Assembly (NCBI GenBank): GCA_036229005.1
Contig: JAZAMN010000005.1
Location: 1-45,694 of the forward strand
Source of the DNA: Myxococcota bacterium
GTDB lineage: Bacteria > Myxococcota_A > UBA796 > CAJQPC01
Direction of reading: 5' to 3'
Length of the DNA: 45,694 nucleotides
The translations under genes were made by a program, and so were the position numbers. Of the stretch, positions 1 to 45,694 are shown in pieces. The notes under the pieces were generated by a model, which was given only the letters and a program-made list of their open reading frames with translations, was not told the DNA's origin and did not search any database. Within the stretch, counting starts at the first letter, position 1, and every line of letters begins with the position of its first letter.

Positions 1-174
<174 letters not shown>

Positions 175-180
175 GGTACA

Positions 181-212
181 AGCCTAAACCATGTAGTAAG
201 GTACAGGGTCAA
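181..212 (-). promoter_or_regulatory. MerR-type promoter/operator with long spacer
   Basis: Minus strand: TTGACC (212-207), 20-nt spacer, TAGGCT (186-181). A dyad ACCcTGTA-N6-TACAtGGT lies across the -35 and spacer, as in CadR/PbrR/ZntR-type operators. Confidence 0.8.
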
Positions 213-225
213 GAGCGTTCACCCA

Positions 226-408
<183 letters not shown>

Positions 409-412
409 CCCG

Positions 413-1897
413 TCATTCGCCGACCCGCACCTCTGTCATCATCCCCGACTCGGCGTGTTCGAGGATGTGGCAGTGCATCATCCACCGGCCCCAGTCGATC
501 GGCACCATGCCCACGTCGATGGTCTCGCGCCCACGGAGCAACACGGTGTCGCGGAAGTAGGGTGCGTCCACGGGCTGCCCGTTGCGCGCAATGACCTTGA
601 AGAACTGCCCGTGGATGTGCATCGGGTGGAGCCTCGCCGAGTCGTTCTGGAAGCGGACGCGGACCCAGCGTCCGCCTTCGAGCTCGGTCACCTCGTGTTC
701 GCCCCAGGGGCGCCCATTGATCGTCCACTGGATCCCGTGCTCGCCCCCACGCTGCGCGTTCAACACGTAGGTCACGTCCACTGGGCGCTCGATGGCGCCG
801 TCCCATCCCGGGACGTTCGGGTTCGATGGTGCCTCGAACGTGGGCGTGGACACGGGCTCACCGTCGACTCGGATGGTCGCCAGCGTGAACGGTCGTCGGG
901 TGAAGCGGTCGGTGATCGCGTAGCTCCGGCCGGATCCATCGGCGGGGATGGCGATGTCGAGGTCAAGTCGGTTGCCCGGCGCGAGCTCGAAGCCGTCAAG
1001 CGGGAGAGGACGGGCTGTGTACATGCCGTCCACGGCGATGACACGGGGCTCGAGGCTGCCGAAGTCCGGGCGATAGACGCGGCCGTTCGAGGTGTTCACC
1101 AGACGCAGCCGGATTCGCTCCCCGGGCCGAACGGTGAGCTGCTGCGCAGCGTCACCGTTCACCGTGACCCTCTGCCCCCAGCGACCATCGTGCGCGAGGT
1201 CGTGCCGGGTCACGAAACGGGGATCGACCTGCCCATCCGAGCCCAACCGCCAGTCGTCGAGCACCCAGACCTCGTCGCGGCTGTAGGGCAGCGTCTCGGC
1301 GTCATCGACGATCAGGACGCCATAGAGCCCCCGCTCGACCTGCTCGGCGCCGCGGACATGCGGATGGAACCAGAACGTCCCCGCGTCCTTGGGGACGAAG
1401 CGGTAGGTGAAGGAACCGCCCGGCGGGATCGGGTCCTGGGTCACGCCGGGGACGCCGTCCATCGCGTTGGGGACGCGCACACCGTGCCAGTGGATCGTCG
1501 TGGGCTGTGGGAGGTCGTTCTGAAGGCGCACAACGACCTCTTCGCCGAGGCGAACGCGCAGGACGGGCCCTGGCACCTGGCCGTTGTAGGCCCAGACATC
1601 GAGCAGCCGCCCGTCGAACTGCTGGGTCGTCCCGGGCGCAGCGCGCAGCTCGAACTCGCGCGTCGAGGTCGGCTCGGGCGCGTCGACCGGGTATGCCGCC
1701 GACAGTTCTCGCTCCAACCTCTGTAGAACCGAGTCGGACGGCTCTTCCGGAGGGACCTCTTGTTGAGTTGCCGACGCCGTGGCTGGGGAGGACTGAACGG
1801 ATGAGCTGCTCTCCCCCTGGTCTGAGCGACAGCCGCCAGCAAGCAGCACGACCAGCAAGACGGAGAAAAGGGTCGCGCGAAAGGAAGTTGGAGACAT
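413..1897 (-). CDS. multicopper oxidase, lipoprotein
   Basis: Cu motifs [29 protein letters not shown]. Lipobox LAGGC. Start re-called to ATG 1897 (GAGG upstream, just after the APC permease stop). Confidence 0.92.
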
Positions 1898-1901
1898 CGC
1901 C

Positions 1902-3257
1902 TCAAGAGTCATGGTTTTCACCGTGGTGGTGGGCGTGGCCGTCCTCGGATCCCTGGCCTCGAACGCGCCGCAAGAAGAACCGTTCGAACGCGAACACGAC
2001 AGCGATGCCACCGAGGCTCACGCCCACGATCAATGGATCGGATGAACCTTTGACGATGAGGAACGCGGCGAGGGCGAGGGCGTCGAGCACGATTGCAGTG
2101 ACCAGCACGGGGGCACTCGCCTCGACCTCGGCGCGGAGATGACGCAGCACGCCCCAGTGAATCGCCATGTCCATCACGAGGTAGAAGATCGCCCCCATCG
2201 ACGCGATCCTGGACAGGTCGAAGAGCGCGGCCAGCGCGGCGGCGATGACCACGGTGTACACCAGTGTGTGTTTCTGAATGTCACCAGGCATCCCGAAGTG
2301 GCTGTGCGGGATGAGATTCATGTCAGTCAACATCGCGAGCATCCGGGAGACTGCGAAGACGCTGGCCAGAAGCCCCGACGCGGTCGCGATGATCGCGATG
2401 ATGACGGTGAAGGTGGTCCCGTACCCGCCGATGGCGGGACGCGCAGCCTCAGCGAGGGCGTAGTCCTTCGCCCGGATCAACTCCTCAAGGGACAGGCTGG
2501 AGGCGACGGCGAAACAGACCGCCAGATACACGACCAGGCAGATCGCGAGCGAGATGACGATGGCTCGACCGATGTTCTTCTCGGGCTCGACGATCTCGTC
2601 TCCGCTGTTGGTAATGGTCGTGAAGCCTTTGAACGCCAGGATGGCGAGTGCGATCGCGCCGATGAAGTCGGGCGCCGCCGGATCGCCGGATGGTGGCCAT
2701 GGCTGGATCTGAAGATCGACGCCGGAGGCTGCGACCGCGATTGCGGCGAACATGAGCAACCCACCGATCTTCAAGACCGCGCTCACGTTGGAGACGGTCC
2801 CGATGACCTTGTTCCCCGCGACGTTCACGGCGAACGCGACAGCGATGAGGCCCACCGCGAGCACGGGCACCCAGAAGTCCGGAGCTTCGCCTGGGAAGAG
2901 CCGAAGCGTGTAGGCGCCGAAGGTCCGGGCGACGAGACTCTCGTTGATGACCATGGACAGGGCCATCAGCAACGAGGCCGCCCCTGTCACCGTCGAGGGC
3001 CCGTAGGCCTTCTTCAGGATCATGGCGATGCCGCCGGCCGACGGATAGGCGCCCGCCACCTTGATGTAGCTGTAGGCACTGAAGCCGCTAATGATCGCGG
3101 CGATGATGAACGCTGCGGGGAAGAGCCCGCCGGCGAGCTCGGCCACTTGCCCGGTCAGCGCAAAGATCCCCGCGCCGATCATCACGCCGGTGCCCATAGC
3201 GACCGTTGCGATGAGGCTAAGGCTCCCCTTGTCGTACTTGGCGGATCGGTCGGTCAT
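1902..3257 (-). CDS. APC-family permease with His-rich C-terminus
   Basis: GVMIGAGIF, YPSAGG and AFKGF motifs, about 12 hydrophobic segments, C-terminal HAHHHGENH. Confidence 0.9.
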   Translation of the reverse strand: MTDRSAKYDKGSLSLIATVAMGTGVMIGAGIFALTGQVAELAGGLFPAAFIIAAIISGFSAYSYIKVAGAYPSAGGIAMILKKAYGPSTVTGAASLLMALSMVINESLVARTFGAYTLRLFPGEAPDFWVPVLAVGLIAVAFAVNVAGNKVIGTVSNVSAVLKIGGLLMFAAIAVAASGVDLQIQPWPPSGDPAAPDFIGAIALAILAFKGFTTITNSGDEIVEPEKNIGRAIVISLAICLVVYLAVCFAVASSLSLEELIRAKDYALAEAARPAIGGYGTTFTVIIAIIATASGLLASVFAVSRMLAMLTDMNLIPHSHFGMPGDIQKHTLVYTVVIAAALAALFDLSRIASMGAIFYLVMDMAIHWGVLRHLRAEVEASAPVLVTAIVLDALALAAFLIVKGSSDPLIVGVSLGGIAVVFAFERFFLRRVRGQGSEDGHAHHHGENHDS

Positions 3258-3269
3258 ACCCGGCCTTCC

Positions 3270-4001
3270 CTAGTGTTCATGGTCCCCGTGGTCGTGATGG
3301 TGGTCGGTCTGGGTAGGCGCAGCCGGGGGAGGCACGTCGCGTGGCTGTGGCGCGTCCTGTTCTGAGCTGCCCTCGGCTGCCGCGCCCGAGACCGAAGGTG
3401 CTGGCGCGGCCTCATGAGCGACGTCTTCGGAGCCAGGCGCGTCTCCTCGCTCGGTCGGATGAGGGTGGTCCGCCGGCTGCGCGTCGTGACCGTGGGGCTC
3501 AGCCTCGTGGTCGCCGTGTGAGTGGTCGTGACCGTCGGAGTGGGGAGGGGCCTCGCCGGCCACTCCGATCCCGTAGCGGAACACGAGCTCCGCGCCGCGA
3601 TCGGCGCCAATCGTCATCAGGCCGAGAAGAACCAGGGAACCGAGCGTCAACCCGACCCTCCATGGTCGAGTGGCATCTCGGCGCCACCACGCCAGGGCCG
3701 TAATCACGAGGGCGATGCCGCTGACCACGAGCATCAGGTCCCGATGAACGTGTACGAGGTCGTGCCCCGGTGTGTCGTGGCCCATCTTCTCGGTCGCCCA
3801 GAATCCGAACCCGACGGCAACCACGGCACCGAGCATCCCGAGGAGGTGAAGCCATCGACCGACGCGCCACGCGTCGTCGTGCTTGCGCACCACGGCCCAC
3901 GACCAGGCCCCAGTGGCCGCGACCCAGAAGGCGATGGGGAAATGCACCACCATTGGGTGCAGGTTGGGAGCTGAGGTCAGCCCGGGAAGAAGCTGTTCCA
4001 T
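3270..4001 (-). CDS. DUF2231-like membrane protein with His-rich tail
   Basis: N-terminal LHPMVVHFPIA, four TM segments, GAELVFRYGIGV, His-rich C-terminus. Confidence 0.8.
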   Translation of the reverse strand: MEQLLPGLTSAPNLHPMVVHFPIAFWVAATGAWSWAVVRKHDDAWRVGRWLHLLGMLGAVVAVGFGFWATEKMGHDTPGHDLVHVHRDLMLVVSGIALVITALAWWRRDATRPWRVGLTLGSLVLLGLMTIGADRGAELVFRYGIGVAGEAPPHSDGHDHSHGDHEAEPHGHDAQPADHPHPTERGDAPGSEDVAHEAAPAPSVSGAAAEGSSEQDAPQPRDVPPPAAPTQTDHHHDHGDHEH

Positions 4002-4020
4002 GTCGTCGTCCGATTCCAGG

Positions 4021-4773
4021 TCAAAACCAAAACCTCACGCCTGCCACGCCTTGAACGTCGCTCGCTGAGCCGCCCGCATCTCGCCTGAGATCAGCGGTCT
4101 CCGCGAAGGCCTGCTTCCACGAAACGCCGATGTAGGGCGCGAACTCACGGGCGAACTGGTAGCCGAGGCGGAGGCCGAGTTCGATGTCGTTGAAGCCAGC
4201 TCCCACGCCGAACTCAGGGACCGCCTGAACGGCGATGTTCGTCTCGAAGCTCGGATGCGCGACGAGGCGCTGCGTGATGTACAAGTCGTAGGTGGCGCGT
4301 AGCCGAAATGAGACGTCACCGCGGTGACTGATGAACACCGCTGGCTCGATCTCGAACCAGTACGGCGCCATCCCCTCGAGCCCGAGAACCAGGTGCCCCC
4401 TTGCGTCCGCGGGCTGCCCCTCCGCAGCGACCAGATCGCCTCGGACGCCAACCTGGAACTCCCAGAAGGGCGCGATCAGGCGGCTGTACAGCAACTGCGC
4501 TTCACCCTCGACCTCGGGGTCGACCGTCGCCGTTTCGCCCTCGACCTTCAACCAGACCCGGTTCCAGTCCCCGCCGAACCACGAGGTCGAATCCCAGCTC
4601 ACCGGATTGTCGCGGTCGTTGAACCCGTACTCCAGCTCCTCGAACTGTATGAAGTGGTTGAACGGCTCCTCGCCCATCTGCGCGTGTGCGGGAGCACTCC
4701 ACAGGATGCACACCAACGCGAGGAGCCAAGCTCCTGCAGCGGATCTCACGAAGTCGCTTGGTGGAAGCCTCAT
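4021..4773 (-). CDS. copB: copper resistance protein B (CopB/PcoB-like outer-membrane protein)
   Basis: WFGGDWNRVWLK, GLEGMAPYWFE, REFAPYIGV and C-terminal GVRFWF. ATG 4773 overlaps the copA stop (ATGA). Confidence 0.92.
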   Translation of the reverse strand: MRLPPSDFVRSAAGAWLLALVCILWSAPAHAQMGEEPFNHFIQFEELEYGFNDRDNPVSWDSTSWFGGDWNRVWLKVEGETATVDPEVEGEAQLLYSRLIAPFWEFQVGVRGDLVAAEGQPADARGHLVLGLEGMAPYWFEIEPAVFISHRGDVSFRLRATYDLYITQRLVAHPSFETNIAVQAVPEFGVGAGFNDIELGLRLGYQFAREFAPYIGVSWKQAFAETADLRRDAGGSASDVQGVAGVRFWF

Positions 4774-6616
4774 GCCCTCACCTCCACCACGCGGAACATG
4801 CCCGACTCCATGTGATAGAGGATGTGGCAGTGAAAGGCCCACCGGCCGACCTCCTGCGCGGTCACCACAAAGGACGTGCGCTCAGCAGGCTGGACGTTGA
4901 CCGTATGCTTCAGCGGGTTGTGCTCGCACGCGCCCACATCGAGTTCGAAGAACATGCCGTGCAGGTGAATCGGGTGGGCCATCATCGTGTCGTTGATGAG
5001 CACGAACCGCACGCGCTCTCCGTGGTGGAGTACGATGTCTGGCATGTCGTGGCGGTACTGCTCTCCGTCGAACGACCACATGTAGCGCTCCATGTTGCCG
5101 GTCAGGTGGAGCTCGATCGTTCTGGTCACTGGCGCGCCGCCCTCACCGGGCGTGGCGCGCCGCAACTGCGAGTAGGTGAGGACACGCCACCCATCCTGGC
5201 CGAGGCCAACCCCGGGTTCGCTGACTCGAGATCGCGCTGTCTCGGCGACCATCGCGTTTCCAGCCCCATGACGATCATCGTCGTGGCGCGCGACCACGTC
5301 GAGATTCTCGCGGCACGCTGGGTCGAGCTCACCCGAGGCCTGGCCGTGCTGGGTGCTGTGCATGCCGCCGTGATCCATGCCCGGCATGCCGCCGTGATCC
5401 ATGCCCGGCACTGCGCCCTGGTCAGAGCCGCCGTGGTCCGAGCCCGACGGGTCCCCGTGGTCCATGCCCGACATGTCGCCGTGGTCCATGCCCATGTCTG
5501 CCATCGTGAGGAGTGGCCGCGGCCGCCGACTGGGCACCGGCGCCGTCGCCTCTGGCCCTGTCGCGAGCGTCCCTCGAGCGTGGCCGCTGCGATCCATCGC
5601 CTCGGCGAAGATGGTGTGCGCAGCCCCGGTGGGCTCGACGATGACATCCAGCGTCTCTGCGATGGCCAGCCGAAACTCATCGGTCTCGACCGGAACCACA
5701 GGCATCCCGTCTGCCTGGATGACCTGCATCGGTAGGCCAGGGATTCTGACGTCGAAGTACGTCGCGGCTGATGCGTTGATGAAACGCAGCCGAAGGCGCT
5801 CGCCAGGCTCGAACAAGCCGCGCCAGTTCTCGTCTGGCGAAAGACCGTTCATCAGGAAGGTGTAGGTGGCGCCCGTGACATCCGAGATGTCGGACGCGTC
5901 CATGCGCATTCGCGCCCAGCTCAACCGATCGGCCAGCGCTCCAGGTCCCTCGTCGCCGAGATTCGCCAGGGTCCTCCGCTGAAAGTTGTAGTAGCCGCCG
6001 TACCGCTTCAGGTTCGCAAGCACGCGATGTGGGTTTTCGAACGTCCAGTCCGAGAGCACGATGGTGAACTCCCGCTGGTAGTCGTAGGGCTCGGGCTCTC
6101 GCGGCTCGATGATGAGCGGCCCATAGATGCCCGTCTGCTCCTGAAACCCGCTGTGACTGTGGTACCAGTAGGTCCCGCTCTGGCGCACAGGGAAGCGATA
6201 CTCGAAGGTCGTTGCCGGCGGGATGCCTGGGAAGCTCACTCCGGGCACGCCGTCCATCTCCGGCGGCACGAGGAGGCCGTGCCAGTGGATGGAGGTGTCC
6301 TCTTCGAGCGCGTTCGAGACTCGAAGCGTGATGTCCTGTCCTTCGCCGAGGCGGATCTCGGGCCCCGGAATTCCGCCGTTGACTGTCGTGGCGATCGCAG
6401 ATTGGCCGGCGACAGCCAGCCGTGTCTCCGCGATCTGCAGATCGATGGTTCGGCCATCGACGACGCTGAGCGTCCGACGCGGTGGTGCCAGCACACCCGT
6501 CGTGGCGCACCCCGTCACAAAGCGGCCAAGCAGGACGGCCCCAGCGGCCTTGCCCGTGTTGGCCAGGAAGGTCCGCCGGGTGAGGCCTCGTGGGTCGTGG
6601 TCGTAGCGGCTTCTGC

Positions 6617-6620
<4 letters not shown>
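4770..6620 (-). CDS. copA: CopA/PcoA-family copper-resistance multicopper oxidase
   Basis: Tat motif [46 protein letters not shown], Met/His-rich MDHG insert. Confidence 0.95.
5360..5410. repeat. 24-bp tandem repeat (x2) encoding PGMDHGGM in CopA
   Basis: gcatgccgccgtgatccatgcccg is repeated directly. Confidence 0.85.
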
Positions 6621-9097
<2,477 letters not shown>

Positions 9098-9107
9098 GGT
9101 GTCCTCG

Positions 9108-9389
9108 TCAGCAGCTGCAGTTCTTCTCGAACACCCGAACGAGCTCCGCGATCTTCGCTGCCCGGTCGTCCTCGTCGTCGCTCTCGAACGCGCCGGTGAC
9201 GCAGGTCTGAATGTGGGACTCGAGCAGCATCTTGCTGACCTTCGCCAGGGCGGCGCGGGCCGCAGAGATCTGCATCAGCACGTCGACGCAGTAGCGGTCG
9301 TCCTCGACCATCTTCTGGATGCCGGACATCTGCCCGGCGACCCGCTTGAGGCGGGCTTCGACCTTCTCTTTCGTGTCAGGGCTCATCAT
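9108..9389 (-). CDS. csoR: CsoR/RcnR-family metal-sensing repressor
   Basis: [20 protein letters not shown] and H-x3-C (HIQTC) give the C-H-C Cu(I) fingerprint. Start re-called to ATG 9389 after GAGG. Confidence 0.92.
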
Positions 9390-9419
9390 GGGGCGTTTCC
9401 TCGGCAGCGCATAGTACCC

Positions 9420-9437
9420 ATACCCGGGCAGGGGTAT
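9420..9437. promoter_or_regulatory. CsoR operator
   Basis: Palindrome ATACCC-N6-GGGTAT just upstream of csoR, matching the known TACC/G-tract CsoR boxes. TTGACG (9464-9459) and TACTAT (9416-9411) lie nearby on the minus strand. Confidence 0.8.
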
Positions 9438-9501
9438 ATTGGGCACAAAGGATGCCCGCGTCAAGGAGGCATTTTGTGGCCTCCGGCTGTCCCACTCTCA
9501 C

Positions 9502-9590
<89 letters not shown>

Positions 9591-9652
9591 TCGGACCGAC
9601 GACGAGCAGAGGTACTCTGGCGCCGTCCGACCAGAGAGCACCCGCGTCGACG

Positions 9653-9685
<33 letters not shown>

Positions 9686-9725
9686 GATACGACAAGACCC
9701 CCGCCGGCGACGCCGACGAGGGTCC

Positions 9726-9843
<118 letters not shown>

Positions 9844-9974
9844 ATGTCGTGCCTCTCTCAAGGCGCCCCGTAGGTAGCCCCCTGGCGCTTTGGCGTCAAG
9901 GGATGAATCGAGTGCGATCGCCCCCTCATGTGGGGCGGGCTCCGTTCCGCTTCCCGGGAGCGAAGGGAGATGCA

Positions 9975-10673
9975 GTGTTTCTCGCGCTCGCCATGGGGCT
10001 GACCAGCCCAGCAGATGCCTACGAGGTGATGACCAAGGAGTCCGGCGCCCTGATGCGCTGGCCTGCCTGGCCGCTGGAGTACGCGGTGGCGACAGACAAC
10101 CCGCTGGGGTTGGACGAGAACGGCACGGCGGTGGCGACGCAGCGCGCGGCGCAGGCCTGGGAAGGGATGGGCACGTCCGTGAAGACGAGCTTCGTGGGCA
10201 CGACCGACAACACGGTGACGGGCCACGACGGGCTGAACACGGTGTACCTGACCGAAGACTGGCCCTGGGAGCCGACGCTGCTGGCGATGACCTCATCGTT
10301 CTCCGACTCGGAGGGGAACTTCGTGGGCTTCGACATCGCAGTCAACGCGAAGGACCACGAGTGGTCCCTGGCCGGCGACTCGGATCGCATCGACCTGCAG
10401 AACACGCTGGCCCACGAGTGGGGACACGTGCTGGGCATGGGCCACTCGGACGCCGACGCCTGGGCGACGATGCACGCCTCCGCAGCCCCGGGCGAGACGC
10501 ACAAGCGCGACCTGTCGCAAGACGACGTGGACGGGCTCTACTTCCTCTACAACGAAGACGGCGAGGCCCCCCGAGTGGTGGGCTGCCAGAGCGCGCCAGG
10601 CGCTCAGAGCCTGGCCTGGCTGGGCGCGATCGCGACAGCCCTGACGCTGGGACTGCGCAGGAGACGGTCATGA
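9975..10673 (+). CDS. matrixin-family (M10-like) zinc metalloprotease with MYXO-CTERM-like anchor
   Basis: HEWGHVLGMGH, Met-turn ATM, LSQDDVDG. C-terminal GC + TM + RRRR. Start re-called to GTG 9975 after GGGAGA. Confidence 0.85.
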   Translation: MFLALAMGLTSPADAYEVMTKESGALMRWPAWPLEYAVATDNPLGLDENGTAVATQRAAQAWEGMGTSVKTSFVGTTDNTVTGHDGLNTVYLTEDWPWEPTLLAMTSSFSDSEGNFVGFDIAVNAKDHEWSLAGDSDRIDLQNTLAHEWGHVLGMGHSDADAWATMHASAAPGETHKRDLSQDDVDGLYFLYNEDGEAPRVVGCQSAPGAQSLAWLGAIATALTLGLRRRRS

Positions 10674-11128
10674 GCTGGTTGTGGGCATCCCTGGCGCTCG
10701 GCGCATCGTTCTCCACCGCCCTGGACCTGCCGGAGCTGGCCAACCGCGCTGAGCGGGTGTTCGCCGGCGAGGTCACCAGCATGCAGCAGGAGACCGGACC
10801 AGACGGCCTGCCCTGGACGGTCGCGACGGTCGAGGTGGAGAGCACGTTCAGAGGACCGGTGTCCTCGACGGTGGAGCTGAGCTGGCCAGGTGGGATGCTG
10901 GACGATGAGATCGAGATGAGGGTCAGCGGGACGCCGCGCGTGAGCGAGGGGGACCGCCTCCTCATCTTCGAGCGCGGTGGGCAACCGGTCGCCCTGAGCC
11001 AAGGAGTCCTCCACTTCCAGGACGACCAACACCTGTGGACCGCCACACACCTGGAGTTCGCCGACCACAGCGAACCGCCCGCGTTCTACGCGCTGGACGA
11101 GGTGCTGCAGGCGCTGGACCCAGACTGA
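10670..11128 (+). CDS. secreted hypothetical protein coupled to the matrixin
   Basis: ATGA overlap with the protease stop, signal peptide, pattern LPELANRAERVFAGEV...PGG...VSGTPRVSEGDRLLIF. Confidence 0.75.
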   Translation: MSWLWASLALGASFSTALDLPELANRAERVFAGEVTSMQQETGPDGLPWTVATVEVESTFRGPVSSTVELSWPGGMLDDEIEMRVSGTPRVSEGDRLLIFERGGQPVALSQGVLHFQDDQHLWTATHLEFADHSEPPAFYALDEVLQALDPD

Positions 11129-11221
11129 TGCTTCCCAGGGGAGAGCGAGCGCGGATCACCCCTTCCGTCAACCGCCATTCAGACGCGATCGGCCTCGCTC
11201 TCCCCTCTCCGGAAGATCCCC

Positions 11222-12247
11222 TCAGCGGGCCAGGGTGTGCGCCCCACCCCACGGATCCTCGACGACAAAGCCGTCCCCTTCCGGGCGCAGGTAGAGGGGC
11301 CCGATGGGCACCTTGCCGTGGCCACCTGGGATGTCGAGGATGTAGGTTGGAAGCGCGATTCCACTGATCCGACCTCGCAGCTCGCGCAGGATCTGCTGGC
11401 CCCGCTCGATGGGCACGCGGAAGTGACCGGTGCCGGGCGCCAGATCGCCCTGGTGCAGGTAGTAGGGCTTGACGCGCAGGCGCAGCAGGCGCCGGAAGAG
11501 GGCCTCCAGGGTGTCCGCGCTGTCGTTGATGCCGGCGAGCAGGACGCTCTGGGAGAGCAAGGGGATGCCGGCGTCGACCAGGCGACCGATGGCCTCGCTG
11601 GCGGCGGGATCCAGCTCGTCGGGGTGGTTGACGTGGACGACGAGCCAGGGGGTGAGCCCAGGCTGTCCGCGCAGGATGGCAGCCAGCTCGCTCGTGACCC
11701 GCTCGGGCTGGACCACCGGGATGCGGGTGTGGACGCGCACAAGCTCCAGGTGCTCGATGCGGCCCAGGCGCGCCAGGATGGGGGCCAGGCGCCCGTCGCT
11801 GAGGACCAGGGGGTCGCCGCCAGACAGGATGACCTCGCGCAGGCCAGGCTGGCCCTCGATCCAGTCCAGGGCGGCCGCGAGCTGCTGTTGGTGCAGGACC
11901 TCGCCTTCAGGGCCCACCTGCTCCCTCCGGAAACAGAAGCGGCAGTAGACCGGGCAGACGTGCACGGGCTTGAGGAGCGCGCGGTCGGGGTAGCGCCGCA
12001 CGACGCCGGGCAGAGGGCTGTGGGGGCCGTCGCCGATGGGGTCGCTCAGCTCCTGGGGCTGGATCTGGAGCTCGGCGGCCTGGGGGAGGTACTGGCGGGC
12101 GATGCCCTGGCTGCCCTGGCGGATCTGCTCGACGACGGTGGGGGTGAGCCCGACGGCGAAGCGCTCCACGACCCCGAGCAGCTCGGGGACGCGCTCAGGT
12201 GGGACGAGGCCGGCGTCGACCAGGGCCTTGAGGCTGCGCAGGGACAT
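11222..12247 (-). CDS. KamA/EpmB-like lysine 2,3-aminomutase-family radical SAM protein
   Basis: RYPDRAL, CPVYCRFCFRR, LSGGDPL, QSVLLAGIND, PYYLHQ, DIPGGHGK. Confidence 0.93.
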   Translation of the reverse strand: MSLRSLKALVDAGLVPPERVPELLGVVERFAVGLTPTVVEQIRQGSQGIARQYLPQAAELQIQPQELSDPIGDGPHSPLPGVVRRYPDRALLKPVHVCPVYCRFCFRREQVGPEGEVLHQQQLAAALDWIEGQPGLREVILSGGDPLVLSDGRLAPILARLGRIEHLELVRVHTRIPVVQPERVTSELAAILRGQPGLTPWLVVHVNHPDELDPAASEAIGRLVDAGIPLLSQSVLLAGINDSADTLEALFRRLLRLRVKPYYLHQGDLAPGTGHFRVPIERGQQILRELRGRISGIALPTYILDIPGGHGKVPIGPLYLRPEGDGFVVEDPWGGAHTLAR

Positions 12248-12269
12248 GGGGGCCAGTTAGCACGCTGGC

Positions 12270-12956
12270 ATGGACATTCGCTGCATCACTGTCGGGGCCT
12301 TTCAGGTCAACACCTACCTGCTGACGGACCCGGCGACGGGCCAGAGCGCCATCCTGGACACGGGCGAGAGCGACGAGCTGCCGCGGCGCCTGCAGGCCCT
12401 GGATCCGGCGCCCGACATCCAGATGATCCTGCTGACCCACGCGCACATCGACCACGCGGGGGCGCTCTCGCTGCTGCAGGAGATCTGGGACGTGCCCACC
12501 TACTGCCCGCGCATGGAGAAGCCGCTCTACGACACGCTCCCCATGCAGGGCACGATGTTCGGGATGCCGCACCTGGACCGCCCCAAGGGACGGGTGGATC
12601 ACTGGGTAGAGGACGGGGCTGTGGTGGCGCTCGGAGAGAGCAGGCTCACCTTCCTGAGCACCCCGGGGCACACACCGGGTCAGGGCTGCTGGTTCACCGA
12701 CGAGGACATCCTGGTCGGGGACACGCTGTTCGCCGGGAGCATCGGGCGCACGGACTTCCCCATGTCCAACCCCGCCACGGCGGTGGAGAGCCTGCGCAAG
12801 CTGATGGCGCTGCCAGGCCACCTGCGGGTGCACTCAGGTCACGGGCCGGTCACCACCCTGGACCGCGAGCTCAAGACGAACCCCTTTCTGGGCTACATCC
12901 GCCGGGAGCGCGGGCTGCCGGAGGGGCAGTCGCTGCGGTGGGCGCCGGGGACCTGA
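12270..12956 (+). CDS. MBL-fold metallo-hydrolase (glyoxalase II-like)
   Basis: THAHIDH, TPGHTPG, GDTLF, GRTD, GHG. Confidence 0.93.
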   Translation: MDIRCITVGAFQVNTYLLTDPATGQSAILDTGESDELPRRLQALDPAPDIQMILLTHAHIDHAGALSLLQEIWDVPTYCPRMEKPLYDTLPMQGTMFGMPHLDRPKGRVDHWVEDGAVVALGESRLTFLSTPGHTPGQGCWFTDEDILVGDTLFAGSIGRTDFPMSNPATAVESLRKLMALPGHLRVHSGHGPVTTLDRELKTNPFLGYIRRERGLPEGQSLRWAPGT

Positions 12957-12957
12957 T

Positions 12958-13034
12958 GGGGGGTGGACGCCCGCTGAGGTGGAGCATCGGGGGGTGAACG
13001 CCCGCTGAGGTGGAGCATCGGGGGGTGAACGCCC
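12958..13034 (+). repeat. 31-bp tandem repeat (~2.5 copies)
   Basis: Unit GGGGGGTGRACGCCCGCTGAGGTGGAGCATC at 12958, 12989 and partial at 13020. Confidence 0.9.
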
Positions 13035-13124
13035 GGACTACGCAAAGGCGCGTTCTCCAAGTGACTGAAATCTGGTTCGGGCGCTCGCGGGAAAGGGAGC
13101 AGAGCCGGTCAATGGCGCCGAAAT

Positions 13125-13242
13125 CGGGCGTTCAGACGTGGATGCCCCGACGCGCCGGGCGTTCAGACGTGGATGCCCCGACGCCGCGGGCGTTCAGACG
13201 TGGATGCCCCGACGCGGCGGGCGTTCAGACGTGGATGCCCCG
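13125..13242 (+). repeat. 31-bp tandem repeat (~3.8 copies), inverted relative to the 12958 array
   Basis: Unit CGGGCGTTCAGACGTGGATGCCCCGACGCSS at 13125, 13156, 13187 and partial at 13218. Confidence 0.93.
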
Positions 13243-13254
13243 GAGGGCGCCCCA

Positions 13255-13455
13255 TCAGAGCTCGCCGACGACGCCGGTCCAGCCGTAGAACACCCACGCC
13301 GCCTGGGCGATGCCCACGAGGGTGATCAGGATGCCCACGCCGCGCAGGAAGGTGTTGGTGTTGGTGCTCCAGCGCGGGCGCTCGTTCTCGCCCTTCATCT
13401 GCGCGGCGGCCATCATGCCGGTGCCGCCGAGCATGAGCAGAAAGCCCAGGAACAC
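13255..13455 (-). CDS. small 2-TM membrane protein (66 aa)
   Basis: 3' end of the shadow ORF 13255..15873. GAGGAGG SD lies 5 nt before GTG 13455. Two hydrophobic segments. Confidence 0.7.
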   Translation of the reverse strand: MFLGFLLMLGGTGMMAAAQMKGENERPRWSTNTNTFLRGVGILITLVGIAQAAWVFYGWTGVVGEL

Positions 13456-13626
13456 AATGACCTCCTCGGGCGTAGGGAGGATGTGACCCCCGCCGCGGCT
13501 GCAGGGTATCCGACGCGCTGCCCCCGGGCGGCCGCGCGGGGCCCGGATTTGCTCTGGCGCGGCGCACAAGGGCGTGTGATCCTGGACTCCCGCCTGCTCC
13601 CGCCGACTCCCCTCCCCCGGCCCTCC

Positions 13627-15894
13627 ATGCTCCTGTCTCTGTGCCTGCCCGCCCTCGCTGCGATCCCCTCTCCGGCCGACGGGCCCCTGGTGGCGCTGCC
13701 CCTCGACCAGCTCGAGCTGGCGCTGCCGCTGCCCCCCGCCACCCACGAGCTGCTGGCGGAGCGCTCGCACAGCCGGGCCATCTCCGCCCTGGAGTCGGTC
13801 CCCAGCTCGGAGCTGTCCGGAGCGCAGCACGCAGACCTGGCCTTCCTCCAGGCCTGGAGCCTGGTGCGCGCCGGCAAGGCGGCGGACGCGGCGGACCTGC
13901 TGGAGGCCCTGCAGAAGGCCCCCACCCCGCCCCAGGCCTACAAGGACCTGACCGCCGCGGAGATCCTGGCGGCCACGGGGCAGGAGGTGGCGGCGGCCCA
14001 GGCGCTGGAGGCCTTCGACCCCGCGCATCCGCTCTGGCCCCGCGCGATGCTGGTTCGGGCAGGCGCGCTCCGGGACGCGGGTAGAACGGCGGATGCCCGG
14101 GAGGTCTACGAGTCGCTGGCGGCTCGCCCGGACCCAGCCGAGGGCTCCGAGGTCGCGCTGCACGCCCTGGCGGTGCAGTCGGGGCTCAAGTCGGAGGCCT
14201 CCTACACCTACGACCGGCGGCTGTGGGCGGCCTACCCCCTGCATGCGGAGGGCAAGACGGCGGCCGAGCGGCTCAGCGAGTACGGCCCCTACCCCACCTG
14301 GCAGGAGACCGCGCTGCGGGCGGACCGGCTGATGGCGGCGGGCAAGTGGACCACGGCGATCGACACGGTGGTGACCAGCCGGGAGGCCATCCCGACGCCG
14401 GGCTCGGGCAGCGCCTCGCCGGAGGCCTGCATGGCCTGGTACGCCCACGGGCGGGCGCTGTTCAAGCTCAACCGGGTGACCGAGGCCAGCCGCATCCTGG
14501 GGCCCGCAGGACGCGACTGTCAGGGCCACGACGACGACCGCGGCGCCAAGGCGCTGTACCTGGCGGGCAAGAGCCTGGAGCGCAAGAAGGCCTGGGCGGC
14601 GGCGGCGGTGGAGTACGCGGCCATCGCGGAGCTCTACCCGGACAACAGCTACGCGGACGACGGCCTGGCGCTGGCCGGCATCGCCTGGCAGGAGGCCGGG
14701 GATCTGGGCCGCGCCCGGCAGCTCTGGGCGGACCAGGTGGCCCGCTACCCCGAGGGCGATCTGGCCGGCGAGGGCTACTGGCGGCTGGCCTGGGGCGCCT
14801 ACCTGGACGGCGAGACGGACAAGGCGATCCAGTGGGCGGACGCCGCCTCCGAGAAGGTCCCGCTCCAGGTGGACCCGATGCACGTGCGGGCGGCGATCTA
14901 CTGGTCGGCGCGCTGGCGGGCCTACCCTGACCTCGGAGACCCCACGGCGCTGAGCGGTGATGAGCAGGCGGTGGCCCAGGCGGTGGAGATCTGGCTGGAG
15001 ATGTGCCGCGAGAGCCCCTTCTCCCACTACACGATGCTGGCCGCGGCCCGGCTGCAGGAGCTGGACCCAGACGCGCTGACGGCCATCCCGCGCTGGCAGC
15101 CCACCGGTCTGGAGGACCCCTGGAAGGTGCGGCAGTCCTGGCTGGAGCAGGACAGCACGCAGGAGGCGCTGGCGCTGGCCCGCCTGGGGCTGCTCAAGGA
15201 CGCGCGGGTGCACTTTGGCGACCTGGACGCGATGCTCCCCAGCGAGGCGGCGGTGGTCACCGAGCTGCGCTGGGAGGCCGATGACTGGCTGATGGCGCAC
15301 TACGACTTCAAGCGCTTTTTGGCCCACCACCCGCCCGAGCTGCTGGGCGAGCAGCAGGCCAAGATCCTGACCCTGGGCTTCCCGCAGCAGTACTGGGAGG
15401 AGGTGGGCAAGGCGACCGCGGACTACGACTGGGACGGGCGGCTCTTCCATGCGCTGACCCGAGAGGAGTCGACCTTCAACAAGGACATCGTGAGCTGGGC
15501 GGGGGCGATCGGCCTCTCGCAGCTCATGCCCGCGACCGCCCAGGGTCAGGCCCGGCGCATGGGGCTCTCGGTGTCCAAGTCGGACCTGCGGGATCCCTAC
15601 ACGAACGCCCGGATCGGGGCGAACTACTTTGACTGGCTGATGAAGCGCTTTGACGGCAACCACTGGCTCGCGCTGGCCGGCTACAACGCCGGCGAGGGCA
15701 ACGTGGACAAGTGGCTCTCGCGCTTTGGGAACCTGCCCACGGACCAGTTCATCGAGTCCATCCCCTTCCGCGAGACGCGCAACTACAGCCGGCGCGTGTC
15801 CCGAAGCTGGCAGACCTACCACCTGCTCTACGACGGCGGGCCGGCCTTCCCGGACCGCAAGGCCTACAACCACGCGGTCAAGCCCGCGCCCTGA
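13627..15894 (+). CDS. soluble lytic transglycosylase (SLT domain) with TPR-like repeats
   Basis: REESTF catalytic Glu, GAIGLSQLMP, AGYNAG, IPFRETRNY. Helical repeats N-terminally. Start re-called to ATG 13627 (signal MLLSLCLPALA). Confidence 0.9.
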   Translation: MLLSLCLPALAAIPSPADGPLVALPLDQLELALPLPPATHELLAERSHSRAISALESVPSSELSGAQHADLAFLQAWSLVRAGKAADAADLLEALQKAPTPPQAYKDLTAAEILAATGQEVAAAQALEAFDPAHPLWPRAMLVRAGALRDAGRTADAREVYESLAARPDPAEGSEVALHALAVQSGLKSEASYTYDRRLWAAYPLHAEGKTAAERLSEYGPYPTWQETALRADRLMAAGKWTTAIDTVVTSREAIPTPGSGSASPEACMAWYAHGRALFKLNRVTEASRILGPAGRDCQGHDDDRGAKALYLAGKSLERKKAWAAAAVEYAAIAELYPDNSYADDGLALAGIAWQEAGDLGRARQLWADQVARYPEGDLAGEGYWRLAWGAYLDGETDKAIQWADAASEKVPLQVDPMHVRAAIYWSARWRAYPDLGDPTALSGDEQAVAQAVEIWLEMCRESPFSHYTMLAAARLQELDPDALTAIPRWQPTGLEDPWKVRQSWLEQDSTQEALALARLGLLKDARVHFGDLDAMLPSEAAVVTELRWEADDWLMAHYDFKRFLAHHPPELLGEQQAKILTLGFPQQYWEEVGKATADYDWDGRLFHALTREESTFNKDIVSWAGAIGLSQLMPATAQGQARRMGLSVSKSDLRDPYTNARIGANYFDWLMKRFDGNHWLALAGYNAGEGNVDKWLSRFGNLPTDQFIESIPFRETRNYSRRVSRSWQTYHLLYDGGPAFPDRKAYNHAVKPAP

Positions 15895-15914
15895 TTCGGG
15901 GTACCCTTTCGCCC

Positions 15915-16646
15915 ATGCCCATCGATCCCGCCGTCCTGGAAGACTTCGACCAGACCCAGAGGCGCGCCATCGCCTTGCTCTCCGACGTGCTCTCCGAGCT
16001 GGCCATCGGCCTCTCCGAGGTTGACGTGGACGAGCTCATCCGGGACCGCGCCCGCGATGCGGGGTTCGACCGCTGGTTCCACCCGCCCGAGATCCGCATC
16101 GGCGCCCGCGCAGCCCAGGACCGGATCCGGCCGCGCCCCAGCTCCAAGAGCCGCATCCAGTCGGGCGACCCGGTGGTGATCAGCCTGGCTCCGGCCACGG
16201 CGGACGCCTTCGGCGAGGTCGGCACGACGGTGGTGCTGGACGCCGACGAGCCCGAGCTGCTGGGCATCGCCCGGGAGTGCACCCGAGGCTGCGTGGGCTA
16301 CGCGAGCCACCTCAAGACCGTGGGTGAGCTCTTTGTGTTCGCCCGCGCCTGGGCGGTGAACCACCACCTCAAGCTGGCCAACCCGCGCAGCATCGGCCAC
16401 CGCCTGCTGCCCAAGGACGGCAGCCTGCGAGACCACGACTACCCGCACACCGCGCACTTTGCGACCTGGCTGCGCCGCCACCAGGTGCACTTCCTGAACC
16501 CCGCGCGGGTGGACGGGCTGTGGATGATGCGCCCCCTGCTCAGCGACGGGAGCAGCGCGGCGAGCTTCGCCGAGGTGGTCTACGTCAACGGGGATGACAA
16601 GCGCATCCTGGGCCGGGACTCGATGGAGGACATCGGCCGATTCTGA
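15915..16646 (+). CDS. M24 peptidase-like protein, probably lacking several metal ligands
   Basis: GLSEVD, WFHPP, GDPVVISLAP, GEVGTT, IGH and SFAEVV follow the M24 pita-bread pattern. Start ATG 15915. Confidence 0.6.
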   Translation: MPIDPAVLEDFDQTQRRAIALLSDVLSELAIGLSEVDVDELIRDRARDAGFDRWFHPPEIRIGARAAQDRIRPRPSSKSRIQSGDPVVISLAPATADAFGEVGTTVVLDADEPELLGIARECTRGCVGYASHLKTVGELFVFARAWAVNHHLKLANPRSIGHRLLPKDGSLRDHDYPHTAHFATWLRRHQVHFLNPARVDGLWMMRPLLSDGSSAASFAEVVYVNGDDKRILGRDSMEDIGRF

Positions 16647-16795
16647 GAAGCTGTCCACTCACAGATGACAGTTCCTCGTCTGGGGAGTAGAGTGCTGGCA
16701 TGTGGTGGATGCAGGTCAGCGCGAGACGGTGCAGCAGGGGGTCCGAGGGCCACCGCGCCCTCCCCTCAGAGACAGCCCTCCCCGCAGAGAAAGAA

Positions 16796-16834
16796 AGCCG
16801 CCGCCCCGGGTGCCTGGAGCGGCGGCTGCTCTTT
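16796..16834. terminator. GC-rich hairpin, possible terminator
   Basis: agccgccgc...gcggcggct stem with an A-rich 5' flank and a ctcttt 3' flank. Confidence 0.5.
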
Positions 16835-16983
16835 GAGCGGGCGAGTGACCTGACCCGCTCATGTGGAACTTGGCACGGCGCGCGTCACCCGTCCGTTTCA
16901 CGCCATTACACCAGGGCCGAAATGGGCCGCAACCGTGTCACTTTCCGGGACACTGCGTCCCATGAATCTGTTGGGAGAACGCC

Positions 16984-19023
16984 GTGATCCTCTGGCTGAC
17001 CATCGCCTGCAGCGCCGGAATGGAGGCGCCGCAAAAAAAGCGCCCCAGCGTGCTGATCGTGACCCTGGACACCACCCGGGCCGATCACCTGGGCCCCTAC
17101 GGCTACCCCTCCGCGGACACCCCCACGCTGGACCGCCTGGCCGAGCAGGGCATGGTGTTCGAGCGCGCCTACTCGTCCTGCCCGCTCACCATCCCCAGCC
17201 ACTCGACCATCTTCACGGGGCGCTTCCCGCCCTCGCACGGGGTGCGCGACAACGGCGACTTTGTGCTGGGCCCCGAGCAGGTCACCCTGGCCGAGCGCCT
17301 GGATGACGCGGGCTACCAGACGGCGGCGTTCACCTCGGCGTTCCCGACCCAGGCGCGCTGGGGCTTCGACCAGGGCTTTGACGTCTACCAGGACCCGCTG
17401 AGTCGGCTGCCCACCCAGCTCGACTGGCGCGACCAGCGCACCGCGGACGAGGTCGTGGACGGCGCGCTGGCCACCCTGCAGGGCTTCTCCCAGGACGAGC
17501 CGGTGATGGTGTGGCTGCACCTCTTCGACGCGCACTGGCCCTATGCGCCCCCCGAGCCCTACGCCTCCGAGCACCCGCGCAACCCCTACGACGGCGAGAT
17601 CGCGTTCGCCGACAGTCAGGTGGGCCGCCTGCTGGAGTGGTGGGACGAGACCCAGGGGCCCGACTCCATCGTCATCATCACCGCGGACCACGGCGAGGCC
17701 TTCGGCGACGGCGGCGAGCGCACCCACGGCTTCCTGCTTCACGACGGCACCCTGCGTGTCCCGATGATCGTGCGCGGCCCCGGGATCGCCCCCGGCGAGC
17801 GCAGCGACGACGTGGTCAGCCACGTGGACATCGTCCCCACCGTGCTCAACCTGGTCGACCTGCCCCTGGACGACCAGCTCCAGGGTCACGACCTGCGGGA
17901 GGGCGGCTCCGACGAGGTCTACTCCGAGGCGCTCACCGGCCAGTTCAACCTGGGCTTATCCGCCCTGCACAGCGTCACCCACGAAGGCGGCCGCTACACC
18001 GAGGGCGCCCACGGCGACTTCTACCCGGTGGTCAGCAATCGAATCCTCACCGTCCCCGACTCCACCGTCGATCTGGTCCCCGAAGAGCAGCGACTGGCCC
18101 TGCTGCGCGCCCGCCTGGACGAGGTCATCGCCCCCGGGGCCGGCCTGGACGAGCAGGCCTTCGAGCAGCTCATGGCCCTGGGCTACATGGGCGGCGACAT
18201 CCTGGCCGAGTCCGGCGAGATCGACCCCCGCGACGTCATCGATCTGGTGCCCCTGACCTGGCAGGCGCGGCAGCTCATGGGCATGGGCCAGCTCGCCGCC
18301 GCCGAGCGCGTGATCGCCAAGCTCGAAGAGGGCATGCCCGGGACCTACGGCGTGGACCAGCTCCGGGCCAGCCTGCTGCGCGCCCGCGGCGACCTGTCCC
18401 AGGCCAGCGAGGTGTTCGCGGACCTCTACATCCGCTCCCCCAGCTCCACGACGGCGCTCCAGCTCGGTGGCATCTACGCCTCCATCGGCGCCTGGGAGGA
18501 GGCCGAGGGCTGGTACCAGGAGGCCCTGGAGCACCAACCCAACTCCCCCGAGGCCATGGCCGGGCTGGTCCAGTGCGCAAAGAGCAAGGGCGAGACCGAG
18601 CGCGCCCGGGAGCTCGCCTGGCGCTGGCTGGAGGTCTACCCCGACCACGCCGAGCTCATGCTGGTGCTGGCCGAGCTGCACTTGATGGACGGCCGCCCCC
18701 AAGACGCCCTGCGCGAGGCCGAGAACGCCCTGCACGCCGGCATGGCCCGCTCCCCCTGGGCGATGTCCACCCTGGCCCAGGCCCTGTGGGAGACCGGACA
18801 GGCCGACGCCGCCATCGAGGCCCTCCAGGACGCCCTGGCCATGAACCGCTACAACCTGCCCGTGCGCGTTCGCCTGACCGAGTGCCTGCTCGAGGTCGGC
18901 CGCAACGCCGAGGCCGTGCGCACCATCGCCCCCCTGGGTCGCCTGATGCCGGAGGACGCGGAGATCCAGGCCCTCTGGGAGCGCGCGCAGCAGGCGCTGG
19001 AGACCGAGCGCGCGGGCGGATAG
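16984..19023 (+). CDS. sulfatase-like hydrolase/transferase with C-terminal TPRs, lipoprotein
   Basis: TLDTTRAD, PLTIPSH, DAHWPY, TADHGE, ALGY, followed by TPR repeats. Confidence 0.9.
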   Translation: MILWLTIACSAGMEAPQKKRPSVLIVTLDTTRADHLGPYGYPSADTPTLDRLAEQGMVFERAYSSCPLTIPSHSTIFTGRFPPSHGVRDNGDFVLGPEQVTLAERLDDAGYQTAAFTSAFPTQARWGFDQGFDVYQDPLSRLPTQLDWRDQRTADEVVDGALATLQGFSQDEPVMVWLHLFDAHWPYAPPEPYASEHPRNPYDGEIAFADSQVGRLLEWWDETQGPDSIVIITADHGEAFGDGGERTHGFLLHDGTLRVPMIVRGPGIAPGERSDDVVSHVDIVPTVLNLVDLPLDDQLQGHDLREGGSDEVYSEALTGQFNLGLSALHSVTHEGGRYTEGAHGDFYPVVSNRILTVPDSTVDLVPEEQRLALLRARLDEVIAPGAGLDEQAFEQLMALGYMGGDILAESGEIDPRDVIDLVPLTWQARQLMGMGQLAAAERVIAKLEEGMPGTYGVDQLRASLLRARGDLSQASEVFADLYIRSPSSTTALQLGGIYASIGAWEEAEGWYQEALEHQPNSPEAMAGLVQCAKSKGETERARELAWRWLEVYPDHAELMLVLAELHLMDGRPQDALREAENALHAGMARSPWAMSTLAQALWETGQADAAIEALQDALAMNRYNLPVRVRLTECLLEVGRNAEAVRTIAPLGRLMPEDAEIQALWERAQQALETERAGG

Positions 19024-19032
19024 CCCCCAGAC

Positions 19033-20268
19033 GTGCGGCCCCCTCCCGACAACGATCCGCGGATCGCAGACAGCCTGTCCTCGCTGACCCGCGGGGTGCG
19101 CGCTGGGGACCTGCGGACGATCGCCCGAGCGGTGGTCCAAGCCCGTGACGAGCGCCTCCCCCTCGCTCCCCTCGTCCTGCACGCGGCCTGGCTGGATGCC
19201 CGCCTGGGCCTCAACACGAGCTGGGTGCTCCCCCTGGCCGGCGTGGTCCTGGAGCGCCTGGGACAGGGGCAGGAGGAGTGGCTGCTGGGCACGCTCTACG
19301 AGGGCTGCGCCCACCTGCACCGCCGGGCACCCGCCCGCAAGACCTCCTCGGAGACCGAGCCCGCAGACGAGGACACCCTGCTGCAGCTCTGCGCCGACCC
19401 CAGCGCGGTGGTCCACCTGGGCAGCGTCGGGGCGGCCTTCACCCTGCTGGACGGCTGCGGCGCGACCCCGGCCCAGCGCACCCTGATCCTGGGGGGACTC
19501 CGGCGCACCATCACGGGCGGCGCCTCGGTTCACGGCCCCTGGCACACCCGACTGGAGGCCCTGGACCTGCGCGCCCTCCAGCGCGCCGCCATCACCGGCG
19601 CCCCCGCCTGGTTCGACCGCGGCAAGCTGCTCCACAGCCTGCTGCAGAGCCCCCCCGAGGCCTGCCTGGAGGCCTGGATCCACGCCATCCAGAGCGGCGT
19701 CCCCCTCCCCGATCTGGGCGAGATCCTGGTGGTCGCCGCCAGCCAACGCATGCTGCGCTTTGACATCGCCCACGAGTTCGATCGCACCCAGCCGCTGGGC
19801 TTCGGCGCCCTGAGCCGCACCCTGGAGCTTTGCGTGGCCCTGGCCCAGCGCCTCCAGGAGCCCTGCGGACCCGTGGCCGTCCCCCTGCTGCTCGCGGCGG
19901 TCTGGCGACTCAGCCACCTGGGCGGGCTGGACGGACAGGCGGTGGGGCTGCGCGAGCCGGCCTCGGGGGGCATCCCGGCCCTGGAGCGCGCCGCCTTCAC
20001 CCGGAACCCCGACCACGCCGTCGCCCTGGGCCGCGGGCTGTCGCGGGCGGAGCTGCTGGCCTTCCTGCGGCGGGAGTCCCTGGAGGAGCGGCTGGCGCTC
20101 CCTCAGAGTCGGGCCCTCAACCTCCTGGCTGTCCAGGCGGCCGAACATGGGTCGAGGCTCCTGGAGTCCGGCGAGGACAGGCTGCCGCTGCTCGCCGCGC
20201 TTCGCCTGCTGTGCTCCCCGCGGCAGGAGAGCGGGCTGGGGCGGGCGCTGGCGGCCGCGCGCGAGTGA
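19033..20268 (+). CDS. hypothetical all-helical protein
   Basis: Long ORF with host-like codon usage, 9 nt after the sulfatase stop. No confident family. Confidence 0.7.
   Translation: MRPPPDNDPRIADSLSSLTRGVRAGDLRTIARAVVQARDERLPLAPLVLHAAWLDARLGLNTSWVLPLAGVVLERLGQGQEEWLLGTLYEGCAHLHRRAPARKTSSETEPADEDTLLQLCADPSAVVHLGSVGAAFTLLDGCGATPAQRTLILGGLRRTITGGASVHGPWHTRLEALDLRALQRAAITGAPAWFDRGKLLHSLLQSPPEACLEAWIHAIQSGVPLPDLGEILVVAASQRMLRFDIAHEFDRTQPLGFGALSRTLELCVALAQRLQEPCGPVAVPLLLAAVWRLSHLGGLDGQAVGLREPASGGIPALERAAFTRNPDHAVALGRGLSRAELLAFLRRESLEERLALPQSRALNLLAVQAAEHGSRLLESGEDRLPLLAALRLLCSPRQESGLGRALAAARE
20127..20263 (+). repeat. 137-bp direct repeat, copy 1 (3' end of gene 19033..20268)
   Basis: Matches 21416..21552 with 4 mismatches by manual alignment. 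Confidence 0.95.
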
Positions 20269-20315
20269 GCGCCAGGTAGGCCCTGTAGCCCCGCGAGTCG
20301 CGGTGGCCGCGAGGC

Positions 20316-21374
20316 TCAGTCCCGTGTGCCCAGGAACATGCCCACGATCGCGGGGTCCACCTCGGCATGGCTGCCCCCTTCGGGGATGGGGACACCCGCG
20401 GTCCAGAGGATCCCGTTGAGCACCAGGCGGCGCTGGTGGCCTGCGTAGGGGGTCTGCTCGCTGTCGACCCAGTTCCCGTACCAGTGGCCACCGGTGAAGC
20501 CGAAGGAGCGGCCGCCGTCTCCCCGCTCGAAGCTCCAGGCCAGGGTCTCCGCCCGTCCTGGATGGGCGGCAGCCGAGCTGCTGCAGCGCTGCCCGTCTTG
20601 GGGTGTGGCCTTGAGCACCGGGCTGACCCCTGAGTCGGCGAACTGCAGGTTGAAGTACCACTCGTCGTCGATTGAGAACTCGTCGACGCCCTGATTTATC
20701 GGCGAGCCCTGGCCCTTGAGGTCGGCGGTCCAGAGGGGATTGCAGGACACCCCCTGCTCGTAGGCTCCCCCCAGCCAGCTCAGGCTCTGGGCGGACGGCG
20801 GAGAGTCGTACTCCACCGCATAGTGGAGGTTCACGAAGCCGCCCCCGCCGTCGATGTGCGCCTGGATTCGCCTGGCCCGCTCAGGCTGCAGGAAGGGGTG
20901 GTCCTCCCCGCCGTCGGCGTAGAGAACGATGGTGTCCGCATCATCCAGCACCGTGGAGTCCGCCGGCCAGCCATCGCGCACCAGGACCGGCACGACGCCA
21001 GGGTTCTGGCAGAGGGCCTGAGCCAGGATGGCCATGACCGAGACGAACTCATGCTGGCCGACGGGGTGATCGGAACTCTCGCCCGCGATCAGCACCACCC
21101 TGGCCAGCTCCGGGTCCTTGGGGGCGACCTCGAAGGGGATCACGCTCTGGTCGTAGGGGTCCGAGGGCGTGGCCCAAGGCTGGCAGATGGTCTCAGGTCC
21201 CGGAGGCCCCCCGGTGTCGGCGGTGTCCGTCTGACCGGTGTCCGTCCGACCGGTGTCCGTCTGGCCGGAGTCCGACAAATCGGTGTCCTGGGAGCGAGGG
21301 TCCGGCTCCGGCTGGGAGGCGTCGTTGACCCGGAGGCCCTTGCAGGCGAGAAAGAGCGGGAGCAAAGTCAGCAT
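20316..21374 (-). CDS. ThuA-like domain lipoprotein
   Basis: Lipobox FLAC, VLIAG..H..GQHE, GGGFVNLHYA, DEWYF, GRSFGFTGGH, LVLNGILW. Confidence 0.85.
   Translation of the reverse strand: MLTLLPLFLACKGLRVNDASQPEPDPRSQDTDLSDSGQTDTGRTDTGQTDTADTGGPPGPETICQPWATPSDPYDQSVIPFEVAPKDPELARVVLIAGESSDHPVGQHEFVSVMAILAQALCQNPGVVPVLVRDGWPADSTVLDDADTIVLYADGGEDHPFLQPERARRIQAHIDGGGGFVNLHYAVEYDSPPSAQSLSWLGGAYEQGVSCNPLWTADLKGQGSPINQGVDEFSIDDEWYFNLQFADSGVSPVLKATPQDGQRCSSSAAAHPGRAETLAWSFERGDGGRSFGFTGGHWYGNWVDSEQTPYAGHQRRLVLNGILWTAGVPIPEGGSHAEVDPAIVGMFLGTRD
21221..21265. repeat. 15-bp tandem repeat (x3) encoding the TDTG linker
   Basis: cggtgtccgtcYgRc occurs three times. Confidence 0.85.
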
Positions 21375-21415
21375 TCAAGCAGGCTACTCGGGCGAGCGCC
21401 CAGCAGGCAAGCGGC

Positions 21416-21552
21416 GGCTGTCCAGGCGGCCGAACATGGGGCGAGGCTCCTGGAGTCCGGCGAGGACAGGCTGCCGCTGCTCGCCGCGCTTCGCCTGCTG
21501 TGCTCCCCGCGGCAGGAGAGCGGGCTGGGGCAGGCGCTAGAGGCCGCGCGCG
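21416..21552 (+). pseudogene. 137-bp direct repeat, copy 2: orphan duplicate of the 3' end of gene 19033..20268
   Basis: Encodes AVQAAEHGARLLESGEDRLPLLAALRLLCSPRQESGLGQALEAAR with no plausible start of its own. Confidence 0.85.
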
Positions 21553-21564
21553 GCAACAGCCCCC

Positions 21565-21840
21565 TCAGAAGAGGGTGAGGCTCATCTCCGCGACCCCGGC
21601 GCGGGCGCGGACGGCCTGCTGGTATGCCGGCGAGTCGTACCAACGCCGCGCGGTCTCGGGGTCGTCGAAGGCGATCAGCGCCACGCGCTGCGCAGACTCG
21701 GCTCCCTCCAGGCTCTCCAGGACGGGGCCCTTGGCCAGCATTCTGCCGCCGTGCGCCTGGATGCTCGGCCCCGCGAGGCGGCGGTAGGCCTCGAAGGCGG
21801 CGGGGTCGTGGACGGTGGTGCGCACAAGAACATAGGACAT
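21565..21840 (-). CDS. DUF1330-family protein
   Basis: V.DPAAFEAY, HGGR, LEG, IAF, ARRWYDSPAYQ. Start ATG 21840 after AAGGAG. Confidence 0.9.
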   Translation of the reverse strand: MSYVLVRTTVHDPAAFEAYRRLAGPSIQAHGGRMLAKGPVLESLEGAESAQRVALIAFDDPETARRWYDSPAYQQAVRARAGVAEMSLTLF

Positions 21841-21853
21841 CGAACACTCCTTT

Positions 21854-21904
21854 GCTTCTCTTTTGGAAGCGCTCCTGAATATAGAGCGCTCTCGAATCAG
21901 AAGC
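21854..21904. promoter_or_regulatory. three abutting 17-bp imperfect palindromes, probable HxlR-family operator
   Basis: GCTTC-N7-GAAGC, GCTCC-N7-AGAGC and GCTCT-N7-GAAGC lie between the divergent genes. Confidence 0.65.
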
Positions 21905-21924
21905 AAGCGCGTTAGCCTCCCTCC

Positions 21925-22281
21925 ATGAGCAACACTCCCCGTCCTGGCGAACCCGTCCGCGGCTCCGAGACCGGCCGTCCCATCATGGCGCTCTTCGATC
22001 TGCTCGGCCGCACCTGGGCCATGGGCATCGTCTGGCAGCTTGCCGACGGCCCTCAGACCTTTCGGGGACTTCAAGCGCGCTGCGACGGCGTATCGGCCTC
22101 GCTGCTGAACCGGCGTCTCAAGGAGCTGCGGGAGAGCGCCTTGGTCACCCGGGGAGACCGGGGCTACGAGCTGACGCCGCTGGGCCTGGAGCTGTGGGGG
22201 CTGCTCAGGCCCATGGGCGACTTCTCGCAGCAGTGGGCCACCGCGCTGGGGGTCCCGGACTCCGCCGAGGAAGGGGTGTGA
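21925..22281 (+). CDS. HxlR-family winged-helix regulator
   Basis: LFDLLGRTWAMGIVWQL, F..LQ, LNRRLKEL, YELTPLG. Confidence 0.92.
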   Translation: MSNTPRPGEPVRGSETGRPIMALFDLLGRTWAMGIVWQLADGPQTFRGLQARCDGVSASLLNRRLKELRESALVTRGDRGYELTPLGLELWGLLRPMGDFSQQWATALGVPDSAEEGV

Positions 22282-22382
22282 TTCAGATGTCGTGGTTCGC
22301 CGCACCTCGCCGATGGAAGTCATTGAAATCCGTGGGTGGCACGCCAGATGCAACGGGGTAGACCACCCAGCCTGGAGACCCC

Positions 22383-23117
22383 ATGATCCTGCTCTTCTCC
22401 CTGATTGCCTGCGAGAACATCGGCCTGCCCAAGGAGCGCCCCGAGACCGTGGGCATGCACCTGTGCCTGGGGACGGAGGACCCCGACGTGGTCTGGGACT
22501 TCGAGACCCAGGAGGTCACGCTGGAGGGCGAGCTCATCAGCGTCACCGAGCTGGCCGAGGACGAGAACCACCCGGAGTTCAACCTGGTGGCCTGCAACGC
22601 GCAGGCGGACCGCATGCTGGAGATCCAGGTGCTCGACGCGGACGAGAACCCGCAGATCTGGTTCGTGGGCGTCGGCCTGCAGGAGATGGATGTGTATGAG
22701 CCGGTGGCCTTCGTGACGCCGGAGCTGGACCTGGTGGTCGGGCAGCGGCTCACCGCGCGCTTCATGTCCGTGATGTCGTGGGGGGAGAGCCAGGCGCTGC
22801 TGATCTCCGACGAGGAGGGGCTGGTGTTCGCGGCGGACGAGGCCGCTTGGGGTGCACCGCTCGGGGACGATCCCTGGGAGGGACTGAGCCTGGCCCAGGG
22901 CAACGTCGAGGCCACCGTGGACGACGAGTGCGGCGTGCAGGACTGGCGGGAGCGCATCTTCGAGGCCGACGAGGACGTCTCCGTGGCCAACGGGCAGCAG
23001 GCCGAGATCGCGATCGACGGCGCGCCCTTCACGGCCTTGAACGCCGTGAACTACGAGTGGGCCGAGATCAACTGCACCGATCTGGGCGGCAGCGGCGCCT
23101 GGGCGGTGTGGCGGTAG
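22383..23117 (+). CDS. hypothetical acidic lipoprotein
   Basis: GGAG SD, signal MILLFSLIAC, host-like codon usage. Confidence 0.8.
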   Translation: MILLFSLIACENIGLPKERPETVGMHLCLGTEDPDVVWDFETQEVTLEGELISVTELAEDENHPEFNLVACNAQADRMLEIQVLDADENPQIWFVGVGLQEMDVYEPVAFVTPELDLVVGQRLTARFMSVMSWGESQALLISDEEGLVFAADEAAWGAPLGDDPWEGLSLAQGNVEATVDDECGVQDWRERIFEADEDVSVANGQQAEIAIDGAPFTALNAVNYEWAEINCTDLGGSGAWAVWR

Positions 23118-23126
23118 CCGAGTTCA

Positions 23127-23744
23127 CTACAGCGCGGGCCGCCAGCTCAGGCTGAGGGCGCCCTGCAGGTGCACCTGCTCGGGGTCCTGGAACACGCGCC
23201 AGGGGTCCCAGCCGACGGCGAGCTCTCCCTGCAGCCACCAGCGCTCGGAGAGCTGGACGCCAACGCCCAAGGGCACGCGGACCACGCTCAGGTGGCGCAG
23301 ACCGACGCTGGGGCTGGCGGTGATCCAGACCCGCTCGCTGACCATGCCGGCCATGGGGAGGGCGGCCGCGGCCCAGGCGAAGCCCCCCTGGAGCTCGCCC
23401 CCCAGGCGGAAGCGCGGAGCGTCCACGTACCAGAGGCGCCCATAGACCCCCGCGCCGGCGCCCGAGATGTTGCCTCCGTAGACCACGCCGCCCACCTCCA
23501 GGCGCTCGCTGAGGGCCACCCGACCGGAGAGCTGGCCGGAGACCCCGCGGCAGCCCCAGAGCAGGCTGCAGCCGCCCTCGCCTTCGGGGGTGACGGGGCC
23601 GGAGCCCACCGCCGCGGCGGAGATCTCCAGAGGGGTGTCCACCGCCAGCGGGACGGGCGGGCCCATCATGGCGGCGGGGGCGCAGCCCCAGAGGGCGACG
23701 AGCAGAGCCGGCAGCAGGGAGATCAGGGCTTTCGATCCAGGCAC
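23127..23744 (-). CDS. hypothetical lipoprotein / beta-barrel-like protein (start uncertain)
   Basis: 3' part of ORF 23127..24734: hydrophobic stretch plus LWGC, alternating beta-strand pattern, C-terminal LSLSWR. Confidence 0.6.
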   Translation of the reverse strand: MPGSKALISLLPALLVALWGCAPAAMMGPPVPLAVDTPLEISAAAVGSGPVTPEGEGGCSLLWGCRGVSGQLSGRVALSERLEVGGVVYGGNISGAGAGVYGRLWYVDAPRFRLGGELQGGFAWAAAALPMAGMVSERVWITASPSVGLRHLSVVRVPLGVGVQLSERWWLQGELAVGWDPWRVFQDPEQVHLQGALSLSWRPAL

Positions 23745-23777
23745 AATGGGGGGTCCAAGGCCCTCATAGGACACCCC

Positions 23778-24854
23778 ATGCCGCTGTTCACCCTCGTCTT
23801 GGCCTGCACCGGCCAGAATCCCGCCGTCAACCCACCCGAGGACACCCAGAGCGTCCAGGACAGCGCGCCCCAAGGGCTGGATCTGCGCGCCTGGTTCTCG
23901 GACTACGACGCCGGAGAGGGCCTGGACTACCTGGAGGATCCCGGGACGCACCTGCCCGACGGCGATCCCCGGATCACGGGGGTGCCCCACGCCTTCCACC
24001 AGGACGTGCCCTACGGCCCCCACGCGCGGACGGAACTGGATCTCTGGGTCCCAGCGGATCCCGGCGCTCTGCTGATCTACTTCCACGGCGGCGGCTTCGT
24101 GGGGGGTGATCGCTCGGATCTCGATCTGGGCGCCGTCGAGGGACTGCTGGGCGCAGACGTAGCCGTCGCGACGGTGAACTACCGCTTTGGCTACCACCAC
24201 CTCAGCGACATGGAGGCCCCCGATCCCCAGGGCGAAGGGACGGACCCCAGCCTGGACGGAGCGCGCCTGGACACCATCCTGCGCGACTGCGCCCGCAGCG
24301 TGCAGTACCTGCGCTACCGCGAGGATCTGGGGGTGGACGCGCTGCCCACCATGGTGATGGGCAGCTCCGCGGGCGGGGGCTGCGCGACGTGGATCGGGGC
24401 CACGGATGACCTCGCCGATGCCGACCGGTCCGATCCGGTGCTGCGCGAGTCCACGCGGGTGCAGGCGGTGGTCCACGCGACCAGCCAGGTCACCCTGGAC
24501 TTCTCCCGCTGGGCCCCCCTGCTGGAGGTGGAGGAGGCCGAGGTGCGCGCGCTGCTCGGGGACTACCCCGCGGCCCTGACCCAGTCGGACGCCGACGCGG
24601 TGTGGGAGGCCCAGCCCATCGGCGAGGTGCTGGACTACGCGGGGGCCTGGGACGCCGGGGACCCGGTGCTGTGGGTGGAGAATGGCTCGACGGTAGAGGC
24701 CTACAGCGACGACCCGCTGCACCACCCCAGCCACGCTCTCGCGCTGTATGAGGCCTGTGTGGCGGCGGGGGGCGACTGCACGCTGCGCACGGCCATCGAG
24801 CAGGAGGGCCGGGAGGGCAGCTACTGGGGCATGCTCCTGGATGTGATGGAGTAG
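23778..24854 (+). CDS. alpha/beta hydrolase (esterase) lipoprotein
   Basis: YFHGGGF, TVNYR, GSSAG nucleophile elbow, LHHP. Start ATG 23778 (MPLFTLVLAC). Confidence 0.88.
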   Translation: MPLFTLVLACTGQNPAVNPPEDTQSVQDSAPQGLDLRAWFSDYDAGEGLDYLEDPGTHLPDGDPRITGVPHAFHQDVPYGPHARTELDLWVPADPGALLIYFHGGGFVGGDRSDLDLGAVEGLLGADVAVATVNYRFGYHHLSDMEAPDPQGEGTDPSLDGARLDTILRDCARSVQYLRYREDLGVDALPTMVMGSSAGGGCATWIGATDDLADADRSDPVLRESTRVQAVVHATSQVTLDFSRWAPLLEVEEAEVRALLGDYPAALTQSDADAVWEAQPIGEVLDYAGAWDAGDPVLWVENGSTVEAYSDDPLHHPSHALALYEACVAAGGDCTLRTAIEQEGREGSYWGMLLDVME

Positions 24855-24887
24855 GCGCCCACGTGGCGAGAGGGCCCAAAGCAGCGC

Positions 24888-25460
24888 TCAATCCTTGGTC
24901 TTGCTGTCCTTCTTGCGCCCCGCGCTGAACTGCACGACCATGCCCACGGCGGCGACGCCCCCGATGACCAGCGGGTGCCCGGGTTGGCCCACCGCGACGG
25001 AGACCAGCAGGCCGCCCAGGATGGCGGTCAGGGGGCGCAACAGGGCGTGGAAGAGCTTGGGGAAGAGCAGCAGGCCCAGGCCAGCGGCGGCGGCGGGCAG
25101 CCACCAGGGCGAGGGCTCCCCCTGGAAGAGGGGGTAGAGGGTGTAGGCCAGGCCGCCGGTGAGCACGGCGCCGAACACAGAGACCGCGGCGCGCTCGACG
25201 AAGCGGCAGAGCAGCGCGCCCAGGCCGGCGAGCACCACCGCGACCACCGCACGGATGGCGGCGTCGATGTCTCCGGGGAGCAGGGTGCCCACGAACAGGC
25301 CGAGCACGATGCCCGGCGCCAGGATGCTCAGCTTGTAGAGGCGCGCCCCTGCGAGGGCCAGCAGCCCACCCAGCAGCCCCACGATGCCGCGGAAGCCCAG
25401 GGCGGTCTGGTCCGCCGCTCCGACGATCTGGCTGCCAAGGTCGGTGGCCCACTGGGGCAT
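24888..25460 (-). CDS. DUF4203-like multi-TM membrane protein
   Basis: About 6-7 Gly/Leu-rich TM segments, ...GMVVQF plus basic tail, GGAGGAG SD. Confidence 0.8.
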   Translation of the reverse strand: MPQWATDLGSQIVGAADQTALGFRGIVGLLGGLLALAGARLYKLSILAPGIVLGLFVGTLLPGDIDAAIRAVVAVVLAGLGALLCRFVERAAVSVFGAVLTGGLAYTLYPLFQGEPSPWWLPAAAAGLGLLLFPKLFHALLRPLTAILGGLLVSVAVGQPGHPLVIGGVAAVGMVVQFSAGRKKDSKTKD

Positions 25461-25510
25461 GGTGCTCCTCCACTTGGGGGGCTAACACCCAGGCAGCCAA
25501 GGAGTTGCCA

Positions 25511-26203
25511 GTGAATCCAGCCGACATCGAAGCCGCCGCCGCCACCGAGTTCGACGACTGGGCCGCCAGCGGCCGCGGGGAGCGCATGGAGGACGGCCAC
25601 TGGCCTGTCGTGCGCCCGGTGCTGGAGGACCTGGAGTTCGGCCCCGAGAGCCGCGCCCTGGACGTGGGCTGCGGGGCGGGCTGGCTGGTGCGTCGCTTGC
25701 TGGAGGCCGGCGCCGCTGAGGCCCACGGCGTGGACATCGCCCCCGCCATGATCGCGCGCGCGAAGCAGGGCCCCGGCCAGTTCCAGGTGGCCAGCGGCGC
25801 CCAGCTCCCCTACCCCGACGGCCACTTCTCCCACTTGCTGTCGGTAGAGAGCCTCTACTACTACCCCGACCCCGCCCAGGCCCTGCGGGAGTGGCTGCGG
25901 GTGACGGCCCCCGGCGGCGAGCTCGCGGTGATCATCGAGCTCTACGCGGACAGCCCCGTGGGGCGGAGCTGGTCCGACGCCCTCAAGGTGCAGGTGCACA
26001 ACTGGTCCATGGCCCGCTGGATGCAGGCGCTGCAGGACACCGGCTGGTCCCAGGTGCGCGCCCACCAGATCCCCCGCCCCGAGGCCCCCAAGCCCCCCGA
26101 GGCCTTCGAGCCCAGCGCCTACTACCCCGACTACGAGACGCTGTTGGGCTACCACCGGGCCGGCGCGCTGGTGCTGCGCGCGCAGAGATCAGAAAACAGT
26201 TGA
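25511..26203 (+). CDS. class I SAM-dependent methyltransferase
   Basis: LDVGCGAG, GVDIA, LPYPDGHF, ESLYY, PGG. GTG 25511 follows AAGGAG. Confidence 0.92.
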   Translation: MNPADIEAAAATEFDDWAASGRGERMEDGHWPVVRPVLEDLEFGPESRALDVGCGAGWLVRRLLEAGAAEAHGVDIAPAMIARAKQGPGQFQVASGAQLPYPDGHFSHLLSVESLYYYPDPAQALREWLRVTAPGGELAVIIELYADSPVGRSWSDALKVQVHNWSMARWMQALQDTGWSQVRAHQIPRPEAPKPPEAFEPSAYYPDYETLLGYHRAGALVLRAQRSENS

Positions 26204-26234
26204 CGCGTCAAGGAACGCGTGTGATCCATGGCGC

Positions 26235-26642
26235 ATGCTGATCCTGCTTTCGCTGCTGCTGGCTTGTCATGGTGTGGACGTTCTCGGCCCGATCGGGTCC
26301 GGAGGGGCCGCCTACGCCGAGGGCATGTGGGAGGCCCGGGCGCTGACCGTCCAGGCCGGCCTGGCCGAGGCGGAGGCCCTGCACCAGCAGGGTGACCGCA
26401 GCGCCGCCCAGGCCCTGGTACGCGACGTCTACCTGGGCAGCTTCGAGCCGGAGCTGGAGGTGCTGATCCGCGAGCAGTCCAGCGCCGCGCAGGCCACCGA
26501 GCTGGAGTACCGCTTTGGTCTGCTGGAGCAGGCCATGGGCCGCAAGGACGCCGAGCGCGTGTCCGAGCTGCGCCTGGAGCTGGAGCAGCGCGTGCTGGTG
26601 CAGGCCCGCGACTTCGACAAGGCGCAGCTCATCCTGCGCTGA
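26235..26642 (+). CDS. hypothetical helical lipoprotein
   Basis: Signal MLILLSLLLAC, motif YLGSFEPELE...LEYRF. Confidence 0.75.
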   Translation: MLILLSLLLACHGVDVLGPIGSGGAAYAEGMWEARALTVQAGLAEAEALHQQGDRSAAQALVRDVYLGSFEPELEVLIREQSSAAQATELEYRFGLLEQAMGRKDAERVSELRLELEQRVLVQARDFDKAQLILR

Positions 26643-26678
26643 CCCCGTGGGGCCCGTCTTGAGCGCGGGGGCCCTGCC

Positions 26679-27368
26679 CTACTGTCCCGGGAAGAAGGAC
26701 AGACCCTGGTTCTGGTAGGCCGCGTAGACCACCACCGATGCGGTCGTGGCGCCCACCAGCATCCCGACACCTGCGCCCGCCAGCGAGGACCGGGTGCGCG
26801 TCTTGCGCGCGGTGGCCTGGTAGCCCTGGATGAAGCCGGTCTGGAAGTCCGCGGAGTAGGTCTGCCAATGGCCGGGGGGCGGCTCGGGGACCTCGCGCCA
26901 GTTCTTGTAGACGGGGTAGCCCACGCCCGCCAGGATGACGGGGCCGCCGCAGACCAGGCCGCCGCAGGCCATGCCCACCCCGGCGATGCCGGCGCCCTGC
27001 CCGGCGCTGGAGACGGCGGGCTGCAGCCAGTCGGTGAACTCCTGGGCGGCAACGACGCCCGCGGCGTAGCCCTCCTCGTAGGTGCCCTGGGGCGGGGGCG
27101 GCTCGGCGGGCGCTGGGGGCTCGGCGGCCACCTCGGGCTCGGTGGGTCCGGGCTGGACCTCGCTCTGGGCCATGGGCGCTGCGATCTCCGTGGGGAGCTC
27201 GGTCTGGGCCCCGGTGTCCTCGTCGGTGGACTCGGGTGCAGAGCTGTCGGAGGGCTCCCACGCGGCGTCGCCGGTGAGGACCTCATCCTGGGAGGCCGAG
27301 GTCTCCTCCTCCCCTTCCGCAGGGGCCGGGTCCTGGGCCAGTGCCAGGGACATGCACAGCAGCAGCAT
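26679..27368 (-). CDS. hypothetical exported/membrane protein
   Basis: Signal MLLLCMSLALA, acidic linker, YEEGY..G..AA, Gly-rich hydrophobic segments. GGAGG SD. Confidence 0.75.
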   Translation of the reverse strand: MLLLCMSLALAQDPAPAEGEEETSASQDEVLTGDAAWEPSDSSAPESTDEDTGAQTELPTEIAAPMAQSEVQPGPTEPEVAAEPPAPAEPPPPQGTYEEGYAAGVVAAQEFTDWLQPAVSSAGQGAGIAGVGMACGGLVCGGPVILAGVGYPVYKNWREVPEPPPGHWQTYSADFQTGFIQGYQATARKTRTRSSLAGAGVGMLVGATTASVVVYAAYQNQGLSFFPGQ

Positions 27369-27387
27369 CACGCCTCCGGTCAGCACC

Positions 27388-27849
27388 CTATCCTCCCCAG
27401 CCCAGCAGGCGCGACCCCAGGGCCCAGGTCCCGCCGACCGCGAGCACGGTGAGGCCGCCCGAGATCAGGCTCCACTTGCGGCGCAGGGTGAGCAGCTCGT
27501 CCTGGTAGCCCAGGGTGTAGCCCTCCGCGTAGTCGCTGGGGGTGTCGGGGGGGAGCGCGGGGGGCTCCATCGGGAGCAGGTCCCAGGCCCAGGCCGCCGA
27601 AGCCAGGCCCACCGCCCCGCAGCCCACCACCGCGCAGCCCGGGCTGTCGACCCGCGGGACCGCCCCGAGCGCCGCGCCAGCCCCCGCCGAAGCACCTCCC
27701 GCGAGCACGCCCCCGGTGGCCGCCCGATAGCGCCTGAAGTCCTGCCGTGCGGCCTGCTCGCCGGCGCTGTAGCCGTCCATCCAGCCCGGGGACTGGGTCT
27801 TGGTGCCTTGGCCGAAGGCGAGCGCGCAGCAGAGAGACAGGATCGACAT
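27388..27849 (-). CDS. hypothetical protein, paralog of 26679..27368
   Basis: Shared architecture GY.AG..AA..F / Gly-rich TM / PP / Y..GY..GY / RR..S...G. Start approximate. Confidence 0.7.
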   Translation of the reverse strand: MSILSLCCALAFGQGTKTQSPGWMDGYSAGEQAARQDFRRYRAATGGVLAGGASAGAGAALGAVPRVDSPGCAVVGCGAVGLASAAWAWDLLPMEPPALPPDTPSDYAEGYTLGYQDELLTLRRKWSLISGGLTVLAVGGTWALGSRLLGWGG

Positions 27850-28044
27850 GCCCCGCATGTGCCATCCCCAGAGCCCGGATGCAAGCCTGCCATGCGAATC
27901 TTCGGCCCCCCTCAGCAGGGGCTTGCCTGCCTCTCTGGGGACAACTCGCCGCCCCGGCGGTTTTACGCCCGCCCAGCCGTGACTACCATCTGAGCAAGCA
28001 AGCGGGGCCTCCGGGCCCCTCCCCTCCCACACGCGAGGAAGCAC

Positions 28045-30660
28045 ATGTCATTCGAGAAGTTCACGGTCAAGGCCGTCGAGGCCATCGCAGAGTCTCAGCG
28101 CATCGCTGGGCGCATGGGCAACCCCGAGGTCCGCCCGGCCCACCTCATGCTGGCGCTGCTGGTTCAGGACGACGGCGTGGTCCCCAACATCCTGCGCCGG
28201 GTCGGCGCCGATCTGAGCGCCATCAAGGAGTCCACCGCGCAGATCGTCAACAACATCTCCAAGGTCTCCGGCTCCAACCAGGCCCGCGTCTCCCGCAGCC
28301 TGCAGGACGCCCTGGACCAGGCTGAGAAGGTCTCCAAGCGCTACAAGGACACCCACGTCCCCAGCGAGATGCTGCTGGTGGGCCTGGAGAAGGCCAAGTC
28401 CAAGACCCGGGACATGCTGCACCAGTACGGCGTGACCGAGGACCGCCTGATCTCCGCCATCGAGGCCCTGCGCGGCGGCCAGTCCGTCTCCGGCAAGGAG
28501 GCCGAGGACAACTACGAGGCCCTGTCCAAGTACACCAAGGACATGACGGCCGAGGCCTCCGAGGGCAAGCTGGACCCGGTCATCGGCCGCGACGAGGAGA
28601 TCCGCCGCACCCTGCAGGTGCTCTCCCGCCGCTCCAAGAACAACCCCGTGCTGATCGGCGAGCCCGGCGTCGGCAAGACCGCCATCGTCGAAGGCATCGC
28701 CCAGCGCATCGCCACCGGGGACGTGCCCGAGTCCCTCAAGGACAAGAAGGTGCTCTCCCTGGACCTGGCCGCCCTGCTGGCCGGCGCCAAGTACCGCGGC
28801 GAGTTCGAGGAGCGCCTCAAGTCCGTGCTCTCGGACATCGAGAACTCCAACGGCGAGATCATCCTCTTCATCGACGAGCTCCACACCATGGTCGGCGCCG
28901 GCAAGGCCGAGGGCTCCATGGACGCGGGCAACATGCTCAAGCCGGCTCTGGCCCGCGGTGAGCTGCGCTGCGTGGGCGCGACCACCCTGGACGAGTACCG
29001 CAAGCACGTGGAGAAGGACAAGGCCCTGGAGCGCCGCTTCCAGCCCGTGTTCGTGGGGGAGCCCAGCCTGGAGCAGACCATCCAGATCCTCCGCGGCATC
29101 AAGGAGAAGTACGAGGTCCACCACGGCATCAAGATCACCGACGACGCCGTGGTCGCCGCCGCCAAGCTCTCCGACCGCTACATCGCGGACCGCCAGCTCC
29201 CGGACAAGGCCATCGACCTGGTGGACGAGGCCGCCTCGCGCCTCAAGATGGAGATCGAGTCCGTCCCGGCCGAGATCGACATCCTGCAGCGCACCATCGC
29301 CGGCAAGAAGATCGAGCTCACCGCCGTCTCCAAGGAGAAGGACAAGAACGCCCAGGACCGCGCCGCCGGCCTGAGCGAGGAGATCGCCAACCTGGAGGAG
29401 GAGGCCAAGTCCAAGACCGCCAAGTGGCAGGCCGAGCGCGACGCCCTGGACAAGATCCAGTCCCTCAAGGAGAAGGCCGAGCAGATGCAGTTCCGACTGG
29501 ACGCGGCCACCCGCGCCGGCGACTACGAGACGGCCGGTCGCCTGCAGTACGGCGACATCCCGCAGACCAAGGACGACATCGCCAAGGCCCAGCAGACCCT
29601 CGCGGAGCTGCAGGCGGACGGCGGCGGCATCCTGCGCGAGCACGTCACCGACGACGACATCGCCTACGTGGTCTCCAAGTGGACGGGCGTGCCCGTCACC
29701 AAGCTCAAGCAGGGCGAGCAGGAGCGCCTGCTGCGCATGGAGGACAACCTCCACAACCGCGTGGTCGGCCAGCACGACGCCATCGTGGCCGTCTCCGACG
29801 CCGTGCGCCGCGCCCGGGCCGGCCTGCAGGACCCCGACCGCCCCATCGGCAGCTTCATCTTTCTGGGCCCCACCGGCGTCGGAAAGACGGAGCTCGCCCG
29901 CGCCCTGGCGGAGTTCCTGTTCGACGACCAGAACTCCATGGTGCGCATCGACATGTCCGAGTACATGGAGAAGCACTCCGTGGCCCGCCTCATCGGAGCG
30001 CCTCCCGGCTACGTCGGCTACGACGAGGGCGGCCAGCTCACCGAGGCCGTGCGCCGGCGCCCCTACTCCGTCGTCCTGCTGGACGAGATCGAGAAGGCCC
30101 ACCCCGACGTCTTCAACACCCTGCTCCAGGTCCTGGACGACGGCCGCCTGACCGACTCGCGCGGCCGCACCGTGGACTTCAAGAACGTGGTGCTGATCAT
30201 GACCTCGAACGTGGGCGCCCGGCACCTCTTCGAGCACAAGGACGACTTCGAGAAGGGCAAGGCCGCCGTGCTCAAGGAGCTGCAGCAGTCCTTCCGGCCC
30301 GAGTTCCTCAACCGCATCGACGACATCATCGTGTTCGACCGCCTCAAGCGCGAGGACATGAGCTCCATCCTGCGCATCCAGATGAAGCGCGTCGAGAAGC
30401 TCATGGCCGCCCGCGACCTGCAGGTCGAGCTGTCGGAGGAGGCCATCGAGGCCCTGGCCGAGGCCGGCTTCGACGAGCTCTACGGCGCCCGCCCGCTCAA
30501 GCGCGCGATCCAGAACTACCTGCTCAACCCCATGGCCAAGGCCATCGTGCGCGGGGGCTACGACCCCGGAGACACGGTCAAGGTCGGCCTGGTCAAGGAG
30601 AGCGAGGAGGACCCGGGCCGGATCAGCTTCGAGCGGGTGCCCGCACCGCCCGAGACCTGA
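28045..30660 (+). CDS. clpB: ATP-dependent chaperone ClpB
   Basis: Clp-N domain, [20 protein letters not shown], long coiled-coil M domain ending [27 protein letters not shown]. Confidence 0.97.
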
Positions 30661-30670
30661 GCGCACCCCA

Positions 30671-30742
30671 CCTGTCCTCGCTTGCGTCCATCGACGAGGA
30701 CAGGCTGAGGTGAACCGAGGGGCCCCAAGCGGAGGGCCCCTC
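30671..30742. terminator. two hairpins between convergent genes
   Basis: cctgtcctcg/cgaggacagg (30671-30704) and gaggggccc/gggcccctc (30717-30742). Confidence 0.65.
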
Positions 30743-30751
30743 TCTGCTCTG

Positions 30752-31501
30752 TCAGCCCCCCAGCTCCTTGAGCAGGGACTTGGCCTGGGTGGTGTCGTAG
30801 AGCCCAACGGAGAAGTAGCTCTCGTCGCCCTGGGACACGTAGAACACGCCCTCCTCGGTGCCGCGCTCGTCGCGGCCGCCCTTGGCGCCGCTGGGGAGCT
30901 CCCAGTCCATGAAGAGCAGGTTGGAGCCCTTGATGGCCATGATCTCGCCGTAGATGTAGCCGTCGTCCTTGGAGGTCGAGGACTCCATCACGGACCAGCC
31001 CTTGCCGGTGACGGCCTTCTCGGCGGCCGAGGTGCTCAGCTCGTGGATCTTGCCGCCCTTGGGCAGGACCAGCTCGCCGAGGGTCTGGGCGGCGCTGGCG
31101 TCGTAGATGCTGATCTCCAGGGTGCGCTTGCCGTCGCGGGCGACGGTCTCCTCGTCCTCGGCCTCCCACTTGGCGTCCTCGAGGCTCTCGTGGTCGATCA
31201 CCTCCAGCTCCGCCCACAGGCTGCCCTTGCTGGCGGCGCAGCTATGGTAGACGTCGCCCTCGCTGTACTTCTCGCAGAAGTCCACGTCCCAGCCGCGCGC
31301 CTTGAGGGCCTTGGACATGTCGTCGTCGGGCGAGCTCCACTTGCCGAACGACTCGCCGGAGACAGCGGCTGCAGCGGGGGTGCCGTCAGCAGCGGGGGCT
31401 GCGGTGGAGGGGGCGGTGCTGGGATCGGCGACATCACCCCCTCCGCAGGCCAGGGCCAGGGCGGCGAAGGAAGCGAGGGCGGGGATCAGGGACTTGCGCA
31501 T
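30752..31501 (-). CDS. hypothetical lipoprotein with two-fold internal repeat
   Basis: MRKS...ALAC lipobox, GGAGG SD, two halves with pattern KA...GW...A.KGS...YD...A..L. Confidence 0.82.
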   Translation of the reverse strand: MRKSLIPALASFAALALACGGGDVADPSTAPSTAAPAADGTPAAAAVSGESFGKWSSPDDDMSKALKARGWDVDFCEKYSEGDVYHSCAASKGSLWAELEVIDHESLEDAKWEAEDEETVARDGKRTLEISIYDASAAQTLGELVLPKGGKIHELSTSAAEKAVTGKGWSVMESSTSKDDGYIYGEIMAIKGSNLLFMDWELPSGAKGGRDERGTEEGVFYVSQGDESYFSVGLYDTTQAKSLLKELGG

Positions 31502-31649
31502 TTGGGAACCTCCAGCCCGAGAACCGGGCGATGCCCCGGGCACTATCGCGGCCGCGCGGCGCTGCCCCCAATTCCTGACAGGATCACAAAGGCGACAAGC
31601 TGTTGCCTTTTAGGACGCCACTCGGCTAGGCTCCCCTCCTGGAGGTCCG

Positions 31650-33302
31650 ATGTCGGAGCTGAGCTGGGATGAAGAGGCCGACCTGGTCGTGGTCGGGAGC
31701 GGCGCGGGCGGGATGGCGGCGGCCTTGCGCGGCGCCGAGCAGGGCAAGCGGGTGGTCGTGCTGGAGCGGGAGGCTCGCTGGGGAGGCACCTCGGCGTGGT
31801 CTGGCGGCGGCATGTGGCTCCCCTGCAATCCGCTGATGGCGCGCGATGGCGAGCCGGACAGCCCCGAGGACGCGCTGCGCTACATGGACACCGTCATTGG
31901 GGACGTGGGCCCCGCCAGCAGCCCCGAGCGGCGCCGGGCCTTCGTGGAGACCGCCGCCCAGGTGGTGCCCTGGCTGGAGCAGCACGGCATGCCCGTCCTG
32001 CGCGCCAGCGAGTACCCCGACTACTACCCGGACAAACCCGGCGGACGCATCGGCCGGGGGGTGGAGCTCGACGTGTTCAACGAGCGCGATCTGGGCCCCT
32101 GGGCCGCCACCCTGAGCACGATGGACCCCACGCCCTACATCGCGATGACCACCAAGGACGTGTTCCTGCTGCCGCGCGCGCTGCGGACCTGGCGGGGCTT
32201 CGCCGCGACCAGCGGGGTGATGCTGCGGACCATCGGCTGGTTCCTCAGCCTCCGCAAGCCCCTGGGCATCGGCATGGCCCTGATGGCCCGGCTGACCCAG
32301 CGCGCCCTGGAGCTGGGCGTGGACCTGCGGCTCTCGAGCCCCCTGGTCGAGCTGGTGAGCCAGGACGGCGCGGTCGTCGGTGTGGTCTGCGAGCAGGGCG
32401 GCGTGCGCAAGCGAATCCGGGCGCTCCGGGGGGTGGTCCTGGCGGCAGGAGGCTTCGCGAAGAACGACACGCTGCGGCGCACCCACCAGCCCGTTGGGGG
32501 CGAGTACACCTCGGTCGCACCGGGTGACCAAGGCGAGGCCATCCTGCTGGGGACCGAGCTGGGCGCCGCCGTGGCGCTGATGGACGACGCCTGGTGGGGC
32601 GGCTCCTTCCTGGACGCCGACGGCAACCCCATGTTCTCGGTGACCGAGCGCTCCATGCCCCACTGCATCCTGGTCAACGAGGCCGGCCAGCGCTTCACCA
32701 ACGAGTCCGCCAGCTACATCGACGTCGGCCACGCGATGCTGGCGCAGAACCCCGGCGGCCCGCCGCCCCCCTTCTGGCTCATCCTGGATGCCCGCCACCG
32801 CCGCCGCTACCTCTTCGGCATGGCGCCTCCCGGCATCACCCCCAAGTCCTGGCTGGCGTCCGAGAACCTGTTCAAGGCCCCCACCCTGGACGCGCTCGCC
32901 GTCCAGTGCGGCATCAACGGCGAGGGCCTCAAGGCGACGGTCGCGCGCTTCAACACCTTCGCCGCCGTGGGCGTGGACGAGGACTTCCAGCGCGGCCGCA
33001 CCGCCTACGACAACTACTACGGCGACCCCACGGTCAAGCCGAACCCCAACCTGGGCACGATCGAGCAGGGGCCCTTCTACGCGGTGCGCATGGTCCCTGG
33101 CGACCTGGGCACCAAGGGCGGCCTGCTCACCGACGAGCACGCCCGCGTCCTGACCCCGGAGCAGCGCCCCATCCCGGGGCTCTACGCGACCGGCAACTCC
33201 ACGGCCTCGGTCATGGGCCGCACCTACCCCGGGCCCGGGAGCACACTGGGGCCCGCGGTGGTGTTCGGCATGCGCGGCGTGGACCACGCCCTGGGGCAGT
33301 AG
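31650..33302 (+). CDS. FAD-dependent oxidoreductase, 3-ketosteroid delta-1-dehydrogenase-like
   Basis: VVVGSGAGG, GGTSAWSGGGMW, YPDYY, NESASY, LGTKGGL, YPGPGSTLG. Confidence 0.88.
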   Translation: MSELSWDEEADLVVVGSGAGGMAAALRGAEQGKRVVVLEREARWGGTSAWSGGGMWLPCNPLMARDGEPDSPEDALRYMDTVIGDVGPASSPERRRAFVETAAQVVPWLEQHGMPVLRASEYPDYYPDKPGGRIGRGVELDVFNERDLGPWAATLSTMDPTPYIAMTTKDVFLLPRALRTWRGFAATSGVMLRTIGWFLSLRKPLGIGMALMARLTQRALELGVDLRLSSPLVELVSQDGAVVGVVCEQGGVRKRIRALRGVVLAAGGFAKNDTLRRTHQPVGGEYTSVAPGDQGEAILLGTELGAAVALMDDAWWGGSFLDADGNPMFSVTERSMPHCILVNEAGQRFTNESASYIDVGHAMLAQNPGGPPPPFWLILDARHRRRYLFGMAPPGITPKSWLASENLFKAPTLDALAVQCGINGEGLKATVARFNTFAAVGVDEDFQRGRTAYDNYYGDPTVKPNPNLGTIEQGPFYAVRMVPGDLGTKGGLLTDEHARVLTPEQRPIPGLYATGNSTASVMGRTYPGPGSTLGPAVVFGMRGVDHALGQ

Positions 33303-33320
33303 GGCCTGGGGCCCCGCGTT

Positions 33321-34724
33321 CTACTCGACGTACCCCATGGCCCGCAGGGCATCGAGGGTGTCTTCGTCCAGCTCGATGCTCTGCTCCTGGGCGGAGTCCA
33401 CGCGCGCCTGGGCCCGGTGCTGGTCCAGCAGGGCGGTGAGCTCCGCCTGCACGCCCGCGGGCGCCTTGCCGTACAGGTTGTGGGTCTCCCCGGGGTCCTG
33501 CTGCAGGTCGTAGAGCTCCTTGGTGGTGTTGGTCTCCATGAGCTTGTAGTGACCTCGCACGACCATCCAGTCCCCACGGTTGGCGGACTGCAGCGAGGAC
33601 CGGATGGCGTAGATCGGCCGCTCCGCGAGCCGCTCCGAGAGCAACCGCGCCCCCTTCTCCCCCTTGAGGATTGGGCTCAGGTCCACCCCGCCGCTCTGGC
33701 CCTGGGGCGGCGCGATGTCCACCACCCCCGCCAGGGTCGGGTAGAGGTCCACCAGCGAGACCGGGAACTCCGGCTGCAGGCCCGCCTGGATGCCCGGCCC
33801 CTTGGCCAGGAAGACCACGTCGTTCACCTCGCGGTAGAGGTGGGTGTTGGTGCCGTGCGAGTAGGCCCCGTGCTCCCCGAAGGCGTCGCCGTGGTCGCTG
33901 ACGACAAAGATGTAGGTGTTGTCCGGAATCTCCAGGCTCTGCACCATCTTGGCCAGCCACGCGTCGGTGTAGCGGACCTCGCTGTCGTAGGCGTTGATCA
34001 TCTCCTGCTGGGGGTCCGCGCTGTCCTGGAACCACGGAGCCCACCGGTGGTAGGGCTGGTGCGGATCCGTGAGGTGCACCCACAGAAAGAAGGGCTTGGC
34101 GCCGTGCAGCTTCTCTTTCTGGTCCTGCAGCCAGTGGGACACGCGCTCGGCGTCGACCGGGGCCTCCTTGCGGGTCTCAGGGGCCCAGTCCGTCACGTCG
34201 GTGGGGTCGGGCTCCCGGCTGCCGCTGTAGACCTCGAACTCGGGCGCGGTGTAGCGCCGGAAGGTGACAAAGCCCCGCTCAAAGCCCTGCCGCGGCATCA
34301 GCAGCAGGTTGGTGGTCACCCCGACCGTCTCGTAGCCGTTGCGCCGGAAGAGCTGCGCGATGGTGAGCAGGTCCTGGTCCATCCTGGGCAGTGGCCGGAC
34401 CTCCTGCCCCGCCTCCATGGCCCGCCGCCTCGCGGGGACGGCGCCCTCCACGACCGCGTGCTGGTTGGGGTACTGCCCGGTCATCATCGTCGCCAGCGAC
34501 GGGATGGTCCACGAAGAGGTGCTGTAGGCCCGGTCAAAGCGCGCCCCGTCCAGCGCCAGCTCCCGCATCCACGGGCTGACATCGGGGTCGGACGGGCTGA
34601 GCCCCAGGCGGTCCGGGCGCTGGGTGTCCAGGACGATGACCAGCACGTTGGGACGCTCGCCGGCCTGGACGGTCGGGGTCGCAGGGGTCAGGCAGGCGCT
34701 CAGGGTCAACCAGAGAGACAGCAA
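33321..34724 (-). CDS. sulfatase-like hydrolase/transferase lipoprotein
   Basis: VLDTQRPD, SWTIPS, DPHQPY, SDHGD, ELYDL..DPGE, LRAMGYVE. Confidence 0.9.
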   Translation of the reverse strand: MLSLWLTLSACLTPATPTVQAGERPNVLVIVLDTQRPDRLGLSPSDPDVSPWMRELALDGARFDRAYSTSSWTIPSLATMMTGQYPNQHAVVEGAVPARRRAMEAGQEVRPLPRMDQDLLTIAQLFRRNGYETVGVTTNLLLMPRQGFERGFVTFRRYTAPEFEVYSGSREPDPTDVTDWAPETRKEAPVDAERVSHWLQDQKEKLHGAKPFFLWVHLTDPHQPYHRWAPWFQDSADPQQEMINAYDSEVRYTDAWLAKMVQSLEIPDNTYIFVVSDHGDAFGEHGAYSHGTNTHLYREVNDVVFLAKGPGIQAGLQPEFPVSLVDLYPTLAGVVDIAPPQGQSGGVDLSPILKGEKGARLLSERLAERPIYAIRSSLQSANRGDWMVVRGHYKLMETNTTKELYDLQQDPGETHNLYGKAPAGVQAELTALLDQHRAQARVDSAQEQSIELDEDTLDALRAMGYVE

Positions 34725-34785
34725 GGGGGGCTCCAGTGGGGGGACGAGGGAGACCTTAGTCCAACTCCACCAGGGTTGTCACCTC

Positions 34786-35649
34786 TCAGGTTACAAAGTC
34801 CGCCAGATCCTCCATACCAGCCTCTCGGTACAGCGAGGACAGGGTGGGCCGGAGCTCCGACCAGGGCCGCTGCTCGATGGCCCAGACGTCCATCCAGTGG
34901 GCGGCGCGGTCCAGGGGGGGCTTGCTCTCGTCCTCGGCCAGGATGCGGTAGGGGTCGGCCTTGAAAGGCGCGCTCCAACCTGCACGCTCGGCGACCTCCT
35001 CGAAGGGCATACCCAGGGTCCACAGGGGCAGGGTCAGGGCGGCGCGGGCGGCCTCCCGGGCGGGCTCCGGGCGCCCCTGCTTGGCCATCAGGCGGCTCAG
35101 GAAGGCCTGGGGACGGGCCCAGCCGGGGGCCGCCGAGCCCGAGCGCTCCGCGGTGATCGCCGCGCTCATGGTGTCGCCCTTCTCCTGGTGCCCCAGGGCG
35201 AGCTCCTCGTAGAGGTGGGGCAGGCCGCCCACGCGCATCAGCAGGTAGGCCTTGAGGGGCAGGCCGGACTCCCGCACCCAGCCGGGCTGGTAGAGGACCT
35301 CGTCCCGGTTGGCCGCCGCGAGCAGGCCGCTGCTGTCTTCGCCGTCCACGTCGCGGGTGGCGAGCTCGGCGTGCAGGAGCTGGTCGATGGAGCCGGCCCA
35401 CAGGGTCATGCCCAGGGTCCCGGCGCGCACGACGGGCAGCTCCATCGAGGCGTCGGGGGTGGGCCACCGCAGCAGCCCCACCACCACGCCGCTCTTCTCC
35501 CGCGCGATGGGGATCACCAGGGGGTGCAGCTCCCCCCGTTCGGTGGGGTCCATCAGCTCGCCCTCCATGCCGGCCAGCAGGGCCAGGAAAGCGCGGAGAC
35601 GGGCGGGGACCTTGGCCCCGGCAGCGGTGAGGATGTCGGCGTGTCGCAT
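34786..35649 (-). CDS. hypothetical protein resembling plant PAB (protein in chloroplast ATPase biogenesis)
   Basis: Colinear motifs LHPLVIP, LLRWPT, MELPVV, YLL.RVG, H.EKGD..SA, PGWARP, AR.AL..P.WTLG, LD.AA, Y.EAG...A.FV, recalled from plant PAB. Start ATG 35649. Confidence 0.75.
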   Translation of the reverse strand: MRHADILTAAGAKVPARLRAFLALLAGMEGELMDPTERGELHPLVIPIAREKSGVVVGLLRWPTPDASMELPVVRAGTLGMTLWAGSIDQLLHAELATRDVDGEDSSGLLAAANRDEVLYQPGWVRESGLPLKAYLLMRVGGLPHLYEELALGHQEKGDTMSAAITAERSGSAAPGWARPQAFLSRLMAKQGRPEPAREAARAALTLPLWTLGMPFEEVAERAGWSAPFKADPYRILAEDESKPPLDRAAHWMDVWAIEQRPWSELRPTLSSLYREAGMEDLADFVT

Positions 35650-35716
35650 GCACTCCAAGTGACAGGATGCGCGCAGCGAGGCAAGTTGTTCGTCCAGCCC
35701 AAGCCCTGGAGACTCC

Positions 35717-36433
35717 GTGCTGATCGCCCTGGCCCTGCTCGCTTGCACCGGGGGCGACGCCCAAGACAGCGTCGCCGACACCACCCCCACCGAGATCACC
35801 TGGCCCAGCTCCAACCGGGTCCTGGTCTACCAGGGACACGGCGGCGTGAGCGGCGATTCGGTGGGCAACGGCGGCTGGAATCAGGTGGTCGAGGAGCTCA
35901 ACGCCGCCGGCTTCGAGGCCGAGACCCGCAGCTCCATGAGCGACGCCAGCGCCTACCGCGCGGTGTTCTTCATCTCCCCCGGACAGCAGGAGGACGTGAT
36001 CCTGGGCGAGAACACCGTGGCCTCGATCCAGGCGGGCCTGGAGGCCGGCACCCGCATGATCGTGCTGGCCGGCGAGGACAACTGCGACTCCCGCGCGATC
36101 TCCACCCTGCTCTCCGACCTGGGCGCGCCCATGTCCCTGACCGGCGAGAGCAGCAGCGTCCCGGTCCTGGCCCAGGCGCAGCCCGGGAACCAGCTCGCCA
36201 AGGGCATCGAAGAGGGCGTGCTGCTCTCCAACCCCTGCACCATCGACAAGGGCGACGCCGACGCCGAGCTCTCCGTCGACCGGGACCTGGTGGCCGTCTC
36301 CTGGCGGCCCGGCTGGGGCGGGGACGTCGTCTTGGTGGGCGACCACAGGTTCGCCGACGACACCGGCCGCTGGAAGAACCGGGACAACCTGCGCTTTGTC
36401 CTGAACCTGGCCGAGGTCGATCCCGAGTACTGA
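35717..36433 (+). CDS. lipoprotein with DUF4350/GATase-like fold
   Basis: MLIALALLAC, VLVYQGHG, GDVVLVGD..F.D, N..F..N. Confidence 0.7.
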   Translation: MLIALALLACTGGDAQDSVADTTPTEITWPSSNRVLVYQGHGGVSGDSVGNGGWNQVVEELNAAGFEAETRSSMSDASAYRAVFFISPGQQEDVILGENTVASIQAGLEAGTRMIVLAGEDNCDSRAISTLLSDLGAPMSLTGESSSVPVLAQAQPGNQLAKGIEEGVLLSNPCTIDKGDADAELSVDRDLVAVSWRPGWGGDVVLVGDHRFADDTGRWKNRDNLRFVLNLAEVDPEY

Positions 36434-36500
36434 CCTGTCGCCCTACAGGTGACAAGCCAGTCAGAGTCCGCTACCCTGAGGTGACTTCGGGGAGTGCGCT

Positions 36501-38246
36501 GTGCTCTGGACGATCCTGTTGGCTTGCGCCCAAGAGCCCCCGCCCCCGGCGGAGTGTCCGCTCTGGTACGCCGACCTGGACGCGGACGGCTTCGGTGACC
36601 CCAGCGATCCGGTCGCCTCCTGCGAGCCGGTCTCCGGCCGCGTCGACAACGGCAACGACTGCGACGACCGGGACGCCGCCCTGACCACCCAGGCCTCCTG
36701 CTCCCAGAGCTGCAGCCAGGCCCCCTTGGTGCGGGCGACCGAGCTGGAGGCCTGCGAGGGTGCGCTCATCCGGGTCAATGGACGCCTGGAGGGGCTGCCC
36801 GAGGGGGCCTGTGTTTGCGAGGTCAGTGAGCTGCTCCTGGCCGACGACCACACCGATCCGGCCTCCGTGGCCGCCCTGATCCGGGTGGACACCCTGGCCA
36901 TCTCCGAGGACGCCGGTGATCTGTCCTTCGACAACCTGGAGGAGGTCCAGACCCTCACCGCGGTGCTCTCCCAGACCGAGCTGTCCCTGGAACGGCTGCG
37001 CAGCGCCCAGGAAATCTACATCCAGGGCGCCTCCCAGCTCCGCCTCCCCGCCTTGAAGGAGGCCGAGCGCCTGCTGCTGCTGGAGCTGGGGGCCGAGTCC
37101 CTGACCCTCCCCGCCCTGGACGAGGTCGAGTACATGGTGGTGCAGGACGCCGCGCTGCGCAGCCTCAGCCTGGGCCCCCGCGCGGATGTGGTCTGGCTGC
37201 GGATCGCCAACAGCGACGCGCTGGCGCTGATCTCCGGCGGCCGTGAGATCTCGCTGATGGAGCTGCACCGCCGCCAACAGGACGTGCAGCGCACCATCAC
37301 CTCGCCCATCCGGGACCTGTGGTGGTGGGGCCAGCACCGGGCCGACGTGGTGCTCACTGCGGGCCCGGACCGGACGCTCCGCAAGGTGGGGAGCGGGACC
37401 CTCTCGGTGCAGCACAGCGAGCAATCGACCCTGTGGGTGCAGAAGGGCACGCTGATGCTCCCCACCCAGCAGGAGGCCCGCTATCTCTGGCTGGAGGGCG
37501 GTCAACTGGACGCCCCGATGCTCACCCACGTGGACACGCTCAGCGGCTCCGGCGGCTGCGATCTCCCCGCCCTGGAGACCGCCGACTACGTCTACGCCGG
37601 CAGCGACTGCGACCCGCCCAGGCTGCGCTGGGTGGGCACCCTGCGGGGAGTGGGGACGCTGAGCGCGGTGGAGTCCGTCGACACCCACAACTGGGGCAAC
37701 AACGTCGTGCTCCCCTCCCTGCGCGAGGCCACCGGCGTCGGGACCATCTGGGGCGCAGAGGGCGCGCTGCCTGAGCTCAGCCTGGTGTCCGGGGACCTGC
37801 AGTTCGACGGGGCCGTGCTGCCCAAGCTCCGCCACGTGGACGGCGAGCTGGTGGTCCTAAACGGCCTGGTCGAGCTCCCCGCCCTCCAGAGCACCGACGG
37901 CCTGCAGGTCACCGGCTGGCGCGAGGTGCGCGTCGACCAGGACTGGGACTTCCCCGTCCGCGTCGAGGGCTTCGACGGCTCCCTCCAGATGGGGCGGGTC
38001 AACGCGGCCGTCGTGGTGCGCAACCAGGGCGACTCCGCCAAGCGCGCCGCCCCGCACCTCGCCTTCGACGAGATCCACGGCAATGTGACGGTCGTGGCCA
38101 TCCTGTGGGAGACGGTGGACATCCGCATCGGAGAGCTGGACGGTGACCTCCTCTACTGCATCCCCAGGCTGACCCCGGAGCAGGCCCAGGCCTGGGTGGA
38201 CAGCATCCCCATGACCGGCACCGCCACGGACATCTGCACATGGTGA
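36501..38246 (+). CDS. array paralog 1: lipoprotein with MopE-like Asp/Cys motif and L-domain/LRR-like repeats
   Basis: LLAC, CPLWYADLDADGFG..DCDD, repeated LPxLxxV, C-cap GDLLYC...DIC. Confidence 0.85.
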   Translation: MLWTILLACAQEPPPPAECPLWYADLDADGFGDPSDPVASCEPVSGRVDNGNDCDDRDAALTTQASCSQSCSQAPLVRATELEACEGALIRVNGRLEGLPEGACVCEVSELLLADDHTDPASVAALIRVDTLAISEDAGDLSFDNLEEVQTLTAVLSQTELSLERLRSAQEIYIQGASQLRLPALKEAERLLLLELGAESLTLPALDEVEYMVVQDAALRSLSLGPRADVVWLRIANSDALALISGGREISLMELHRRQQDVQRTITSPIRDLWWWGQHRADVVLTAGPDRTLRKVGSGTLSVQHSEQSTLWVQKGTLMLPTQQEARYLWLEGGQLDAPMLTHVDTLSGSGGCDLPALETADYVYAGSDCDPPRLRWVGTLRGVGTLSAVESVDTHNWGNNVVLPSLREATGVGTIWGAEGALPELSLVSGDLQFDGAVLPKLRHVDGELVVLNGLVELPALQSTDGLQVTGWREVRVDQDWDFPVRVEGFDGSLQMGRVNAAVVVRNQGDSAKRAAPHLAFDEIHGNVTVVAILWETVDIRIGELDGDLLYCIPRLTPEQAQAWVDSIPMTGTATDICTW

Positions 38247-40024
38247 CCCTGCTGCTGCTGGCCTGCGCCCAAGAGGCCCCCTGCCCCACCTGGTACGCCG
38301 ACGTGGACGCCGACGGCTACGGCGACTCAGCGGACGGTGTCCAGAGCTGCGAGCCCCTGCCCGGCCGCATCGACAACCGCGATGACTGCGACGACCGGGA
38401 CGCCGACACGCACCCGGGCGCCGTGGATCTGCACGGCGACGGCAAGGACCAGGACTGCAACACCCAGCAGGACTGCGACGGCCTGCCGGAGATCAGCGCA
38501 GTGGAGCTGCAGGACTGCAGCCAGCGCGTGAACATCGCCGGCTCCCTGTCCGAGACGCCCCCCGGGGACTGCATCTGCCGCATCGACGGGGACCTGACGA
38601 TCAGCGAGCGACTGGATCTCTCTCAGCTCGCCTCGCTCCAACAGGTCCAGGGCTACGTGCGCATCGGCGGTGGCCGCGAAGAGGACATCAACCTCCCCCA
38701 GCTCCGGAGCGTCGGCCGATCGCTGACCGGAGAGCCCGCCGCCCCCCTCCGCCTCTCGCTCCCGCAGCTACGCCAGGCGGGCGAGATCCTGCTCAGCGGC
38801 GTGGGGGAGCTGGACCTCTCCCGCCTGGAGCATCTGGGCGACCTGCGCCTCTCCAACCACCAGTCCACACACCTCGCTCTCCCCGCCCTCCAGTCCATCG
38901 ACAGCCTGGATCTGCGGCACAGCAGCGTGCTTGAGCGCCTCTCGCTGCCCGCGGGCACCCACATTGGAGCGCTGACGATCCTGGAGATGCCCAGCCTGTC
39001 CTCGACGGTGAGTCCCAGTCCCTTCACGGTGGAGGAGGTCCGCTGGACCCAGAGCGGTGGGGAGGGGCTGCTGGTGCTGCCGAAGAGCCTCCACACCCTC
39101 GAGACCTACGGGCCCGACGCCACCCTCACGGTCCTCGGCGCCAGCGAGGTCACGCTGCTCCAACACAACGCAGGCACTCTGACCGCGCCTGACCTGGGGC
39201 GCGCGGACTCCCTGGTGAGCTACGGCGCGCTGAGCACCCCCGCGCTCACCGAGCTTGGGTCTGCGACGGTCTCGACCGGCGATAGCTGGAGCGCCCCCCT
39301 GCTGGAGGCCCTGGAGGCGGCCGACCTCTGGGCCACCGATCTGGACCTGCCGGCCCTCCGCAGCGTAGACACCGGCTTCCTGGGCGGGGCCGAGCTGCCC
39401 GCCCTGGAGCGCGTCGGCGACGTGAAGGCCTACGGCACCTACCCGGCGCTGCGAGAGGTGGCGTTTGGCCTCAGCGGCTCCCCCATCGCCCCCGCCCTGA
39501 CCCACCTGGGCGCCCCCGCGAGCCTGGATGCGCCCACCGGCAGCCTGCCCGCGCTGCGCACCGTGAGCGCGCCCCTGACCCTGAGCGGCCACGCCGAGCT
39601 CCCCGCCCTGCAGAGCGCCCAGGCCCCCATCACCCTGGACGGCGTCGCCGAGTTCTACACCCCGGCCCTCACGGACATGGCCTACGTCGAGCTGGTCGGA
39701 GAGACGGCGCCCCTGCTCCCCGACCCCTTCCCCGGCGGCCTGTTGCCCACCAACTACCAGCCGCGCACCGAGCTGCGGATCCACACCCTCCAGGGCGGCC
39801 TGAGACTGTGGGACGAGAAGCACCGGGACGCCCCTTGGATCAGCGTCGACACGGTGCAGGGCAACCTGAGCCTGCGCGCGGATTGGGACAGCCTGGACGC
39901 GCTCCGCGTGGGACGGGTCGAGGGGGACCTGTCCTACTGCCTGCGCTCTGTCCCCACCACCGAACTGGACACCTGGCTCGCAAGCATCGAGCTCGTCGGC
40001 ACCACCGAGGACACCTGCCCATGA
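38240..40024 (+). CDS. array paralog 2
   Basis: LLAC, CPTWYADVDADGYG, DCDD..HPGA..DG.DQDC, LPAL repeats, GRVEGDLSYCL...EDTC. Confidence 0.88.
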   Translation: MVTLLLLACAQEAPCPTWYADVDADGYGDSADGVQSCEPLPGRIDNRDDCDDRDADTHPGAVDLHGDGKDQDCNTQQDCDGLPEISAVELQDCSQRVNIAGSLSETPPGDCICRIDGDLTISERLDLSQLASLQQVQGYVRIGGGREEDINLPQLRSVGRSLTGEPAAPLRLSLPQLRQAGEILLSGVGELDLSRLEHLGDLRLSNHQSTHLALPALQSIDSLDLRHSSVLERLSLPAGTHIGALTILEMPSLSSTVSPSPFTVEEVRWTQSGGEGLLVLPKSLHTLETYGPDATLTVLGASEVTLLQHNAGTLTAPDLGRADSLVSYGALSTPALTELGSATVSTGDSWSAPLLEALEAADLWATDLDLPALRSVDTGFLGGAELPALERVGDVKAYGTYPALREVAFGLSGSPIAPALTHLGAPASLDAPTGSLPALRTVSAPLTLSGHAELPALQSAQAPITLDGVAEFYTPALTDMAYVELVGETAPLLPDPFPGGLLPTNYQPRTELRIHTLQGGLRLWDEKHRDAPWISVDTVQGNLSLRADWDSLDALRVGRVEGDLSYCLRSVPTTELDTWLASIELVGTTEDTCP

Positions 40025-41880
40025 ACTGGCTGCCCCTGAGCTGGCTGCTCATGCTCCCGCTGGCCTGCACGGAGCCCGAGACCTGCCCCACCTGGTACGC
40101 CGACGTGGACGCCGACGGCTACGGCGACCCATTTGACGGCGTGGTGTCCTGCGCGGAGCTGACCGGTCGGGCCACCCTCTCCGGCGACTGCAACGACCAC
40201 GACGCGGGCGTGCACCCAGCGGCCACGGATGTCCCAGGCGACGGGCGGGACCAGGACTGCGACGGCGAGGACGCCTGCGCGGGCGCCGAGCGCGTGACCC
40301 AAGCCAGCGCGTGCGGCGACCACCCCATCATCCTGACGGAGCTGGCCCGCAGCGTGCCCAGCGGCGGCTGCCTCTGCGCGAGCACCGCCGACCTGAGCGT
40401 GCCCAGCGACACCCCCGAATCGGACCTCGCGCAGCTCCACTCGGTGGCCGGCAGCCTGACCCTGTGGACGCGGGAGTCCGACCTGACCCTGCCCGTCCTG
40501 CAGCAGGTCGGCACCCTGGACGCCCGGATGGACGGCAACAGCCTGCGCGCCCCCGCCCTGCGAGAGGCCGACGCGGTGGTCCTACGCGACCCGGCCGACG
40601 TGGACCTCAGCGGGCTGGAGACCTGCCAGAGCGTGGAGATCAGCGCTCCGGCGGGCCACATCGACATGTCCTCGCTGGCGGAGACCGAGTCTGCCACCCT
40701 GTCGAGCGCCCTGAACCTCTTGGGGTGGGAGCTGCCGGTGGGAGCGCACTTCCAGCACCTCCTCCTCGCAAGCAGCAACGACAACGGCCTCCCCGGCGCC
40801 GGGCTGCGCGTCGACACCCTGGAGGTCCTGGCCCCCGTGGACCCGGCCTGGGACCTGGACTGGCAGGTGGAAACCCTGCAGGTGGGCGCCCTGGAGCGCG
40901 ACTTCGAGATCGCCGGCCTGACAGCCCTCGCCCTGCTGGAGCCCGGCAAGCTGGGTGGCCTGAGCCTGAGCCTGCCCGACCTGCAGACCCTGGAGCAGCT
41001 CACGCAGACGGAGACCGGAACCCTGGAGCTGGATGGGCTGCTCTGGCTGGGCGCCGCCTTGATCGAGGGGACCCTGCACGCCCCAGCGCTCACCGAGGCC
41101 GGCACCATCGACCTGGACTGGTACGCCACCCTGGACGCCCCCGCGCTGCGCAGCGTGGAGCACATCCGCGGCAGCTACGAGCTCGAGCTCCCCGCCCTGG
41201 AGCAGGCCGACACCCTCAGCGCCGGCCGCGGCAGCTTCCCGGAGCTCTGGCGCGTCTCCACCCTCATCGGGGGCCTGGGCTGGGAGACCACCGCCCCCAA
41301 GCTGGTCGTGGTGGAGCGCCTGCTGGTGGGCCAGGTCCACGCCCCCTCGCTGGTCTCGCTCCCCGCGGGTCAGCTCAACGCCCGGGCCGGCGACCTGGAC
41401 AGCCTGCGCTGGGTGGACGGCGAGCTGCTCCTGGAGGACCGCGCCGAGCTCCCTGCCCTGCGCGGGGTGGGCGGGGCCTTCGAGCTCAGCGACGTGCAGG
41501 CCCTGAGCGCCCCCGAGCTCCAGGCCGTGGACGCCATCCGGGTCGAGGGCAGCGCCCCCACCCAGCTCCCCGATCCAACCCCCGCCGGCGTCCGCGCCGT
41601 CGAGTTCATGCCCCGCGACCCCGTCCAGTGGGGCAGCATCCAGGGCGGCCTCTACGTCGAGTGCAGCGCCTACCGCTGCAGCCCACCGGAGCTCCAGGTC
41701 ACCCAGGTCCAGGGCAACCTGAGCGTCGAGGGCGCCTCCTGGACCACCCTGGGCAGCTTCCGCGTCGGCCGGGTCGAGGGGGATCTGTCCTACTGCCTGC
41801 CCGCCGTCCCCACCACCGAGCTCGCTGCCTGGCTGGACACCATCGAGATCCACGGCACCGTCGAGGACACCTGCAAGTGA
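40021..41880 (+). CDS. array paralog 3
   Basis: Start re-called to ATG 40021 (ATGA overlap). Same architecture. Confidence 0.88.
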   Translation: MNWLPLSWLLMLPLACTEPETCPTWYADVDADGYGDPFDGVVSCAELTGRATLSGDCNDHDAGVHPAATDVPGDGRDQDCDGEDACAGAERVTQASACGDHPIILTELARSVPSGGCLCASTADLSVPSDTPESDLAQLHSVAGSLTLWTRESDLTLPVLQQVGTLDARMDGNSLRAPALREADAVVLRDPADVDLSGLETCQSVEISAPAGHIDMSSLAETESATLSSALNLLGWELPVGAHFQHLLLASSNDNGLPGAGLRVDTLEVLAPVDPAWDLDWQVETLQVGALERDFEIAGLTALALLEPGKLGGLSLSLPDLQTLEQLTQTETGTLELDGLLWLGAALIEGTLHAPALTEAGTIDLDWYATLDAPALRSVEHIRGSYELELPALEQADTLSAGRGSFPELWRVSTLIGGLGWETTAPKLVVVERLLVGQVHAPSLVSLPAGQLNARAGDLDSLRWVDGELLLEDRAELPALRGVGGAFELSDVQALSAPELQAVDAIRVEGSAPTQLPDPTPAGVRAVEFMPRDPVQWGSIQGGLYVECSAYRCSPPELQVTQVQGNLSVEGASWTTLGSFRVGRVEGDLSYCLPAVPTTELAAWLDTIEIHGTVEDTCK

Positions 41881-43718
41881 ACCTGCTCCCCATCCTCTCG
41901 CTCCTGCTGGCCTGCGCCCAGGACCCCTGCCCCACCTGGTACACCGACCTGGACGCGGACGGCTACGGCGTCCCCGACTCCGGCGTCCGCTCCTGCGAAC
42001 CCATGGCGGGCCGCGCGGAGCAGGCCGGCGACTGCAACGATGGCGACCCCCAGGTGAACCCGGCGGCCTGGGACATCCCGGCGGACGGCCGAGACCAGGA
42101 CTGCGACGGCGAGGACCTCTGCGCGGGCGCCCTGCGGGTCACCGGAGCGACGGTCTGCGGTGACCAACCCATCGTCCTGACGCAGACCACCCACCTGGTG
42201 CCCAGCGGCGGCTGCCTCTGCGCAAGCACCGAGAGCCTGACCGTGCCCGGGGACACGCCCAACAGCGATCTGAGTCAGCTCCACTCGGTGGCGGGCGCGC
42301 TGGTGCTGTCGCTGCGCCAGGCCGACCTGGACCTGCCCGCCCTGCGCGACGTGGGCTCCCTGGAGGCCGAGATGGAGGGCTACGCGCTGAGCGCCCCCGC
42401 GCTCTCCAGCGCCGGCTCTCTGGACCTGGAGGACCCTGGCGACGTGGACCTGAGCGCTCTGGCGGAGTGCCCAGCGCTGGAGATCAACAGCCCGGTGGGC
42501 GCCCTCGACATGTCCTCGCTGGCGGAGGCCGAGTCGGTGAGGTTGATCTGGAGTCAGCAGCTACAGGGGTGGACCCTCCCGCCCGAAGCGCGCTTCGAGC
42601 AGCTCCTCATCTCCTACTCAAAGGGCGTGGGCCTGCCGGCGGATCTGCGCGTCGGGGAGCTCACCCTGAACTACCCCAACCGCCCCGAGTGGCTGCTGGA
42701 CTGGGAGGTGGACAGCCTGATTTTGATCGTCACCACCGAGGCGGAAATCGAAGGCCTCAGCCACCTCTCCCGCCTGGAGATTCGGGCCCGGGGCGCCGCG
42801 AGCCTGCCCGATCTCGTGGAGCTGCAGACGCTGGAGAACGAGGCCCCCGGGACGCTGACCCTGGACGCGCTGCAGTGGCTGGAGGCGGGCGTCTGCTTGG
42901 GCCCCCTGAGCGCCGCCAGCCTGCAGGAGCTGGGGACCCTGGACCTGGGCCGGGGCGGAAGTCTGTACGCCCCCGAGCTGCGCACCCTTCAGCAGCTCAG
43001 CGGCGCCAGCGTCGTGGACCTGCCCATGCTCCAGGAGGCCGTCACCCTGGAGATCGGCGGCGGGGACCTCCCCAGCCTGCGCAGCGTGGATGTGCTGGAG
43101 ACGCCGATTTGGGGCAGCAACGTCGCGAGCCTCCCCGAGCTGGAGAGCGTGGGCACCGTCCTCTTGGGTCGGGTCTACGCTCCGGCGCTGGAGACCCTCC
43201 CCCAGGGCAGCCTGATCGTCGAAGCGGGCGGGCTGGAGTCCCTCCGCCGGGTGGACGGCACCCTGACCCTGAGCGGCTCCGGCGAGCTCCCCGCCCTGCG
43301 CAGCGTCGGCGAGGTGCTGGAGCTGGACGCCGTCGACGCCCTGAACAGCCCGCTGCTCCTGGACCTGTCTGCCCTCAAGGTCAGCGGCGAGAGCCCGACC
43401 CAGCTCCCGGACCCCACGCCTTCGGGGGTGCGCGCCGTCCGCTTCATGCCCACGGAGCACGTGGACTGGGGGACCGTGGCCGGGGGCCTCTTGGTGGACT
43501 GCGACGGCGCGCGCTGCGGCCCCCCGGACCTCTACGTGGCGCAGGTACAGGGCGCGGCCGAGATCAACGGCAGCCACTGGACGGATCTGGGCGCCTTCGG
43601 CCTGGGGCGGGTCGAGGGGGACCTGAGCTACTGCCTGCCTGGCGTCCCCACCGCCGAGCTGGATGCCTGGCTCGACACCATCGAAATCCTCGGCACCGTC
43701 GAGGCCACCTGCCCATGA
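41877..43718 (+). CDS. array paralog 4
   Basis: Start re-called to GTG 41877 (GTGA overlap). Same architecture, closest to paralog 3. Confidence 0.88.
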   Translation: MNLLPILSLLLACAQDPCPTWYTDLDADGYGVPDSGVRSCEPMAGRAEQAGDCNDGDPQVNPAAWDIPADGRDQDCDGEDLCAGALRVTGATVCGDQPIVLTQTTHLVPSGGCLCASTESLTVPGDTPNSDLSQLHSVAGALVLSLRQADLDLPALRDVGSLEAEMEGYALSAPALSSAGSLDLEDPGDVDLSALAECPALEINSPVGALDMSSLAEAESVRLIWSQQLQGWTLPPEARFEQLLISYSKGVGLPADLRVGELTLNYPNRPEWLLDWEVDSLILIVTTEAEIEGLSHLSRLEIRARGAASLPDLVELQTLENEAPGTLTLDALQWLEAGVCLGPLSAASLQELGTLDLGRGGSLYAPELRTLQQLSGASVVDLPMLQEAVTLEIGGGDLPSLRSVDVLETPIWGSNVASLPELESVGTVLLGRVYAPALETLPQGSLIVEAGGLESLRRVDGTLTLSGSGELPALRSVGEVLELDAVDALNSPLLLDLSALKVSGESPTQLPDPTPSGVRAVRFMPTEHVDWGTVAGGLLVDCDGARCGPPDLYVAQVQGAAEINGSHWTDLGAFGLGRVEGDLSYCLPGVPTAELDAWLDTIEILGTVEATCP

Positions 43719-45589
43719 ACTGGCTGCCCATGAACCTTCCCGCCCTGCTGCTCTCCCTGCTGGCCTGCGCCTCCTCGCCAGAGGACACGGGCCCCTGCCC
43801 CACCTGGTACGCCGACGTGGACGGCGACGGCTACGGCAGCGACGACGACGCGGTGGCCTCCTGCGAGCCCCTGGTCGGCCGCAGCCTGGAGGCCGGCGAC
43901 TGCGACGACCGCGACCCCCACACCCACCCGGACGCGCCCGACCCCAGCGCGGACGGCGTCGACGCGGACTGCGACGGCCTGGACGGCTGCGAGGGCGCGG
44001 TGAGCGTGCTGGCCGAAGACCTGACGACCTGCGATGGCCAGCTCTTCGACGTGGTCGGGGACCTGATCCACCCGCCCGCGGGGGACTGCGTGTGCTCCGT
44101 CAGCGGCACGCTCACCCTCATCGACGCCGCCGACGCCGCCGAGCTGGACCGCCTGGAGAGCGTCGGCGGTCACCTGGAGGTGGACCTGCTCAGCGAGCGC
44201 CTGAGCCTGCCCCTGCTCACGCAGATCGATGTGCGTCTGCTCGTCGCCCTCCCCGACGGAAGCCTGGAGCTGCCCCGCCTCCAGTCGGTGCCCAGCGTCG
44301 ACCTGGAGGGCGTCTCCGAGGTGGAGCTCGGGGCCCTGCGCGAGTGCCTCAGCTTCACCCTCCACGACAGCAGCGTGGTGTCGCTGGAGCTGCCCGAGCT
44401 GGACCGCCTCAGCACCCTGAGCATCGAGCACAACAGCGCTCTGCAGCGCGTGGTGATGGCCCCGGACGCCAGGGTCTCCATCCTCACCGTCGAGTCCAAC
44501 GGCGCCCTGGCCCCCCTGCCCTTCCCCCAAGGCGTGCAGACCGGCTCGCTGTACTGGACTGGCGGGGGGGAGCGCTCCGAGCTGAGCGTGGGCGCCCTCG
44601 GGAGCCTGAGCCTGGGGGGCCACGGCGAGCTGGCCCTGCCCGGCCTGGCCTCCTACCCGCACACCCTCCGAATCGACGGCAGCCTGAGCGTCTCGCTGCC
44701 CGACCTGAGCTCCGTCGAGGCCCTGGACCTGCGCTACGGCGCCCTGGACGCCCCCGAACTGGTCCAGGTCGGCGCCATCGAGCTGACCAGCGCGACCCTG
44801 AGCGCGCCCCTGTTGACCCAGACCAGCGAGGTGATCCGCAGCGACGCCAACAGCCACCTGGACCTGCCGCGCCTGGAGGGCATCCACACCCTGGTGAGCC
44901 TGGGCAGCGCCGACCTGAGCAGTCTGCGCGAGGTCACCTACCTGACCTCGGGGCCAGGCACCCTGCCCGCCCTGGTCCAGGTCTACTCCCTGTACGGCGA
45001 GGGCGCGTACCCCAAGCTGGTGAGCGCCCACCAGCTCTTCGGGACCCCCAGCGCGCCGGCGCTCACCCAGGTCACCTGGGGCACCTTCACCGCGGCCCCC
45101 GGTCACCTCGACGGGCTGCGGAGCATCGACGGGAGCGTCTACCTGGAGGACCAGGCGGTGCTCCCTGGTCTGCGCAGCGCCTGGGCCCTCCACCTCGTCG
45201 ACGTCACCGACTTCCAGGTGCCCGAGAGCGCCAGCATCGGCTTCCTGGTCCTGAGCGGTCAGACCGCCACGCCCCTGCCCGACCCGCTGCCCTGGCCCCT
45301 GCGCTTTGACAACTTCGCACCCAGCGCGCCCTTCGCCCTGGGCGAGATCGACGGCGGGGTGCACCTCCACGACGGCAAGCAGCACCAGGCCCCGCAGCTC
45401 TCCTTGGGGACCATCCACGGCAACCTGGAGCTCAACGCCACCCTCTGGACGTCCCTGACCGAGCTGTCCGTGGGCCGGGTCGAGGGGGATCTGCGGCACT
45501 GCCTGCCTGCCGTCCCCACCGCCGAGCTGGAGGCCTGGCTGGACACCGTCGAGATCCACGGCGCCAGCGAGGACACCTGCGAGGACTGA
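43715..45589 (+). CDS. array paralog 5
   Basis: Start re-called to ATG 43715 (ATGA overlap, alternative 43730). Same architecture. Confidence 0.88.
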   Translation: MNWLPMNLPALLLSLLACASSPEDTGPCPTWYADVDGDGYGSDDDAVASCEPLVGRSLEAGDCDDRDPHTHPDAPDPSADGVDADCDGLDGCEGAVSVLAEDLTTCDGQLFDVVGDLIHPPAGDCVCSVSGTLTLIDAADAAELDRLESVGGHLEVDLLSERLSLPLLTQIDVRLLVALPDGSLELPRLQSVPSVDLEGVSEVELGALRECLSFTLHDSSVVSLELPELDRLSTLSIEHNSALQRVVMAPDARVSILTVESNGALAPLPFPQGVQTGSLYWTGGGERSELSVGALGSLSLGGHGELALPGLASYPHTLRIDGSLSVSLPDLSSVEALDLRYGALDAPELVQVGAIELTSATLSAPLLTQTSEVIRSDANSHLDLPRLEGIHTLVSLGSADLSSLREVTYLTSGPGTLPALVQVYSLYGEGAYPKLVSAHQLFGTPSAPALTQVTWGTFTAAPGHLDGLRSIDGSVYLEDQAVLPGLRSAWALHLVDVTDFQVPESASIGFLVLSGQTATPLPDPLPWPLRFDNFAPSAPFALGEIDGGVHLHDGKQHQAPQLSLGTIHGNLELNATLWTSLTELSVGRVEGDLRHCLPAVPTAELEAWLDTVEIHGASEDTCED

Positions 45590-45694
45590 GCCTTGTATGA
45601 CCTCCACCAGGGCCAGGAACGTCTCCTGACACTCACCATGGAGGTCTCCAGGAGAGTCGGGCCGAGCGAGCGCAAGCGAGCGAGGCCCTCCTCG

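Follow-up and report, generated by a model that had tools for sequence, protein, structure and literature searches.

The window analysed here, 45,694 nucleotides that make up the first 45.7 kb of contig C5 in the genome assembly of a Myxococcota bacterium, encodes a protein that is, by sequence comparison, a full-length member of the PAB family, whose plant representative is called a "plant-specific" chloroplast assembly chaperone in passages of one paper (PMC5009372). A 2025 review table gives PAB for Arabidopsis and Chlamydomonas only, and no mention of bacterial PAB relatives was found in the open-access literature of PubMed Central and bioRxiv. The bacterial proteins are already in databases under the label "hypothetical" and have matches to current Pfam models. 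The protein adds a member to a known family and is not a new type of system; its host is unexpected, and its phylogenetic position is informative.

The PAB-family coding sequence, defined by its open reading frame, its translation and its BLASTP alignment to plant PAB, occupies 34786..35649 on the minus strand (287 codons followed by a TGA stop at 34786-34788). The program-made list of reading frames holds a single frame here, 34786..35814 (minus), of 342 amino acids with a TTG start, in which an ATG at 35649 opens the 287-aa version that we call P0001. This ATG is the right start rather than the TTG, since the six copies from bacterial genomes all come to 284-297 aa once trimmed, with a common aligned start, metagenomic relatives are 283-297 aa long, a GGAG lies 3 nt 5′ of the ATG (35653-35656, minus strand) and the TTG version would run into the divergent neighbor that starts at 35717. 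That neighbor, on the upstream side, is a lipoprotein gene of 238 aa (35717-36433), which is separated from the PAB-family gene by the 67 nt of the divergent intergenic region 35650..35716; beyond it lie genes for large secreted paralogues with MopE motifs (from 36501). Downstream of the PAB-family gene, after a gap of 61 nt, is a sulfatase gene (33321-34724, minus strand) whose product has a lipoprotein-like N-terminus, and clpB (28045-30660) is about 4 kb away. The lone RNA run that matches part of the stretch covers 34500-34693, in the sulfatase gene and not in the PAB-family gene. A consensus scan of 33000-36600 found no sigma-70-like promoter or terminator, and NCBIfam searches of ten neighboring proteins gave nothing useful. 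The gene is single-copy in the genome, and its base composition is native (GC 0.73 and GC3 0.93; the neighboring clpB has a GC3 of 0.98). The stretch is present in seawater and marine metagenomes from at least three studies; two such contigs from other studies (10,320 and 10,097 bases) span the gene and its neighbors with no indels. Strain variants within the gene, from two independent marine metagenomes, are synonymous at 13 of 15 sites, and the gene is under purifying selection.

The earlier note had proposed, from a 287-aa frame with nine ordered motifs, that this protein is a homolog of PAB over its full length, and both the observation and the proposal hold. All nine motifs are in the translation in the claimed order: LHPLVIPI (residues 41-48), GLLRWPT (58-64), MELPVV (69-74), YLLMRVG (135-141), HQEKGD (154-159), PGWARP (175-180), ARAAL..PLWTLG (201-213), LDRAA (246-250) and YREAG..LADFV (274-286). 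The plant comparison was made with land-plant proteins from spinach and Hibiscus that carry the NCBI name "protein IN CHLOROPLAST ATPASE BIOGENESIS" and stand in for Arabidopsis PAB. BLASTP aligns P0001 with the spinach protein (P0358) collinearly over residues 6-286 of 287 with 33% identity (E 1e-45), and with the Hibiscus protein (P0308) over the same residues, again with 33% identity (E 6e-44); the spinach protein has counterparts of all nine motifs in unchanged order. A word-indexed search gave 66 relatives, all of which have a precomputed match to PF28502 (PAB_middle) and 62 of which also match PF28503 (PAB_C), family names that we took via the Atlas from Pfam 38.1. Both families are present on P0002, a cluster representative 99% identical to P0001, and on land-plant PAB proteins reached by a search from a Chlorokybus member. 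No family was found for P0001 in NCBIfam or in our local Pfam copy, which is older than PF28502 and PF28503, and a sequence search of solved structures gave a best E of 0.73. The overlay with plant PAB that had been suggested as a check also agrees: an Atlas structure search gave a TM of 0.92 (by query, residues 1-287) to a Streptophyta cluster auto-named "Cyclin delta-3", both models being predictions. The bacterial protein differs from plant PAB in having no transit peptide, which is to be expected of a bacterial member and does not touch the fold that defines the family, and no insertion of about 11 residues before LDRAA (see below); its host is also bacterial and yielded no photosynthesis genes, and its client is proposed by homology.

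The host assembly is 6.4 Mb in 74 contigs and 94% complete. Its 32 MYXO-CTERM matches above the curated cut-off, with none in 14 control genomes, fit a marine Myxococcota bacterium. A probably non-photosynthetic host had been assumed, and this is borne out in that no Photo_RC, PsaA/PsaB or RuBisCO large-subunit gene was found in this 94%-complete genome. The genome has one F1Fo operon, on contig C71, with the sole gamma-subunit gene, at L020:1495-2376, flanked by those for alpha and beta; a third ATP-synt_ab match on contig C12 is about 1.2 kb from fliG and, judged by this position, is likely the flagellar ATPase gene fliI. Thus, as the earlier note had remarked of its surroundings, there are no atp genes near the PAB-family gene, nor any elsewhere on C5.

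The AF2 model of full-length P0001 has a pLDDT of 95.4 and a pTM of 0.91, and its predicted fold is an N-terminal alpha/beta domain, likely SUKH-like, followed by three TPR-like repeats and a helical cap. The N-terminal domain (residues 1-135; 35245..35649, minus strand) reaches a pLDDT of 94.3 when modeled alone and contains the most conserved motifs of the protein, LHPLVIP and LLRWPTP. When it was compared with the PDB by VIA-align, eight of the nine recognised SUKH-type (SMI1/KNR4) entries came within the top 13, with Z values that are all low (2icg and 2prv 5.1, 3d5p 4.9, 8bd1_B 4.4, Knr4 4.2, FBXO3 4.0, 8g0k_D 3.8 and 2pag 3.6; rmsd 3.6-5.8 over 88-105 aligned residues). The SUKH-type matches include an Rhs immunity protein and Tdi1, and HPF1 is also among the matches; the entries are assigned to SUKH in part by their titles. 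In the Atlas the domain has a TM of 0.64-0.66 to SMI1_KNR4 clusters. By sequence, no Pfam SUKH match was found in P0001 or in 45 family members, and Foldseek against the PDB gave no match at E<=1e-3 for the whole model or the N-domain. From the predicted structure the N-domain is likely SUKH.

The middle region (residues 136-232; 34954..35244, minus strand) is predicted to form three TPR-like helix pairs and corresponds to Pfam PAB_middle. VIA-align gave Z values of 10-11.5 to 3-TPR domains over model residues ~140-232. Pfam TPR matches are weak: among 45 family members, 17 match TPR_14 and 10 match TPR_2 (best E 1.9e-6), and P0001 itself has no match at E up to 1. The 3-TPR modules of Tah1 (4cgu), RPAP3 (6gxz), Sti1/HOP (3upv and 1elw), Sgt2 (5lyn) and CHIP (7tb1) superpose on residues ~142-230 of the model with Z 9.9-10.3 and rmsd 2.0-3.4, a likeness that, between a predicted model and solved structures, is generic TPR similarity. 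The C-terminal cap (residues 233-287; 34789..34953, minus strand), which corresponds to Pfam PAB_C, includes LDRAA and the YxEAG..FV end of the protein; in the full model its helices span 232-239, 245-259, 267-276 and 280-286, and its conserved residues are A249, D254, W263, A271 and Y274. The predicted architecture as a whole resembles that of bacterial SUKH+TPR fusions: a Myxococcota cluster that combines SMI1_KNR4 with TPR_2 has a whole-protein TM of 0.52 to P0001. As a sign that the PAB architecture had a bacterial ancestry this cluster amounts to no more than a lead, and a relationship between SUKH proteins and PAB, for which the N-domain matches also speak, is likewise a lead. Unlike PAB, most SUKH proteins serve in immunity or regulation and not as assembly chaperones, and no match between the two appears at the sequence level.

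It had been allowed that the family might already be widespread in bacteria, and it is not; it is rare. When the whole of the host's order, 154 genomes, was searched with the profile, PAB was found in 18 of them, which fall into two of seven families and seven of 68 genera: in family f1 it is in six of 21 genomes and in the window's own genome, in family f2 in 11 of 49, and in the other five families in none. In five genera (g1, g5, g18, g260 and g264) every genome scored has it. A phylum-wide sample of 401 genomes gave a real match in just six, all of that same order, and none in the others. The best of the weak matches in the phylum (E ~1e-4), a 902-aa frame in L007, was considered as a distant relative and rejected; it is not a family member, having only 31 TPR-like columns in common with PAB and an hhalign probability of 3%. 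An exhaustive profile search of 1.84 billion representatives counted 885 matches at E<=1e-3, 220 of them at E<=1e-30, and listed the best 150. A copy in genome G117 that looked like a fusion protein was also set aside, its 893-aa frame being a high-GC read-through in which the homologous part, from its ATG, is 286 aa long.

The f1 and f2 copies are 40-45% identical to one another, and when 17 genome copies were added to the tree described below, one bacterial branch held only f1 and the other only f2 sequences, with f2 genomes scattered across all sub-branches of the latter. Between the same genome pairs, PAB identities (67, 49, 45, 43 and 41%) are similar to those of AtpG (67, 65, 51, 51.5 and 47%). 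The split by family and the similar divergence of the two proteins argue that the gene was already present before f1 and f2 diverged and has since been inherited vertically with frequent loss. A search for a PAB remnant beside homologs of the 238-aa lipoprotein gene at five PAB-negative loci (genera g6 and g255), within at most 1.5 kb, found nothing (best E 4), and two positive controls from g5 were blank as well, their PAB lying beyond the flank.

PAB is present in land plants and in algae of the glaucophyte, red, green and secondary-plastid groups. An IQ-TREE phylogeny of 66 sequences and 297 columns (LG+C20 PMSF), which is unrooted as no outgroup was found, splits 14 bacterial-type and two glaucophyte-type sequences from all insertion-bearing eukaryotes with 100/100 support. 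The claim that the bacterial protein bears on the origin of PAB thus gains substance, in that the bacterial clade groups with glaucophyte PAB. The closest eukaryotic relative is that of Cyanophora paradoxa (EP00741_P024955, here P0031), which is 48% identical to the bacterial protein. Unlike the latter, it is nuclear-encoded, in an alga, and is extended by 94 residues at its N-terminus; its gene is truly algal and not bacterial contamination. The extension starts with MARAAF and presumably is a plastid presequence of the phenylalanine-containing glaucophyte kind, which it resembles. Monophyly of the bacterial sequences has a support of 49/1, so that the tree neither establishes nor rejects it.

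An indel agrees with this grouping. Its site, residues 236-247 just before LDRAA (34909..34944, minus strand), has the short form in P0001 (12 residues), and lengths there are bimodal among 276 full-length members, with 11-12 residues in 73 and at least 17 (mode 23) in 203. The short forms comprise 69 sequences without an N-terminal extension, P0028 (borderline), Cyanophora P0031, P0093 and the Mesotaenium model P0120. The last of these falls among green relatives in the tree, and its short form therefore probably reflects a skipped exon. The insertion of about 11 residues is a feature of red, green and secondary-plastid PABs and is absent from P0001 and from the glaucophyte-type PABs (P0031 and P0093); because the latter are also short, it marks a subgroup and not the family. 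Since the insertion columns are gaps, and so missing data, in the sequences that lack them, the indel is a character independent of the tree, and it points in the same direction.

The unrooted tree fits two origins equally well: transfer from bacteria to the ancestor of plastid-bearing eukaryotes, or transfer from a glaucophyte-like alga to bacteria. A bacterial origin would make the glaucophytes the first to branch off and the insertion a derived trait common to the remaining eukaryotes. Acquisition by the f1/f2 ancestor from a glaucophyte-like alga, perhaps its prey, with the gene kept thereafter, is a serious if tentative alternative that we put somewhat short of even. It would account for the narrow bacterial range (18 of 154 genomes of one order, seven of 68 genera, and no true match among the remainder of the 401 genomes) beside the broad spread in plastid-bearing lineages, and the 100/100 group of bacteria with glaucophytes speaks for it; but the bacterial and eukaryotic clades are equally deep, the composition of the gene is fully native, and the tree can equally be rooted on the stem of the bacteria, with glaucophytes first among the eukaryotes and the monophyly of the bacterial sequences neither established nor rejected.

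As to function, we propose, at a probability of roughly 45%, that the bacterial protein is a cytoplasmic chaperone for the assembly of AtpG, the gamma subunit of the host's single F1Fo ATP synthase. The cytoplasmic location follows from the absence of a signal or transit peptide from P0001, and the client is suggested by what is reported for plants. Passages of several papers describe a direct interaction of plant PAB with CF1 gamma and its action downstream of Cpn60 (PMC5009372; PMC11124002; PMC7607909), and papers that cite the PAB work state that it promotes entry of gamma into the CF1 core and report alpha3beta3gamma reconstitution in vitro with plant PAB. When 76 bacterial-type and 206 eukaryotic sequences were compared, 29 positions shared one residue, present in 85% or more of the sequences of either set, and no fixed difference between the sets was found, which suggests a shared partner in both cell types. 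AtpG fits such a partner because it is present in both, and there is exactly one AtpG in each of the six PAB-positive genomes examined. AtpG would then be the client of bacterial PAB, the TPR groove and the conserved surface of the N-domain might hold newly folded gamma, and gamma would subsequently be released to the alpha3beta3 hexamer, possibly after GroEL. Against this role, there is no gene neighborhood link to atp, the operon being on another contig, and 136 of the 154 genomes of the same order are without PAB. Bacteria generally assemble F1 without it, and PAB therefore cannot be essential for gamma assembly.

The proposed role has parallels in the mitochondrial and plastid F1 chaperones Atp11 and Atp12, which likewise are soluble and dedicated to a single F1 subunit that they hold before its assembly. 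They are unlike PAB in belonging to unrelated families and having different client subunits, and Atp12 binds the alpha subunit. Arabidopsis Atp11 binds the beta subunit, and the passages concerned report no interaction of Atp11 with PAB by yeast two-hybrid (PMC7607909).

The gene context was weighed for other clues. The arrangement of clpB, the sulfatase gene and the 238-aa lipoprotein gene around the PAB-family gene is retained in the same genus and partly in family f1 (L014, L015 and L017), and three f2 loci have no neighbors in common with the window; because conservation is confined to f1, the context offers no functional clue. A link to the flagellar ATPase or FliJ, raised by fliI, fliH, fliG and fliF 1.2 kb from the gene in the f2 locus L016, was rejected, as FliG does not track PAB: of the 154 genomes searched 106 have it, and three PAB-positive genera (g260, g16 and g264) gave no match.

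The protein could also belong to the same family and serve another client, as a TPR adaptor or co-chaperone for clients of, for example, ClpB/DnaK or GroEL, in which case the ATP-synthase role would be a plastid specialisation. We consider this rather unlikely. The clpB gene 4 kb away is kept in f1 (the window and the three loci named above), but this linkage is missing at all three f2 loci and may be plain synteny; the TPR region resembles 3-TPR co-chaperone modules, but a Z of about 10 is ordinary among TPR repeats. Most relatives in the order have F1Fo without PAB, so that their ATP synthase seems not to need it, and against this stands the strong conservation of the 29 positions in bacteria and eukaryotes, which argues for one shared partner.

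The SUKH-type entries among the best N-domain matches include toxin-immunity proteins (such as 8bd1_B, 8g0k_D and 2prv), from which it might be supposed that the protein is the immunity component of a polymorphic toxin system and not a chaperone. This is very improbable: none of the Z values exceeds 5.1, no toxin gene adjoins the gene in any locus examined, and, where immunity genes are typically variable and multi-copy, the PAB-family gene is single-copy, under strong purifying selection and in a tree that tracks the host families. Finally, algal DNA mis-binned into a bacterial assembly, which might be suspected because the named homologs outside metagenome bins are all eukaryotic and one related bin is implausibly named "Cognaticolwellia sp.", is refuted by the place of the gene within a long bacterial contig (with a near-identical cluster member on one of 224,282 bases) among clpB, sulfatase and MopE-motif genes, by its lack of an N-terminal extension and an intron, by its GC3, by its recurrence in 18 genomes of a single order and the congruence of its tree, and by the independent marine contigs that span it with its neighbors.

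The AtpG chaperone role can be joined to a bacterial origin in a single reading, in which the source of PAB is not plants or plastids but bacteria: a SUKH+TPR protein in some marine lineage akin to the Myxococcota would have given rise to it, and the ancestor of plastid-bearing eukaryotes would later have received it, the glaucophytes keeping the ancestral short form. In the same reading the bacterial protein is an as yet unrecognised F1 gamma assembly chaperone. Taken whole, this combination would be decidedly doubtful; if true, no dedicated gamma chaperone would have been known from a bacterium before, and bacteria other than cyanobacteria would have contributed to the biogenesis of the plastid ATP synthase.

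The compact bacterial PAB, with no transit peptide and a predicted model of pLDDT 95, is convenient for structural work and for in vitro tests of F1 assembly. The indel is one more character that sets glaucophytes apart from the red and green lineages, and, together with the grouping of bacteria and glaucophytes in the tree, it provides a concrete case that bears on the source of plastid biogenesis factors that cyanobacteria reportedly lack. If bacterial PAB does chaperone AtpG, then some bacteria would use a dedicated assembly factor for the gamma subunit of their ATP synthase.

The clpB gene of the window (28045-30660, forward strand, encoding 871 amino acids) lies 4 kb from the PAB-family gene, and its protein is 77-86% identical to those of L014, L015 and L017, the PAB-bearing loci of host family f1 that were compared with it; this linkage between clpB and PAB is retained in family f1 only. 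L014 is contig JBLHMA010000107.1 of a public bin labelled 'Cognaticolwellia sp.', and it is syntenic with the window across clpB, the sulfatase, PAB and the lipoprotein gene, with protein identities of 58-85%; the label looks wrong.

In the window, a 550-aa oxidoreductase gene (31650-33302, forward strand; FAD_binding_2 match, E 1e-84) separates the sulfatase gene from the 263-aa gene. At the same-genus loci L014 and L015 the 263-aa gene directly adjoins the sulfatase and no FAD_binding_2 gene is present there; the oxidoreductase gene looks like a lineage-specific insertion.

Genera g1 and g5 keep the 238-aa lipoprotein gene (35717-36433, forward strand), whose product matches no family in Pfam or NCBIfam, beside PAB or close to it; genera g6 and g255, which are PAB-negative, have homologs of it as well. 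In the window it is followed by a tandem run of large secreted paralogs (36501-45589, forward strand), 581, 594, 690 and about 1040 aa long, in which alternative frames overlap. These paralogs carry lipoprotein-like signals at their N-termini, and each shares 28-47% identity with the L014 and L015 relatives of the others. Three of the four paralogs scanned have the MopE 'putative metal-binding motif', and a Pfam scan of the 581-aa paralog gave no match.

Among the green-lineage PABs only P0120, a 384-aa Mesotaenium endlicherianum gene model, has the short indel form. Since it nests within the Zygnematophyceae in the FastTree phylogeny, its short form is likely to stem from an exon that the model skips.

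Gliding is the better-known motility of the Myxococcota; flagellar genes are common in the host order (106 of 154 genomes). In the window's own genome, contig C12 (10697-12822) has a FliG_C match, and the ATP-synt_ab match beside it is likely to be fliI. At L016, a locus of sister family f2 in genome G397, 1.2 kb separates a fliI-fliH-fliG-fliF cluster (9866-14488, reverse strand) from the PAB-family gene, and an uncharacterized 287-aa gene lies in that interval; such proximity was seen at this locus alone.
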